Sequence record: DRR378314_2674
Strand: one strand, 5' to 3'
DNA: 58,112 nt
Position 1 is the stretch's first letter, and every line of letters begins with the position of its first letter. The notes below the pieces were generated by a model. That model worked only from the letters and a program-made list of their open reading frames with translations, was not told where the DNA came from and did not search any database. Position numbers and translations under genes: made by a program. Positions 1 to 58,112 of this stretch are shown one piece after another.

Positions 1-74
1 TTGATAATATTTTTATGTCGAACTCACGTTGCTTAATATAGGCGTTGGGAATTGTTTCAATCGAAAACCAACCA

Positions 75-824
75 TTAAAATACTTTCTTGACAGTTTGTG
101 CCTCCGAGGTAACCCCGGGAGGTAATTCTATTATTTGAAAATTTTTGAACTGGATTTCTGCGCCTTCAGACTCCAGGCATAAGTAACCTTTTTTGATGGA
201 TGATTTACTAATGCCATTTACAAACTTCCCATTTACAGAGAGTTTTATGGTTCCATCAACGCATACAACTTTGTAACTGTTCCATTGGCCTTTGCCAAGG
301 GCCCTATTTTCAATAGATTTACTTCTAGTGCCCCTTGGGTTGTCCGGTTCGGTAACTACTCCACCTACCCCAAAAAGTTCTCCGTGTACATATGCTATAG
401 GAGGCTTAACCCCATCACGTATATTTTGGTTTACCCAATCCAGTTCCAGCATTTGTACTTCCACGCCTCCCGGTAAGCGATCTTTTTCACCGGGTATGGC
501 ATCGCTCCACACAAATACTCCTGAATTTCCGCCTGCTTCCATATGTCGCCATTCCACAAGCATGATAAAGTTCTCATATTGCTTTTCGGAGCGCATAACG
601 CCAATGGGCAGACCGGAACAAATTAAGAGGTCCTTTTCTTTTCGCCAAGTTTCCGGATCTGTATTTACGTTGATCCAGTTAATGGGTTTCTCCTTGACCT
701 TTTTTTTGTTGGCCAATTGTTCCAAGGTAATTTCGGTACCGAAGCTTATTGGTTTGCTCTGGCCCAAGACATTTAGACTTGCTCCCAAGGCAAACAATAG
801 GCAGAGGTTTGTAGATATCTTCAT
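75..824 (-). CDS. DUF1080 (3-keto-disaccharide hydrolase-like) exported protein
   Basis: 249-aa ORF with a signal peptide (..NVLG|Q). DUF1080 motifs NF.M.VEWR..GNSGVF, EVQM, GQWN.Y.V.C and [15 protein letters not shown]. Lies downstream of the Gfo/Idh/MocA gene. Confidence 0.85.
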
Positions 825-914
825 TTGGATGTTTTGTTTGTGATAATTGACAGATTGCTAGGAGTCACAATACTTTTGAGACCCGTTATTTAGCCTTAAA
901 CCTGTTTGTATAAA

Positions 915-2228
915 TTATACAAATTTAGTTTTACCGGGAATGGCCACGGGTTGTGTGGGCCATTTTAAATCCCAATTATATTCATCCACTTTGGGACCAA
1001 GTCTTTCTTGTGAATTAAAGGCTTCTTCCCAGCTAATGGTCTGGCCGGTATAGCTTACCATTCGTGCCCATATTGCCAACATGGTACTGGTGGCCATCCA
1101 TTCGCCATTGTTGATCGGGTTTCCATTTCTAATGGAAGCGAATAGTTCATCGTGTTCTGTCTGGAACATATTGTTTCTTTCCCCCTCATAGGTCCATTTA
1201 TTCTTTCCCGTTATTTCATACCTACGTCCAATATGTACTATAGCACTACCCTCACTGCCAAAAACTTCAACACTGTTTTTGTGGGAAGTATCGCTTTGTT
1301 GCCTAGTAAAATGATACCCTTTTGCACCATTCCCGTATTCGAACTCCACGGCAAAATGATCAAATATATTGCCGTACTTTTTGTCTACCCTAACTTGTCT
1401 TCCGCCAGTTCCAGTGGCACTTATGGGCATTTTATCACCCATTACCCACGACATCATGTCCAAACTGTGAACGGCCTGTTCTACAACAAAATCGCCAGAC
1501 AACCAATTGTAATAATACCAGTTGCGCAAATTGTATGTCATATCGGTCCAGTCTGGTTGTCGTTCCTTGTACCAAGCTTCCCCACCATGGCGGAAAGTGG
1601 TAACGGTTCTGATATCTCCAATAGCTCCATCCAAAACCCGTCCATATACAGCTCTATTGGGATAGTCATACCTAAAACAAAAGCCGGATACCAGGGAAAG
1701 GTTTTTCTCCTTGGCCATTTTTGCCGCTGCAAGTACTTTATGCACGCCCGGAGCATCCACCGCTACCGGTTTTTCACAGAAAACATGTTTTCCGGCATTT
1801 ACTGCTGCCGTAAGATGGTCTGGCCTAAATGCGGGCGGCGTTGTCAATAAGACTACGTCTACTCCAGAATCAATTACCTTTAGATAGGCGTCAAATCCAA
1901 TGAACTTGTTTTTGTTTTCTACTTTTATTTTGTCGCCGGCAATCTTCAGCAGGGCGGAATGTGCTTCCTCCAGTCTATCTTCAAAAACATCGCCCATGGC
2001 GTAAAGAACTACATTGGGGTCGGCTTCCAAGGCTTGGGCGGCAGCTCCGGTTCCCCGTCCACCACAACCGATAAGGCCTACCTTTAGAGGGGAGTCTTTA
2101 TAATCATTTGTTGCTCCAAAGGAAATGGCAGGATAGGTCAAGGAACCTCCTATAATTGCTATCCCCGATTTTTTTATAAAATCCCTTCTGCCCGGGGCAC
2201 TTGAATTTGTAGATTTGCGATCTTTCAT
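915..2228 (-). CDS. Tat-exported Gfo/Idh/MocA family oxidoreductase
   Basis: Twin-arginine signal GRRDFIKK, Rossmann motif VGLIGCGGRG, HVFCEKP motif, EQAVH.LD. Confidence 0.9.
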   Translation of the reverse strand: MKDRKSTNSSAPGRRDFIKKSGIAIIGGSLTYPAISFGATNDYKDSPLKVGLIGCGGRGTGAAAQALEADPNVVLYAMGDVFEDRLEEAHSALLKIAGDKIKVENKNKFIGFDAYLKVIDSGVDVVLLTTPPAFRPDHLTAAVNAGKHVFCEKPVAVDAPGVHKVLAAAKMAKEKNLSLVSGFCFRYDYPNRAVYGRVLDGAIGDIRTVTTFRHGGEAWYKERQPDWTDMTYNLRNWYYYNWLSGDFVVEQAVHSLDMMSWVMGDKMPISATGTGGRQVRVDKKYGNIFDHFAVEFEYGNGAKGYHFTRQQSDTSHKNSVEVFGSEGSAIVHIGRRYEITGKNKWTYEGERNNMFQTEHDELFASIRNGNPINNGEWMATSTMLAIWARMVSYTGQTISWEEAFNSQERLGPKVDEYNWDLKWPTQPVAIPGKTKFV

Positions 2229-2441
2229 TTTTTGTTGATTATATTTACCCTTGTTAAAATTCTATACAAAATAGCAATTTTTTCCTTAAGCACTTCTAAG
2301 GAGCCCTAACATGGTTATTATTTTAGGGAACTTCTGTTGTTATTATGCTAAATCACGGCTGGTAATGAGGCCGCCAACTATAAATTGACAGAACAGGGGA
2401 AGTGTATTTTGTAATCCGAAAATTCGTGGACTGAAACTACT

Positions 2442-2750
2442 TTACATTAAATAGCAGTCTACGGTATCGGCCAAAATATGTATTAAAAAGGCAATCCCGA
2501 AGACCCTGGTTTTTGTAAAAAAAAGCAAAAGGAAATAACCTGCTATGGCCCAGTAAGTATGAAGGGGGTGAAAGTTAATACTACATCGGCCTGGGTCAAA
2601 AATAGGATCTGCCAATAGATGATCTAAATCTAAAAGAATTCCGGCCAACAGTATCAAGATTATTTTTAGACGGTGATCCTTAAAGAATACCAGACCAATA
2701 ATAATTGGAAGTATAAAATGAATGCCATAATGTAGGAAAAACCTAAGCAT
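2442..2750 (-). CDS. Small membrane protein, DUF6122-like (possible metal-dependent hydrolase family)
   Basis: 102 aa, hydrophobic, with motifs H..IH, DLDHL, FHPLH and H...D. Its start overlaps the wbqC stop. Confidence 0.7.
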   Translation of the reverse strand: MLRFFLHYGIHFILPIIIGLVFFKDHRLKIILILLAGILLDLDHLLADPIFDPGRCSINFHPLHTYWAIAGYFLLLFFTKTRVFGIAFLIHILADTVDCYLM

Positions 2751-3375
2751 TTTGCAGGTTTAGGTTCAAGTTTTTCAGGTAGGTCAAGGCGTTGGTACCT
2801 TCATTGAATAAAAGGTCCAAAATACTTAAATTGGGAATAAAGTCATTTCTGTCCTCAAATACTTGCACATATTCCGGCTGTTGAAATTGAAGCTTTGTTT
2901 TGGAATTTATTAAAATCCTCCCATCACTTTTGTCGGTAACATCAACTTCAAAGACTTCGGTCCTGTCCAAAGGCATATTAATTTGCAGACAATCGCAAAT
3001 GGTTTCGATTGTCTTCAAGTTGAAATCCATTAAGGAGTGGAATGTATTGTGGTACAACGGGGCGATATCATCTTCATAGAATTCAAAGAAAGGAGAGGTC
3101 CTATAAGCTGTTTCCAAGGTTCGCCAATGCTGTCTTTGCCAAGGGTAATCGTTGTCCATTTGTACATCACTGTACCTTTGTTTCCCTTTTTTGTTCCCCA
3201 CATGTTTTATAGGTATAGTGAGCATATGCAGCCCTAGGTCCGTGCAAATATAACACCTATTTCGAAAAGTTTGTTTTTGAAAATTGTCCATGACTTCCCA
3301 ACAAATATCATTTTGAACAATAGCCGCAAAGTTGGCGATATTGGGAAAATAACCTGGATGTAGCAACAGTTTCAT
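2743..3375 (-). CDS. WbqC-like family protein
   Basis: Motifs PGYFP, NFQKQTFRNR, AY..SPFFEFY and Y.QVF.....FIPNLSILDLLFNEG. The position next to lepB is typical of Bacteroidota. Confidence 0.9.
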   Translation of the reverse strand: MKLLLHPGYFPNIANFAAIVQNDICWEVMDNFQKQTFRNRCYICTDLGLHMLTIPIKHVGNKKGKQRYSDVQMDNDYPWQRQHWRTLETAYRTSPFFEFYEDDIAPLYHNTFHSLMDFNLKTIETICDCLQINMPLDRTEVFEVDVTDKSDGRILINSKTKLQFQQPEYVQVFEDRNDFIPNLSILDLLFNEGTNALTYLKNLNLNLQNA

Positions 3376-3460
3376 GGTCTAATTTGAAAATATATCGATT
3401 CGAAAATGTATCAATTTATAAATTGATTTCTTATTTAGCGGCAAGTTAACCGTGAAATGA

Positions 3461-3516
3461 CTTCTCGACTCCGCTCGAAGTGACGATCGATTGTCTGGTC
3501 GAGCGGAGTCGAGACC
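3461..3516. repeat. Head-to-head dimer of REP-like palindromic elements (16-bp perfect inverted repeat)
   Basis: TCTCGACTCCGCTCGA (3463-3478) is the exact reverse complement of TCGAGCGGAGTCGAGA (3499-3514). It is a GC-rich island in an AT-rich intergenic region. Confidence 0.8.
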
Positions 3517-3667
3517 TGAATGCAATGACAAAACATCCCTAACCTAACACAAGTTAAAACGCTGCCTTTGTTGGCAGATATGTATTTTTATGGCATAATT
3601 GTTTAGTTGGCCATTGGCAGTATTCGAAACCATAGTTGTCCCATTGGTACATTAAATCATTGCAACA

Positions 3668-5401
3668 TTAATTGTCCACTTTCTTCTTTTTTCTAAAGAA
3701 ATCAAATATGAACCAGGCTGCCAGCAGGATAAGGAAATACTTAAAGTAAGAGGTAGGCTCACCATCTCCGTTTACGGTAGTAAATACCCGGTCCCATCTT
3801 ACCTTCCAATTGCTCATGCCATCGTTAATACCATCAATGCTCATCCATATAAAAATGGGGGTTCCCACTATATGGTCTTCAGGGACATAGCCCCAGAATC
3901 TACTATCTTCAGATCTATGTCTGTTATCTCCCATCATCCAATAGTAATTCTGATCAAATGTGTAGGAATTGGCAACCTCACCGTTAATAAGGATCTGATT
4001 TCCGTTCACTTTAATGTCATTACCTTCGTATTCCTTAATTATCTTTTCATAAATGGGAAGTACTTCTATGTTAAGTGGAACCGTTTTTCCTTTTTCGGGA
4101 ATATAGATCGTACCCATATTGTCCACAGTTCCTGTATGTGCCGGATCTTGCGGGAAAACCGAAGTATCGGGATTTTTATATGAAAATTTATTAATTGAGG
4201 CGATTCCATCCTTGCCTGTATAATTTTTGGCCTCTGCCTCGGTTAAATTAAAGAGTGCCATGTTGTTCATGTCTTCGGACTTTAAATAGTCCTTCACCTT
4301 CTGGTTGCCCACATTACCTGCGTAATAGGTATAAGAGGTATCGGATTTTATCTGTTCCAAATTCATGGCCTGAATTACCTCTGTAGCCCGTTCCTGTTGG
4401 AGAGAGCTGTTGGGGACACGTATAACGTTCCCCGATAGGTTCTCCCTGCCCAATAGTTCTATAGCGGCATTGGAAAATTGTCCGTCTACTGTAACTGTAT
4501 GAAGGAATTCTGGTTTTGCCCTATAGGGTAAAACCGTTTTTTCACCGTTGATATAAACATAGCCATCTTTAATGGTCAACGAATCTCCCGGTACCCCAAC
4601 GCAACGTTTTACATAGTTGGATTTTTTGTCGATGGGTTTGCGTACTCCTTGCTGTCTTTTAAAAAACTGGTATACGGTATCTGCGGGCCAACTAAATACA
4701 ACAATATCGTTTCGTTTTACCTTTTTAAACCCGGGAAGCCTTAAATATGGGAGTTGTAATTTATTCCAAACAGAAGTTTTGTAGGTAGCAGGGTCTACAT
4801 CCGCAACATAAGATCTGGTTTTTAGTATTGGCAGGGTATCGTGGACCATGGGAGCGGCTACGGTGGTCATTGGTATCCGTGCCCCATAATGAAATTTACT
4901 TACGAAAAGGAAATCTCCCACCAGTAGGGTTTTTTCCAAGGAACTGGTAGGAATAACAAAGGGTTGAATTAAGTAGGTGTGGACCAAAGTAGCGGCCACA
5001 ATGGCAAATACAATGGAGCTGACCCATTCTCCCAGCGCGGTTTTGGGGTGAATGTCCCTGTTTTCAATATATTTTACGTCCTCAACAAAATAGTTCACGT
5101 AATAGATATATAGTCCAAGGGTCAATATGGCCAACCAGGTATCCAATAAACTATTTTTCCCAAAACTTCTAAGGGTTTCTACCCAGACTACAGGAAACAT
5201 CAATAAATTGATGATCGGGATAAAAAGTAGAATCACCCACCATTTAGGCCTATTGATAATCTGCATCAGCACAATGGCATTATAAACTGGGATTGCCGCT
5301 TCCCAAGCTTTACGTCCTGCTTTTACATATAATTTCCAGGTGCCTAAAAAATGTATTACCTGAATAATTAAAATAAAAATAATCCATTGAGTGCCGTTCA
5401 T
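3668..5401 (-). CDS. lepB: Signal peptidase I with N-terminal membrane (DUF5684-like) domain
   Basis: Catalytic Ser box IPTSSLEKTLLVGD, Lys box YVKRCVGVPGD, box E GDNRHRSEDSRFWG. Confidence 0.95.
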   Translation of the reverse strand: MNGTQWIIFILIIQVIHFLGTWKLYVKAGRKAWEAAIPVYNAIVLMQIINRPKWWVILLFIPIINLLMFPVVWVETLRSFGKNSLLDTWLAILTLGLYIYYVNYFVEDVKYIENRDIHPKTALGEWVSSIVFAIVAATLVHTYLIQPFVIPTSSLEKTLLVGDFLFVSKFHYGARIPMTTVAAPMVHDTLPILKTRSYVADVDPATYKTSVWNKLQLPYLRLPGFKKVKRNDIVVFSWPADTVYQFFKRQQGVRKPIDKKSNYVKRCVGVPGDSLTIKDGYVYINGEKTVLPYRAKPEFLHTVTVDGQFSNAAIELLGRENLSGNVIRVPNSSLQQERATEVIQAMNLEQIKSDTSYTYYAGNVGNQKVKDYLKSEDMNNMALFNLTEAEAKNYTGKDGIASINKFSYKNPDTSVFPQDPAHTGTVDNMGTIYIPEKGKTVPLNIEVLPIYEKIIKEYEGNDIKVNGNQILINGEVANSYTFDQNYYWMMGDNRHRSEDSRFWGYVPEDHIVGTPIFIWMSIDGINDGMSNWKVRWDRVFTTVNGDGEPTSYFKYFLILLAAWFIFDFFRKKKKVDN

Positions 5402-5486
5402 ATCGGTAATTGTTATTTAATGATTGATGTTTGGAAAAGAATTGATCAACCGTTAAGTCATTTTAAGTTGTTCTTTGTTACGTTCT

Positions 5487-6188
5487 TTAACGAAGGTTTA
5501 ACACGTCCTTCATTGTGAAAACCCCTGTTTTTCCAACGATCCACTCTGCGGCGATCACTGCTCCTAGGGCAAAACCTTCCCTGTTATGGGCGGTATGTTT
5601 AATTTCTATGCCATCCACTTCGCTTTCATAAGATACGGTATGGGTTCCAGGAGTATCGGCGATACGCTTTGCAGTGATGGGAATTTCCCTGTCCCCAGCG
5701 CTGTCCAATTTCCAATCGATGTAATTGGTATTATCAATAACACCTTCAGCCAAAGTAATTGCCGTTCCACTAGGTGCATCCAATTTTTGGGTATGGTGGA
5801 TTTCCTCCATCACAACCTTATATTGATCTTGGGAAGCCATTAATTTTGCTAAATAAGAGTTCAGCTCAAAAAAAAGATTCACACCCAGACTAAAGTTGGA
5901 GGCATAAATAAAGGCTCCATTATTTTTTTTACATAAGTCCACTGCCTTTTGGTAATCCTGAAGCCATCCGGTTGTACCGGAAATTATAGGCACATTGTGT
6001 TCCAGACAGTTCTTAATGTTTCCATAAGCGGCGTTGGGCATACTAAAATCGATGGCAACATCAATTTCTGAAAAATTTATATCCGTAGCGTCCAAATCAA
6101 TTTTAGCTACAATGGTATGGTTTCTTTTTAGGGCGATCTTTTCAATCATTTTACCCATTTTACCATATCCGAACAAGGCAATATTCAT
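5487..6188 (-). CDS. dapB: 4-hydroxy-tetrahydrodipicolinate reductase
   Basis: Motifs GYGKMG, IDFS, GTTG, ASNFSLG, EIHHTQKLDAPSGTA and FALGA. Confidence 0.97.
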   Translation of the reverse strand: MNIALFGYGKMGKMIEKIALKRNHTIVAKIDLDATDINFSEIDVAIDFSMPNAAYGNIKNCLEHNVPIISGTTGWLQDYQKAVDLCKKNNGAFIYASNFSLGVNLFFELNSYLAKLMASQDQYKVVMEEIHHTQKLDAPSGTAITLAEGVIDNTNYIDWKLDSAGDREIPITAKRIADTPGTHTVSYESEVDGIEIKHTAHNREGFALGAVIAAEWIVGKTGVFTMKDVLNLR

Positions 6189-6191
6189 AAA

Positions 6192-6839
6192 TTAAAACTT
6201 AATGGTTAAAGCCATTCCATATACTGGTTTGGCGGTAATGGCGTCCATGTCCAAGTATGGTTTGAAATCCATACTAAGGTCATCATCCACGTTAAATTGC
6301 TTTAAATGCGAATCCACATTGGCATCCACAATATTTAGGGCGTACATCCCAATGGTGACCAAAAGCCATAAATCCCGATCTTCCTGGTATCTTTCCTGCG
6401 CACTTTCCAACGCCGCCTCCGAAAAGTCAGGATCTGCCCCGGGGGCATTGGGTGTGCCAAGGTCATAAAATTCATCGTCCGTAAAACCGGCCTGGCGGCG
6501 TTTAAAGGCCGTTCTAAAGCGGTCATATAGGTCGTCGTTGTATATGTAGCCATATATTCCACCGCCTATAATGGCGTAGACTATGGGAACTTTCCAATAA
6601 CGTTTGTTATATATTTGACCAAGTCCTGGAAAAACCGCGGAATAAAAGGCTGCCTTACTGGGCGCCAAGGGATTGATGGCCCTTTTTTTGACTTTAAGGG
6701 TGTCGACCACTGTAATCCCCTCTTTTTTAAGGGAGGTTGTGATAGAATCTGATGCCTGGGTATTGTTTTCTTCCTCCTGCGCTAGTCCAAAGGTGATAAC
6801 AAGAAAATATAGTGCCAGTGATACAAGATATTTACTCAC
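6192..6839 (-). CDS. DUF5683 domain protein
   Basis: Signal peptide. Motifs P.KAAFYSAVFPGLGQIYNKRYWKVP and NIVDANVDSHL. Usual Bacteroidota position between parB and dapB. Confidence 0.85.
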   Translation of the reverse strand: MSKYLVSLALYFLVITFGLAQEEENNTQASDSITTSLKKEGITVVDTLKVKKRAINPLAPSKAAFYSAVFPGLGQIYNKRYWKVPIVYAIIGGGIYGYIYNDDLYDRFRTAFKRRQAGFTDDEFYDLGTPNAPGADPDFSEAALESAQERYQEDRDLWLLVTIGMYALNIVDANVDSHLKQFNVDDDLSMDFKPYLDMDAITAKPVYGMALTIKF

Positions 6840-7758
6840 CCGTAATCAATTTTTTTAACCGATTGAATTCTTCCTTGGAGTGAAAGGGGATGGTGATTTT
6901 TCCTTTGCCTTTTTCTGAGGCTTTAATATCTACTTTTACCGATAAATAATCTGAGAAGGCACCAAGGTTTTTGTCAATGAAATCCGGGTTTATAGCTGCT
7001 TTTTTTGGCTCTTTTCCAGATGGGGCCGTAACCGGGGCTACCTGGTTATTGCCTTCCTGATAATCCTTTACTGCTTTTTCCGTATCCCTTACCGATAGAT
7101 TTTCACCTACAATTTTTTCGTAAAGGGCAATCTGGTCCTGCTTTTTTTCCACATTTACCAGAGCCCTACCGTGGCCCATACTTACAAAACCGTCACGTAT
7201 TCCGGTCTGTATAATGGGATCCAATCGCAGTAACCGCAAATAGTTGGTAATGGTAGAGCGTTTTTTGCCTACCCGTTCGCTCATTTTTTCCTGCGTCAAT
7301 TGAATTTCATCTATCAACCTTTGGTAGGAAAGTGCAATTTCAATGGGATCTAAATCCTGTCGTTGAATATTTTCAACCAAAGCCATTTCCAGGGATTCCT
7401 GATCGTTGGCAATACGGATATATGCCGGTATTGTCTCCAGGCCAATTAATTTGGAAGCCCTGTACCTACGTTCCCCAGAAACTAATTGGTATTTATTAAA
7501 ATCAAGCTTTCTTACGGTTATTGGCTGTATTACCCCCAATTCCTTAATGGAAGAGGCCAATTCCTGTAATGCTTCATCATTGAAATTGGAACGGGGCTGG
7601 AATGGATTAACGTCTATTGCGTCCATATCCAGTTCCACAATATTGCCCACAACTTTATCGGCATTCTTGTCGGTGGCCGACTGAATATCGTTTTCCGGGT
7701 CTTTTAATAGGGCCGATAGTCCGCGGCCCAACGCTTGTTTTTTTATCGCTTTCGCCAT
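6832..7758 (-). CDS. parB: Chromosome partitioning protein ParB/Spo0J
   Basis: N-terminal ALGRGLSALL, NPFQPR, CTPase motif GERRYRA, ENIQR.DL and an HTH region. TAATG overlap with parA. Confidence 0.97.
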   Translation of the reverse strand: MAKAIKKQALGRGLSALLKDPENDIQSATDKNADKVVGNIVELDMDAIDVNPFQPRSNFNDEALQELASSIKELGVIQPITVRKLDFNKYQLVSGERRYRASKLIGLETIPAYIRIANDQESLEMALVENIQRQDLDPIEIALSYQRLIDEIQLTQEKMSERVGKKRSTITNYLRLLRLDPIIQTGIRDGFVSMGHGRALVNVEKKQDQIALYEKIVGENLSVRDTEKAVKDYQEGNNQVAPVTAPSGKEPKKAAINPDFIDKNLGAFSDYLSVKVDIKASEKGKGKITIPFHSKEEFNRLKKLITGE

Positions 7759-8531
7759 TATGCTGTCTCCTTGTTTTTCACAACTACTTCATTTGCCAAA
7801 TTTAAATAATTGGCAGCTCCTTTACTACTTGCATCGTATTTAATAATGCTTTCACCATAACTAGGGGCTTCGCTCAATCTTACATTTCTTTGTATGATGG
7901 TGTCGAAAACCATTTCAGAAAAGTGCTTTTTTACCTCCTCCACTACTTGGTTGGATAACCTTAATCTGGAATCGTACATGGTAAGTACCATTCCTTCTAT
8001 ATCCAATTCGGGATTGTGTATTTTTTGAACACTCTTAATGGTGTTTAATAATTTGCCCAATCCTTCCAATGCAAAATATTCACATTGTATGGGAATCATA
8101 ACAGAATCGGCCGCAGTAAGGGCGTTCAATGTTAAGAGACCTAGGGAAGGCGCACAATCTATAAGAATATAGTCGTATTTTTCCTTTAGATGGCGAATGG
8201 CATTTTTCATCATATATTCCCTATCGTCCTTGTCCACCAACTCAATTTCGATGGCTACAAGATCAATATGCGCTGGGATAAGATCTACATTTGGGGAGGA
8301 GGTCTTTATGATGGTTTCTTCGGCGGTTTTGGTATGTTCCAATAGTTGGTAGGTTCCCAACTCAATACTATCTACATCCAAACCTAGTCCGGAAGTTGCA
8401 TTAGCTTGGGGGTCAGCGTCTATTAGTAATACTTTTTTTTCCAATACACCCAAAGAGGCGGCTAAATTTACCGAAGTAGTAGTTTTTCCTACACCACCTT
8501 TTTGATTAGCAATAGCAATTATTTTGCCCAT
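7758..8531 (-). CDS. parA: Chromosome partitioning ATPase ParA/Soj
   Basis: Deviant Walker A NQKGGVGKTT, DADPQAN, DCAPSLG, QCEY.ALEG and RL.EAPS. Start placed at MGKII (8531); the ORF track extends to 8537. Confidence 0.97.
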   Translation of the reverse strand: MGKIIAIANQKGGVGKTTTSVNLAASLGVLEKKVLLIDADPQANATSGLGLDVDSIELGTYQLLEHTKTAEETIIKTSSPNVDLIPAHIDLVAIEIELVDKDDREYMMKNAIRHLKEKYDYILIDCAPSLGLLTLNALTAADSVMIPIQCEYFALEGLGKLLNTIKSVQKIHNPELDIEGMVLTMYDSRLRLSNQVVEEVKKHFSEMVFDTIIQRNVRLSEAPSYGESIIKYDASSKGAANYLNLANEVVVKNKETA

Positions 8532-8884
8532 TATCATAGTAAGTTAGGGGGTAAAAATACGATTATTTAAGTTGTTATAAAATGTATTTTGTTAACACTG
8601 GGTGAATAACTGTAGTCTTTGGCGTTAAAGTACGTTAAAGTTGTATGGGATTTGTTCTCAGGCCATTACATGTTTATTGTTTTTTCGCGAATCACTTATA
8701 CACAACTTATTAATGGTACTCAATTTTTAAAAGCCTCGGTCACAACGTTGGAAAATATTGGAACCAAGACCAAAAAAGTAGCCATCACTGGTAAAATACC
8801 CTGGCCCTAGCGCTTATTACTAATTGTGGTCCACGGCTTGTTTTGAAGGCTAAACCCATTTTGTCCGTTCAGGAACAGCGGATA

Positions 8885-11059
8885 TCACTTACTTAGAATT
8901 TTTAAAATTTCGATGGCCGTATCGCTAATTTTTGTGCCGGGACCAAATATTGCTGCCGCCCCTGCTTCATACAAAAAGTCATAATCCTGTTTGGGTATTA
9001 CCCCGCCCACAATTACCATAATGTCTTCGCGCCCGTACGCTTTTAATTCCTGTAGTACTTGAGGTACCAAGGTCTTATGTCCGCCTGCTAGGGATGAGAT
9101 CCCCAGTACATGGACATCGTTTTCCACGGCCTGTTTTGCAGCTTCGGCCGGGGTTTGGAAGAGGGGGCCAATATCCACATCAAAACCTAGATCGGCATAT
9201 CCCGTTGCCACAACTTTAGCTCCTCGGTCGTGACCGTCCTGCCCCATTTTGGCAATCATTATTCTAGGCCTACGGCCTTCCTGCTCGGCAAAGCTGTCGG
9301 CCATTTGCCTGGCTATGCCAAAGCTGTCATCCCCTTTTATTTCTTTTGAATACACCCCGGTAAACGAATTTATGATTGCCTTGTGCCTGCCAAAGGCATT
9401 TTCCAGCGCAGTGCTTATTTCGCCCAGCGTAGCTCTTGCCCTAGCAGCCTTTATAGCTAAAGCTAAGAAATTTTCCTCTTCCAAGGTATTTATGTTGGCA
9501 GATTTGGAGGAATTGGGCTTCATTCTTTCTTTTGCAACTTTGGTAAGTGCTAAAAGTGCTTGTTGCACTTCATGTTCACTCCTATTTGCCTTGACCAATT
9601 CCAAACGTGCCAATTGCTGTTTTCTGACCTCGGCATTATCCACCTCCAGTATTTGAAGTTCATCTTCTGTCTTGGACCGGTATTTGTTAATACCAACAAT
9701 GATATCCCTACCACTATCTATACGGGCCTGTTTTTTTGCGGCGGCCTCCTCTATCCTCAATTTTGGAATTCCAGCGTCGATGGCTTTTGTCATTCCCCCC
9801 AATTCTTCCACTTCTTCTATAAGGGCCCATGCCTTTTGTGCAATTTCGTCCGTTAGTTTTTCTACATAATAACTACCTGCCCAAGGGTCTACAGTTTTAG
9901 TAATTTCGGTCTCATATTGTAAGTACAATTGGGTATTTCTGGCAATACGCGCAGAGAAATCTGTAGGGAGGGCTATGGCCTCATCCAAGGCATTGGTATG
10001 TAGGCTCTGTGTACCTCCAAAAACTGCTGCGGCCGCCTCTATGGTCGTTCTGGTAATATTGTTGAAAGGATCCTGCTCTGTAAGGCTCCAGCCGCTGGTT
10101 TGGCAATGGGTCCTTAGGGTGAGCGACTTCTCATTTTTAGGGTTAAATTGTTTTACCAATTTGGCCCAGAGCATTCTTCCCGCCCTCATTTTCGCAATTT
10201 CCATAAAATGATTCATCCCAATTCCCCAGAAGAAGGATAATCTTGGGGCAAAATCATCTATATTCAATCCTGCTTTTAAGCCAGTTCTAATATATTCCAA
10301 TCCATCGGCCAGGGTATAGGCCAATTCAATATCGGCAGTTGCCCCGGCCTCGTGCATGTGGTAGCCGGATATACTTATACTATTGAATTGCGGCATGAAC
10401 TTACTGGAATATTCAAAAATATCGGCAACGATCTGCATAGATGGGGCAGGAGGGTAGATGTAAGTATTCCTTACCATAAATTCTTTAAGAATATCATTCT
10501 GTATGGTTCCCGAAAGATCTTTTGGTGAAACTCCCTGTTCCTCCGCTGCTACGATATAAAAGGCCATTATGGGCAACACTGCTCCGTTCATGGTCATGGA
10601 AACCGACATTTCATCCAATGGAATATCCTGGAACAGAATTTTCATGTCCTCTACGGAATCAATGGCAACGCCCGCTTTGCCAACATCGCCCACCACCCGC
10701 GGATGATCACTGTCATATCCCCTATGGGTTGGTAGATCAAAAGCTACGGATAGTCCTTTTTGTCCGGCTTTCAGATTTCGTCTGTAAAATGCGTTGCTTT
10801 CCTCTGCGGTCGAAAATCCCGCGTATTGCCTTATGGTCCAAGGTCTACTGACATACATGGTGGAATAGGGCCCGCGCAGAAATGGAGGTATGCCCGCGGC
10901 AAAATTTAAATGTTCCAAACCCTCAATATCTTCTTTGGTATAGTTTTTTTTCAAGATTATTCCTTCCGAGGTCTCGAATGGCAAAACGGATTCTTGATCC
11001 GGAATATTTTTTTCTGGAACGGACTTGAGTTGAATATGTTGAAGATTTTTTCTTGCCAT
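8885..11059 (-). CDS. scpA: Methylmalonyl-CoA mutase, large catalytic B12-binding subunit
   Basis: Motifs [25 protein letters not shown]12 motif GQDGHDRG and SSLAGGH. Confidence 0.97.
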
Positions 11060-11136
11060 GTTTTTGTTCTTCTTGTCCTAAACTATAGTTGTCTGCTTAG
11101 AAATAAAATTGCCCTAGGAAAACAGTTGTATCAGCT

Positions 11137-12519
11137 TTATTCAGTTTTCAAGCGTTCCTGTTCCCATTCTTCGGACAACCTTTTTTCCAAAATCGGTTCT
11201 ATCAAGGTTTTTCGGGTGTTGGTTTTTACAAAGGGGTATAATTCCAGATCATCCTTCATTTTATCCAGTCTGGATGCGTATTTATTGGTGCCTACCAGGA
11301 TTTTATCGCGGCTGTTAATGCTTTCCTGTTCCTTGGTGGCGCTTTCCTTTATTTTTTTCTGAATGAGATGTTCCTTCAATTGCACCAGAAATCCGCCGCC
11401 CGCTTCAATTTGTTTAAATAATTCCAAAGCTTTGGAAGAGAGTTGATGTGTTATGGACTCAATATAATAGGCCCCATCGGCCGCATTGTTCACCTTGTCA
11501 AAATAACTTTCATTCTTTAAGATCAACAGTTGATTTCTGGCCATACGCTGCCCAAATTCATTCACCTTATGGTATATGGCGTCATATGGCATATTTAATA
11601 TCGTATCTGCTTCCCCTAAAATGGCGGACATACATTCCGTTGCCGAGCGTAGCATATTGGTGTTGTAATCGTACAAGGTTTTATTTCTCAGAGTGGGCGT
11701 AGCTATAATATGGCAATTCTCCAGAGCCCCATATTCCCTGGCAAGGGTCCTGAACAAAATCCGTAGTGCCCTCAACTTGGCTATTTCAAAGAAATAGTTG
11801 CCCCCAACCGAGACCTTAAAGGTTATTGTCGTTCTTTTTAGCCTGTCTTTATGGTGGTCGTTAAGGTGATTCAAATATTCATTGGCATGCGAAAGGGCAT
11901 AGGCCAATTGCTGCACCATATTTGCCCCAGCATTTCCATAGAGCGCCACATCCACACCCAAGGTTTGGTCATGATTTAAATTTAGAATTTCCCCTAATAT
12001 TTTATGATCTTGATCAAGCTTGTATTGCCAGTTGCCATTTCTTGCCAAATGACCAATAATATCGATATTGGTAAAGACCTTGTGATGATGGTTTTCTGTG
12101 GCAGCCAAAATCGATCTTACAAAGTCGTAGGATAGAAATTGGAGATTAAAATGGAGACTTGTTTGGCCAAGATCAATTTCATGAAGCAGTTCATGAATAT
12201 TTATTTCTGTGGAAGGAACGGTAAAATAGATACATTCAGCGCCCTTGGTTATGGCATCCAAAGCTTTTTTGTTGCCCATTTTGGCATTCCCGGCGTATAT
12301 GCCCTGTGCTATGCTCCAACCATTATCTTTTGGTACTCCGGATATCTCGAGCGCCTTTAGATCTTCGGTATTGTAGAAGGGTTTTACCTTAATGCCCTCG
12401 GGAGATTCCCAAACCAATTTACTGTTGTAATCCTCACCTTGCAACTCGTACTGGATCTTTTGCTTCCATGCTTTGGAAGAAATCTCGTGAAAATTGCTAA
12501 AGAGTTCGGATTTACTCAT
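11137..12519 (-). CDS. mutA: Methylmalonyl-CoA mutase small (beta) subunit
   Basis: Motifs EGIKVKPFY, YFFEIAKLRALR, NMLR, ARNQLL.LK.ES, GAYYIE and LVGTNKY. No B12 motif. Adjacent to the large subunit. Confidence 0.9.
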   Translation of the reverse strand: MSKSELFSNFHEISSKAWKQKIQYELQGEDYNSKLVWESPEGIKVKPFYNTEDLKALEISGVPKDNGWSIAQGIYAGNAKMGNKKALDAITKGAECIYFTVPSTEINIHELLHEIDLGQTSLHFNLQFLSYDFVRSILAATENHHHKVFTNIDIIGHLARNGNWQYKLDQDHKILGEILNLNHDQTLGVDVALYGNAGANMVQQLAYALSHANEYLNHLNDHHKDRLKRTTITFKVSVGGNYFFEIAKLRALRILFRTLAREYGALENCHIIATPTLRNKTLYDYNTNMLRSATECMSAILGEADTILNMPYDAIYHKVNEFGQRMARNQLLILKNESYFDKVNNAADGAYYIESITHQLSSKALELFKQIEAGGGFLVQLKEHLIQKKIKESATKEQESINSRDKILVGTNKYASRLDKMKDDLELYPFVKTNTRKTLIEPILEKRLSEEWEQERLKTE

Positions 12520-12844
12520 CTTCCTTGGTTTTTACACTATCCGCATATTCAATTAAATAAATTTCCTCATTTTTCTTTTTCAGATAATATTGTTCCCTGG
12601 CAAATTTTTCCAACTCCTCGGGGTCCGATAGCTTTTCTATAATTTTTTTATCCTTGGCTATTTCTTCATGAAGAAATTCTTTCTGCTTTTCCAGATTGTT
12701 TATTTGTTTTTTAAGCTCCCAATGTATGAGGAGGGAGTTGGTATCGAAAAAAACCATCCAAACCACAAAGACCGTCAGTACCAATACATACATATTGGTA
12801 ACCACCCCAAACCATTTTTTCTTTCTTATCCCTTTTAGTCCCAT
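12512..12844 (-). CDS. ftsB: FtsB/DivIC septum formation initiator family protein
   Basis: One TM helix, a coiled coil and the motif LEKFAREQYYLKK.NE. Confidence 0.85.
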   Translation of the reverse strand: MGLKGIRKKKWFGVVTNMYVLVLTVFVVWMVFFDTNSLLIHWELKKQINNLEKQKEFLHEEIAKDKKIIEKLSDPEELEKFAREQYYLKKKNEEIYLIEYADSVKTKEDE

Positions 12845-12850
12845 AGGTGA

Positions 12851-13459
12851 TTAGCTTAATTTTTCGTTGATTATTGTCCTTACAATGTCTATGGCCACGG
12901 TATTGTACTTGTTGTTTGGAATTATAATGTCCGCATATTCCTTGGTGGGCTCAATAAACTGATTGTGCATGGGCTTTAGCGTATTTTGATATCGATTTAA
13001 AACTTCATCCAAATCCCTGCCACGTTCAGTGATGTCCCTTTTTAAACGTCTTATCAGTCGTTCATCCGAATCCGCATGTACAAATATTTTAATGTCGAAC
13101 ATCTCCCTTATCTGGGGATTTGTCATGATGAGGATACCCTCTACGATCATTACCTTTCTTGGATGCGTTAGAATGGTATCGTTGGTGCGGTTGTGTTTAA
13201 CAAAAGAGTAAACTGGTTGGTGAATAGGAATACCTTTCTTTAAATCTTGTAAGTGGGTACCCAACAATTCAAAATCTATGGCTCGGGGATGGTCAAAATT
13301 TACCTGTGCACGCTCGTCATAGGTTAAATGGGAAAGATCGCAATAATAGGAATCTTGGGAAATAACCCCTACTTCCTCATACGGCAATTCATTTATAATT
13401 TGATTTACAACCGTAGTTTTTCCGCAACCTGTTCCTCCGGCAATCCCAATAACCAACAT
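12851..13459 (-). CDS. udk: Uridine kinase
   Basis: Motifs IGIAGGTGCGKTT, QDSYY, NFDHP, EGIL, RRLKRD..ERGR and YADIIIP. Confidence 0.96.
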   Translation of the reverse strand: MLVIGIAGGTGCGKTTVVNQIINELPYEEVGVISQDSYYCDLSHLTYDERAQVNFDHPRAIDFELLGTHLQDLKKGIPIHQPVYSFVKHNRTNDTILTHPRKVMIVEGILIMTNPQIREMFDIKIFVHADSDERLIRRLKRDITERGRDLDEVLNRYQNTLKPMHNQFIEPTKEYADIIIPNNKYNTVAIDIVRTIINEKLS

Positions 13460-13476
13460 GCATTTCTAATTTGTTC

Positions 13477-13484
13477 CAAAAATA
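13477..13484 (-). promoter_or_regulatory. Bacteroidota sigma70 -7 element (TATTTTTG) for the udk operon
   Basis: Exact TAnnTTTG match 17 nt upstream of the udk ATG. Confidence 0.6.
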
Positions 13485-13747
13485 ACAATTTGCTAGCAAA
13501 CCGTAATGATTAAAATAGATGCCTTGCCCATATACACATAATCTTTTTGTCCCCCTCCAACGTAAGTATAGGAAGTGTTGGTGATGTCTTTAATTTTTCT
13601 TTAAGCCATTGAATTAATTTTTTCGTTATCTATAATTAATTTAACAGATAAAAATCAGATAATGATAAAATTAGCGTTATATTCTTTGGGTGTGATTTTT
13701 TCTTTTGAAGTTTAAAAAATTAACAAATACCCAACATAAATATAGAA

Positions 13748-13755
13748 TATATTTG
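13748..13755 (+). promoter_or_regulatory. Putative -7 element (TATATTTG) for the serine hydrolase gene
   Basis: Exact TAnnTTTG match about 75 nt upstream of ATG 13830. Confidence 0.45.
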
Positions 13756-13829
13756 GGCGTTTTTCGGGTAGTTCATTTTTTATAGTGATTCGTATTTTTT
13801 TCATTTAACCAGTATTTTATTATTCCTAT

Positions 13830-14774
13830 ATGACGGGTAGAACTCTTTTTCAATTCAAAACGCGCCTAATTCTAGTATTGGGTGTATTTTTCTGCTGTGG
13901 CTTGGCGTACTCTCAAAAAGATTTGCCCATAAATATAGAAGATGCCAAAGTAAAGCCTCTTCCCAGTTTGGTAAATAGCGACTTGCAGAAAAGATTGGAA
14001 AAGGAGCTCATGTCCAATCCCAACTGGAAATCTTTAATGAACAATAACAAGATGGCCGTTGGCATAGTAGATCTGTCAAATCCCGAAAATGCAAAATATG
14101 CCAGTATTAATGGGGACTATATGATGTATGCTGCCAGTTTGCCCAAAATAGCGGTGCTATTATCCTCTATGGATGCCATAGAAAAAGGGGAGCTTAAGGA
14201 AACCCAGGAAATAAAGAAGGATATGCGATCTATGATCAGCAAATCCAACAACGAAGCAACCACCAGAATGATAGATCGTTTGGGATATGATAAAATACAG
14301 TCCGTTATGACCGATCCAAAATATATGTTCTATGATGAAAGTAAGGGCGGCGGATTATGGGTCGGTAAAAGATATGGAAGCGGTGGGGATACCAATAGGG
14401 AGCCATTAAAGAATTTGTCCCATGCTGCCACAGTAAACCAAGTATGTAGGTATTATTATCTGTTGGCCAATGGTAAATTGGTGAATAAGGGTAGGTCCAA
14501 ACAAATGTTGGATATCATGGGAGATCCCGAACTACACCATAAATTTGTAAATACCTTGGACAATATTGCTCCCGATGCCAGATTATATAGAAAGTCGGGC
14601 TCTTGGAGAACCTTTCATTCCGATTCTATTTTGGTTTGGGGAAATAATCCCAATCGACGTTATATTTTGGTTGCCTTAATAGATGATGCAGGAGGTGAGC
14701 AAATCATTAGGGACTTGGTAAGGCCCGTAGAAAGAGTGTTGAAGGCAGAGAGGGTACAATTTGCCGTTAACTAG
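13830..14774 (+). CDS. Exported serine hydrolase, class A beta-lactamase/PBP-like fold
   Basis: Signal peptide ..GLAYS|Q. SxxK = AASLPK, SxN = SNN, KTG-type = RKSG. Confidence 0.85.
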   Translation: MTGRTLFQFKTRLILVLGVFFCCGLAYSQKDLPINIEDAKVKPLPSLVNSDLQKRLEKELMSNPNWKSLMNNNKMAVGIVDLSNPENAKYASINGDYMMYAASLPKIAVLLSSMDAIEKGELKETQEIKKDMRSMISKSNNEATTRMIDRLGYDKIQSVMTDPKYMFYDESKGGGLWVGKRYGSGGDTNREPLKNLSHAATVNQVCRYYYLLANGKLVNKGRSKQMLDIMGDPELHHKFVNTLDNIAPDARLYRKSGSWRTFHSDSILVWGNNPNRRYILVALIDDAGGEQIIRDLVRPVERVLKAERVQFAVN

Positions 14775-14826
14775 ATCCATTTAGTATATTTCCTTTTGTT
14801 TATTCGTATAATGTTTGCCAATGAAT

Positions 14827-14834
14827 TAATTTTG
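14827..14834 (+). promoter_or_regulatory. Putative -7 element (TAATTTTG) for the NTT-HEAT gene
   Basis: Exact TAnnTTTG match 66 nt upstream of TTG 14901. Confidence 0.4.
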
Positions 14835-14900
14835 GCCCCAATCTTCTATGGATTGGTTTTAGATAGGAGTGCTGTTGGATATTACTAAAACGCATGAAAA

Positions 14901-17756
14901 TTGAACTACCTTATTTCATTTATTAAAACGTTTAAAACCTACATTCTAAAGGCATTTGATTTAAAAGAGGAGGAACTGACCAAAACACTTCTACTTCAAT
15001 TAAATATATTCCTCATTATTACGGTTTTATTGATAGTAAAACCTACTATAAATTCACTTTTTCTTTCTGAACTTTCTTCGGATGCACTGCCATTGGGCTA
15101 TGTTTTAACTGCTATCATGGCCGTATTGGGCTCATTTTTCTACGACAGGGCCTTGGAAAAGTATCCTTTGAATATCATTGTGGATCGCACCTTGATAGGA
15201 TCCGTTATTTCATTGATAATATTTGGCGTAGCCTTTAATTTTAACCTAGGCTATGGATTTGCACTGTATATACCTTACATCTGGGTGGCTATTTTTGGGT
15301 TGTTGACCGCTTCCCAATTTTGGGTAATGGCAAATCTGGTCTATAATGTTAGGGAAGCAAAGCGCGTATTTGGGTTTATAGGTGCCGGTGCCATTGGCGG
15401 GGGTATATTTGGGGGGTACTTAACCTCTTTATTGACCAATATCCTTAATACAGAGGATTTATTGTTTGTTGCCACAACCCTCTTAATGTGCTGTTTGCCC
15501 ATTACCCGATATATCTGGAAAAACGAAGTGTTGAAACTCAACTCTTTTCAAGTTTCCAGTCGCTCCAATCCAAAAGCGGAGTCCCCTTTTAGGTTGATAA
15601 AACAATCTAAATTACTTAGCTTAATTGCGGTAGTCATTGGAATAAGCGTTCTGGTGGCCAAATTGGTAGATTACCAGTATAGCGATTACGCTTCCAGGTT
15701 CATTAAAGATCAGGATGAATTAACTTCCTTTTTTGGATTTTGGTTTTCTACCCTGAGCGTTATTTCATTATTGATACAGTTGTTCCTCACCAAACGTATT
15801 GTAGGTACTTTTGGTGTTGGTAAATCCCTCCTATGGCTGCCTTCGGGCATATTGTTGGGGTCTTTTCTGTTATTGATAGTGCCGCAACTATGGGTGGTGG
15901 TGTTTATCAAAATCGTGGACGGAAGTTTAAAGCAGTCGGTAAATAAGGCGGCCACGGAATTACTCTCCATACCCATCCCTATAGAAATTAAAAAAAAGAC
16001 AAAGACATTTACGGATGTGGTAGTGGATAGTATAGCTACAGGGATGGCGGGCTTTATTCTAATCTTTTTTATTAATGGACTGGACATATCATCAACCTAT
16101 ATCAGTATAATTATTATTGGGCTTATTTTGATCTGGTTGTACTTTATATATCATTTGAGGAATGAATATATAATTTCCTTTAAGAGCTTGTTGGAATATA
16201 GCCCTACAAGAAAAGATAAGGCTGCCAAATCGGAAATAAAGGTTACCTCTATCATAGAAACGGTAATCAGGGTATTTGAAACTGGGAACGAGAATCAGAT
16301 ATTGCATATGTTGAATAAAACATTGGAAGTAAAGGATGAACGTTTCTTTTTTGCAATTAAAGCGCTGTTGAACAATCCGTCTGCCAAAGTGAGGGCTTTG
16401 GCCATTGAAAACCTATATTTTTTGAATATGGAAAATTTATGTGCTACGGTAGAGCCCATGATCTATGACAAGGATCAGCAAGTGACTACTTCTGCCTTTC
16501 GTTATTTGTTGAAGCGCTATCAACAAAACCCTGTGGAACTATTGGATAAATATTTATCGGTAAAGGACAATACCATAGCCAATGCAGCCCTAATTGGCCT
16601 GTCTATGGAATTGCGAAATAATAGGGTAATGCAGGACCGATTTAGTTTGGAACAAAGAATTGAAAATACCCTTGACCAGTTATCGCAAACCAATACAGAG
16701 CTGGAAAGGACCAATAAGATCCTGGCCATTCTTGAAACCATTGGGAATGCCAAGGTTGAAAATTTCTACCCGGTTATAAAGACGCATATATATTCCGATA
16801 ATGTTCTAATTGCAAATACCGCTATTTTGGCGGCATCAAAAACATTGGACAAGCAGTTTATTGATTTAATTGTTTCCAGATTATCGGGTAAGGACACCAG
16901 AAAATCTGCAATGGAGGCCCTCTACTTCTATGGGGAGCCCATTATTGATATATTGTTCGAGGGATTAAGAAATGAAAGCATTGACCCGGACGATAGCGCA
17001 TACGTGGTCATGGTTATTGGAAAGTTCGATTCACAAAAGGCCATCAATACCTTGATGAAACTAACTGAGGATATGGAACATACGGTGAAAATTGAAGCTA
17101 TTGAAGCCTTGAAACACCTCAAGTGGAAATATCCCCACCTTAAAATAAGGGATCAGTTTATTGTGGATAAAATCTTGGACGAGTGTCACCTGTACCAAAG
17201 TACCCTGTCCGTAATCTATACCCAAATAGTACTACAGTATAAGAAGAACCCAGAAAAACTGGAGACCAAGGAAGAAAATGAAGCCAGAAATGGCCTTATC
17301 CATTTGTTGGAACTGAGGTTGGACAGGCAATTAAAACGAATTTTTCAATTCTTGGGGGTCAAATACCCGCCCCAGGATGTAGATCCCATTTTAAATGCCA
17401 TACTAAAAGGTCAGGAAGAGCAACGTATACATGCCATTGAATTTTTGGACAATATCCTGGACATTCAACTCAAAAAGGAGTTGATTCCTGTTGCTGAATC
17501 CATTATACAGGTAGGTGTTATATCCGAAGAAAATCTAAAAAATCTGAATGTAAAGGTTCTTAGTGAATCCGAAAGCTATTTGTCCCTATTAAAGCGAAAG
17601 GATATTAAGCTGAAACTGGCGGTACTTTACTTGATTGAAAAAACCAAGGACCCAAAATTCACCCCTCTTTTGGAAATGGTCTTGGAGGACTCCAACGAGA
17701 AGGCCAGAAAAAAGGCGGCCGAAATCTTGAGTGACTTTAAAAAAATTAACGTTTAA
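14901..17756 (+). CDS. Npt1/Npt2 (NTT, ATP/ADP translocase-like) MFS transporter fused to C-terminal HEAT repeats
   Basis: About 12 hydrophobic segments in the first ~420 aa, with NTT-like motifs IVKP...SLFL, SQFW..AN..Y..REAKR.FG.IGAG, VDYQ and ELL.IPIP...K.KTK. The C-terminal half is alpha-helical with HEAT-like units (VRALAIENL, VKIEAIEAL, ARKKAAEIL). TTG start. Confidence 0.8.
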   Translation: MNYLISFIKTFKTYILKAFDLKEEELTKTLLLQLNIFLIITVLLIVKPTINSLFLSELSSDALPLGYVLTAIMAVLGSFFYDRALEKYPLNIIVDRTLIGSVISLIIFGVAFNFNLGYGFALYIPYIWVAIFGLLTASQFWVMANLVYNVREAKRVFGFIGAGAIGGGIFGGYLTSLLTNILNTEDLLFVATTLLMCCLPITRYIWKNEVLKLNSFQVSSRSNPKAESPFRLIKQSKLLSLIAVVIGISVLVAKLVDYQYSDYASRFIKDQDELTSFFGFWFSTLSVISLLIQLFLTKRIVGTFGVGKSLLWLPSGILLGSFLLLIVPQLWVVVFIKIVDGSLKQSVNKAATELLSIPIPIEIKKKTKTFTDVVVDSIATGMAGFILIFFINGLDISSTYISIIIIGLILIWLYFIYHLRNEYIISFKSLLEYSPTRKDKAAKSEIKVTSIIETVIRVFETGNENQILHMLNKTLEVKDERFFFAIKALLNNPSAKVRALAIENLYFLNMENLCATVEPMIYDKDQQVTTSAFRYLLKRYQQNPVELLDKYLSVKDNTIANAALIGLSMELRNNRVMQDRFSLEQRIENTLDQLSQTNTELERTNKILAILETIGNAKVENFYPVIKTHIYSDNVLIANTAILAASKTLDKQFIDLIVSRLSGKDTRKSAMEALYFYGEPIIDILFEGLRNESIDPDDSAYVVMVIGKFDSQKAINTLMKLTEDMEHTVKIEAIEALKHLKWKYPHLKIRDQFIVDKILDECHLYQSTLSVIYTQIVLQYKKNPEKLETKEENEARNGLIHLLELRLDRQLKRIFQFLGVKYPPQDVDPILNAILKGQEEQRIHAIEFLDNILDIQLKKELIPVAESIIQVGVISEENLKNLNVKVLSESESYLSLLKRKDIKLKLAVLYLIEKTKDPKFTPLLEMVLEDSNEKARKKAAEILSDFKKINV

Positions 17757-19005
17757 TAATCTTGTCTATGCTACTGGCCAGGGTCAAATGGTCTGTTGCT
17801 GAATTCTTTCGCAATACGTTGGTCATAAGTACCACTATATATTTGCAATTGTCCGGATGTTCTACAATGGCTACAGAATTCATATAGTTGGTAACATTGC
17901 CCATATATTTTCCACAGGCTTCACCTGTACTTCTATCACATTTGTATAAACTTCCCGATTTAAAATATACGGCAGCGGGCTTCAGGGCCGGGGATTGTGC
18001 GTATCTGATCCTTCTATCCGTCATATACATAAGGCGTTTCATTTCCAGGCTGGAATCTTGGTCCACCACCTTGCCCTGTTCCAACTGTATCAAGAATTTC
18101 ATCAACCCTAATGGAGACCCAATACTGCCCCCCTTATCGCCTACATAGCGGTTGGCTCCCGAAGTAAAAAAGCTTCCCAAGCGCCATTCATCAGTAGTAA
18201 TTCCCAATTCCCGTAAGGGTAGGTTTACCACGTCATTGGCCAAATCTGTCAATTCCTTTTTTGGGGTAGTGGTAAAGTATGTATCCGCCTCTTCCTGGCT
18301 CAGGGTGGGGTAGGATTCTCCGAATGCCGCCATCAATAAGGCTTCGCGCCATACAATACTGGCTGCCCCGTTGTTACTAACGGAAAGCATATGGTCTGCC
18401 CATTCAAACAAGGTAAAAACATCACTGGCTATTACCTGTCTTTTCAGCAATTTATTCGTTTCCAGATTAAAAATGGGTATGGTATGTGTATCCGTCAAGC
18501 CCCAATAGCCCGACTTTACCGATTTGGAACGTAAAAGCTCCAATCGCTTTTCAAAGGAATCTGGATATATTTTTTTCAATTGGGTAAACAAAGCTACCAT
18601 TACGGCCAGTTTGCCAACACTGCCAGGCTGATATCCGGCTGTTTCGTTTCGCTTGGCGTATCGAACACTGTCTATATCCGAAATATCCAATACGGCAATG
18701 GAATAACTCTTGTCCAAACCTCTAAATAGTGCGTTGATGTCTTTTTGGAATTGCTCATCTACACTTAGGAAAGCGGCAGTGCTGTCCTCTTTTTTCGATA
18801 TTAGGTTCAGTTCAATATCCATATAAGACTTTTGGGCCCCTGGAGGTATAACGGTGGTCGACTTTAGTTCTCCACTTTTAACGAGTTCCAGATACTTCAG
18901 CCTTTTGATTCCCGTATGCAAATAGCCATCAATGGGGTAATAGCTCATGGTGGTAAAGGCAGAGCATATCAGTAATAGAACAATATATTTAATACTCTTT
19001 TGCAT
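17746..19005 (-). CDS. Second exported serine hydrolase, class A beta-lactamase/PBP-like fold with insertions
   Basis: SxxK = PGSVGK, SxN = VSNN, FKSG. Signal peptide if translated from ATG 19005 (MQKSIKYIVLLLICS..), 1 nt after the upstream stop. The ORF track starts at 19029. Confidence 0.8.
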   Translation of the reverse strand: MQKSIKYIVLLLICSAFTTMSYYPIDGYLHTGIKRLKYLELVKSGELKSTTVIPPGAQKSYMDIELNLISKKEDSTAAFLSVDEQFQKDINALFRGLDKSYSIAVLDISDIDSVRYAKRNETAGYQPGSVGKLAVMVALFTQLKKIYPDSFEKRLELLRSKSVKSGYWGLTDTHTIPIFNLETNKLLKRQVIASDVFTLFEWADHMLSVSNNGAASIVWREALLMAAFGESYPTLSQEEADTYFTTTPKKELTDLANDVVNLPLRELGITTDEWRLGSFFTSGANRYVGDKGGSIGSPLGLMKFLIQLEQGKVVDQDSSLEMKRLMYMTDRRIRYAQSPALKPAAVYFKSGSLYKCDRSTGEACGKYMGNVTNYMNSVAIVEHPDNCKYIVVLMTNVLRKNSATDHLTLASSIDKIIKR

Positions 19006-19006
19006 C

Positions 19007-21913
19007 TTATATTTTTTTAGAAAGGGCAATGTTTTTGTCCAGATCGATTTTTGGTGTAATAGATTCCAAATAATTGGAACTTAACGCTTTCTTATTCTCT
19101 ACAAAAGGGCGTATTTGAAACAGCCACAGCTTATTGTTTTGGAATCCCAGTTCCACGTCATAGGCCCCTTCATAATCCGATTTGGTTTCAGTAGCCATTT
19201 TTTCCCGAATTGTTTTGGCAAATGCCCTTATTTCCTCAATGTTTTTTTGGTTTAGTATAAAATTCTCAAATGTGGACATTCTTTTTTCCGTTCCCCCTGC
19301 AGCTGGAAGTCGATTGTGGTACATTTCCCTAGCGGGTGCCAAGAGTTGGGTGCCACCAATATCCTTTAATAGGTAAGTTTCTGCCGATTGGCCATCTACA
19401 GCACCCCCGGCACCCCTGCTAAAGGCAATGGTAATATCATCCGGATTTCCGGAACTGATGCCCTTGGTGATCAATACCCCGGAATAGTCCACATCCACAC
19501 TGGGGATTATCAAAATGGAAGGGAATACATTTTCAGGATTAAGGAGATATTTTTGACGCCATTTAAAACTGCGTTCGGAATAGGGGGAAGCCCAAACATC
19601 CTTAATGCCTGATATAATTTTTTCCTTGGCGGCTACATTGAATACAGTGAGGTTTAATCCGGCACCGGTAAAATTCTTCAGATCTTCCATGTTGGTGTCA
19701 CTTCTAAGAAAGACCGGGATTTCACCAATTGGTTTTCCCAATACTTCTTTGAACCCCTCTTCCAATTGTGTAAGGAATTGGGCCTTCATTGACATTTTCT
19801 TTATGGCCTCCCTTAGGATTTCCAATTGGCTTAGTTGATAGTTTTCAACCTCGCCTTCCGCAATGCCTTGTGAGCGCATGGTCTCGGCCTCCTTGAAAGT
19901 GGAATTTAAAAAATCCCAATAGCTTCCCTGCTGCTCGGGCATAGGTTGGTCCATATGGTCCTTAAAGATTCCGAAGGGAATCACCAGACCTTCTACCACC
20001 ATATCCGGGAACATTTTTTTTAACTGTCCCAAATTGGCCGCCTTTGGACCGCAAAGCTTACCTGAATCCTCGGCGTCCACTGACCTTAGGTTTAATATGG
20101 TGTTTTCATCCAAACGTATGTTCTCTATGGGTACTTCAATTCTTTCCTCTTTACGCTCTATCTTAATAAATAAATTGCGTTCCTCCTCGGACATATCCTT
20201 TTCCAACTTCATAATAACGTTGCCCTTGTTGGATACCGCATAAAATACCTTTTCTCCGTTATATTTCTGAAGACCTTTAAGATTTTCATCGCTTAGGGCG
20301 GCATTGGGGATACCCATATTCCGGGCCAACAATTGCACGTGAGACACCATATTTCCTTCCGATACCGTGGCAATTCCGGCCACTGGCTTAAGATCTGAAG
20401 GAGGGCGTTGAAAAATATAGATTTTATCGGATGTAACCTCAATTTCATCTGGAGAACCACTTATCACTACCAATTCGCCCAAGGCATATCCAGGATTAAG
20501 GCCTCGTAGGGCACTTTGATTGTCTATGTCCATCACTCTATTTGTCAAGGCGGATTCCTGGGCAATGATATCGCCCAATTCTCCCACGGTTTGGCCTAAA
20601 TAGAGGGCTATGGAACCTCTAATTTTGTCATCAATAAACCCATAAGCCTTAGGCTCAAAAGCGGTGTAAATGTCTACTATCTCCTGATAATTGGCCTTTA
20701 CCATGGAAGAACTCCATTCCACTTCCCTACGCGCATTTTCCAATACTGTGGTAAGCTGCCCAAGGGACATGGCATTGCCATTGGATCCCTTTAGGGATAG
20801 ATTAAGTTGTTCCCATTCTGCCAGTTCTATATATCCTGCACCGGCATTGGCCATGCCCAAATAGCAAACTTTGTCCAATAGGCCATTAAGGTCTTCAGGC
20901 TGCCATTGGGGAGAATTTTTAAATATAACTTCTTCCAACTTAAGGGAAGCGTCCAACAACTGAAGTCGGGCTGTTGAATTCAATTCTTGTAGAAGGGCAT
21001 GTCTTATATCCAACAGCAATTCGGCTGTGGCGGGAATAAGTACTGCCGCATTTGCTACTCCACTATAACCAGTAGTAAAGTTTTTTATGGCAACCCCTAT
21101 AGGGCTATCCTCTACAAGTGGTGTATTTTTTTGTATCTGTGCAATATCAACTGGTTTGTAGAAATTGGCCATAGTAGACACCAAGGCATCCATTTTGGCT
21201 TTTACCTCATTGGTCAGCTGGTTGCTGTTTTTGGACTTAAAGTTCTTTACTTTATTTATATCCCCTGCATCGGGCTGACTATGGATTTTAACCCTTAAGT
21301 CCATAAATTCTGGGACCATGTCCGAAATTACCTTTGAATCGCTCCTTATTTTTTGGGCTAGATTATCGTCGCCATTATGGGGTATGTCCTTTAAAGACTG
21401 CCGAATGAGGTAAAAATTTTCAGCCAAATTTTGAGTGTCGGATAAAAGCCATTTATAAAAGTCCACGCCCCATGCCTCTTCGTCCTCTGCCTGTATCGCC
21501 CCCCTATAGAACTGCCCCTTTTCCAGGATCCAGCCATTGTCAACAGTTCTTAAATACTTGTCCAATTGATACTGCTTAAGACGGGAATGGTTATTTTCTG
21601 CGTCCCAAAATTCCTCCTTGGAGGTATAGGATAAAATTTGACCCAAATAGAGGTGGTTGCTCTTTCCTAAATCGATTATAGAGCTTTTATAGGTGGCGTG
21701 CTGTACTCCAGGACCTATGTCATCGGGACAAGGATCTTTGGGCTGGCGTATGCTTCCATCTGTACAGAACCAGCGAATTTCTTTGTACGGTCCACGGATA
21801 TCCTTCTTGTAAGAGTTGATCAAATCCTTTATTTCCTGATTGCCCAATTTTTGTCCGGGACTTATTAATGGAAAGCAGAATAGTAGGATATATATAAATA
21901 TATGTTTTTTCAT
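19007..21913 (-). CDS. Exported dikinase-like protein: helical N-terminal region, phospho-His swivel domain, C-terminal PEP-synthase/PPDK-type ATP-grasp domain
   Basis: N-terminus MKKHIFIYILLFCFPLISPG|Q. His motif EGNMVSHVQLLARNMGIPNA. ATP-grasp motifs GPKAANL, RSDTNMED..FTGAG, SGVLIT and DVELG..LFQIRP. No PEP/pyruvate TIM barrel. Confidence 0.8.
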   Translation of the reverse strand: MKKHIFIYILLFCFPLISPGQKLGNQEIKDLINSYKKDIRGPYKEIRWFCTDGSIRQPKDPCPDDIGPGVQHATYKSSIIDLGKSNHLYLGQILSYTSKEEFWDAENNHSRLKQYQLDKYLRTVDNGWILEKGQFYRGAIQAEDEEAWGVDFYKWLLSDTQNLAENFYLIRQSLKDIPHNGDDNLAQKIRSDSKVISDMVPEFMDLRVKIHSQPDAGDINKVKNFKSKNSNQLTNEVKAKMDALVSTMANFYKPVDIAQIQKNTPLVEDSPIGVAIKNFTTGYSGVANAAVLIPATAELLLDIRHALLQELNSTARLQLLDASLKLEEVIFKNSPQWQPEDLNGLLDKVCYLGMANAGAGYIELAEWEQLNLSLKGSNGNAMSLGQLTTVLENARREVEWSSSMVKANYQEIVDIYTAFEPKAYGFIDDKIRGSIALYLGQTVGELGDIIAQESALTNRVMDIDNQSALRGLNPGYALGELVVISGSPDEIEVTSDKIYIFQRPPSDLKPVAGIATVSEGNMVSHVQLLARNMGIPNAALSDENLKGLQKYNGEKVFYAVSNKGNVIMKLEKDMSEEERNLFIKIERKEERIEVPIENIRLDENTILNLRSVDAEDSGKLCGPKAANLGQLKKMFPDMVVEGLVIPFGIFKDHMDQPMPEQQGSYWDFLNSTFKEAETMRSQGIAEGEVENYQLSQLEILREAIKKMSMKAQFLTQLEEGFKEVLGKPIGEIPVFLRSDTNMEDLKNFTGAGLNLTVFNVAAKEKIISGIKDVWASPYSERSFKWRQKYLLNPENVFPSILIIPSVDVDYSGVLITKGISSGNPDDITIAFSRGAGGAVDGQSAETYLLKDIGGTQLLAPAREMYHNRLPAAGGTEKRMSTFENFILNQKNIEEIRAFAKTIREKMATETKSDYEGAYDVELGFQNNKLWLFQIRPFVENKKALSSNYLESITPKIDLDKNIALSKKI

Positions 21914-21942
21914 AGTGATGTAATGGCAGTATAAAGTGTAAT

Positions 21943-21950
21943 CAAATGTA
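21943..21950 (-). promoter_or_regulatory. -7 element (TACATTTG) for the dikinase-hydrolase operon
   Basis: Exact TAnnTTTG match 29 nt upstream of ATG 21913. A TTTG lies 15 nt further upstream, which is a short spacer. Confidence 0.55.
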
Positions 21951-22134
21951 ATACCAATTTTAATGCAAATAAATTTTTTAAGCCTAGTTTCGATGGCCCG
22001 ACCAAATAAACCGTGACTAAAAGGTGGGAAATAGTAATTGGAATGGAATTTGGCCTGTATGTTCTTAGAATGTAATCAATTGAAGGAAGATTTACAAATT
22101 GTTTTTTTTGGGGCTACCATGCCAAAGTATCAGC

Positions 22135-23424
22135 TTAGACTCGGTGGTCTATAACAATAACGGGTTTTCTGCTCATTTTGGGAAATCGCAACTCCTGTAG
22201 GGTTTTAAAATCGTGGAATTCAATTTTGGGGAGTACCCGCAGTTTTGCCCTAAAGTGATCCTTGATGGTTTGTAATAAATCATTTGTAGGGCTGGAGGTG
22301 GCTATTTTAATACAAATTTCATCGGTTCCTATGTCATTATGGTCTATCTCGATTACAAAGGCGTCTATTTCATTGAAATAGTTAAGCACGTTGTACATGG
22401 CCGGAGGATATAGGGTAGTGCCCTTATATTTTATCATCTGTTTCTTCCTTCCAATCACAGGACCTAAGCGAGGTGTATTTCTTCCACAGGAACATTTGGA
22501 GGTATGGGCTTGGACAATATCACCGGTTTTAAATCTCAGCAATGGCATACCTTCAACCCCCAAGGTTGTAATGGTAAGCTCTCCCGGCATTCCCTCTTCA
22601 ACTTGTTTTTCATTATCGTCCAAAATTTCGATGATGATCAATTCCGGATGATGGTGGCCGCCTTGCTGTGCGGTACATTCGGTAAAGGCCGTACTCATTT
22701 CTGTAGAGGCATAGGTGGAATAAAGGGGAATGTCCCAATCTTTTTTAATTTTGGCTGCAAGGGTATTCAATGAAAAATCTTCATTACGCAGTGATTCCCC
22801 TATACAAATAGCCCCTTTTATCCCCGCTTCGTTGGGGTCAATTCCGTGCTGATGGGCGTATTCTATAAGTTTCAATAAAAAAGAAGGGACCACGATGAGG
22901 TAGGTTGGCTTAAACTTAAGGATGGAATCCCATTGAAGTTCAGGAATTCCGGCGCCTACCCTTATAATTCCGGCACCTAGCTCCCTAGCGCCTAAAAAAT
23001 AGGCCAATCCTGCCATAAATCGTCGATCTATAGTCGTTGTTAATTGCAAAATATCGTTTGCCGTAACACCGGCACAGTCAAAGGAGATGGCCTCGTTATA
23101 GGCCAAGCGATTAAGGTCATTATCTGTAAGGGCAAAGGTAACAGGTTCGCCCAAAGTACCGGAAGTAGTTACGTAATCTATGATCTTGTGCCTATCTACG
23201 CATAAGAAGTCATCATTATATTGTTGTAGATCCTCTTTGGAAGTTGTGGGGAGTTTGGTGAGGTCTGCCAAGGTCTTGATATCGCTGGCCAGTAAATTGT
23301 GTTCCTGAAAAATTCTTTTATAATAGGCAGAGTTTTGGGTAATATATTCTATTAGTTCCCTTAAACGCTGTTCTTGTAGTTGTTTAATTGCCTCTGCCGA
23401 TGCTTTTTCGATTTCAGGGATCAT
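22135..23424 (-). CDS. Phenylacetate-CoA ligase family aryl-CoA ligase (FlxY-like, probable 4-coumarate-CoA ligase)
   Basis: ANL motifs TTSGTLG, YASTE, RFKTGD and GR..QMIKYKG. Cluster context. Confidence 0.88.
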   Translation of the reverse strand: MIPEIEKASAEAIKQLQEQRLRELIEYITQNSAYYKRIFQEHNLLASDIKTLADLTKLPTTSKEDLQQYNDDFLCVDRHKIIDYVTTSGTLGEPVTFALTDNDLNRLAYNEAISFDCAGVTANDILQLTTTIDRRFMAGLAYFLGARELGAGIIRVGAGIPELQWDSILKFKPTYLIVVPSFLLKLIEYAHQHGIDPNEAGIKGAICIGESLRNEDFSLNTLAAKIKKDWDIPLYSTYASTEMSTAFTECTAQQGGHHHPELIIIEILDDNEKQVEEGMPGELTITTLGVEGMPLLRFKTGDIVQAHTSKCSCGRNTPRLGPVIGRKKQMIKYKGTTLYPPAMYNVLNYFNEIDAFVIEIDHNDIGTDEICIKIATSSPTNDLLQTIKDHFRAKLRVLPKIEFHDFKTLQELRFPKMSRKPVIVIDHRV

Positions 23425-25094
23425 TATTTTAATTTACGTTTTAGTCTTCGAATATACGAATGTACCAAAGCTTTCTCTGGTACTGTTGTAATTTCTTTTG
23501 TGCTGGCTTCCATAAAGTTGTTTAAGGCTGCCCTATAATATTTTCTATTGTAATTATAGAGGCCTACCCAATAATGTGTTTCCCAAAATTCAGGATTCAA
23601 TCTTTTAAACTCCTCAAGATATTCAGGAGCCAAGTGTTTATTGTCTGTAACTGATTGTTTTATTTGTTGAATCTCTACGCGATACTTTTCATAGTTTTGA
23701 TATGCCTGGGTATAAAGAAAACTATCCTTTTCAATATTTTTAGTGGGGACGGATAGCGTGGATCCCTTCCTTTGACTTAGACTGTCCTTGAAAATTTTGT
23801 TTAGGTCATAGGCCACAAACTCTCCTAATTGGTAGGGATTTGAAGACACCCAAACCAATCGCTGTTCCGGCTTAAATACAATTCCGTGATGTGCCAAAAG
23901 CTGGTTTAGCGCCTTTTCATTGCCATAGCCGATGTTGTTGTCGTCAAGCCCTTGCTTATTTCTTAGGATGTCCACTGCAATTTCTGGGGTGATTTTGTTC
24001 TGATTTTCCAAAAGTTCGTCCATGCGCTCATATCTGTATTTGGAATGACTTTCGAAGATGTGTTTTTGGTTGTTTTTGTCCTCTGCATAGGCGGTACTTT
24101 GAAAGTGGTTGGAGCAGATCAATTGATTGGAATCGGGAACTTCATAAACGCCAAAATTATGGGGGGAGACTTCTATTATTATTGCCTTTTTATCCCTGGC
24201 ACTGCCTACCAAAATAGATTCCGATACAAAGACCTGTCGTGTTTTTGCTATGGCTATGGCCTCTTCCAGCGTAGTTGCATATTGTAAGATCTCCCTGGTA
24301 AGGATGCTGATAGGGGTTTTGGCCACCAAGGGAATTTTGGATTTTCCCGCATTGATGGTAACCGTTAGACCATGCTCGTTCATTCCGGAGACCACTCCCG
24401 TCATACCGGCCCAGGTCACGGACATAAATTTGTGGCCTTCTGTAGGGTCAAGGAAAGAAATTATTTTGTTTTTTGCAAAATCATCCCCTGCGTAAAAGTC
24501 GAAATTGCGACCAAGAATCAAACTTCCGTCTTCGGATTTATCGCCCCAGACAGCAAAGGAAGAACAGCCAACAAGGGCCAGGTCTTGAAGGGCATGCCCT
24601 ATGTCATGGGCGCCATGAAGATATAGTACCCTTGAATATGGATCTGCTATGTCGTTGAAGTTTGGGGAAGCGTATCTGGAAAGCCCCCAAATTTCCGCTT
24701 TAATTTCTTCGGGGATGTTCTTGTACATTTTTCTGTTGTACCAGGCCAAGAACTTTCTCAGAAAATATCTTTTTGTTTTGGAAGGCACCAATTCTTCTAC
24801 TTTGGACAAAAATATTGCTTCCTGTTGTTGAAATAGGTCTTCCGTTAGGGCTCCGGTTATTAATCCCCTTTGCAAGGGGTCTCCGGAAACATAAAGTTCC
24901 CACAACCCTTGTTTGTTCTTGGCCAGGGAGTTATTGGAATAAATATAGGAGGTATCCGAGGTTTTTGTTATTTCAGGAATTTGGGGATTGTAGTTACTTA
25001 AATCAGGTCTATCCTTTAGGGATTTTGAAATTCCACAAGAACCAAAAAGCCCAAGCAAAACAACAACACCTACAATCCATTTTATCCGATACAT
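23424..25094 (-). CDS. C45 family Ntn-hydrolase/acyltransferase lipoprotein
   Basis: Lipobox LFGS|C, autoproteolytic G|CSSF, GRNFD, GMNEHGL and SNHF, with a TPR-like C-terminus. Confidence 0.87.
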   Translation of the reverse strand: MYRIKWIVGVVVLLGLFGSCGISKSLKDRPDLSNYNPQIPEITKTSDTSYIYSNNSLAKNKQGLWELYVSGDPLQRGLITGALTEDLFQQQEAIFLSKVEELVPSKTKRYFLRKFLAWYNRKMYKNIPEEIKAEIWGLSRYASPNFNDIADPYSRVLYLHGAHDIGHALQDLALVGCSSFAVWGDKSEDGSLILGRNFDFYAGDDFAKNKIISFLDPTEGHKFMSVTWAGMTGVVSGMNEHGLTVTINAGKSKIPLVAKTPISILTREILQYATTLEEAIAIAKTRQVFVSESILVGSARDKKAIIIEVSPHNFGVYEVPDSNQLICSNHFQSTAYAEDKNNQKHIFESHSKYRYERMDELLENQNKITPEIAVDILRNKQGLDDNNIGYGNEKALNQLLAHHGIVFKPEQRLVWVSSNPYQLGEFVAYDLNKIFKDSLSQRKGSTLSVPTKNIEKDSFLYTQAYQNYEKYRVEIQQIKQSVTDNKHLAPEYLEEFKRLNPEFWETHYWVGLYNYNRKYYRAALNNFMEASTKEITTVPEKALVHSYIRRLKRKLK

Positions 25095-25108
25095 CCTAAT
25101 TGCTTAAT

Positions 25109-25981
25109 TTATCCCTTTCCAAACCTAGTATTGGTTTTTACCAGCATCCTGCTCTCCTTGAAATCTACCCACTTCTGGCCCCAAATTTTCCTCATTGTAT
25201 TTTCAAAAGGTCTCATGAAAAATAGATTTCTAAACATTTTGGACAACAATACTGGATGTTTTGGTAAGGCCCTTAAGGTAATGGAAAATCCGCCATCCAG
25301 ATATTTGATATAGTGCCAGTATCCACTGGGCATATATAGGGCATCCCCGTGTTTCATCTCTACATATAAGCCTTCTGCCTTTTTTAAGGCTGGAAAGCGA
25401 TCAAAATCTGGATCATCCATATTTATGGATTCCAAATTATGTACGGAAAAAGGAACCTTGTATAGGTATTTGGTCTGTTCTGGAGGAAACAAAAGTACAC
25501 TTTTATGTCCGTGGAAATGAAAATGGATTAGGTCTGATAAATCCATGTCATAATGGGGTAGTACAACAGAACCTTCACCGCCGAAAAACATAACTGGTAG
25601 ACGCTTAAAAAATTTTAATCCAATATCCGGGTAACTTATGTCCTGTATCAATTCTGGCATTTTATCCAGAATATTATAGAAAAAAATACGCAGGTCCGTG
25701 GGTTTGGTTTTCAAGATTTCCAGGTAGTCGTACAGTTTCATTTCCGTTACCGGGGCAGCGGAGTTTTGTTTCCCTTTGGTAGGTTCGTTATTGTATAAGG
25801 GAACCACTTGCTCACCTGCTTTTTTCTGTATATAATCTATGTTCCATTTGTTGCGGGCAGGCCAATCCGAGGTGAGGTTTTCAATTAAAACAGGGCGTTG
25901 GGTTTTGTAATACTGATTAATAAAATCCTCTTTGCTAATAGATTTGACCCTAGTAATAGGAATTGTTTTAATCTGTCCCAT
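25109..25981 (-). CDS. JmjC/cupin-like Fe(II)/2-oxoglutarate oxygenase
   Basis: Motifs PVLI...DWPA..KW, HxD (PHYD), K.V.LFPP and GDALYMPSGYWH. Confidence 0.85.
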   Translation of the reverse strand: MGQIKTIPITRVKSISKEDFINQYYKTQRPVLIENLTSDWPARNKWNIDYIQKKAGEQVVPLYNNEPTKGKQNSAAPVTEMKLYDYLEILKTKPTDLRIFFYNILDKMPELIQDISYPDIGLKFFKRLPVMFFGGEGSVVLPHYDMDLSDLIHFHFHGHKSVLLFPPEQTKYLYKVPFSVHNLESINMDDPDFDRFPALKKAEGLYVEMKHGDALYMPSGYWHYIKYLDGGFSITLRALPKHPVLLSKMFRNLFFMRPFENTMRKIWGQKWVDFKESRMLVKTNTRFGKG

Positions 25982-25982
25982 A

Positions 25983-27518
25983 TTAAACTTCTTGAGCTTT
26001 ATTGACTTCTAAAATTTTTTCCAATAAATAATCCTTTCCCACTAACTCGGAACAGGTAATAATTGCTCCAATGGTAACACCTAAGATTCCGTGCATGTTT
26101 AAACTTTGGCCCGTAAAGAGTAAGTTTTTGATTTTTGTTCTGGGAGAAACAAATGAGTGTAGTGGATTGTTTACGTCCTTAACATAGCCGTACATAGACC
26201 CATTATGGCTTCCTATATAATCCCTGTAGGACAATGGTGTAGAGGCATATACGGTTTGAATGCAATCTCTTAGGTTGGGGAATTTTTTTTCCAATTCTGT
26301 GATGAAAATTTCAGTTTTATACGCCTTGAACTCTTCATAGGTCTGCCCTCTATCATTTTTAGAAGCAACCGTATTGAAGGTGTCCTGCCAGTACTCCACC
26401 TCACTGAAATTCATATAGGTCATAGCTATTAAACTATCTCCCCATCCATCGTCCTTTTTATTGATGCCCATAGAGACCATGTACCCCTCGGGCCAACTTT
26501 CTTGAGTATAATTCTGTGCATCCCAAACTCTATCGCCATATTTAAAATGATAAAAATTCTTGTTGTGATACTTAAAGGATTTAGGTTTTAGGACTATGTA
26601 TACGCTAAAGGCCGAAATAACACTTTCAATGTTATTTATTCTGTTGGTGTAGGATTTTCTAAAGTTTTCTTCACCAACCATTTTTAAGGTAAGCTTGGGC
26701 TCAATATTGGAAATGAATATATCACCGTTTATTTGCTTGCCATTTTTTATATCTACCGAAGTGATTACCCCATTATTGACATTAAATTTGGTAACTTCAT
26801 GATGTTTGAAGGTGTCGCCCCCAAATTTCTTTATTTGTCTAATAAGGACTTTGGTTATCTGACTTCCGCCATTAACACACCTGTAGGCACTTTCTATATA
26901 GGAATTTACGGAAAGGGCATGTACATAAAAAGGGGAACGCTCCCCGTCACCGGCATACAGAAAATTGGTGCCCGCAAATACACCTTGCAACTTCTTATTG
27001 TTTGTGAGGGAATTGATATAGGTTTTGGCATTCAGTTTAAAAACGTCATCCTGCCCATAGGAAGGATTGCCCTTGTTTAAATTGTATAGCGGGAACTTGG
27101 AACAGGTTTCCCTTAATTTTTTACTATACGTTTTTATGGCCTTTTCCTCTTCAGGAAATTGGGATAGTAAACTTTCCTCAAAGCGATCGTAACCTTGGGC
27201 GTGTTTATACTCCTTTGGGTCCCCTTCAAACGTTATTACATCAAAACCGTCTTCATCCAATTTCTTAAGCTTCAATTGGTCCATTATACCCAGATACTTA
27301 AAATATTGGTTCAGGTTTTGTCCTTCCGAAAGTCCGCCAATATAATGTACTCCGGTATCAAAGATGGTTTTGTCCCGGACAAAGGTTTGTAGATTGCCTC
27401 CAAATTGATTGTTTTTTTCCAAGACACAGACACTATAACCTTCTTTGGCCATTATCAAGGCAGAAACCAATCCCCCTAATCCGCTTCCAACAATTACAAT
27501 GTCGTAATGTTCTTTCAT
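25983..27518 (-). CDS. FAD-dependent oxidoreductase, phytoene desaturase/retinol saturase family
   Basis: Motifs IVGSGLGGL, LEKN...GG, FDTGVHY, STPLS..DY.....GSMYG and NLLFTGQ...HGILGV. Confidence 0.88.
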   Translation of the reverse strand: MKEHYDIVIVGSGLGGLVSALIMAKEGYSVCVLEKNNQFGGNLQTFVRDKTIFDTGVHYIGGLSEGQNLNQYFKYLGIMDQLKLKKLDEDGFDVITFEGDPKEYKHAQGYDRFEESLLSQFPEEEKAIKTYSKKLRETCSKFPLYNLNKGNPSYGQDDVFKLNAKTYINSLTNNKKLQGVFAGTNFLYAGDGERSPFYVHALSVNSYIESAYRCVNGGSQITKVLIRQIKKFGGDTFKHHEVTKFNVNNGVITSVDIKNGKQINGDIFISNIEPKLTLKMVGEENFRKSYTNRINNIESVISAFSVYIVLKPKSFKYHNKNFYHFKYGDRVWDAQNYTQESWPEGYMVSMGINKKDDGWGDSLIAMTYMNFSEVEYWQDTFNTVASKNDRGQTYEEFKAYKTEIFITELEKKFPNLRDCIQTVYASTPLSYRDYIGSHNGSMYGYVKDVNNPLHSFVSPRTKIKNLLFTGQSLNMHGILGVTIGAIITCSELVGKDYLLEKILEVNKAQEV

Positions 27519-27542
27519 AAATGGTATTCTTTTACAATTTCC

Positions 27543-27567
27543 AAATCCAATATTTAATATTGGATTT
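27543..27567. repeat. 12-bp perfect inverted repeat (hairpin or operator) inside the cluster
   Basis: AAATCCAATATT-T-AATATTGGATTT in the spacer between the MMPL and oxidoreductase genes. Confidence 0.6.
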
Positions 27568-27654
27568 TGGTAGGTTTTGTACCCTTATAATAATTAATGT
27601 ATCTCCCTGATTTAATCCGAGGATTTTTTTTGATTCCTGCGAATACAGCTTGTT

Positions 27655-30600
27655 TTAGGCCTTTGCTTTTTCTAAGATAATAAGATTATCATATTCAAAG
27701 ACATTTTTAAAACCAGTAGACAATATAATTTTTTCCAATAATTTTACTCCGTCCTTTACCAATATCACTAGCCTAATATTATTTATGATTTTAGGCACTA
27801 GGCTATCCAGGTCTTGTATTTCCAAATCAATGATCATTATATCCGCGGGCTGTTCCAGAGCCTCCTGGATCGATGCTGTTAAGGTTAACTTGGCTACTTG
27901 CTGTGAAATAAAACTGTTCATTACAATTGGTCTTATCTCCTCATCTGCCAAGTAGGCAAAAATTTTGCGATCAACGGCATTTAAAGATAATAGAAAATCC
28001 AGTTGCCCGTATTCTTTTGAAAGATGAATTATGGAATCGGTGGTTTCTATCCGTTTGGAAATCAGGGTGTAAATTTTGGAGTTGTTCCTTAAATCTTTTT
28101 TTACCGCACGGTAGACGGAATCTCCTTTGTATCGATAATCTTCGAGAATTGTTCTCCTGAAATAGGTGTCCCCTTCCACTTCATTCCTCAAGTTCTGAAA
28201 TTCGGACCTGAAATAGGCTGCGATACCCTTGTTGCGCTCTCTATAATTTTTTCCGTAGCCTAGGTCCTCTGTAGAAATTCTATCCAAGATCTTTACCGTT
28301 ATACTGCCATCTTTTATAACAAAACTTCCTTTGGGAAGCACTTCCGAATTTCCATGTATCAAAACAGGAACAATATCCATATTGAACTTTTCCGCCAAAT
28401 AAAAGGCCCCTTTATGGAATCGCCTTATTTTGTTGGTTCTGGACCTTGTCCCTTCAGGGAAAGCCATCAAGGAGTATCCTTGGGCTACCTTGTTTCTTAA
28501 ATGTTCAAGGCCATTATCTATTCCTTCGGACACCGGATAAAATCCGGCGAGTTGCACGGCCTTTCCAAAAATTGGGGATTTGTACACCCAGTCGTTTACC
28601 AAATAAATAATCTTTGGATATAACATACCAACGGCCAAAATATCTAAAAATGAGGTGTGGTTTGCTATGATAATAGCAGGTTTTTTAAAATCCTCCCCTG
28701 ATAAATTGATAATTTTTTTACTTACAAAGGGATTGGTATACAAAACCGATTTCATGAATTTTGAAATGGTCTTGTGAAACCATTTCATTTTAACTTTTTT
28801 CTTAATGGGCAGTATTTTCATAACGGTAACGCTCCATATGGACAACAGTAGTCCACCGGATCCATAATAACCAAATGAAAGAACGGAATGAATTAGTAAT
28901 CGAAGGCTAATGGGGCGTTTTTCCTTACTTCCGATAAAGAGTAAAAATAATAATGGTTGTATGGTGAAAGCTACAAAAACCGCGGAGAGGATACCTATGA
29001 GTGATACGAGGCTAATGGAATGCAAGGCAGGGTGTTTTGCAAAAATTAGTACACCAATTCCCAAAACTGTAGTAATGGCCGAAAGTAGGATAGAAGTTCG
29101 GTGTGTTCTCAGTACTTCTTCGCCCTTACCGTATTCCTTTAGCAGTCCCGTTGTTATGAATATGCTGTAATCTATTCCCAATCCAAAGATAAAGGTGGAG
29201 ATAATGATATTAAAAATATTGAATTCTATATGGAACATACCCATAATACCAATAGTGAGCCACCAGGTTAACAGGATGGGGATACTTGTGACCAATACCA
29301 GGGAAAAACTTCTAAAGAAAAAGAACAGTATCAGGACTACTATACCGAGGGAATAACCAATTAGCTTATTGAAATCATTTTTGAGATTGCCTAAAAACAT
29401 TTCGTTCATTTCCTGCCTATCTATTACCAATGTTCGGGGGTTAGCTCTAAAAATATTTTTTACTTTTTCCTCATGTCCTTCCTTTAATTTAATCAGTGAA
29501 GTAACAGTGGTGAAATCATTATCGGTAACAATGTGGTCATCAATGGGCAGGGCAGATGCACTACTATAATCCACAATATTCAACAATCTGTAATCTTTGT
29601 TTAGAAACGAATAGAATTTATCAAAGGAATTGGGTTTAAATCCTAACTCGGTACCACTTTCCACAAGATTTTCCTTAGTCTTTTCAATGACTTCCTCGTT
29701 CCAAAATTCCTTCCAAAGGGCAATTTTTTCTTGTTGTTTTTCTTGGGAGAGGACTAGGTTGCCTATTGAGCTAAAACTAAGTATTTCTCCATTATTCTTT
29801 AGACTATCCAATTCTTGGGATATGGTATTGTTGGTTTGAAGGACCTTTTCACCATCCTTTCCATAGACAGCCAAATAAATGGATTTGGAAGACAAATTGG
29901 TAAGTGCGTCCAATCTTTCCCTAGCTTGTACCAAGGCAGTAGGCTCAAAGTTGAGTTTGGCAATATCCTTATTGAAAATTACCTTGTCGTGAAAAAAAAT
30001 GCTGGCAATAAGCAGGCCTGCAAGGATGGCTATGCTCCATTTATTTTTATGAAGGTTGTAGGAGGCTATCCTATCCAAGAGGGTATACTTCACTTTAAGA
30101 TTGTCGGTATTCCTGTAAACATGGGGGATAAATAAAAGGGCAAAAATACAGGAGCCAATAACGCTAACGGCTGCAAAAATACCAAGGTCCTGTAGGGCTT
30201 GCGAGTCTAGGAATAGAAGGCACAAAAAGGCTAGGGCAGTGGTAATACTACTCATAATAACGGGCTGGGCCACATCTGAATAAAGTGTCTTTACGGACGG
30301 ATTATTTCTTATTTGGGTTAGTATGTGCAAGGAATAATCCAAGGTAACCCCTAGCAGAACAGAACCTATTCCCAAGGAAATGGCAGAAATCTTCCCTCTG
30401 GATAAATAAAGTACGGCAACGGATAGTATTGCACCAAAAAGGGTAGGGGCGAATAGAATTATGGGAATGGTTAATTTTCTATAAAATAGGATAAGAATGC
30501 CCATTAAAATGGATAAGGCAATAGTTACCGTAAGGCGAATATCGTTTTTGATCTGTTGTGCGTTAGCTACGGCTATCAGTGTGGCCCCATAATATTCACT

Positions 30601-31344
30601 TTTTACCTTATCCTTATACAGTTGGTCCAATTGATTCTGGGTCTCATAAAGCTCCGCCACAAATTTTGTGTTTTCCACGGTTTCACTGGACGGGTGGGCA
30701 GGGGTAATAAATAGTAAAATGTTTTGAAGATCCTTACTCAGTAGAAAACCATCCTTTATAGTGAACTGATCCCCTATGCCCAAGCCCCTTAGTTTTTTTA
30801 GGGCAATAAAAGAAATACCTAGCGGGTCTTTCAGAATCATTTCTTTGGCAACAATACCAGAAGGGGAAATTAATGTTCTGTAGTTTTTTTGTGTTATTTT
30901 GGCAATGCTGTCCTTGTCGAGTTTTTTTGAAATGGTATTGTAGTCCTCCTTATCAAGCAGTAGAGGAGCGTTTTCATAGACAAACCCCAAGGTGTTTCCT
31001 AGATCTCCATCGTCTATTTTACCCTGAATTTTTTTTATATGTGAAGCAGATCTTTTGGAGATACTATCCAGAAAATCTGTTGCGTAGCTTGTTAGTTCTT
31101 CAATAGGTGCCCCTGACTCTCGCACAATATTGACGATAATCTTATCTGAAAAATTTACCGATTTTAATACTTTTTGAACTTCTTCGGTCTTGCTATTGCT
31201 TGGTATAAGCTTGGTAATGTCTTCCTCAAATTCAATTTTAAAAGCAAAATATATTAGGATTGCAAAAAGGGCCAAGAGACCAATGCCGGACAGCAGTCTT
31301 TTTTTGGCCACATATTGATAAATCCTATATAAAAAACTACCCAT
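27655..31344 (-). CDS. MMPL/RND exporter fused to a PlsC-type acyltransferase and a degenerate methyltransferase-like domain
   Basis: Two MMPL halves (GVTLDYSLH, GLGIDYSIF). PlsC motifs ANHTSFLD and FPEGTRS...FHKGAF. Start placed at MGSFLY (31344); the ORF track starts at 31371. Confidence 0.88.
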   Translation of the reverse strand: MGSFLYRIYQYVAKKRLLSGIGLLALFAILIYFAFKIEFEEDITKLIPSNSKTEEVQKVLKSVNFSDKIIVNIVRESGAPIEELTSYATDFLDSISKRSASHIKKIQGKIDDGDLGNTLGFVYENAPLLLDKEDYNTISKKLDKDSIAKITQKNYRTLISPSGIVAKEMILKDPLGISFIALKKLRGLGIGDQFTIKDGFLLSKDLQNILLFITPAHPSSETVENTKFVAELYETQNQLDQLYKDKVKSEYYGATLIAVANAQQIKNDIRLTVTIALSILMGILILFYRKLTIPIILFAPTLFGAILSVAVLYLSRGKISAISLGIGSVLLGVTLDYSLHILTQIRNNPSVKTLYSDVAQPVIMSSITTALAFLCLLFLDSQALQDLGIFAAVSVIGSCIFALLFIPHVYRNTDNLKVKYTLLDRIASYNLHKNKWSIAILAGLLIASIFFHDKVIFNKDIAKLNFEPTALVQARERLDALTNLSSKSIYLAVYGKDGEKVLQTNNTISQELDSLKNNGEILSFSSIGNLVLSQEKQQEKIALWKEFWNEEVIEKTKENLVESGTELGFKPNSFDKFYSFLNKDYRLLNIVDYSSASALPIDDHIVTDNDFTTVTSLIKLKEGHEEKVKNIFRANPRTLVIDRQEMNEMFLGNLKNDFNKLIGYSLGIVVLILFFFFRSFSLVLVTSIPILLTWWLTIGIMGMFHIEFNIFNIIISTFIFGLGIDYSIFITTGLLKEYGKGEEVLRTHRTSILLSAITTVLGIGVLIFAKHPALHSISLVSLIGILSAVFVAFTIQPLLFLLFIGSKEKRPISLRLLIHSVLSFGYYGSGGLLLSIWSVTVMKILPIKKKVKMKWFHKTISKFMKSVLYTNPFVSKKIINLSGEDFKKPAIIIANHTSFLDILAVGMLYPKIIYLVNDWVYKSPIFGKAVQLAGFYPVSEGIDNGLEHLRNKVAQGYSLMAFPEGTRSRTNKIRRFHKGAFYLAEKFNMDIVPVLIHGNSEVLPKGSFVIKDGSITVKILDRISTEDLGYGKNYRERNKGIAAYFRSEFQNLRNEVEGDTYFRRTILEDYRYKGDSVYRAVKKDLRNNSKIYTLISKRIETTDSIIHLSKEYGQLDFLLSLNAVDRKIFAYLADEEIRPIVMNSFISQQVAKLTLTASIQEALEQPADIMIIDLEIQDLDSLVPKIINNIRLVILVKDGVKLLEKIILSTGFKNVFEYDNLIILEKAKA

Positions 31345-32539
31345 TTTTAAGTGCAATATTCTTTCTGTCAAAAATATTCAAAATAATATAACCGCATATT
31401 CCCGCGGCAAACGCTCCAATAAGGGAAAGGGTTATACTGCCAATTATATAGGATTTTAAATGTTTTATGACTTCAAAATTGGCCCCTGCCTCCTCAAAAG
31501 TAAAATTAAACTCCGTACCCAGGACCCAATGGCCTATTTTAAGGCTGATAAACAGCACAAAAGGTATAAAGGGAGGGAAGCTTACGTTGGAAAAAGCGAA
31601 GGCAATGGTCTTGTTCAGTTTAAACAGTACCGCTAAAAAAATGACTATCAAAGTCTGGAACCCCCATAGGGGAGATAAGCCAATAAGCACTCCCAGTGCT
31701 ATGGAAAGCGCCTTTTTTTCATGGGAATCATTACTGCCCAGGAAGTCTTCGTGGAAAAACCTTTTAACTCCTTTTTTTTTTATTTTCCGAATTAAATCGC
31801 GTGGAAAAATATATAAAAGGGTAAGAATTACCAAGTAGGTGTTTAACAGGCTAATTCTGGAAAAATCGGTAAAGGGTCTAAAATGGGATACCCTTTCGGT
31901 AACATCATAGCTTACTTTTATGGGGATATTCTTCACTTCTATTCCACTCCATGCGGCTTTTACGATGGCTTCGATTTCAAATTCAAATTTTTTTGTGAAG
32001 AATGTAATATCCTTTAAGGCCAATATAGGATATAGCCTATATCCGGATTGGGTGTCCTGTAGTTTGATCCCGGTCTCGACCCAAAACCAAAAATTGGAAA
32101 ATTTGTTGCCAAAGCTACTTTTTTTGGGTACATCTTTTTGTCCCATATTCCTTGCCCCTATATAAAGTACGTCTTTCGACTTTTCCTTGCTCAGGCTATT
32201 GATAAGTATGGGTATATCATCTGGAAAGTGTTGGCCATCAGAATCAATGGTAATCGCAAAGTGGAAACCCTGTTCCAAGGCCAATTCAAAACCTTTCCTC
32301 AAGGCATAACCCTTGCCTATGTTTTGTGGGAGGGAAATAGTAAGGATATTTGGGAATTGGTTCAAAATATGGGAAGTGGTATCGGTAGACCCATCATTTA
32401 CGACTATAACATCTTGGGTGTATAGCAGCACCCCTTCAATGACTTTTTTTAAGGTTTTGTGATTGTTGTAGGTAGGTATGATCACACAGCATTTAAGCTG
32501 ATCCATAGCTTTAGTTGTGGATGTAGTAAGTTGTGACAC
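31337..32539 (-). CDS. GT2 glycosyltransferase fused to a DUF2062 membrane domain
   Basis: Motifs IIPTYNN, VNDGSTD, N.GKG.AL, DSDGQH and DTQSGYRLYP, with a hydrophobic C-terminus (ALSIALGVLIG..P). The start may be GTG 32539 or a downstream ATG. Confidence 0.9.
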   Translation of the reverse strand: MSQLTTSTTKAMDQLKCCVIIPTYNNHKTLKKVIEGVLLYTQDVIVVNDGSTDTTSHILNQFPNILTISLPQNIGKGYALRKGFELALEQGFHFAITIDSDGQHFPDDIPILINSLSKEKSKDVLYIGARNMGQKDVPKKSSFGNKFSNFWFWVETGIKLQDTQSGYRLYPILALKDITFFTKKFEFEIEAIVKAAWSGIEVKNIPIKVSYDVTERVSHFRPFTDFSRISLLNTYLVILTLLYIFPRDLIRKIKKKGVKRFFHEDFLGSNDSHEKKALSIALGVLIGLSPLWGFQTLIVIFLAVLFKLNKTIAFAFSNVSFPPFIPFVLFISLKIGHWVLGTEFNFTFEEAGANFEVIKHLKSYIIGSITLSLIGAFAAGICGYIILNIFDRKNIALKNG

Positions 32540-32594
32540 GGTTGTAACTTAATTTGGTTGTTCCATCTTGTAGAAAAATACAAGATATGGTTCG

Positions 32595-32602
32595 CAAAAA
32601 TA
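32595..32602 (-). promoter_or_regulatory. Putative internal -7 element (TATTTTTG)
   Basis: Exact TAnnTTTG match in the intergenic gap upstream of the GT2 gene. Confidence 0.45.
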
Positions 32603-32615
32603 GGAATTACTGAAG

Positions 32616-33104
32616 TTAAAACCGTTGCTTTTCTTCAGTATTAAACCCAGTGGATTGTAATATATACGATTTTACAAATTCCTTGACCGCTTTAGATTTG
32701 GTCTTTTCGTAGTGGTTTAGAATAAAAGTTTTGTCCTCCTCAATATTGGATCTGTATTTCAAAAACTTGGGAGAATTTTCCTGTATGCTCAATCTGAGGC
32801 ACCTAATTTCTATGTTTTCCGGTTTTTGGGATACCGCAAATTCCAAAAGCAGAACCCCGTTTTTAAAAAGCTCTTTTCTTTCTGTATTATCCTTGGTATA
32901 TTTTGCGGTTAAAGCAGAAACTGCACCCTTGTAAGCTACCAATATTGTGTTGTCTTCCTCGGAAACAGTTTCCAGTTTATCCCTTAGGGCAAGTGCCAAT
33001 TCACGATCGTTGGTAGCCAATTTAAAATCCTTTCGGATCTGGTCCAGATCTGGTGTGAAAGGAGAAATGGAAATGAAGAACAGGAGAAAACAGATAAGTT
33101 TCAT
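32616..33104 (-). CDS. Hypothetical exported helical (TPR-like) protein of the flexirubin cluster
   Basis: Signal-like N-terminus and the motif P.NIEIR.LRLSIQE..PKFL.Y. Abuts the upstream stop codon. Confidence 0.7.
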   Translation of the reverse strand: MKLICFLLFFISISPFTPDLDQIRKDFKLATNDRELALALRDKLETVSEEDNTILVAYKGAVSALTAKYTKDNTERKELFKNGVLLLEFAVSQKPENIEIRCLRLSIQENSPKFLKYRSNIEEDKTFILNHYEKTKSKAVKEFVKSYILQSTGFNTEEKQRF

Positions 33105-33473
33105 TTAGGCAGCACTTTTGAAGGTTGCATTTAGTTTTAGGGCCACTGTTTCCCCAAAGATGGTCGTACTTTTAACTTTGAACAGACCGTCCATTTCAGA
33201 AAGATTGATGTCTATTAAAAGTATCGGGTCGGTTTCGGGATTTATTATGGCCATAAATTTAACATTACTGGCGACGGATAGAAATAAATCCTGCCCGAGA
33301 CTCCTTTCGGTCAATTCCTTTATGATTTGAATCATACATACCCCGGGCATAATAGGCTTTCCTGGGAAATGGCCCTTAAAAATTTCATGCTTGGGATTCA
33401 ACTTGATTTGGGCCGATATGCCTTCTTCGTTCTTATCAAAAGTCTCTGTAGTATATAATCCTTCTATTAACAT
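33105..33473 (-). CDS. Hot-dog fold 3-hydroxyacyl-ACP dehydratase (FabZ/ApeI-like)
   Basis: Motifs H.IFKGHFPGKPIMPGVC and NVKF...I.P. Confidence 0.9.
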   Translation of the reverse strand: MLIEGLYTTETFDKNEEGISAQIKLNPKHEIFKGHFPGKPIMPGVCMIQIIKELTERSLGQDLFLSVASNVKFMAIINPETDPILLIDINLSEMDGLFKVKSTTIFGETVALKLNATFKSAA

Positions 33474-33478
33474 TATGG

Positions 33479-34072
33479 TTACATATTAAATTTATAGGCT
33501 AGTCCTATTTGGAATACCCTGTTCAATTGATTTTCCTCAGAATTGCCCCCATATTCTCCGGAGTCATTAAAATCTAGATCTATCAACCCTTGTTTAAATC
33601 TCAATTCCAATGCCAAACCAAAATCAAACTCATATCCAATTCCGCCAAACACGGCCAGATCAATGGGAGTGATTTCTAGATTTTCGCCGTTATCGTTGAT
33701 TAAGTTTATAAAATTATCATCGAAATTAACGTCTAGGCTGGGGCCCAAAATAAAGTGGAAACCCTGATTTTTACTGACAAAAAATTTATTTGCAAGGGCA
33801 ATGGATACATAATTGATATTTAGGTCTTCCCCATTTCTAAAGCTGGCATTGCCTCCCTGGTTGGAATATACTATTTCCGGTTGCATAGTATAGCTATCCG
33901 AAAAACGCACTGCTAAAAATAATCCCGTATACAATCCAGTTTTGTTATCCAGTTCGGAATTCAGGATCTTGGCATTGTTTACACCCAGTCTTATCCCTAG
34001 TTGCGACTTGCTTTGGGCAACCAAGACATAGGAAATAGTGATAAAAAGGCTGGTAAACAGTAATTTTTTCAT
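33479..34072 (-). CDS. Outer membrane beta-barrel (porin family) protein
   Basis: Signal peptide ..LVA|Q, G.RLGVN, QPE..YS.QG, alternating strands and C-terminal GLAYKF. Confidence 0.82.
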   Translation of the reverse strand: MKKLLFTSLFITISYVLVAQSKSQLGIRLGVNNAKILNSELDNKTGLYTGLFLAVRFSDSYTMQPEIVYSNQGGNASFRNGEDLNINYVSIALANKFFVSKNQGFHFILGPSLDVNFDDNFINLINDNGENLEITPIDLAVFGGIGYEFDFGLALELRFKQGLIDLDFNDSGEYGGNSEENQLNRVFQIGLAYKFNM

Positions 34073-34074
34073 TT

Positions 34075-34683
34075 TTAAATGGCTTTTAAATCAATGGTTA
34101 ACTTAATGTTTTTGTGCCGTATTTTAATTTTCCCTGCATGATCGTTTTCTATTTCTGTAAAAATATAGTCCGATTTTTCTTTGCTTCCTTTTGTCTCCAA
34201 AATTTTATGTAGTCGTTCATCTACTCTGAGGTAAAAGTAAGTGTTATTCTTTATCCTGGTTTCAAAGAATATGCTATCCCCCATTGTCTGGAATTGCTGT
34301 AAAATGATGGGATTTTCATTGATCAAAACAGTGAAATCCCTCCTGAGCAGGTTTATTAGAATCTTTTTATCCATTTCACTGAGAATAAAATTAATTCGAA
34401 ATTCGTCTTTGATAAACGAAAAATCAAATAGTTTATTTCCCATTTCAGTGGTGAACACCACTCTATGGTGCTCCGGCCCCAATTTTTTTATAACAAATAT
34501 TCCGCCAAAGGATTTCTCGGCGAAATTAATTTTGGCCTTGTAGATATAATCCATTGAAAGATCCGAAAAGTAAGGATTGATTACAGCTGGCGTATCGCCT
34601 TTTATTCTTTCTAGATTATTCTTTTTTGGAAAGGAGGCACAGGCAAACAGCAAGAGGGATAAGCTAATTAGTAAATACTTCAT
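34075..34683 (-). CDS. Hypothetical lipoprotein of the flexirubin cluster
   Basis: Lipobox LLFA|C and the motif RVVFTTEMGNKLFDF. Overlaps the LolA-like gene. Confidence 0.7.
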   Translation of the reverse strand: MKYLLISLSLLLFACASFPKKNNLERIKGDTPAVINPYFSDLSMDYIYKAKINFAEKSFGGIFVIKKLGPEHHRVVFTTEMGNKLFDFSFIKDEFRINFILSEMDKKILINLLRRDFTVLINENPIILQQFQTMGDSIFFETRIKNNTYFYLRVDERLHKILETKGSKEKSDYIFTEIENDHAGKIKIRHKNIKLTIDLKAI

Positions 34684-35293
34684 TGTCCAATGGTTTGTTG
34701 ATCAGTCGGTCAGAAAAGACAATTCTGGTATAATCATTAGTGGGTTCCACCATTTTAACCTCCATAACATCGGCCTGTTGCTTATCGAAAAACAATATAA
34801 AAGAGGCTATGTAACTTTTTATTTTCTCATCCTTGGGGATAAAGATAACCTTATAATATTTTGAGCTTTTAAAATAGCTCATAGTGAAATCCGAATCTTG
34901 GAACAAGTTCCCCTTTACACTATTTACGATTAACTGATTTATCTTTTTAAACAAGGCACTATTTCCCAGATCCATATTGCTTTTAGTTCCGGAATCGTTA
35001 ATTATTAATTTGTCGTCCTTGAAAATGATACTGTATTTGAAGGGTTCTGTATACTCCCATTTTACCATATTGGGAACTTTAAAGGCCATTTTACCCTGAG
35101 TAGTAATATCATTGGATAAAAAGTCCAGATGCTTATATTGCGTGAAATTACTTTGGATAGTGGTCGTTGCCTTGGATGTCTCGTTGATCTTGGCCTTGAA
35201 CTCCGCAATTTCGGTATTGTTCATCTTACTTTCCTGAGCCAACAATAGGGAAGTATGGGCAATGAGAACAACTAAAAATAATAGGTTACGCAT
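34664..35293 (-). CDS. LolA-like periplasmic carrier protein
   Basis: Signal peptide ..LLA|Q and the LolA pattern F.Q.K.......G...FK.P..VKWEY..P. Confidence 0.85.
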   Translation of the reverse strand: MRNLLFLVVLIAHTSLLLAQESKMNNTEIAEFKAKINETSKATTTIQSNFTQYKHLDFLSNDITTQGKMAFKVPNMVKWEYTEPFKYSIIFKDDKLIINDSGTKSNMDLGNSALFKKINQLIVNSVKGNLFQDSDFTMSYFKSSKYYKVIFIPKDEKIKSYIASFILFFDKQQADVMEVKMVEPTNDYTRIVFSDRLINKPLDNEVFTN

Positions 35294-36062
35294 AGGCTTT
35301 AATATCTAGCAATTGGTCTACAGTGACAGACTGCATTTTGTTCTGCTGTAAAAATAGCAATAACTGTTCCAATACTTCAACTGTTTTTTCACTACTGTCA
35401 TGGAGTAGTATAATGTCGCCTTTTTTTAATTTACTGGTGATGCGTTCAAGGATTACTTTTTTTGATCTTTTGGTAGTGTCCAAAGATCGAATGTTCCAGC
35501 CGACCGTTTTAAGTTTCAATTTTTTAACCGCCCTGCTTATACTGGGATTTGTTACTCCAAAGGCGGGTCTGTATAATTTGGGGTCAAGACCTGTTACTTC
35601 TCTTATAATGGTACTTGTTTTTTGGAGTTCCAATATTACTTTTTGGGTTCCAAAGAATCCAAATTTGTTGGAGTGGCTGTAAGTATGGTTCCCAATTGTA
35701 TGCCCGTTGTCTACTATTTTCTGTGCAATTCCACCAAATTGATTAACCTGATGTCCCACACAAAAAAAAGATGCTTTGGCATTATATTTTTGAAGTAGAT
35801 CCAAAACTTTTGGAGTAAAGTTTGGGTGGGGACCATCATCAAAGGTAATGGCAACCGAATTGTCGCGAATTTTTCTGTTGAAATGCAGGGCGGGGAGATG
35901 ATAGTTCCAGCGGATATGGAAGGAGCCTATGATGGTAAAAGTTGCCCATACAGCAGCAAGTAGGATATAGGTCCACCAGCCAATTTCCCAAAAAACATCC
36001 AATATAAGAAGGGTGGCGAAAGCTACGCTAAAAAGACTATTGATGATAGGGTACCTTAACAT
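35286..36062 (-). CDS. Polysaccharide deacetylase (NodB/CE4) family, membrane-anchored
   Basis: Motifs TFDDGP, GNHTYSH, YRPAFG and IILLHD. Two N-terminal TM helices. Confidence 0.92.
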   Translation of the reverse strand: MLRYPIINSLFSVAFATLLILDVFWEIGWWTYILLAAVWATFTIIGSFHIRWNYHLPALHFNRKIRDNSVAITFDDGPHPNFTPKVLDLLQKYNAKASFFCVGHQVNQFGGIAQKIVDNGHTIGNHTYSHSNKFGFFGTQKVILELQKTSTIIREVTGLDPKLYRPAFGVTNPSISRAVKKLKLKTVGWNIRSLDTTKRSKKVILERITSKLKKGDIILLHDSSEKTVEVLEQLLLFLQQNKMQSVTVDQLLDIKAYA

Positions 36063-37120
36063 CGGCGAAGTAGGGTGAAACTATGGTTTTTACCTCTGTA
36101 CTGATTGTACAGTAAAACAAGTTCCAATCCGTTGGTTTTAATTGTATTTAGTGCAACTGCACTGGGTATCTGCTGGGTCTTAAGAATTTTGGCTCCCAAC
36201 CAAAATCCAAACGCCGAAGCTGTATTGTACTCACCACTCAGATGTTTGTAAACCACTTGCTGGGTGTTTTTAAAAGCGCCATTGGTAAGTTCCGAATAAT
36301 AGTTGTCATACTCAAAGTCTCCATTATTTCCACTTATCAACACATCAATATCGGCTATAGACAGACTATTTTCCTTTAAAAATAGCTCAAGATTGGCCAT
36401 TAGATTTGATTTGGGCAGCGTATTAAAGGTCTTTACGCCCATTAACTGGGCATAGCTGGAATCTTCTTTTTTGTTGGACAACACAAAGAAATTGGCACCT
36501 TCCCCAAATACGGCTCCTCCAGTTTTGGATTGAAGCAGCTTGTTGGAATTTATTTTTTCCGGTTTTATATGTTGTATTAATTTATGTATGGCATTGGTGT
36601 GTTCCCCGGATTCATCAACTCCACCAACGAGTATATTTTCCGCTTCCTTTAGCTCTAATTGCATTATGGCATCCATAAGGGCCGATTCAAAGGAAGCACT
36701 GCTATGTACATAGGTAAAATTATATCCCTTGCATCCAATGCCCAGAGCTATCTGGCCCGCAACCGTATTGTGGGTAGATTGTATAAACGAGGTAGGGGTA
36801 AGGAACTGCTCATTGTTGTCCAAAATAGCGGTTACAAATTTTTCGGAATCCCTAACACATCCCATTCCTGTTCCGGTTATAATGGCATCTACATCTGTAA
36901 GATTTGCTTCCTCCAAGGCTATTTTAGAAGCAACGACCCCCATTTTTATACCCTTAGCCATTCTTCTAGCGGCTGCAGGGGGAATAAAGTCCTTATAGTT
37001 GGGTTCTATTACTGGTATTACATTGTCTTCATAGGTAGTTATTTCCTCCAAAAAATCATTGTTGTCAAATGTTTTTTGGGCAGATATGGAACCGATACTG
37101 TTAATATATACTTTTTCCAT
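36056..37120 (-). CDS. Ketosynthase-like chain-length factor (catalytically inactive)
   Basis: KS fold motifs (PTSFIQSTHN..AG, GEGA.FFVL). The active-site Cys (HSSASF) and the HGT His are missing. Confidence 0.82.
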   Translation of the reverse strand: MEKVYINSIGSISAQKTFDNNDFLEEITTYEDNVIPVIEPNYKDFIPPAAARRMAKGIKMGVVASKIALEEANLTDVDAIITGTGMGCVRDSEKFVTAILDNNEQFLTPTSFIQSTHNTVAGQIALGIGCKGYNFTYVHSSASFESALMDAIMQLELKEAENILVGGVDESGEHTNAIHKLIQHIKPEKINSNKLLQSKTGGAVFGEGANFFVLSNKKEDSSYAQLMGVKTFNTLPKSNLMANLELFLKENSLSIADIDVLISGNNGDFEYDNYYSELTNGAFKNTQQVVYKHLSGEYNTASAFGFWLGAKILKTQQIPSAVALNTIKTNGLELVLLYNQYRGKNHSFTLLRRC

Positions 37121-37173
37121 TAGTTGTTGGGAATGCCGATTTCTAATATAATATCTAAAAAGATCAAAGGGTC

Positions 37174-37181
37174 CAAATGTA
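37174..37181 (-). promoter_or_regulatory. Putative internal -7 element (TACATTTG)
   Basis: Exact TAnnTTTG match in the 78-nt gap between the KS and chain-length-factor genes. Confidence 0.45.
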
Positions 37182-37198
37182 AATATAACAAATCCTAC

Positions 37199-38401
37199 TT
37201 AAGGCAATTTTGAAAATATTAGTGTGGAACAATTTCCTCCAAACCCCAGTGAATTGGAAAGAACGGTGTTTAATGCTTTGTCTTTTAAGGTGGTCTGTGG
37301 GATAAGGGAAAACTCTTTCATTGGAGTTTTAAAATTCAAATTGGGGTAGATAATGTTGTTTTGAAGCGCTAGAATTGCATACACCGCTTCTATTGCACCT
37401 GCTGCTGCCAAAGTATGTCCTGTATAGGCTTTTGTTGAACTGAATTCTGGCACATCTTCTCCAAAAACACGGATAATAGCCCTTCCTTCGGATAAATCGT
37501 TATTGCCGGTGGCGGTTCCATGGGCATTGATGTAATCTATGTCCTTTGGCTCCAATCCAGCAACGGCAAGTGCTTTTTCCATGGCCAAAGTGGCACCGTC
37601 ACCATTTTCGGAGGAGGCGGTTTGGTGATATGCATCGTTGGCATTGCCGTATCCGACTACATATCCCAGCACTTTTTTCTTTTCCTTTTTTACCAAGGAA
37701 TCTGACTCCAATACTAAATAAGCTGCAGCCTCCCCTAAATTAAGTCCTTTCCTATTTTCGTCAAAAGGTGTATTGTAGGAATCGGACAGGATCATTAAGG
37801 TTTTAAAACCATTAATGGTAAATTTGGATAAACAGTCGGCACCACCCACAATTACCCTATCCAATTTTCCTGTTTTAATTAATCTTGCCCCGAACATTAT
37901 TGCATTTGCGGCAGAAGAACAGGCTGTACTGATGGTCGTGGCCAAGCTTTGGTCAATGCCCAATTGTTCCGCTATTTTTTCTGTTGAGTCCCCGGCATGA
38001 TGGCCTTCAATGTACCTTCTATTGTCCTCACTTTCCAAGTAATCGTAATAAAATTTTTCGGTCATATCCATTCCTCCTACACTGGTGGAAGAAATAAGTC
38101 CGGTCCTGTAGGCTTTTATATTGGTTATTTTGGCATTGGCAATAGCTTCTTTGGCCGCAATGGCTCCCAATAAGGCAGTTCTGGAGTAATTATTGTCGGC
38201 ACTCAATCCCAATTTTGCTTCCAATTCCCCGTTGGTGAATTCAATTTCACCAACCATAATACTGCCTTTGTGCACGGTATCTATTTTGGAAATATGGGAA
38301 ATTCCTGTTCTACCCTCCAAAAGTGAACTGTAATTCTCGGCCACATTGTTTCCAATAGCCGAAATTATACCCATTCCCGTTATAGCTACTCCTGTGGACA
38401 T
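37199..38401 (-). CDS. Beta-ketoacyl-ACP synthase (FabF-like, aryl polyene KS)
   Basis: Cys-His-His triad: TACSS, NAHGT and TGHTL. C-terminal GFGGN. Confidence 0.93.
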   Translation of the reverse strand: MSTGVAITGMGIISAIGNNVAENYSSLLEGRTGISHISKIDTVHKGSIMVGEIEFTNGELEAKLGLSADNNYSRTALLGAIAAKEAIANAKITNIKAYRTGLISSTSVGGMDMTEKFYYDYLESEDNRRYIEGHHAGDSTEKIAEQLGIDQSLATTISTACSSAANAIMFGARLIKTGKLDRVIVGGADCLSKFTINGFKTLMILSDSYNTPFDENRKGLNLGEAAAYLVLESDSLVKKEKKKVLGYVVGYGNANDAYHQTASSENGDGATLAMEKALAVAGLEPKDIDYINAHGTATGNNDLSEGRAIIRVFGEDVPEFSSTKAYTGHTLAAAGAIEAVYAILALQNNIIYPNLNFKTPMKEFSLIPQTTLKDKALNTVLSNSLGFGGNCSTLIFSKLP

Positions 38402-38498
38402 GAATTTTTTATTTTGAAGGATAGATTTCCTTGGATGTGACCAATTTCTTTGTTAGGTATATAAACACCTTGGTTTTCTAGTGTTAAGTGTAACGAAA

Positions 38499-38756
38499 TT
38501 ACTTCGTGCGATGCTCAGCAATATAGTTTGCCATTACTTCGATGGATTCAAATATTTTTTTTCCCTCTTTGGGGTCGGTGAGCTTAATTCCATAATCCTT
38601 GTCCAACATTACTATGAGTTCCAAGGCGTCAATAGAGTCCAGTCCAAGACCATCTCCAAACAAGGGATCGTTATCTGCAATTTCTTCAATTGCAATATCC
38701 TCCAAGTTTAATTGAGTAATAATTTTTTCCTTTAGTTCTTGTTTTAAATCGCTCAT
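38499..38756 (-). CDS. Acyl carrier protein
   Basis: 85 aa, acidic, with the phosphopantetheine site GLDSIDALE. Confidence 0.95.
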   Translation of the reverse strand: MSDLKQELKEKIITQLNLEDIAIEEIADNDPLFGDGLGLDSIDALELIVMLDKDYGIKLTDPKEGKKIFESIEVMANYIAEHRTK

Positions 38757-39376
38757 TTGGTTGTGTACAATTTTATTATTTCTTCTTTGTTGTGTGCAAT
38801 GTTTCCTTCGGTAGAAACTAGGTATAAAAACGCTTCATAGTCCTCTACGTCACAGTTTATCCACCCACACAACACCTCGTCCGCTTTTTCAGATTCAATT
38901 AAACTGCTTGCGTAGTCGTGTAGATATTCTGCATTAAAGTGGTTAAAGATAAAAAAACTATTTTCAGAATATAGCCTATGCTTAATACTTATCTCTCCAA
39001 GGCAAATATTGGGCAAGGTATAAACGAAAACAGCAGGACTCGGAAAATAGTTCTCTTTGTCCGCAATGGACTCTTGGTGCTTTCTGTCCGTTGGTAGGCT
39101 CGAAGCACTATTGGAAAATACCAAAGCAATATTATTGGGCATTTCCGAATCTTGGATTGTTGGTTTAAGTAAAATATCGGAGGCTAAAAACCCAAGTTTA
39201 CTGAGGTCGTCCATTTTAAAAAACTTGGGATAATTGGTATCCATCTTTTTATAGGCCAATTTTATAAAAGTGGTGAAATCGTGCCCTGGGTCTTCATAAA
39301 GCAGCTGATCATTCAACAGTACCTTATTGTTGGATATTCTACAATATTCCTTTATTTTGAGATGTTGGGCCTTCAT
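38753..39376 (-). CDS. Truncated KS-like / chain-length-factor protein
   Basis: Motifs YPKFFKMD.LSKL and PSPAVFVYTLPNI..GEI.I. Covers the KS N-terminal half only. Confidence 0.75.
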   Translation of the reverse strand: MKAQHLKIKEYCRISNNKVLLNDQLLYEDPGHDFTTFIKLAYKKMDTNYPKFFKMDDLSKLGFLASDILLKPTIQDSEMPNNIALVFSNSASSLPTDRKHQESIADKENYFPSPAVFVYTLPNICLGEISIKHRLYSENSFFIFNHFNAEYLHDYASSLIESEKADEVLCGWINCDVEDYEAFLYLVSTEGNIAHNKEEIIKLYTTK

Positions 39377-40521
39377 GATTGAACCTTTTTAAAAACGGCA
39401 GCTGTATTACAACCTCCAAAACCGGAGGCAGTCTTCAAGAAGTAATTTAAATTCTTGACGGTAGTTGCGGTAATTATATTTAGGGGTTGTGATACTCCCA
39501 GCTCGGTAAACCCTTTGGAGGAATATAAGGTATTGTGGTAAAGGGAATGCATGCCAACAATAGTTTCCAAAAGGCCCGATGCCCCTAAGGTATGTCCAAA
39601 ATAACCTTTGAGGCTGTTTAAGGGAACAGCGTCCAGACCTAATCTGTTCAGGGCTATAGCCTCCATTTCATCATTGAAAATGGTTGCAGTACCATGCGCG
39701 GAAATATAATCTATATCTTGAGGGCCTACATTGGCCTCTTTAAAGGCAGAAATAATACTGCGATATAGGCCTTCCCCTGTTCTTGATGGGCCGGAAATAT
39801 GATTGGCGTCGTTACAGGAAGCCTCGCCCAATACCTCCACGGCCTCAGGGGCTAAATTGTTGTCGTCCTTGTTTACCAATACACTGGCGGCCACCTCCCC
39901 TATATTAATCCCTGCTCTTTGCTTGCAATAGGGTTTGCAGGGCAGGGGACTCATGGCCTGGAAGGAATTGAAGCCTGAAAGAATAAAATTGGAAACGATA
40001 TCACCTCCAACTATAAACACTTGATCGAACGTCCCTTGGGAAATGAATCTTTTAGCTATTGAAATGGCCAATATACCGGAAACACAGGCATTGGAAAGCA
40101 CAATAGGTTCTGTGGTAAATCCAAAATAATTTTTGATAATATGGCCTAAAGTACCTAAATAGGCTCTCTCTGTAGGCATAGGATTCTTTGGGTCCAAGGT
40201 GTCAACATTTCCTTTGGTTGTAGACAGAATTAAACCGACCCTATCCGTTAGTTCTACTCCTGACGCTTTAATGATTTTGTCCACGGATAGGATCATCATT
40301 TGCTCCAAGCGGGTATAGTCGCCATTTGGCCGTAATTCCTCAAAGGCCTTTCCTAGATCATCGGAATCTATAACCGAGGCGTAAAACGGGTTGGGGAATA
40401 GGTTTTCGTCTTCAATTAATGTTATCCCCGATAAGCCCTCATGAATATTTTGCACCACCGTAGGACTATCAAAGCCTAAGGAAGATACAATATTGTTATA
40501 TGAGAGATAGGTCTTATTCAT
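39373..40521 (-). CDS. Beta-ketoacyl-ACP synthase family protein
   Basis: Motifs SNACVSG, SAHGTAT, FGHTLGASG and SGFGG.N. Confidence 0.92.
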   Translation of the reverse strand: MNKTYLSYNNIVSSLGFDSPTVVQNIHEGLSGITLIEDENLFPNPFYASVIDSDDLGKAFEELRPNGDYTRLEQMMILSVDKIIKASGVELTDRVGLILSTTKGNVDTLDPKNPMPTERAYLGTLGHIIKNYFGFTTEPIVLSNACVSGILAISIAKRFISQGTFDQVFIVGGDIVSNFILSGFNSFQAMSPLPCKPYCKQRAGINIGEVAASVLVNKDDNNLAPEAVEVLGEASCNDANHISGPSRTGEGLYRSIISAFKEANVGPQDIDYISAHGTATIFNDEMEAIALNRLGLDAVPLNSLKGYFGHTLGASGLLETIVGMHSLYHNTLYSSKGFTELGVSQPLNIITATTVKNLNYFLKTASGFGGCNTAAVFKKVQS

Positions 40522-40951
40522 TCAATAATCCAACTTTTTGTTTCCATTCCGAGAAAAATGCCGGCATGGTCAAGGATAAACCTCCTTCGTCTTCTATAAA
40601 AACCTGTATGGTTTCCCCAGTGCATACCAAATTGTTTTGCGGATCATAAATTTCGTATTTAAATACCATTTTGGCCGCTGGTGAATCTACAAAAATTGTT
40701 TTAATAGTGGCAACATCTCCATAGCGTAATGGAAGTTTATGTTCACAGCTGGATTTAACGATCGGGGTGATGTAGCCGGCCGCTTTGTGATCTAGATAGG
40801 CAATCCCATGGTGTCTACCAAAGGCTTCCCTGCCATCCTCAAAATATTGGATATAATTTCCGTGCCACACAATGCCCAAAGGGTCTGTTTCTGCAAAGCG
40901 AACCCTAATTTCACTGGTAAAGCTAATCTCTGTTTTGTTCTTAGACGGCAT
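40514..40951 (-). CDS. Acyl-CoA/acyl-ACP thioesterase (4HBT/YbgC hot-dog family)
   Basis: Motif VRFAETDPLGIVWHGNY..YFE.GRE. Start placed at MPSKNK (40951); the ORF track starts at 40972. Confidence 0.9.
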   Translation of the reverse strand: MPSKNKTEISFTSEIRVRFAETDPLGIVWHGNYIQYFEDGREAFGRHHGIAYLDHKAAGYITPIVKSSCEHKLPLRYGDVATIKTIFVDSPAAKMVFKYEIYDPQNNLVCTGETIQVFIEDEGGLSLTMPAFFSEWKQKVGLLNE

Positions 40952-42209
40952 TTTTTCTTTCATTATACACAATAGAAATTGCGGTGGTTATTACAAAAAA
41001 TAAAAATAATAAGGTTAGTTCAGGTATAAGGTCCAAAATGCCGGCATCTCTTAAAAAAACATCATAAAAGGCATTTAAGCCCCAATTCATGGGTGATAAA
41101 TTTGATAGAGTCTGCATAAATTTGGGCATTATAAAGACAGGCACCCAAACACCGCCCAATGCCGCCAATATAACCACAAAAGTAGCGCCAAAGGGAGCCG
41201 ATTGTTCCTGTGTCCTTGCCACGGTTCCCAAAAGCAATCCAAGGCCAATGGCCGCAAGTCCTGCAAATAAGGCTACGAGGAACAATAGGGGTATTTTTCC
41301 TGTCACGGCAAGGCTGGGAAGGCCTAAGCTTGGGAATAGATAAACACCTATTCCTAACATTAGCCCAAATTGTATGAGACATACGGCAAGGTATATAACA
41401 GTTTTTCCTCCCAATACCGTTAGATAGGAAACAGGGTTTGTTCTTAGACGGACAAAAGTTCCCTGGCTTTTTTCCTTAACCATATTGATAGACAAGGGAA
41501 CAATGATAAAAAAAATGGCGAACAAGGTCCATGCCGGCACGTTGTGCTGTACCGAATTGGGAATTATTTCATTTTCACCAATACTTGGGGTAATTTCTTT
41601 AAAGCTTATAAAACTTTCGGTATCAAATATCGCTTCGGTTTCATCATCTGTTATTTGCGATTGGAAGGCCTTGTAAATAGTTTGGGTCTCTATTTTAAAG
41701 ATCATCTTGTCTATTCCATTCTTTATGGAGTTTTTGAAGGCCATCTGTGTTGCAGGGTCAAAATAAAGTATGACCTCTTTTTTCTCCAAATCCGCTTTTT
41801 GGGATTGTGGCGTTTCTTCTTCCAAACCAAATTTGGATAGCAAACCTTCTACATTTAGATTCACTTTTTTTTCCAGTTCCGAACTAAGATTTGCCGGGAT
41901 TACTATGGCCAATTGATACTCGCCTTTGAAAACCAGTTCTTTGGCTTCGCTGTCCGATTCTTTCCCAATAATATTAAAGGATTTCGAATCCGCAAGTCCA
42001 TCGTATATATTTTTGGAAACCTCGCCCTTGTCATAGTCCACCCATAGGATGGGAATTTTGTTATCATTGATAGACCTAAAGGTACTATCCTGAATTAAGG
42101 TAATGGTGACCACCAATACCAAAGGCATTACAAATAAGATGGCCAATCCCCCTATATCCCGGGAGAGCAGTAGTAATTCCTTATATGTGGAGGCCCAAAG
42201 TTTATGCAT
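40941..42209 (-). CDS. ABC-2 type transporter permease
   Basis: Motifs KE..LL.RD, EK.QGT..RL..P, ALGG.WVP...MP and SPMNW. About 6 TM helices with a large periplasmic loop. Confidence 0.92.
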   Translation of the reverse strand: MHKLWASTYKELLLLSRDIGGLAILFVMPLVLVVTITLIQDSTFRSINDNKIPILWVDYDKGEVSKNIYDGLADSKSFNIIGKESDSEAKELVFKGEYQLAIVIPANLSSELEKKVNLNVEGLLSKFGLEEETPQSQKADLEKKEVILYFDPATQMAFKNSIKNGIDKMIFKIETQTIYKAFQSQITDDETEAIFDTESFISFKEITPSIGENEIIPNSVQHNVPAWTLFAIFFIIVPLSINMVKEKSQGTFVRLRTNPVSYLTVLGGKTVIYLAVCLIQFGLMLGIGVYLFPSLGLPSLAVTGKIPLLFLVALFAGLAAIGLGLLLGTVARTQEQSAPFGATFVVILAALGGVWVPVFIMPKFMQTLSNLSPMNWGLNAFYDVFLRDAGILDLIPELTLLFLFFVITTAISIVYNERKNAV

Positions 42210-42945
42210 GATCTCTAAGTGCTTTTCCGGTCAAGGTTAAGAAGACGTCTTCTAGATTGTGCGATTCCGGATATTGGGAAATTAGATTTTTAGGGGCTCC
42301 TTCAATAATGATCCGGCCGTGATCAATAATAGCCACTTTTGTACAAAACTGTTCTGCCTCGTTCAAATGATGGGAGGTATAAATAATAGTGGTTCCTTGG
42401 GTGTTTAATTTTTTTAAATTTTCAATAATTACATTTTTGGATTGTACGTCCACACCAACCGTGGGTTCGTCCAAGAACAAAACTTTGGGGTCGTGCAGGA
42501 TGCTGGCAATTAAGTTGACACGCCTTTTCATACCCCCAGAAAAAGTGTCCAATTTTTTGTTGGAAAACTTTTCCAACCCTAAAACTTCCAAATGAAAATA
42601 GATTTTTTCCCTTAATCGCTTCCCTTTTAGGCCATACATGCTGCCCAGGTAATATAAATTTTCATAAGCGGTCAGGGTAGGGTAAAGGGCATATTCCTGT
42701 GGTACTATACCAATTAATTGTTTTAGTTGGTTGGCATTCTTTTGAAAGGTTAGTCCGTTGATGGAAAAGCTGCCAGAGGTAGGTTTTATCAAGGAACTTA
42801 GCATAGAGATCAGTGTTGTTTTACCTGCCCCATTAGGCCCTAAAAGCCCAAAAATTTCCCCATCATCTATTTTTAGATCGAGGTCTACCACCGAATATTC
42901 CGCGTTATTTTTATATTTTTTGGAGAGATGGGATATTTGGATCAT
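42202..42945 (-). CDS. ABC transporter ATP-binding protein
   Basis: Walker A GPNGAGKT, signature FSGGMKRR, Walker B LFLDEP and the H-loop. Confidence 0.96.
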   Translation of the reverse strand: MIQISHLSKKYKNNAEYSVVDLDLKIDDGEIFGLLGPNGAGKTTLISMLSSLIKPTSGSFSINGLTFQKNANQLKQLIGIVPQEYALYPTLTAYENLYYLGSMYGLKGKRLREKIYFHLEVLGLEKFSNKKLDTFSGGMKRRVNLIASILHDPKVLFLDEPTVGVDVQSKNVIIENLKKLNTQGTTIIYTSHHLNEAEQFCTKVAIIDHGRIIIEGAPKNLISQYPESHNLEDVFLTLTGKALRDHA

Positions 42946-42953
42946 GGGCTACC

Positions 42954-43955
42954 TTATATTGCCTTTTTCAGTTTTTTAAAAAAAACTTCCTCTTTATTGG
43001 CTATATCTTCTAGAAGGGTGGCCACATGATCATATTGATCAACGGCAACGGTATTGCTCCTGTTTTTATATATGCGTGATGCCTCCACTGCAAAATCGCG
43101 CCATTGGTCACCGATCAAGGTCATTTCATTGGAAAGCTCCAAAAGCTGACTGTTGGTCAATAATTTTCCCGCTTCTTGTAAAAATGCGGCATAAATATAT
43201 CGGAAACCACCGCCTCCGGTACCTATTTCTTCTTGCATACGTACAATTTGCCCTAAATAATGATTGGCAATTTTAATGCCTTTGGCCTTTGGCCATTTAC
43301 GAATAAGTTTGGCAATTTTTCGTATTCCCTTTACCCCAACTACCGGGACGGGCGCCAACATATCTCTACAGGTGTGCTTTATACCTTTTATAATGGCTTT
43401 TTCCAGTTGTAGCTGTTCCGGGAAAGAGGTAGGATAATAAATATGTCCTTTTGGGGCAAAGGCGCCTTTGGCAAACCTTACTTTTTCCAGTTCTTTTTCG
43501 GTAAGTGAGGTAACGGTTTCCATTACGGGGTCACTTATTAAATAAATACCATCTTTTTTACCATAGACTACCATATTGTGGGCGTTGAAATGGAAGCGAT
43601 ATTCATCGGGAAAGTAGGGTAGGTTGTAAACACCTACCTGAAGACCTACCGGATTATTTTTTTGCAGGTTTTCGTCCAATCTGGCCTTGGCGGTTTGGGT
43701 ATTTCGAAATTTTTCACGCTTTATTTTAATTCCGACCCGTTTGGCGAATCGGGTAAAGATAATACCTGGCATTGCCCTATAGGACACAACGGGTGCATGA
43801 TTAACTTTTAAAAAAGGGATATAGGTAAACAAGAGCCCAGAGCCTATTCCAAAAACCATAGGTTCACTTACCGTAAACCCATTGTAAGTCATTAAGTTGG
43901 CTACTACACCGTTCTCGCAGTGTGCAGCTTGCTTATGTTTAAAATCTATTTCCAT
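42954..43955 (-). CDS. BtrH N-terminal domain protein (papain-like Cys/His acyltransferase or peptidase)
   Basis: Motifs AAHCE.G, SEPMVFGIGSGL, HFNAH..VVYG, ISDP and EEIGTGGGGFR..YA.FL.EA. Confidence 0.82.
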   Translation of the reverse strand: MEIDFKHKQAAHCENGVVANLMTYNGFTVSEPMVFGIGSGLLFTYIPFLKVNHAPVVSYRAMPGIIFTRFAKRVGIKIKREKFRNTQTAKARLDENLQKNNPVGLQVGVYNLPYFPDEYRFHFNAHNMVVYGKKDGIYLISDPVMETVTSLTEKELEKVRFAKGAFAPKGHIYYPTSFPEQLQLEKAIIKGIKHTCRDMLAPVPVVGVKGIRKIAKLIRKWPKAKGIKIANHYLGQIVRMQEEIGTGGGGFRYIYAAFLQEAGKLLTNSQLLELSNEMTLIGDQWRDFAVEASRIYKNRSNTVAVDQYDHVATLLEDIANKEEVFFKKLKKAI

Positions 43956-43958
43956 AGT

Positions 43959-44360
43959 TTAGAGATCGGTACGCTGTAGCTCTTCGATAGTAATATCGAA
44001 GACGTCTGCATATTTTTGTAATGTTTTGTTATTTAGGTTTTTAAATACGGCAGGTCTAAAATGTCTTTTAACCCTCCACTTCCATATCCCCACGTAGCTC
44101 GCAAGGATGGGGAGATCCATTTTGTGGAGTTCCATATAGTATTCCAAGGGGCTCACCTTGTGGTCCTTTACCCTTTGTTTTGAAGCTGAAATACGCTCGT
44201 TTAAAGCCTCTATAGCATTGTTCAGGGCAATGGTCTTGGGGCTCCATCCGGTACTTAATTCTGTTGTGTATTCCCCGTTTTCGTCAACGGCATAACAAAG
44301 TTCTTTGAAATTGGCTGACTCAAGATTGCTTTTGTCCTGTGGTACTTCATTCTTTTTCAT
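43959..44360 (-). CDS. Hypothetical protein with a possible C-terminal XRE-like HTH
   Basis: Motif YAVDENG.Y.....GW and C-terminus MDL..LASYVG.....V....L..YADVF.I.IEEL. Start placed at MKKNE (44360); the ORF track starts at 44372. Confidence 0.7.
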   Translation of the reverse strand: MKKNEVPQDKSNLESANFKELCYAVDENGEYTTELSTGWSPKTIALNNAIEALNERISASKQRVKDHKVSPLEYYMELHKMDLPILASYVGIWKWRVKRHFRPAVFKNLNNKTLQKYADVFDITIEELQRTDL

Positions 44361-44444
44361 GCCTAAGGTCATTATAATTTACAGGCCAAGGTTGTTGGCC
44401 CATAAAGTTATTAATACAATTTCATATTCGATCCGCAGAGGTAA

Positions 44445-44900
44445 CTAAACTTCCTGTATCAGAAAATTTAATATGCAATCTGCCACTAATTCCTTTGCTG
44501 TATATATTTTGCATTCCATAGTACATATGCTAAAATTTCCCGAACTGTAATTGGATAGGAGTTTGGCCTTGGTAGTTAAGGTGTCTCCTGTTCTGGGCAA
44601 TAAAAAAATGTTTGCCCTTTTAATACCGCTAATAAAACCAATTACACTATTACCTTCCCCCTCAAGATCATCAGCCGCAAAGAAATCTTGCCCAACAATT
44701 GCGGAACAGGATTGGGCGGCATTTTCTATAATCCCTGATTCGGTAAATTTATTGTCCTTTACAAAGATACAATCTTCGGTTACTTTAAATTCGGTAGTCA
44801 CCGTTTCCTTGTTAAGATCAATTATTTTTGTAACCATGAGCATTGGCGCTCTATGGGGCAAAAACTTGTGTATGTTTATATGTGAACGCGCTGTATTCAA
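44445..44900 (-). CDS. Hot-dog fold dehydratase-like protein (FabZ/ApeP-like)
   Basis: Motifs LPHRAPMLMV, GIIENAAQ and GFI..IK. TTG start. Confidence 0.82.
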   Translation of the reverse strand: MNTARSHINIHKFLPHRAPMLMVTKIIDLNKETVTTEFKVTEDCIFVKDNKFTESGIIENAAQSCSAIVGQDFFAADDLEGEGNSVIGFISGIKRANIFLLPRTGDTLTTKAKLLSNYSSGNFSICTMECKIYTAKELVADCILNFLIQEV

Positions 44901-44904
44901 TTAG

Positions 44905-45342
44905 TTAGTTTGCCAATACGGTTTTCATTTCGCTATTTGCCACAATTCTGTCATTGCAGGTTACTTGAATCTTAACCAGGGTAACACCCAAGATCTCATG
45001 TAGAATTGTTACGGTTGTTATTAGTTCTTGACCTTCAGTAGGCAACTCTACTATTTCGGCCAATTTAATGGCCCCAATATAACCCGTAGGGGCAGGCTCA
45101 TTTTTTAAGAAATATTGGTACCCCGTGTGAAGAGCCACAGATTGTGCCATATGTTCAATTAGTCCGGCAGCCATAAATTTATTATTGTAAACAAACAGGT
45201 TGGTCGTCGGTGGGGTAAAACCGGTAATCACCTTTTCTTCGGAAAAGTGAATCAACTTGTCTACCATTACAAAAGGCGCCTTTTGGGGAATCAGATCTTC
45301 TATAAGCCCTTTGTCGTCTATTGTTTGCTTTAATAAATTCAT
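44905..45342 (-). CDS. Hot-dog fold dehydratase-like protein (ApeP-like)
   Basis: Motifs LIPQKAPFVMVD, GLIEHMAQ and GYIGAIK. Tandem paralogue of the neighbouring gene. Confidence 0.82.
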   Translation of the reverse strand: MNLLKQTIDDKGLIEDLIPQKAPFVMVDKLIHFSEEKVITGFTPPTTNLFVYNNKFMAAGLIEHMAQSVALHTGYQYFLKNEPAPTGYIGAIKLAEIVELPTEGQELITTVTILHEILGVTLVKIQVTCNDRIVANSEMKTVLAN

Positions 45343-46473
45343 TTAACAGACCGTTAGGTATGCATAGGAGTACGAAAACCTAGCACTTTCCGGTACGTGC
45401 AACAATATTTTATCTCCCTTTTTTAATTCTCCTGAACTTACCAATTCTTCAAGCATAACAAAAATTGAAGCAGCACCTACGTTGCCCACCTTGCTCAAAT
45501 TCATAAACCATTTCTCCCAAGGTATTTCCACTCCCTGTCGTTTTAATTCCTCGTATAAATTTTCCTTAAAATAATAGGAAGAAATATGCGGTAAATAATA
45601 GTCAAAATCATCGGTGGTGATATGGTGCTTTTCCATAGCCATTTTTAGACTGTCCACTCCTTTGCCCAATATGTTTTCTCCTAAGAGTTTAACATCTTGT
45701 TTCATGGCAAAAAGTGATTTGTTGGCCCAGTCTTCGGCCGGATATTCGCTCCATGGTTTTAAATGGCCATTTTCCAATTTATCTGCACCGGCATACATAC
45801 ACGTTTCCATTTCAAAGGCATAGGAATATCCTTCCATCCATTCAATTTTCAAAGCAGTGCCTTTGGGTTCGCTTTCCAGTAAAACAGCTCCTGAACCATC
45901 GGAAAGCATCCAGCGTAAAAATTCCTTGTTAAAGGCCAATATAGGATTTTCTTCCAGCTCCTTAAGATGTTCTACCTCATTTTCAAAAATATCGGACTTC
46001 ATCCAGGTCGAGGTTCTTTCCGAACCCGTACATACCGCATTATTTACTTGTCCTGCCTTTATGGCCAAAAAACCATATTTTAAGGCATTCATTCCTGAAC
46101 AGCAGGCCCCTGATGGGGAATTAACCTCTAAATTTCCGTTTTTTAGAAAGCCGTGAACCATAGAAGCGTGAGAGGGCAATATTTGGTCCGGACTACTGGT
46201 GCCACAGGAAAGAAGTTCTATATCCTTGGTCGTAAAAGTATCATCACATAAAAGCTCTATGGCCTCCTTGGTTAGTTGGGCGTTGTTATGGGTAATGTTT
46301 CCATTAGCATCTATGGCGTAATATCTCGTCTTAATTTGATTGTTCCGAAGGACTATACGTCTAGCCTTAGAATTCTTACCATTGATAATGCCCAATTTTT
46401 CTTCCATTTGTTCATTGTCAATGGGTTCATTAGGTAAGAACTTGGCAATCCTGGTAATATAAACGTCTTTCAT
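45343..46473 (-). CDS. darB: Dialkylresorcinol ketosynthase DarB (FabH/KAS III-like)
   Basis: Cys-His-Asn triad: GACCSG, LPHISS and VGNVGAAS. Also FLRWMLSDG and VPESARF. Coupled to darA by a TAATG overlap. Confidence 0.9.
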   Translation of the reverse strand: MKDVYITRIAKFLPNEPIDNEQMEEKLGIINGKNSKARRIVLRNNQIKTRYYAIDANGNITHNNAQLTKEAIELLCDDTFTTKDIELLSCGTSSPDQILPSHASMVHGFLKNGNLEVNSPSGACCSGMNALKYGFLAIKAGQVNNAVCTGSERTSTWMKSDIFENEVEHLKELEENPILAFNKEFLRWMLSDGSGAVLLESEPKGTALKIEWMEGYSYAFEMETCMYAGADKLENGHLKPWSEYPAEDWANKSLFAMKQDVKLLGENILGKGVDSLKMAMEKHHITTDDFDYYLPHISSYYFKENLYEELKRQGVEIPWEKWFMNLSKVGNVGAASIFVMLEELVSSGELKKGDKILLHVPESARFSYSYAYLTVC

Positions 46474-47399
46474 TAACTGTTCTTTAATCTAACGGATGAA
46501 TAGTATGCTTTATCCCTTTTAATTTTATTGTACCGGGGTATGTAAGTCGCCAAAAATACAATAAAAACTATTGGAGCTATAGCCCAAATTGCAAATAACA
46601 AATAATATTTGAACAAAACCAGTAATTTTTTTCGTTTCGGATTACCTGTAGGTCCTTTCTTTATTATAAGGTTGGCCCATTTCGTAAACAAAACATTACC
46701 TCTAATGTCTGTCTGTATAAGTAAGGGTTTTACTTTAACGGCATCCAATTTTAATAACTCATCCTGTAGATTGTCGTAAGCATTGTTTAATAGGGCATTC
46801 CGTATAGGCGTTCCAAATTTTTCCGAAGCTTTTATATCCTCGTCGGAAACCCCCGGTTTTGGAAAAATACCGAGGTATTTGGTTTTTTTTCCGCCTAGCA
46901 TCCAATGCACTATGGTTATTACGCTTATGTGATTTATGTGACGGTCAACTAAAGCTATATTACCCACTAAATGGGCATTACAGGAAACTAGAAGGCGTTT
47001 CATTTTTTCCTGTGCCATTAGCCACATGTTTCTACAGGCAATTACTGTAACTACGGGTGTCTGGTCGAGTAATTTCTTGGCAACATCAGATTTAAGGAAA
47101 GAATTAATGGGTATGGAGGGGGTTAAATACCAGACCTGATAACCTAGAATTATGAGATCGTATTTCCTTTCAAGGATATGGGCCTTTGGTGCCTTTAACT
47201 CACATGGTATCTGTAGGAAGGATTCAGGAAACGCATCATAAAAATCATCCTGTTTCCATGGAAATTGGTAATCATTTTTGGGACTTATCCTATAATATGT
47301 GATGTTTACGTTCTCCCCGTCTATGGAAGTCGCTAAATTTTGAACAATATCCAACAATTGCCCGGATTGGGAGTAATAAATTATAAGAACTTCTTTCAT
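46473..47399 (-). CDS. darA: Dialkylresorcinol condensing enzyme/aromatase DarA
   Basis: Flavodoxin-like YYSQSGQL, plus F..FPE, YQVWYL.PS.P and ACRNMW..AQE. Directly upstream of darB. Confidence 0.9.
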   Translation of the reverse strand: MKEVLIIYYSQSGQLLDIVQNLATSIDGENVNITYYRISPKNDYQFPWKQDDFYDAFPESFLQIPCELKAPKAHILERKYDLIILGYQVWYLTPSIPINSFLKSDVAKKLLDQTPVVTVIACRNMWLMAQEKMKRLLVSCNAHLVGNIALVDRHINHISVITIVHWMLGGKKTKYLGIFPKPGVSDEDIKASEKFGTPIRNALLNNAYDNLQDELLKLDAVKVKPLLIQTDIRGNVLFTKWANLIIKKGPTGNPKRKKLLVLFKYYLLFAIWAIAPIVFIVFLATYIPRYNKIKRDKAYYSSVRLKNS

Positions 47400-47488
47400 G
47401 GGTAAGCTATTAATCTTCTTTATAATACCGCCAAGATTGCCATTATATTAATACCTAAATGGTCTTTCCTATGACTTTTAATAGAGTT

Positions 47489-47496
47489 CAAATTTA
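47489..47496 (-). promoter_or_regulatory. Putative -7 element (TAAATTTG) upstream of darA
   Basis: Exact TAnnTTTG match in the 165-nt gap upstream of darA. Confidence 0.45.
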
Positions 47497-47564
47497 ATTT
47501 TAATTTTCAGATCAGAGCCGGATTTGGAAAATGTAACCAAAACTTAGTGTTATCCTAACCGAAC

Positions 47565-48446
47565 TTAATTTTTTGAACCCCAAAAATCAAAATAGTTGAA
47601 CCATTGCAATGGATATTGTTCTATTATCCATTCCATGCTTTTAATATAATTAGCTAGTAATCCTTCGGCATCCCTTTTCTTAAAATCTGCTTTTCTGGCG
47701 TAAAGATGATAATGTTTATTTGTTTCCTTCATTACATATACAAACAGAACCGGTACGTTTAATCTGGATCCCATCAAAAAAGGACCGGAAGGAAATTGTG
47801 CATTTTCACCTAAAATTGGTGCGGTGATCAACTTGGCCGTTGTTGCATATCTATCTCCGGTCATGCAAATTATCTCATTTTTTGCCAATGCCGCATTCAT
47901 TTCAAAGATATGGGAAAGATCTTCCTGTAGGATAATAAATTTGGTTGAGGATTTCCTAATATACCTATCAAGGTATTCCTTTATGGCCTTATGCTCCGCA
48001 TCCGTGGTAAGTAGATTAATAGTGGCATTCCCTTCCAATTCGTCCAAGAAGAACTCAGCTATTTCAAAGTTGCCCAAATGGGCACTGATCAAAATCCCTC
48101 CTTTATTATTGGCCAAGGTTTCGTTTAGATGTTCTATTCCGTCAAAATGATAGGTGAACCTATTTCTGAGACCGGAAGAAATTGCTACTTTGTCCAAAAT
48201 GGTCTGTCCAAATACGTAGTAGCTTTTATAGATGGATATAATACTTTTTAGGGTGCTGTACTTAAGACGTTTACGGAAATAATAATAGCTGGACTTAGTG
48301 CTTGCGGGGGCAAAAAAGCAAAAATAAAAGGCGACAAAAAATAGAATAAAATAGGCCGATCCCAATCCAAGCCTTCTAATGAAAAAAACAAAAATCTTAT
48401 ATCCTAAAACTGAACCTCTGGACTTTCCTTTCCATTGATTTGACAT
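47565..48446 (-). CDS. LpxL/LpxP-family (lipid A-type) acyltransferase
   Basis: Motifs ILISAHLGNFE, GDR and YPLQWFNYFDFW. Confidence 0.88.
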   Translation of the reverse strand: MSNQWKGKSRGSVLGYKIFVFFIRRLGLGSAYFILFFVAFYFCFFAPASTKSSYYYFRKRLKYSTLKSIISIYKSYYVFGQTILDKVAISSGLRNRFTYHFDGIEHLNETLANNKGGILISAHLGNFEIAEFFLDELEGNATINLLTTDAEHKAIKEYLDRYIRKSSTKFIILQEDLSHIFEMNAALAKNEIICMTGDRYATTAKLITAPILGENAQFPSGPFLMGSRLNVPVLFVYVMKETNKHYHLYARKADFKKRDAEGLLANYIKSMEWIIEQYPLQWFNYFDFWGSKN

Positions 48447-48463
48447 TTTTTGCGACTAAAATT

Positions 48464-48706
48464 TTAGTTTAATTTCTTCTCTATAAGATCATAAAAGTCT
48501 TGTAATGTAATTACATTAATGAAATCTTCCCCCACCAATTTAACACTAAAGTTAGATTCGATGGCCACTACTAAATCAACAAAATCCAAACTGTCCAATT
48601 CAAGCGTTTTCTTTAAATTGGCCATCGGAGAAATATCATCGGCATCAACTTCAAATTCATCTATAAGAAAGTTGTTTATTTTATCAATAATTACTTCTTT
48701 ATTCAT
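48464..48706 (-). CDS. Acyl carrier protein (possible DarC-like)
   Basis: 80 aa, acidic, with LDSLDFVDL. Confidence 0.95.
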   Translation of the reverse strand: MNKEVIIDKINNFLIDEFEVDADDISPMANLKKTLELDSLDFVDLVVAIESNFSVKLVGEDFINVITLQDFYDLIEKKLN

Positions 48707-48708
48707 CT

Positions 48709-49932
48709 TTAATCTTTCACTTTTTTTATTAGCAATGCTGAATTTGTACCTCCAAATCCAAAAGAATTCGACAAAAATACATCAATTTTTTTATCCAGTG
48801 TTTTTCTTACCAGATTTAATTTGGCCGCATCTTCATCAGGATTTTCAAGATTTATATTAGGGGCAATAAACGAATGTTCCATCATCAGCATGGAATAAAC
48901 AATCTCACTAGCACCCGCCATCCAACATTCATGGCCGGTCATGGATTTTGTAGAACTAACAAAGGGACCATTTTCGCCAAAAACAGCAAATATGGCCTTG
49001 GCCTCATTGGAATCCCCCACAGGGGTAGAAGTAGCATGGGCATTAACATAGTCTATTTCCTTGGGCTGTATTTGCGCTTGGTCTATAGCTTTTTTCATGG
49101 CCAATGTAGGTCCATCTACGTTGGGAGTGGAGATATGGTCTCCATTGGATGAAAATCCGTAGCCTATAATTTCTCCTAAAATAACGGCATTCCTTTTTTT
49201 AGCGGATTCATAGCTTTCAACTATAAGGGATGCTGCTCCGCCGCTAGGTACCAGTCCGTCCCTACTTTTGTCAAATGGGCGTGAAGCAGTCCCGGGTGTT
49301 ACATCGTTGACCGAAAATACACCAAGGCCATCAAAACTGCCCATGGCCAATTCATTAATCTCTTGGGTTCCGCCACATATTATACAATCTTGAAGCCCAC
49401 TTTTTATTAATTGATAGGCAATGCCAATGGCATGCGACCCACTTGCACATGCAGCGCTTACGGTGAAGTTGATCCCCGTTAATTTGAAAATGGTGGAGAG
49501 ATTCATGGTTACCGACGAGTTCATGGCCTTAAAAATAGCGCCTGAACCAACCAAGGTAGTATCTTTCTTTTCCCTTAGTTTGTCTATGGATTCTATAACG
49601 GATTTTGCGGTACTATCATTTCCGTATAGTACGCCAACTTCATTGTTGTCTAAATATTCCTGGGATATGCCTGCATTTTTCAAGGCCTCCAAAGTGGCTA
49701 CATATGCGTAGGCACCTTCCTCCCCTAAACTTAGCCGTTGCCTTCTAGTGAGCAAGTCTTTAAGGTCGGGTTCTTCTACCATGCCCGTTAAACAGGAGCG
49801 ATATCCAAATTCTTTCCGTTTTTCGTCATAAACAATCCCTGAAGCTCCCTTGTAAAGTGATTCTTTGACTTCGTCCAAGTTTTTTCCTAAACAAGAGTAT
49901 ATTCCCATACCTGTAATTACGACCCTCTTCAT
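48709..49932 (-). CDS. Beta-ketoacyl-ACP synthase (FabB-like)
   Basis: Motifs AACASG, NAHATST, TGHE and SNSFGFGGTN. Confidence 0.93.
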   Translation of the reverse strand: MKRVVITGMGIYSCLGKNLDEVKESLYKGASGIVYDEKRKEFGYRSCLTGMVEEPDLKDLLTRRQRLSLGEEGAYAYVATLEALKNAGISQEYLDNNEVGVLYGNDSTAKSVIESIDKLREKKDTTLVGSGAIFKAMNSSVTMNLSTIFKLTGINFTVSAACASGSHAIGIAYQLIKSGLQDCIICGGTQEINELAMGSFDGLGVFSVNDVTPGTASRPFDKSRDGLVPSGGAASLIVESYESAKKRNAVILGEIIGYGFSSNGDHISTPNVDGPTLAMKKAIDQAQIQPKEIDYVNAHATSTPVGDSNEAKAIFAVFGENGPFVSSTKSMTGHECWMAGASEIVYSMLMMEHSFIAPNINLENPDEDAAKLNLVRKTLDKKIDVFLSNSFGFGGTNSALLIKKVKD

Positions 49933-49949
49933 CTTTCCTAGTGTTTTTT

Positions 49950-50693
49950 TTAAGAATATATTCCTCCGTTAATATTTATGACCTCGCCCGTAATATACGA
50001 TGACTTTTTGGATGCCAAAAAGGAAACCAAATGGGCAACCTCCCCTGCTTCCCCAAAGCGGTTCATAGGAATCATTTTTTTAAGCTCTTTTTCATCTAGA
50101 TCACCGGTCATATCTGTCTTTATAAAACCTGGGGCCACTGCATTAACAGTGATGTTCCTTTTTGCAATTTCCTGGGCCAATGCCTTTGTGCCGGCTATTA
50201 TACCTCCTTTAGCCGCGGAATAATTAACCTGTCCCGGAGTTCCTTTAAGACCGGATACGGAGACCAAATTTATGATCCTGCCATATTTATTCACCAATAA
50301 TTTTTGGATCAGATGATTGGTTACATTGAAAAAACCGTTTAAACTGGTGTTTATGACATTGTTCCAATCCTCAGGTTTCATCCACATGAAAAGGCCGTCT
50401 TTGGTAATCCCCGCATTGTTTACAATAACCTCTATAATAGCGTCCTTGTTGGACTCATGCCATTGGTCCAATTTACTTTGTACATCCTCGGTGTCGCCGA
50501 CATTAAATTGAATAAGCTCCGCGCTCCCGCCATTTTTCTCTATTTCGTTTAAGGTTTCTTGTGCAGCGGATGCGTTTTCTTTATAATTTATTAGAATCTT
50601 ATACTCGGTATCCAGTGCGAGCTGTAGACATATAGCTTTTCCGATTCCTCTTGACCCTCCGGTTACCAGTGCAAATTTCTTTTTTTCGCTCAT
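49950..50693 (-). CDS. fabG: 3-oxoacyl-ACP reductase (cluster-dedicated)
   Basis: SDR motifs TGGSRGIG, NNAG, YSAAK and NAVAPG. Confidence 0.93.
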   Translation of the reverse strand: MSEKKKFALVTGGSRGIGKAICLQLALDTEYKILINYKENASAAQETLNEIEKNGGSAELIQFNVGDTEDVQSKLDQWHESNKDAIIEVIVNNAGITKDGLFMWMKPEDWNNVINTSLNGFFNVTNHLIQKLLVNKYGRIINLVSVSGLKGTPGQVNYSAAKGGIIAGTKALAQEIAKRNITVNAVAPGFIKTDMTGDLDEKELKKMIPMNRFGEAGEVAHLVSFLASKKSSYITGEVININGGIYS

Positions 50694-50711
50694 TTATTTA
50701 GTTAGTGTGAT

Positions 50712-51848
50712 TTAATTTTTTACGTCGTCGAAGATCTCCGCATTTTCGTACCATTTATTACCCAAAACTTCTCCTTTGGCATTTAGAAATCCCCATTCTT
50801 TGTTATATTTTACTCGGGCAAGCCCATTGATGAAACCTTTTTCCAAATTCTTTTGAAAGATAGAAAACGATAATCCTGCTGTGATGTCATATTCGGGTTG
50901 TATTGCCCACTTTCCAGTTTTATCTATAAATCCCCATTTCTTTTCTTTTACAGGGGCAAGACCGTTTGCCGAGAATACTTCGGCATCCTTAAACTTGAAA
51001 TCTATGACCTTTTCACCCTTCTCATTAATATATCCCCAATTTTTGTTCATGAATACCGGGGCCAATCCTTGACTAAAATCCCTTGCCTTTTCGTAGGAAG
51101 GGGCTATGACCCACTCTCCTTTATTATTTATAAAACCCATTAATTTATTGCTGCGGGCATAGGTTAAATCGGATTTATCCGTGAATTCCCAGATTTTATC
51201 GGCATTCTTTACCGGATAAAAGTTGCCATCGGATACTATACCAAAGGTATCCTGTTTTTTTACCCAAACACCTTTACCGCTATAATCCCCAACTTCTTGA
51301 TTCTCAATGGGTATGTAGATTTCTCCCGTTTTGTTGATCATTCCCCAAAGCTCACCTTTTCTTGCTTTGGCATAGCCGTCTATAAAGGGTTTTATTTCGT
51401 CAAAATCCGGTTCCACAATTAATTTTCCGTCGGTTCCCAAAAGACCAATTTTTTCACCTCTTTTAAAAAAGGCCACCCCATTGTCAAAATCATAATATTT
51501 ATCCGAAACAGGTGTTTCCAAGGTTTCACCGGAAACATTGATATAATGCCATTGGTCACCTTTGTTTACCAGTGCCAGCCCGGAATTAAATTCCTTTACA
51601 TGCTCGTATTCCGGTTGAATTGCCCATTCTCCCGCAGTATTGATGTATCCCCATTTGTCGCCCATTGAGGCTGCCGCACGCTCGTTCGTAAAATTGTCCG
51701 CTTTCTTGAACTGGGGCTTTATCGCATATTCCCCTGAGGTATTAATATACCCAAAAAGGCCATTTTCCCTAACCAAGGCATATTCCTGGGAATAAAAATT
51801 GCCAAAAACTAAAAAAAGTGCAACTGAAAATCCAATCTTTGTTTTCAT
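50712..51848 (-). CDS. Exported WG-repeat protein
   Basis: About 10 repeats of the type WG(Y/F)I(N/D)..G..(A/V)I.P.(Y/F). Signal peptide if started at ATG 51848 (MKTKIGFSVALFLVFGNFYS|Q); the ORF track starts at 51893. Confidence 0.85.
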   Translation of the reverse strand: MKTKIGFSVALFLVFGNFYSQEYALVRENGLFGYINTSGEYAIKPQFKKADNFTNERAAASMGDKWGYINTAGEWAIQPEYEHVKEFNSGLALVNKGDQWHYINVSGETLETPVSDKYYDFDNGVAFFKRGEKIGLLGTDGKLIVEPDFDEIKPFIDGYAKARKGELWGMINKTGEIYIPIENQEVGDYSGKGVWVKKQDTFGIVSDGNFYPVKNADKIWEFTDKSDLTYARSNKLMGFINNKGEWVIAPSYEKARDFSQGLAPVFMNKNWGYINEKGEKVIDFKFKDAEVFSANGLAPVKEKKWGFIDKTGKWAIQPEYDITAGLSFSIFQKNLEKGFINGLARVKYNKEWGFLNAKGEVLGNKWYENAEIFDDVKN

Positions 51849-51981
51849 CTGAGATTTTTTTAAATTAAAATGTTCATATTCAGTAATTTCCAAGGGGGAA
51901 CTCGGTGTATGTTTAAGATTAAACTAAGCCACTATTAAATTATGGATTATTTTATTTAAATAACTTTTCTAAAGCAATTTT

Positions 51982-53538
51982 TTAATTAAGCTCCTTACAT
52001 GCGTAAGTTTCTTCTTCAAAATTTAGAATATAGTTCTTAACCTTGTTTACAAAGGGATACATGGGAACATCTTTGTCGGAGATTGGGGGGACCAAATTTC
52101 TAATATCATCATACATTTTTCTTGTTTTGGATGATATTTTATCCTGTACTTTCAAGTATTCAATTGCCTGAACAATAGTTATCGTTTCTATGGCAAGTAC
52201 TTCGAAAGTATTTTCGATTACTTTTTTGGTGATATTGGCTGCGTTGGTTCCCATACTAACAATATCCTGATTGTCGTTGTTGTTAGGGATACTGTGTACG
52301 TACATGGGATTGGACAACATTTGGTTTTCCGCAGTGGTAGAGGTAGCAGTAAACTGTACGCCTTGCATTCCAAAATTTAATCCAAGTTTGCCAAGATTGA
52401 CAAATGGGGGAAGTATATTATTTAGATTTGGGTTTAATAGGTAATTTAATTGTCTTTCGGCAAGCATGCTCATTTTGGTCACAACTAATTTTAGCTTGTC
52501 CATTTCAAGGGAAACATAATCGCCATGGAAATTCCCGCCGTGGTAAACATGCTCTTTTTCAACATCCACAATAGGGTTGTCGTTGGCTGAATTAACTTCT
52601 TCAATAAGAATTTTTTCCACATTGTTCAACGTGTCAAGAACAGGGCCTAAAATTTGGGGTACACATCTCAAGGAATAGTATTCCTGAACCTTTTCCTCGA
52701 AAACAGAGACTTCATTATTGCCATTGTACAAATGGTGTTCCCTTTTCCTGGTAAGGGTACTATCTTCTAAATGATTTCTCATTAATTTGGCAATCTGTTG
52801 TTGGCCCTTGTGTTTTTTGGACTGATTTAACTCTAGGGACAAATGGTCATCATAGGCCTGTACTATTTCATTGATAGCCGAAGAGCAGCATATCATCCAA
52901 TCCAATAACTTTCTGGTATTGATGGTGTTGATCAGGCCTATTCCAGTCATCACCGAGGTACCGTTAATTAGTGCCAAGCCCTCTCTTAGTGCAATGTTGA
53001 TAGGTGTTAGGTTCTCAATTTTAAAAACTTCTTCTGTAGGCCTTCTCTCATCCTTGTAAAAAACTTCACCTTCCCCAATAAGTACTAGGGCAATATGAGC
53101 CAATTGTACCAAATCCCCACTGGCACCAACACCACCATGCTCAAAGATTACAGGGGTAATGTTTTTATTGATGAGAGAAGTCATTAATTCGATTACCGAA
53201 ATATGTACACCTGAATGTCCTAGGCTTAAAGTGTTCAATCTGGCCAACATGGCGGCCTTAACATATTGTGTAGGGATTAGATTGCCGGTGCCGGAAGCGT
53301 GGCTCCTTATAAGGTTATATTGTAATTGAATTCGGTCTGAGTCGTTTATTTTATATTGGGCCATTGGGCCAAAACCTGTATTTACCCCGTAAATAATTTT
53401 GTTTTGGGAAAATTGGCTTAAAAAATTAAAACTATTTTCGACGGTTGCTAAAACATCTTTATTTATTAGAATAGATTCTTCTTTAAAAACTATACGATAG
53501 AAATCCTCTATTCCTAACTTTCCTTTAATAGTCAACAT
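51982..53538 (-). CDS. flxA: Aromatic amino acid ammonia-lyase (MIO-dependent), probable tyrosine ammonia-lyase
   Basis: Motifs YGVNTGFG, MIO-forming GASGDL, NGTS, QEYYSLRC and GGNFHG. Closely resembles my recollection of the F. johnsoniae TAL sequence. Start placed at MLTIKG (53538); the ORF track starts at 53607. Confidence 0.88.
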   Translation of the reverse strand: MLTIKGKLGIEDFYRIVFKEESILINKDVLATVENSFNFLSQFSQNKIIYGVNTGFGPMAQYKINDSDRIQLQYNLIRSHASGTGNLIPTQYVKAAMLARLNTLSLGHSGVHISVIELMTSLINKNITPVIFEHGGVGASGDLVQLAHIALVLIGEGEVFYKDERRPTEEVFKIENLTPINIALREGLALINGTSVMTGIGLINTINTRKLLDWMICCSSAINEIVQAYDDHLSLELNQSKKHKGQQQIAKLMRNHLEDSTLTRKREHHLYNGNNEVSVFEEKVQEYYSLRCVPQILGPVLDTLNNVEKILIEEVNSANDNPIVDVEKEHVYHGGNFHGDYVSLEMDKLKLVVTKMSMLAERQLNYLLNPNLNNILPPFVNLGKLGLNFGMQGVQFTATSTTAENQMLSNPMYVHSIPNNNDNQDIVSMGTNAANITKKVIENTFEVLAIETITIVQAIEYLKVQDKISSKTRKMYDDIRNLVPPISDKDVPMYPFVNKVKNYILNFEEETYACKELN

Positions 53539-53604
53539 GTATATAAATTCAATATTTAAAAAGTAAATTGAATAACAATTAATAAAAATAGTTATTTTGG
53601 ATTG

Positions 53605-53612
53605 CAAATGTA
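53605..53612 (-). promoter_or_regulatory. -7 element (TACATTTG) for the main flexirubin operon
   Basis: Exact TAnnTTTG match in the divergent region, 66 nt upstream of ATG 53538. Confidence 0.55.
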
Positions 53613-53643
53613 TGATATTTAACCAATCAATATTTTAAAAATA

Positions 53644-54888
53644 ATGAATCAACGTTTAGTCGAAGTCTTGGTAATTGGCGCAGGGCCGTCTGGTTGCGTC
53701 TCGGCAGCCTATTTGCAAAGTCAAGGAATTAAAGTTCAAGTGGTTGAAAAAAGTATTTTTCCCAGGTTTGTTATAGGGGAAAGTCTTTTGCCCAGATGTA
53801 TGGACCATTTTGAGGAAGTAGGTCTGTTAAACGGTTTGGATGCCTTTGGTTTTGAAAAGAAATTTGGTGCCCGATTTATAAAAGGGGATAAAATCTGTGA
53901 ATTTGATTTTAGTAAGAAGCACACCAAAGGTTGGGATTGGACCTGGCAGGTTCCAAGAGCGGATTTTGACAAGGTATTGGTAGACGAATTGGTAAAGATG
54001 GGAGTGGAGGTCTCCTTTGGACATGAGGTTGTGGATGTTGTTATAGATGAAAACGGGGGGTCTGTGACCACCATAAAGGATGAAAATGGGGTGCCTTACC
54101 AGGTTAATGCCAAATATATCATAGATTCCAGTGGTTATGGGAGAGTTTTGCCCAGATTGCTGGATTTGGACAAACCTTCTGCGCTGCCAAATCATTCTTC
54201 CATTTTTACGCATGTAGTGGACGTAAATCGACCTGAGGGCAGGGAAGGCACCCTGATTACTTTTGATGTTATAGAGACCGAAGTGTGGTTATGGGTAATT
54301 CCATTTTCCAATGGAACAACAAGTATTGGTTATGTAGGTCCTACAGAATTTTTAGAGTCTTTTGAAGGGAGTAAAAGCGAAAAATTGAGCCAGTTATTGC
54401 GGTTATCCGATTATTATTATGAACGCTTTAAGGAGGTTGATTTTTTATTTGAACCGGTGATGATAAAAAATTATTCCAAATCGGTAAAGCAACTATTTGG
54501 AAAGGGATTTGTATTAACGGGCAACAGTGCCGAATTTTTGGATCCTGTTTTTTCTTCGGGGGTTACTTTTGCCACGGAATCGGCCTTGTTGGGGGCAAAA
54601 CTTATTACCAAAGTTCTTAATGGACAGGCAGTAGATTGGGAAAAGGAATACTCTGATTATATTAGGGAAGGAGTTAGTGTATTTTCTTCCTATGTTAAGG
54701 AGTGGTATAGTGGTAATTTGCAGACCCTGTTTTTCCATCAACCGGAAAACCCTGAGGTAAAGAGACAAATTTGTTCTGTATTGGCCGGCTATGTATGGGA
54801 TAAGACCAACCCATTTGTAACCAAGCACAATAGACTTATAAGGACCGTAGCACATATAATTGATCTTGAAACGCAAAAAAGTGAATGA
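53644..54888 (+). CDS. Flavin-dependent halogenase-like NAD(P)/FAD oxidoreductase
   Basis: Motifs GAGPSG, FPRFVIGESLLP, KFGA, WLWVIP (WxWxIP) and FLDPVFSSGV. Confidence 0.85.
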   Translation: MNQRLVEVLVIGAGPSGCVSAAYLQSQGIKVQVVEKSIFPRFVIGESLLPRCMDHFEEVGLLNGLDAFGFEKKFGARFIKGDKICEFDFSKKHTKGWDWTWQVPRADFDKVLVDELVKMGVEVSFGHEVVDVVIDENGGSVTTIKDENGVPYQVNAKYIIDSSGYGRVLPRLLDLDKPSALPNHSSIFTHVVDVNRPEGREGTLITFDVIETEVWLWVIPFSNGTTSIGYVGPTEFLESFEGSKSEKLSQLLRLSDYYYERFKEVDFLFEPVMIKNYSKSVKQLFGKGFVLTGNSAEFLDPVFSSGVTFATESALLGAKLITKVLNGQAVDWEKEYSDYIREGVSVFSSYVKEWYSGNLQTLFFHQPENPEVKRQICSVLAGYVWDKTNPFVTKHNRLIRTVAHIIDLETQKSE

Positions 54889-54935
54889 TATATCATTCAC
54901 TTTTTGTATTGTAATCGATTAGAAGAATACTTGGT

Positions 54936-55544
54936 CTAGAAGCCTTTTTTTAAAATTAACTTGGCGAAGGATTTTCCGGTTTTGGCATAACCTTCCCCTA
55001 ATCTGTCTTCATTGCTAAAAGAGCTTCCCCACTGGTCTCCTGGAGCGTTTTCACTAGAAACTTCCAAAAGTATGTTGTCCTTGTTATTGGTCTCTACAAA
55101 TTTTAATAAGGTGCTTACCTTTGCTGGCTGCTTCATGACCCCCGCATCCCAGCCAGGATATACCCAAATCGTTTCCACGATAAGGGTGTACTTGGCATCC
55201 GTTAAATTCTCTGCAAAAAATACTTTATGGTCTTCATATAGGTATCTGTTCATTAACTCCAAAAATTTTGGGGCATAGATCAGTTCCCTACTTGCGTACC
55301 AGCTTTTTTCCCAAGAAGTGCCTTTTCCTCGGGTCTTTTCTTCCAATTCTGCGGAATGCTCCCTTACGTATTCATCATTTGAGAGATTCTTTTTCAAGAG
55401 TTTCATGTTGTCATAAACAAATTCTACGTTTATTTCCTTCTGACCCTTGATAAAATTAAAATCTCCCTGTTTTACTTTTAGCTTTTGTCCATAACCAAAT
55501 AAGCTTGATAGAAATACTAGAGCAATGATAAAATTGATTTTCAT
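54936..55544 (-). CDS. Hypothetical exported protein
   Basis: Signal peptide ..LFGYG|Q, and its own TACATTTG -7 motif at 55570-55577. Confidence 0.75.
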   Translation of the reverse strand: MKINFIIALVFLSSLFGYGQKLKVKQGDFNFIKGQKEINVEFVYDNMKLLKKNLSNDEYVREHSAELEEKTRGKGTSWEKSWYASRELIYAPKFLELMNRYLYEDHKVFFAENLTDAKYTLIVETIWVYPGWDAGVMKQPAKVSTLLKFVETNNKDNILLEVSSENAPGDQWGSSFSNEDRLGEGYAKTGKSFAKLILKKGF

Positions 55545-55569
55545 GATAATTAATTAGTGTTTAAGCCTT

Positions 55570-55577
55570 CAAATGTA
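55570..55577 (-). promoter_or_regulatory. -7 element (TACATTTG)
   Basis: Exact TAnnTTTG match 25 nt upstream of ATG 55544. Confidence 0.55.
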
Positions 55578-55751
55578 TGGGAATTATAATTTACGTGGGC
55601 TTTTCTGTAATTAATTTTTGGCTAATCTGGTTGTGTTGATTCGGGTGTACGTTTTGTAATTGCCCATAAGACAGTGCTTTGTGGAATTTTTTAAAAATGT
55701 TATCGTTTTGTTATTTCCTGTAATATATGGGTTAATCTTATTCCATATGTT

Positions 55752-55759
55752 TAATTTTG
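55752..55759 (+). promoter_or_regulatory. -7 element (TAATTTTG) 4 nt before the MFS start codon
   Basis: Sequence reads TAATTTTG-CCGG-ATG. Confidence 0.6.
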
Positions 55760-55763
55760 CCGG

Positions 55764-56972
55764 ATGCAAAAAAGTCAGCAGCGACCACAATTCGAATTTG
55801 TAGCCATTATGGCTTCCCTAATGTCTATTGTGGCACTGGCAATTGATGCACTCTTACCCGCAATGTCCACTATAGGGATAGATATCAACAGCTTGGACCC
55901 TACAGAAAATCAAAAGTTTATAACAATGATATTTTTGGGCTTGGGTGTGGGACAATTGGTTTTTGGACCTTTATCCGATAGTTTTGGAAGGAAACCTATT
56001 GTTTATATTGGCTTTATTGTATTTTGTGTAGCCAGTGTTATCTGTGTTTTGGCCCCCAATTTGGAGTGGATGATATTGGGACGAATACTACAAGGTATAG
56101 GACTTTCTGCCCCGAGAACAATAAGTATATCCATGATAAGGGATTCTTATAAGGGGGATTATATGGCCAAAATTATGTCTTTCGTTACTGCATTTTTTAT
56201 TCTGGTACCCATAGTGGCTCCTGCTATGGGAAAATTTTTCTTGGATCATTATGGTTGGGAAGCCATTTTTTATATGCAATTGGTGGCGACTATAATTGTG
56301 GGTGTCTGGTTTTGGATAAGGCAACCGGAAACTTTAAAACCGGAATACAAGATTGAATTTTCCAGTCATGTGTTCGTGGACGGATTTAAGGAATTGCTCC
56401 GTCACCGGGAAACCATGGCTTTTACTATTGTTTCTGGCCTCATTACCGGAGCCTTTATGGTCTATTTGAGTTCGGCCCAAGAGGTGTTTGAAGTGCAGTT
56501 TGGCTTGGCCGATAATTTTCCCTACGTTTTTGCAGGATTGGCAATATCTGTGGGCCTATCTACTCTGTTGAACGGTACCATGGTGGTGAAATTGGGGATG
56601 AGAAGATTGGCTATGATTGCCTTGACCCTATTTTGTACTGTTTCCATGGTTTATGTGGGCTTGTTCTGGAATTCCCAAAATCCTGCTTTGTGGATATTGA
56701 TCACCTTCTTGGCTATGCAGTTTTTTACCCTAGGCTTTTTGTTTGGTAACCTTAGGGCCATTGCCATGGAACCCATAGGCCATATAGCCGGGATAGGGGC
56801 CGCCATCACCGGATTTATATCTACTATGATCGCTATTCCTATAGCTACCTATGTTGGTAGTTATATACAGGATACCATTCTTCCTCTTTTTGTAGGTTTT
56901 TTGGTTTGTGGATCTATTTCCTTAGGAATTTTTATGATGATGAGGAGACGTAGTATTTTGGCTGCTGCTTAG
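55764..56972 (+). CDS. Bcr/CflA family multidrug efflux MFS transporter
   Basis: Motifs ALAID..LPA, GQL.FGPLSDSFGRKP, GR.LQG, IRD.Y.G..MA..MS and ETL. About 12 TM helices. Confidence 0.93.
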   Translation: MQKSQQRPQFEFVAIMASLMSIVALAIDALLPAMSTIGIDINSLDPTENQKFITMIFLGLGVGQLVFGPLSDSFGRKPIVYIGFIVFCVASVICVLAPNLEWMILGRILQGIGLSAPRTISISMIRDSYKGDYMAKIMSFVTAFFILVPIVAPAMGKFFLDHYGWEAIFYMQLVATIIVGVWFWIRQPETLKPEYKIEFSSHVFVDGFKELLRHRETMAFTIVSGLITGAFMVYLSSAQEVFEVQFGLADNFPYVFAGLAISVGLSTLLNGTMVVKLGMRRLAMIALTLFCTVSMVYVGLFWNSQNPALWILITFLAMQFFTLGFLFGNLRAIAMEPIGHIAGIGAAITGFISTMIAIPIATYVGSYIQDTILPLFVGFLVCGSISLGIFMMMRRRSILAAA

Positions 56973-57046
56973 TATTACGCAATTATGGTGCACCTTAGGG
57001 AATGAATTCCCAGTTAAGCAACTTCTTATCGTTTTAGGGTGATTTT

Positions 57047-57799
57047 CTACTTAGCATTTCTGCCTAAACGCATGAAAATGGGGAAGGTGATTTTTTGCCG
57101 AGGGGTATTCCATTTCAAGGAAATGTCCTTTATAAGCTGATCTACAGGATTTTGGCCATTATTTTTTTTCATAAAATTTTGAACACTGGACCAGGAATTA
57201 AAGTACCCTTCCAATTCCAATAGCGTCCATGATGTTTCTATTTTAAAGGTGTCCTTAATATGGATTTCATTAAAATTGAAGGGAATAGTGCTATATTTTA
57301 AATCGATGTAATCCCTTTCCTTATCCCAATATGCCCCGATAATATTATTATAAAAATGAAGTATGATCGGATCAATTTCAGAATTTATTCGCAAAAGGCC
57401 ATATCCCCAAATGGCAATTATTCCATTGGGTTTTAGTACCCTTTGTACTTCATGGTTGAAGGCCTCCAGGTCAAACCAATGTACTGCTTGTGCCACAGTG
57501 ATCAAATCAAAACTATCGCTGACGAAAGATGTTTGCTCTGCCCTTTGTACGCTATACTCTATATTATCCCTATGGACTGCATGCTGTATTTGTTGTTTGC
57601 TAATATCGCTGGCAAATACATGCGCAAAGTATTTTGAAAGTACTATAGCCACTTGTCCGTTTCCTGTTCCACAGTCCCAACAGGTATTCCTGGCTTTACA
57701 AAAGGAGTATATGTACTTAAATAGTTCCTCTGGATAGGTAGGCCGATAATCTTTATAGGCTTTTGATTGATGTGAAAAACGGTCCAAGGCTTTTTTCAT
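57047..57799 (-). CDS. Class I SAM-dependent methyltransferase
   Basis: Motifs FS.QS..Y..YRPTYP, WDCGTGNGQ and DLITVAQAVHWF. Start placed at MKKALD (57799), directly after a -7 motif. Confidence 0.9.
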   Translation of the reverse strand: MKKALDRFSHQSKAYKDYRPTYPEELFKYIYSFCKARNTCWDCGTGNGQVAIVLSKYFAHVFASDISKQQIQHAVHRDNIEYSVQRAEQTSFVSDSFDLITVAQAVHWFDLEAFNHEVQRVLKPNGIIAIWGYGLLRINSEIDPIILHFYNNIIGAYWDKERDYIDLKYSTIPFNFNEIHIKDTFKIETSWTLLELEGYFNSWSSVQNFMKKNNGQNPVDQLIKDISLKWNTPRQKITFPIFMRLGRNAK

Positions 57800-57803
57800 A
57801 TTA

Positions 57804-57811
57804 CAAAAGTA
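57804..57811 (-). promoter_or_regulatory. -7 element (TACTTTTG) 4 nt before the methyltransferase start codon
   Basis: The minus strand reads TACTTTTG-TAAT-ATG. Confidence 0.6.
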
Positions 57812-58112
57812 CGAACCAAGGAATATTATTGGGATCCATTTAATATTAATTGAATTAATTCTACGGTTTCTTACTTTTTGATTATGGGATCTTAAAATTA
57901 AAGGCGCTGGAAATGTAAGTAAATACTTACGATCATCGTTGAAATGCAAAATTTTATCGTTAAAATGATTTTGGATCTCTGTACGTTCATCGATATTATT
58001 TTGCACTTTATCCGGATTTTTTCCGCTCAACGAGAAACAGTGCTTTTTATCGAAACAGAACCTAGGAAAATACACTTGCCCAAGTTATATATATAACAAA
58101 ACGCAAGTCATG

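Follow-up and report, generated by a model that had tools for sequence, protein, structure and literature searches.

A conserved gene set of a predicted exported dikinase, two SxxK paralogues and an NTT/TLC carrier suggests a use of ATP outside the cytoplasm

The stretch of DNA analyzed in this study (hereafter the window; 58,112 nucleotides of record DRR378314_2674) contains four adjoining genes, whose open reading frames and Pfam matches agree with the convergent layout given in the original prediction. The plus strand carries h1 (13830-14774; 314 residues; Pfam Beta-lactamase2, 70 bits) and a carrier of the NTT-HEAT type (14901-17756; 951 residues from a TTG start; Pfam TLC and HEAT_2), and the minus strand carries h2 (17746-19005; 419 residues from the ATG at 19005; Beta-lactamase2, 37 bits) and a dikinase (19007-21913; 968 residues; Pfam PPDK_N). 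The stop codons of the carrier (17754-17756) and of h2 (17746-17748) confirm that the converging genes overlap by 11 nt. The TAA stop of the dikinase (19009-19007) is followed, after one base, by the ATG at 19005, the first codon of 'MQKSIKY', and the spacing of 1 nt between dikinase and h2 therefore holds if h2 starts at this codon; counted from a TTG, its reading frame spans 17746-19029 on the minus strand and encodes 427 residues. On one side the module is flanked, as predicted, by a uridine-kinase-family gene (12851-13459), and on the other by an AMP-binding gene and an AAT-family gene. The intergenic region 5' of h1 (13460-13829, plus strand) contains one TAnnTTTG site at 13748-13755 and no Rfam match, the one 5' of the dikinase (21914-22134, minus strand) contains one site at 21943-21950, and a further site starts at 14827 on the plus strand. 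The -7 promoter motifs proposed for both arms are thus present, but they have no statistical weight, since the whole window holds 86 such sites against 76.5 +/- 8.3 expected and those at the module are no more than chance would provide.

The dikinase is composed of a predicted signal peptide (residues 1-22), a two-cysteine motif (Cys50/Cys62), an all-helical N-terminal domain of no assigned type (residues ~77-454; domain length ~430 residues), a phosphohistidine swivel domain (residues ~470-570) with the candidate catalytic His525, and a C-terminal ATP-grasp domain of the PPDK_N type (residues ~620-963); the AF2 model of the protein has a pLDDT of 92.8 and a pTM of 0.90. Pfam PF01326 (PPDK_N) matches residues 621-946 with 87.9 bits (cut-off 27), and within this domain no or almost no variation is seen at R737, D739, T740, E743, E921 and R935. 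For the swivel domain, the Pfam scan reported no PF00391 match in the window dikinase itself, and this family exceeds its cut-off of 23.1 bits in the remote dikinases P0200 (25.1 bits) and P0180 (25.4 bits). The profile built from the dikinases (A1) matches the PEP synthase 8a8e with an E-value of 4.9e-36. Residues 471-548 of the window dikinase align with residues 385-465 of the solved enzyme, in its swivel domain, and His525 is kept in 99 % of 80 sequences.

The name under which this protein is found in databases, phosphoenolpyruvate synthase, is not supported, as its scores fall far under the cut-offs of all NCBIfam PEP synthase, PigC and Rph models. It shares with PEP synthase, PPDK and rifampin phosphotransferase the PPDK_N ATP-grasp and the swivel histidine motif ('SHVQLLARNxGIP' in the window, 'SHAAIVSRELGIP' in 8a8e), but the order is permuted, with the swivel preceding the ATP-grasp. 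An identity as PEP synthase proper was rejected with a best NCBIfam score of 86.9 bits where 883 are required; the PEP/pyruvate TIM-barrel domain is also missing, no third Pfam domain being present. Rifampin phosphotransferase was likewise rejected, with 39.9 bits against 999 and a domain order different from its ATP-grasp, RIF-binding and swivel succession. The plant enzyme GWD1 has the same succession as the window dikinase, an N-terminal acceptor part, a histidine domain and a C-terminal ATP-binding domain, the last being homologous to those of PPDK and PEP synthase (PMC13553574). The window protein, however, lacks CBM45 and the central domain of glucan water dikinases, and its acceptor part has no detectable sequence similarity to that of GWD1, as residues 1-470 matched neither a Pfam family at E<=1 nor any PDB sequence; an identity as glucan water dikinase was not retained. 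Moreover, GWD acts in plastids, whose interior contains ATP, whereas in the window dikinase a putative signal peptide is followed by two conserved cysteines.

Export of the module proteins was called from hydropathy and inspection of the sequences. Signal-peptide-like N-termini are present in h1, where the peptide would end near AYS/QK, in h2, whose predicted mature N-terminus is 'YPxDGY', and in the dikinase, so that three of the four proteins appear to carry the signals originally assigned to them. The signal peptide and the conserved cysteine pair predict that the dikinase is exported and works outside the cytoplasm. Alternatively, the enzyme could stay in the cytoplasm, if its start has been mis-called or the hydrophobic stretch is an anchor that is not cleaved; the other genes would then be linked to it in some other way, for instance by taking up and processing a substrate for phosphorylation inside, and the manner in which export was called allows for this. 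Yet with positive charges at the N-terminus and one hydrophobic helix behind them, the remainder of the protein would lie outside, and the hydrophobic segment is found in 102 of 122 full-length dikinase representatives and in 58 of 64 dikinases from remote loci. The two cysteines directly after the segment are 99 % and 97 % conserved, and the Gln that follows it matches the cleavage sites of Bacteroidota signal peptidase I, in which Gln is frequent at +1. We consider a cytoplasmic dikinase very unlikely, and the location outside the cytoplasm that had been proposed for it is retained.

The description of h1 and h2 as two beta-lactamase-fold hydrolases stands as regards their fold and export signals, and can be refined: judged by their sequences, they are a paralogous pair of their own in a PBP-A-like subfamily. 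With PBP-A (Tll2115 of Thermosynechococcus) and class A beta-lactamases they share Beta-lactamase2 and the SxxK, SxN and K(T/S)G motifs. In h1 these are S103-L-P-K106, S139-N-N141 and K255-S-G257, with SxxK, SxN and KSG invariant across 27 sequences, and in h2 they are S-V-G-K, S-N-N and K-S-G-S, invariant across 41 sequences in which C364 and C372 (numbered from the TTG start) are conserved as well. Tll2115 (2j7v) is the nearest solved relative of the h1 profile (A4), but the match is weak (E 1e-5, an alignment of three short stretches); for h2, whose AF2 model has a pLDDT of 87.9, no solved relative was found by sequence. The two profiles, A4 and A5, align with each other in hhalign with a probability of 99.1 %, and the proteins have further motifs in common, e.g., 'VDxxDPxxPRYA', h2 being a paralogue of h1 that carries insertions. 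The NCBIfam model of subclass A2 beta-lactamases gives 15.4 bits for h2, against a cut-off of 320, and does not match h1. At remote loci, an N-terminal hydrophobic segment is present in 39 of 45 h2 and in 26 of 30 h1 proteins. Both families are found solely alongside the dikinase, a tie that sets them apart from PBP-A.

The membership of the carrier, an inner-membrane protein, in the NTT/TLC family is solid at the sequence level. Positions 4-393 of its profile (A3) align with residues 28-490 of 9j3n (E 4.1e-28), and 9j3j is matched at E 3.4e-25; these two solved ADP,ATP carriers are the sole PDB matches at E<=0.1. The window carrier's own TLC score is modest (PF03219, 36.5 bits against a cut-off of 21), and substrate specificity is not something that sequence alone provides. 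The NTT/TLC domain covers residues ~1-430, with 11-12 hydrophobic segments and a K/R-rich central loop, orthologues aligning from residue 1 onwards, and it is followed by a HEAT-repeat tail of ~520 residues (HEAT_2, PF13646, 64.2 bits; HEAT, PF02985, 22.6 bits in the whole carrier against a cut-off of 23.5, and 25.8 bits in a scan of the tail by itself). The same architecture, an NTT with C-terminal HEAT repeats (PF13646, PF02985), was described by Major, Embley and Williams (2017; PMC5381601) in fusions from free-living bacteria including Bacteroidetes, which they term uncharacterized; the accessible text of that paper states that characterized NTT carriers transport nucleotides, and is silent on any association with SxxK proteins or an exported dikinase. 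In contrast to those fusions, the conserved partner in the module is the NTT domain alone, since remote module carriers are ~430 residues long and devoid of HEAT repeats (all five scanned pass the Pfam TLC cut-off, with 24.6-74.9 bits), and a HEAT tail on module carriers is confined to Bacteroidota. Thus, the tail of the NTT-HEAT protein first put forward as a component of the system does not belong to the conserved core.

Co-occurrence across genomes had been set beforehand as the test of the four-gene system, and it bore the proposal out. All four genes are present in an identical set of 40 of 201 family genomes, and in the other genomes none of them occurs alone, except for a dikinase piece, the only match, in one fragmentary assembly (G150). 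A 401-genome sample of the phylum includes 12 dikinase-positive genomes, and an NTT-like gene accompanies the dikinase in 12/12. The order dik>h2><NTT<h1 is seen again in 59 of 80 Bacteroidota loci, with h2 directly 3' of the dikinase in 78/80, and of 66 loci with 8 kb or more of downstream sequence, 55 contain all four genes; where carrier and h1 are missing from the locus, they are located together at another site of the same genome (5/5 tested). At metagenome loci in which the dikinase is only 29-32 % identical to that of the window and at least 6 kb downstream are available, an NTT-like gene is present in 22/22 and all four families in 19/22, and such four-family loci extend to distant phyla. 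No fifth family is conserved at module loci, the next being an ABC ATPase (17 loci) and panB (11). The arrangement is far from chance.

A neighborhood kept by shared descent, with no common function, might account for this pattern, as kin keep gene order and counts within a family are not independent. Against it, the four families adjoin again at ~30 % dikinase identity amid wholly different other neighbors, split modules are kept as fixed pairs within one genome, and the trio of dikinase, h1 and h2 is gained or lost whole; descent alone is an extremely improbable explanation. This trio is the strict core, all-or-none, and it is always accompanied by an NTT/TLC carrier in every complete genome or long-flank locus examined. 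The carrier is not bound in the same way: nine genomes have strong NTT(-HEAT) matches without dikinase or h1 (and without h2 in the 4/4 tested), one of them, G590, being congeneric with the module-positive G594. The idea of a single four-gene unit therefore holds for the co-occurrence of the genes but has to be loosened for the carrier, which must have a role that needs no trio. The dependence is one-sided, as a relation between supplier and consumer predicts. In two genomes of one family (G579 and G606), the sole NTT-like gene is unfused and distant, ~350 kb from the trio in G579, and in G582 all four module genes are dispersed.

PPDK_N dikinases consume ATP, and the gene set, its conservation, the predicted export signals and the intact catalytic motifs form the basis of our reading, in which the ATP for a periplasmic dikinase acting on an envelope substrate most likely comes through the carrier; what we infer is that ATP is the cargo, which way it moves, what accepts the phosphate and what the SxxK proteins do. 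The carrier would work as an exchanger, moving cytoplasmic ATP to the periplasm and spent adenine nucleotide, perhaps with phosphate, back in. The dikinase, exported by the Sec route, would load His525 from the exported ATP, and its swivel domain would pass the phosphoryl group on to a substrate bound by the N-terminal domain. Both SxxK proteins, as acyl-serine enzymes, would process this same substrate, before or after phosphorylation, and a peptide-bearing or glycan component of the envelope would be the most likely candidate. As a whole, an envelope module conserved among diderm bacteria, made of the strict trio and a carrier that exports ATP to the dikinase, is an interpretation to which we give slightly less than even confidence. 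The conservation of the module from marine flavobacteria to distant phyla suggests an undescribed use of ATP outside the cytoplasm.

To our knowledge, ATP export by an NTT from a free-living cell has never been shown, and characterized NTTs import or exchange nucleotides. The carrier could accordingly be directed inward, supplying no ATP and importing a nucleotide, a nucleotide-like compound or a phosphorylated product made by the trio in the periplasm; in one version, external nucleotides would be salvaged and the dikinase run toward ATP formation, PPDK-type reactions being reversible. The nine genomes with the carrier and no trio would suit such a general uptake system. Nevertheless, a periplasmic ATP-grasp enzyme would still need an external high-energy phosphoryl donor, and we know of none outside the cell, while the constant company of trio and carrier in the phylum sample and at remote loci fits supply at least equally. 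We regard an inward carrier as rather unlikely.

With ATP supplied from the cytoplasm, the module might also serve the inactivation of drugs or other xenobiotics in the periplasm, the dikinase phosphorylating an incoming antibiotic, in the manner of the cytoplasmic rifampin phosphotransferase, and the SxxK pair hydrolyzing or binding it. The ATP-grasp part of profile A1 does match 5hv1 and 5fbs (~E 2e-26), which we take to be rifampin phosphotransferases although they are deposited as PEP synthase, both h1 and h2 fall in Pfam Beta-lactamase2, and the spread of the module is patchy (40/200 genera, 12/401 phylum genomes). However, besides the low NCBIfam score given above for rifampin phosphotransferase, the acceptor domain of the window dikinase has no sequence kinship to that enzyme. 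Identities track taxonomy, with 74-99 % inside the genus, 50-72 % inside the family and ~42-53 % inside the phylum, the G+C content of the module matches that of its flanks, and no mobile-element genes are conserved beside it. Drug inactivation appears quite unlikely to be its function.

Returning to ATP export for an envelope substrate, a more specific proposal can be made, which we offer as a long shot. Several diderm phyla may run an ATP-driven periplasmic chemistry, in which the NTT exports ATP, the dikinase phosphorylates a wall component, for example a peptide carboxylate to give an acyl phosphate, or a glycan hydroxyl, and the SxxK paralogues transfer or remodel the resulting group. Beta-lactamases and DD-peptidases accept acyl phosphates. 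If this were true, the SxxK paralogues could act without the energy of the D-Ala-D-Ala bond, the usual energy source of wall cross-linking.

We found no paper describing the four-gene module, in line with the earlier statement that no characterized system has this composition. As a point against our reading, some dispensability is indicated within the genus, where a full-length dikinase is missing in 3 of 25 genomes, with completeness values of 60 %, 90 % and 100 %. Against the PADLOC anti-phage models, the four proteins gave only a generic HEAT-ARM match (35 bits), on the carrier tail. Transcription of the module is weakly indicated by its presence in contigs from RNA libraries.

The four open reading frames of the module (13830-21913) form two converging arms between a uridine-kinase-family gene (12851-13459, minus strand) and a pair of genes encoding an AMP-binding enzyme and a member of the acyl-CoA:6-APA acyltransferase (AAT) family (22135-25094, minus strand). 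The plus-strand arm consists of h1 (13830-14774), a 314-residue SxxK protein matching Pfam Beta-lactamase2 at 70 bits, and the NTT-HEAT carrier (14901-17756), 951 residues long with a TTG start. The minus-strand arm comprises the dikinase (19007-21913), whose 968 residues match PPDK_N at 87.9 bits over residues 621-946, followed by the second SxxK protein, h2 (17746-19005/19029), with a Beta-lactamase2 score of 37 bits. Two spacing features noted at the outset are found in the window sequence: the converging stop codons overlap by 11 nt, and a single nucleotide separates the stop of the dikinase gene from the ATG of h2. The module has a G+C content resembling that of its flanks, and close homologues of the window proteins bear names from Arenibacter, of the Flavobacteriaceae. 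The AMP-binding/AAT genes are those previously taken as the start of a pigment cluster. Beyond the uridine kinase gene lie a DivIC/septum-formation-initiator gene (12512-12844, minus strand) and two genes for methylmalonyl-CoA mutase subunits (8885-12519, minus strand), which appear to be ordinary housekeeping genes unrelated to the module.

The dikinase carries its ATP-grasp domain at the C terminus. Residues 471-548 align with the phosphohistidine swivel domain of the PEP synthase 8a8e (SHVQLLARNMGIP versus SHAAIVSRELGIP), and in remote members of the family Pfam PF00391 immediately precedes PF01326; the domain order thus reads, from sequence, as an N-terminal part of unknown type, the swivel histidine and the ATP-grasp domain. 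This order is permuted relative to both PEP synthase and rifampin phosphotransferase, whereas it is the same as in potato glucan water dikinase, for which a published account lists two CBM45 modules, a central domain, a histidine domain and an ATP-binding domain (PMC13553574). The database name "phosphoenolpyruvate synthase" is unsupported, since the NCBIfam models for PEP synthase, PigC/RedH and Rph all score far under their cut-offs. Across 80 aligned full-length members (27-53 % identity to the window protein), 99 % have His525, and the ATP-grasp residues R737, D739, T740, E743, E921 and R935 show little or no variation. The N-terminal part also has many conserved residues, including Cys50 (99 %) and Cys62 (97 %), which sit in the motif RGPF..IRWFC.DG...C..GGG.QHG. 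An AlphaFold2 model built from the same alignment is confident (pLDDT 92.8, pTM 0.90) and predicts a small β element (43-75), an all-helical domain (about 77-454), a β-rich swivel domain (470-570) and the ATP-grasp domain (620-963). For residues 1-470, neither Pfam (at E<=1) nor the PDB, searched by sequence, contains a match. The ESM Atlas has no entry for the window protein and, for the homologue P0094, offers scores alone, all under 0.8. The family comprises at least 356 clusters at 50 % identity (E<=1e-30), with named members from Flavobacteriaceae, Gemmatimonadota, Desulfovibrionales, "Deltaproteobacteria" and Myxococcota.

The two SxxK proteins belong to paralogous families (hhalign probability 99.1 %, E 1.5e-18, 20 % identity), h2 differing from h1 by insertions and an N-terminal extension and retaining a cysteine pair of its own. 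The SxxK, SxN and KSG motifs are invariant in 27 h1 and 41 h2 sequences, remote ones included. The best solved relative of the h1 profile is Tll2115 (PBP-A; E 1e-5), and none was found for h2 by sequence, the AlphaFold2 model of which is confident (pLDDT 87.9). Single-sequence searches of the PDB gave no match for either protein. The apparently long h1 and h2 forms in high-G+C loci are artefacts of ORF extension rather than fusions.

Signal peptides had been proposed for h1, h2 and the dikinase, and all three N-termini are indeed signal-like: MTGRTLFQFKTRLILVLGVFFCCGLAYS/QK in h1, MQKSIKYIVLLLICSAFTTMS/YYPIDGY in h2 and MKKHIFIYILLFCFPLISPG/QK in the dikinase. By a crude hydropathy test this character is kept in the orthologues: of 122 full-length dikinase representatives, 102 show an N-terminal hydrophobic stretch, and among the 20 that do not, several are plainly truncated or fall barely under the threshold. 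At the remote loci, the same test is positive for 58/64 dikinases, 39/45 h2 and 26/30 h1 proteins. The conserved mature parts start directly after these stretches, and export of the three proteins is strongly predicted.

The fourth protein belongs to the ATP/ADP-translocase (NTT) family. Its first ~430 residues contain 11-12 hydrophobic segments and a K/R-rich central loop, and, if the protein is arranged like carriers with 12 helices, its HEAT tail (HEAT_2, 64.2 bits) would lie on the cytoplasmic side. The TLC score of the window protein is modest (36.5 bits against a cut-off of 21), and the carrier domain alone, as a single sequence, has no PDB match, whereas the full protein does. When a profile built from 17 module carriers is searched against the PDB, the sole matches are the solved ADP,ATP carriers 9j3n (E 4.1e-28) and 9j3j (E 3.4e-25), and they span almost the entire domain. 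Remote module carriers have a median length of 431 residues and lack the HEAT part, and the five tested all exceed the TLC cut-off. A phylogenetic survey has already recorded NTT-HEAT fusions, calling them uncharacterised (PMC5381601).

Of 201 genomes sampled from the family (one for each genus, the window's own genus excepted), 41 have the dikinase, and 40 have each of the carrier, h2 and h1. The set of 40 is identical throughout, and the 41st dikinase genome (G150) is an assembly of 610 contigs with a dikinase fragment at a contig end. The remaining 160 genomes have none of the four genes at the thresholds used. Within the window's genus, the dikinase is matched at E = 0 in 22 of the 25 genomes sampled and is broken into pieces in two of those 22; the three others are 60, 90 and 100 % complete, and the module is dispensable within the genus. 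No full-length dikinase match was obtained in 16 other sampled families of the order.

Among 80 Bacteroidota loci, 59 read dik>h2><NTT<h1, and h2 directly follows the dikinase in 78, the other two being cut by contig ends. Of these loci, 66 extend 8 kb or more downstream, and 55 of the 66 contain all four genes; two have the carrier and h2, one has h1 and h2, and eight have h2 only. In five of these eight genomes, all that were tested, h1 and the carrier gene lie side by side elsewhere, and the module therefore splits into the pairs dikinase-h2 and h1-carrier, as it also does in the genomes G237 and G055. More distant members were collected by a metagenome scan from a remote-alignment seed, which yielded 80 loci with dikinases 29-32 % identical to that of the window. 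Here, 22 loci extend 6 kb or more downstream; 19 of them have h2, h1 and an NTT-like gene, two have the carrier and h1, and one has the carrier and h2. The co-occurrence expected of a four-gene system is thus seen in the family genomes and in the long-flank remote loci alike.

In a sample of 401 genomes from the phylum, the dikinase occurs in 12. Three of other classes (G579, G606 and G594) have the dikinase, h2 and h1 adjacent and the carrier elsewhere, in another (G582) all four genes are scattered, and in one family (that of G579 and G606) the only NTT-like gene is distant, unfused and far from the three genes for exported proteins (the trio). The carrier profile detects an NTT-like gene in 40 of the 401, including all 12 dikinase-positive genomes. 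Nine further genomes have strong NTT matches (E<=1e-59) without the rest of the module: the module dikinase was found in none of the nine, with partial ATP-grasp matches (ORFs of 796-916 residues) in five and nothing in four; nor was h1 found in any of the nine (positive control, 3/3), or h2 in the four tested, also with a positive control. The trio is thus all-or-none. Two genomes of one genus, G590 and G594, differ exactly by it. Among the complete genomes and long-flank loci examined, the trio never occurs without the carrier, whereas the carrier can stand alone, and so has a role independent of the trio and is not exclusive to the module. This one-sided dependence fits a supplier-consumer relation.

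By textbook, the periplasm is free of ATP, which is why those enzymes known to modify the envelope rely on donors that are lipid-linked or already activated. Dikinases of the PPDK type require ATP. The module dikinase, as judged from its sequence, keeps every catalytic feature and is a predicted extracytoplasmic protein; across phyla it is linked with the NTT family, to our knowledge the only carrier family known for ATP/ADP exchange. In the simplest reading, which we hold tentatively and a little short of probable, ATP would pass out through the carrier and AMP or ADP would return by it; the helical domain of the dikinase, which is novel, would hold a substrate for phosphorylation by the enzyme, and this same substrate would be acted on by both SxxK proteins. 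ATP export is our inference from membership in the NTT family, and all that concerns the acceptor is likewise inferred; we know of no NTT carrier shown to export ATP from a free-living cell.

Each part of the module is a member of a known superfamily, and we found no characterised counterpart for the combination, nor for what it implies: an enzyme that consumes ATP outside the cytoplasm and has a nucleotide carrier to itself. PADLOC assigned no defence family, and a literature search, outside which lay most subscription journals and supplementary files, returned no description of the gene set. As the module joins an exported, widely conserved enzyme with all the residues for ATP use to a carrier of the ATP/ADP-exchange family, the question of whether free-living bacteria deliberately supply ATP to the periplasm becomes directly testable. 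The module also offers a first functional context for the NTT proteins of free-living bacteria, with or without HEAT repeats, which are uncharacterised, for a dikinase family mislabelled as PEP synthase in databases, and for a new pair of PBP-like enzymes. Experiments are feasible because it is present in cultured marine flavobacteria (Arenibacter, Cellulophaga, Winogradskyella, Maribacter, Dokdonia, Polaribacter and Formosa).

Regarding expression, each arm had been credited with a -7 promoter motif. TAnnTTTG sites do exist upstream of h1, the carrier gene and the dikinase gene, but they carry no weight, since the motif is not enriched in the window (86 found, 76.5 +/- 8.3 expected). Scans for sigma-70 promoters (31 sites against 26.8 +/- 4.8) and terminators (11 against 9.7 +/- 3.5) were at chance level, and Rfam, searched at E<=1, returned a chance snoRNA match but neither a riboswitch nor any further RNA family. 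A terminator-like hairpin followed by a T run is located between h1 and the carrier gene (14838-14856, plus strand), with a TAnnTTTG site just 5' of it (14827), both types of scan being at chance level overall. The evidence for transcription comes solely from contigs of three RNA-library runs. These contigs bear pieces of all four genes at 90-99 % likeness, say nothing on level or strand and may derive from DNA carry-over.

Several variations were observed around the module. ORF clustering of the remote loci placed the four module families in 74, 51, 36 and 36 loci, followed by an ABC ATPase (17) and panB (11), neighbours that reflect lineage synteny. A fifth conserved gene was rejected, the ABC ATPase, panB and an Fe-S protein each being confined to part of the loci. 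A gap of ~1.7 kb separates the dikinase and h2 genes in 5/80 loci (L108, L097, L116, L124 and L139); the only one checked (L108:12997-14520) holds an ORF of 507 residues in which a GNAT acetyltransferase domain is combined with a carbon-nitrogen hydrolase domain. At L118:14174-15115, h2 and the carrier gene are separated by a gene for a membrane protein of the TerC family, and gaps of similar size occur in L082, G110 and G133. At loci L071-L150, the carrier position (~14150-17010 in locus coordinates) is occupied by two discrete NTT-HEAT variants, one 80-86 % identical to the window protein in the NTT domain and 60-69 % in the HEAT tail, the other 51-57 % and 34-37 %, while the dikinase, h1 and h2 stay 60-78 % identical. 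Two Arenibacter genomes differ in the variant (L073 versus L088), and it looks as if the carrier has been replaced in place. In other classes of the phylum, NTT-HEAT adjoins a second, unfused NTT paralogue of ~450-470 residues, with or without the trio (G594, C7:47924-52201; also G590, G539, G551 and G598). Finally, the genome G079 has two NTT-HEAT genes (C29:312235-318797 and C40:84152-88290), one with h1 and the dikinase and the other with h2.
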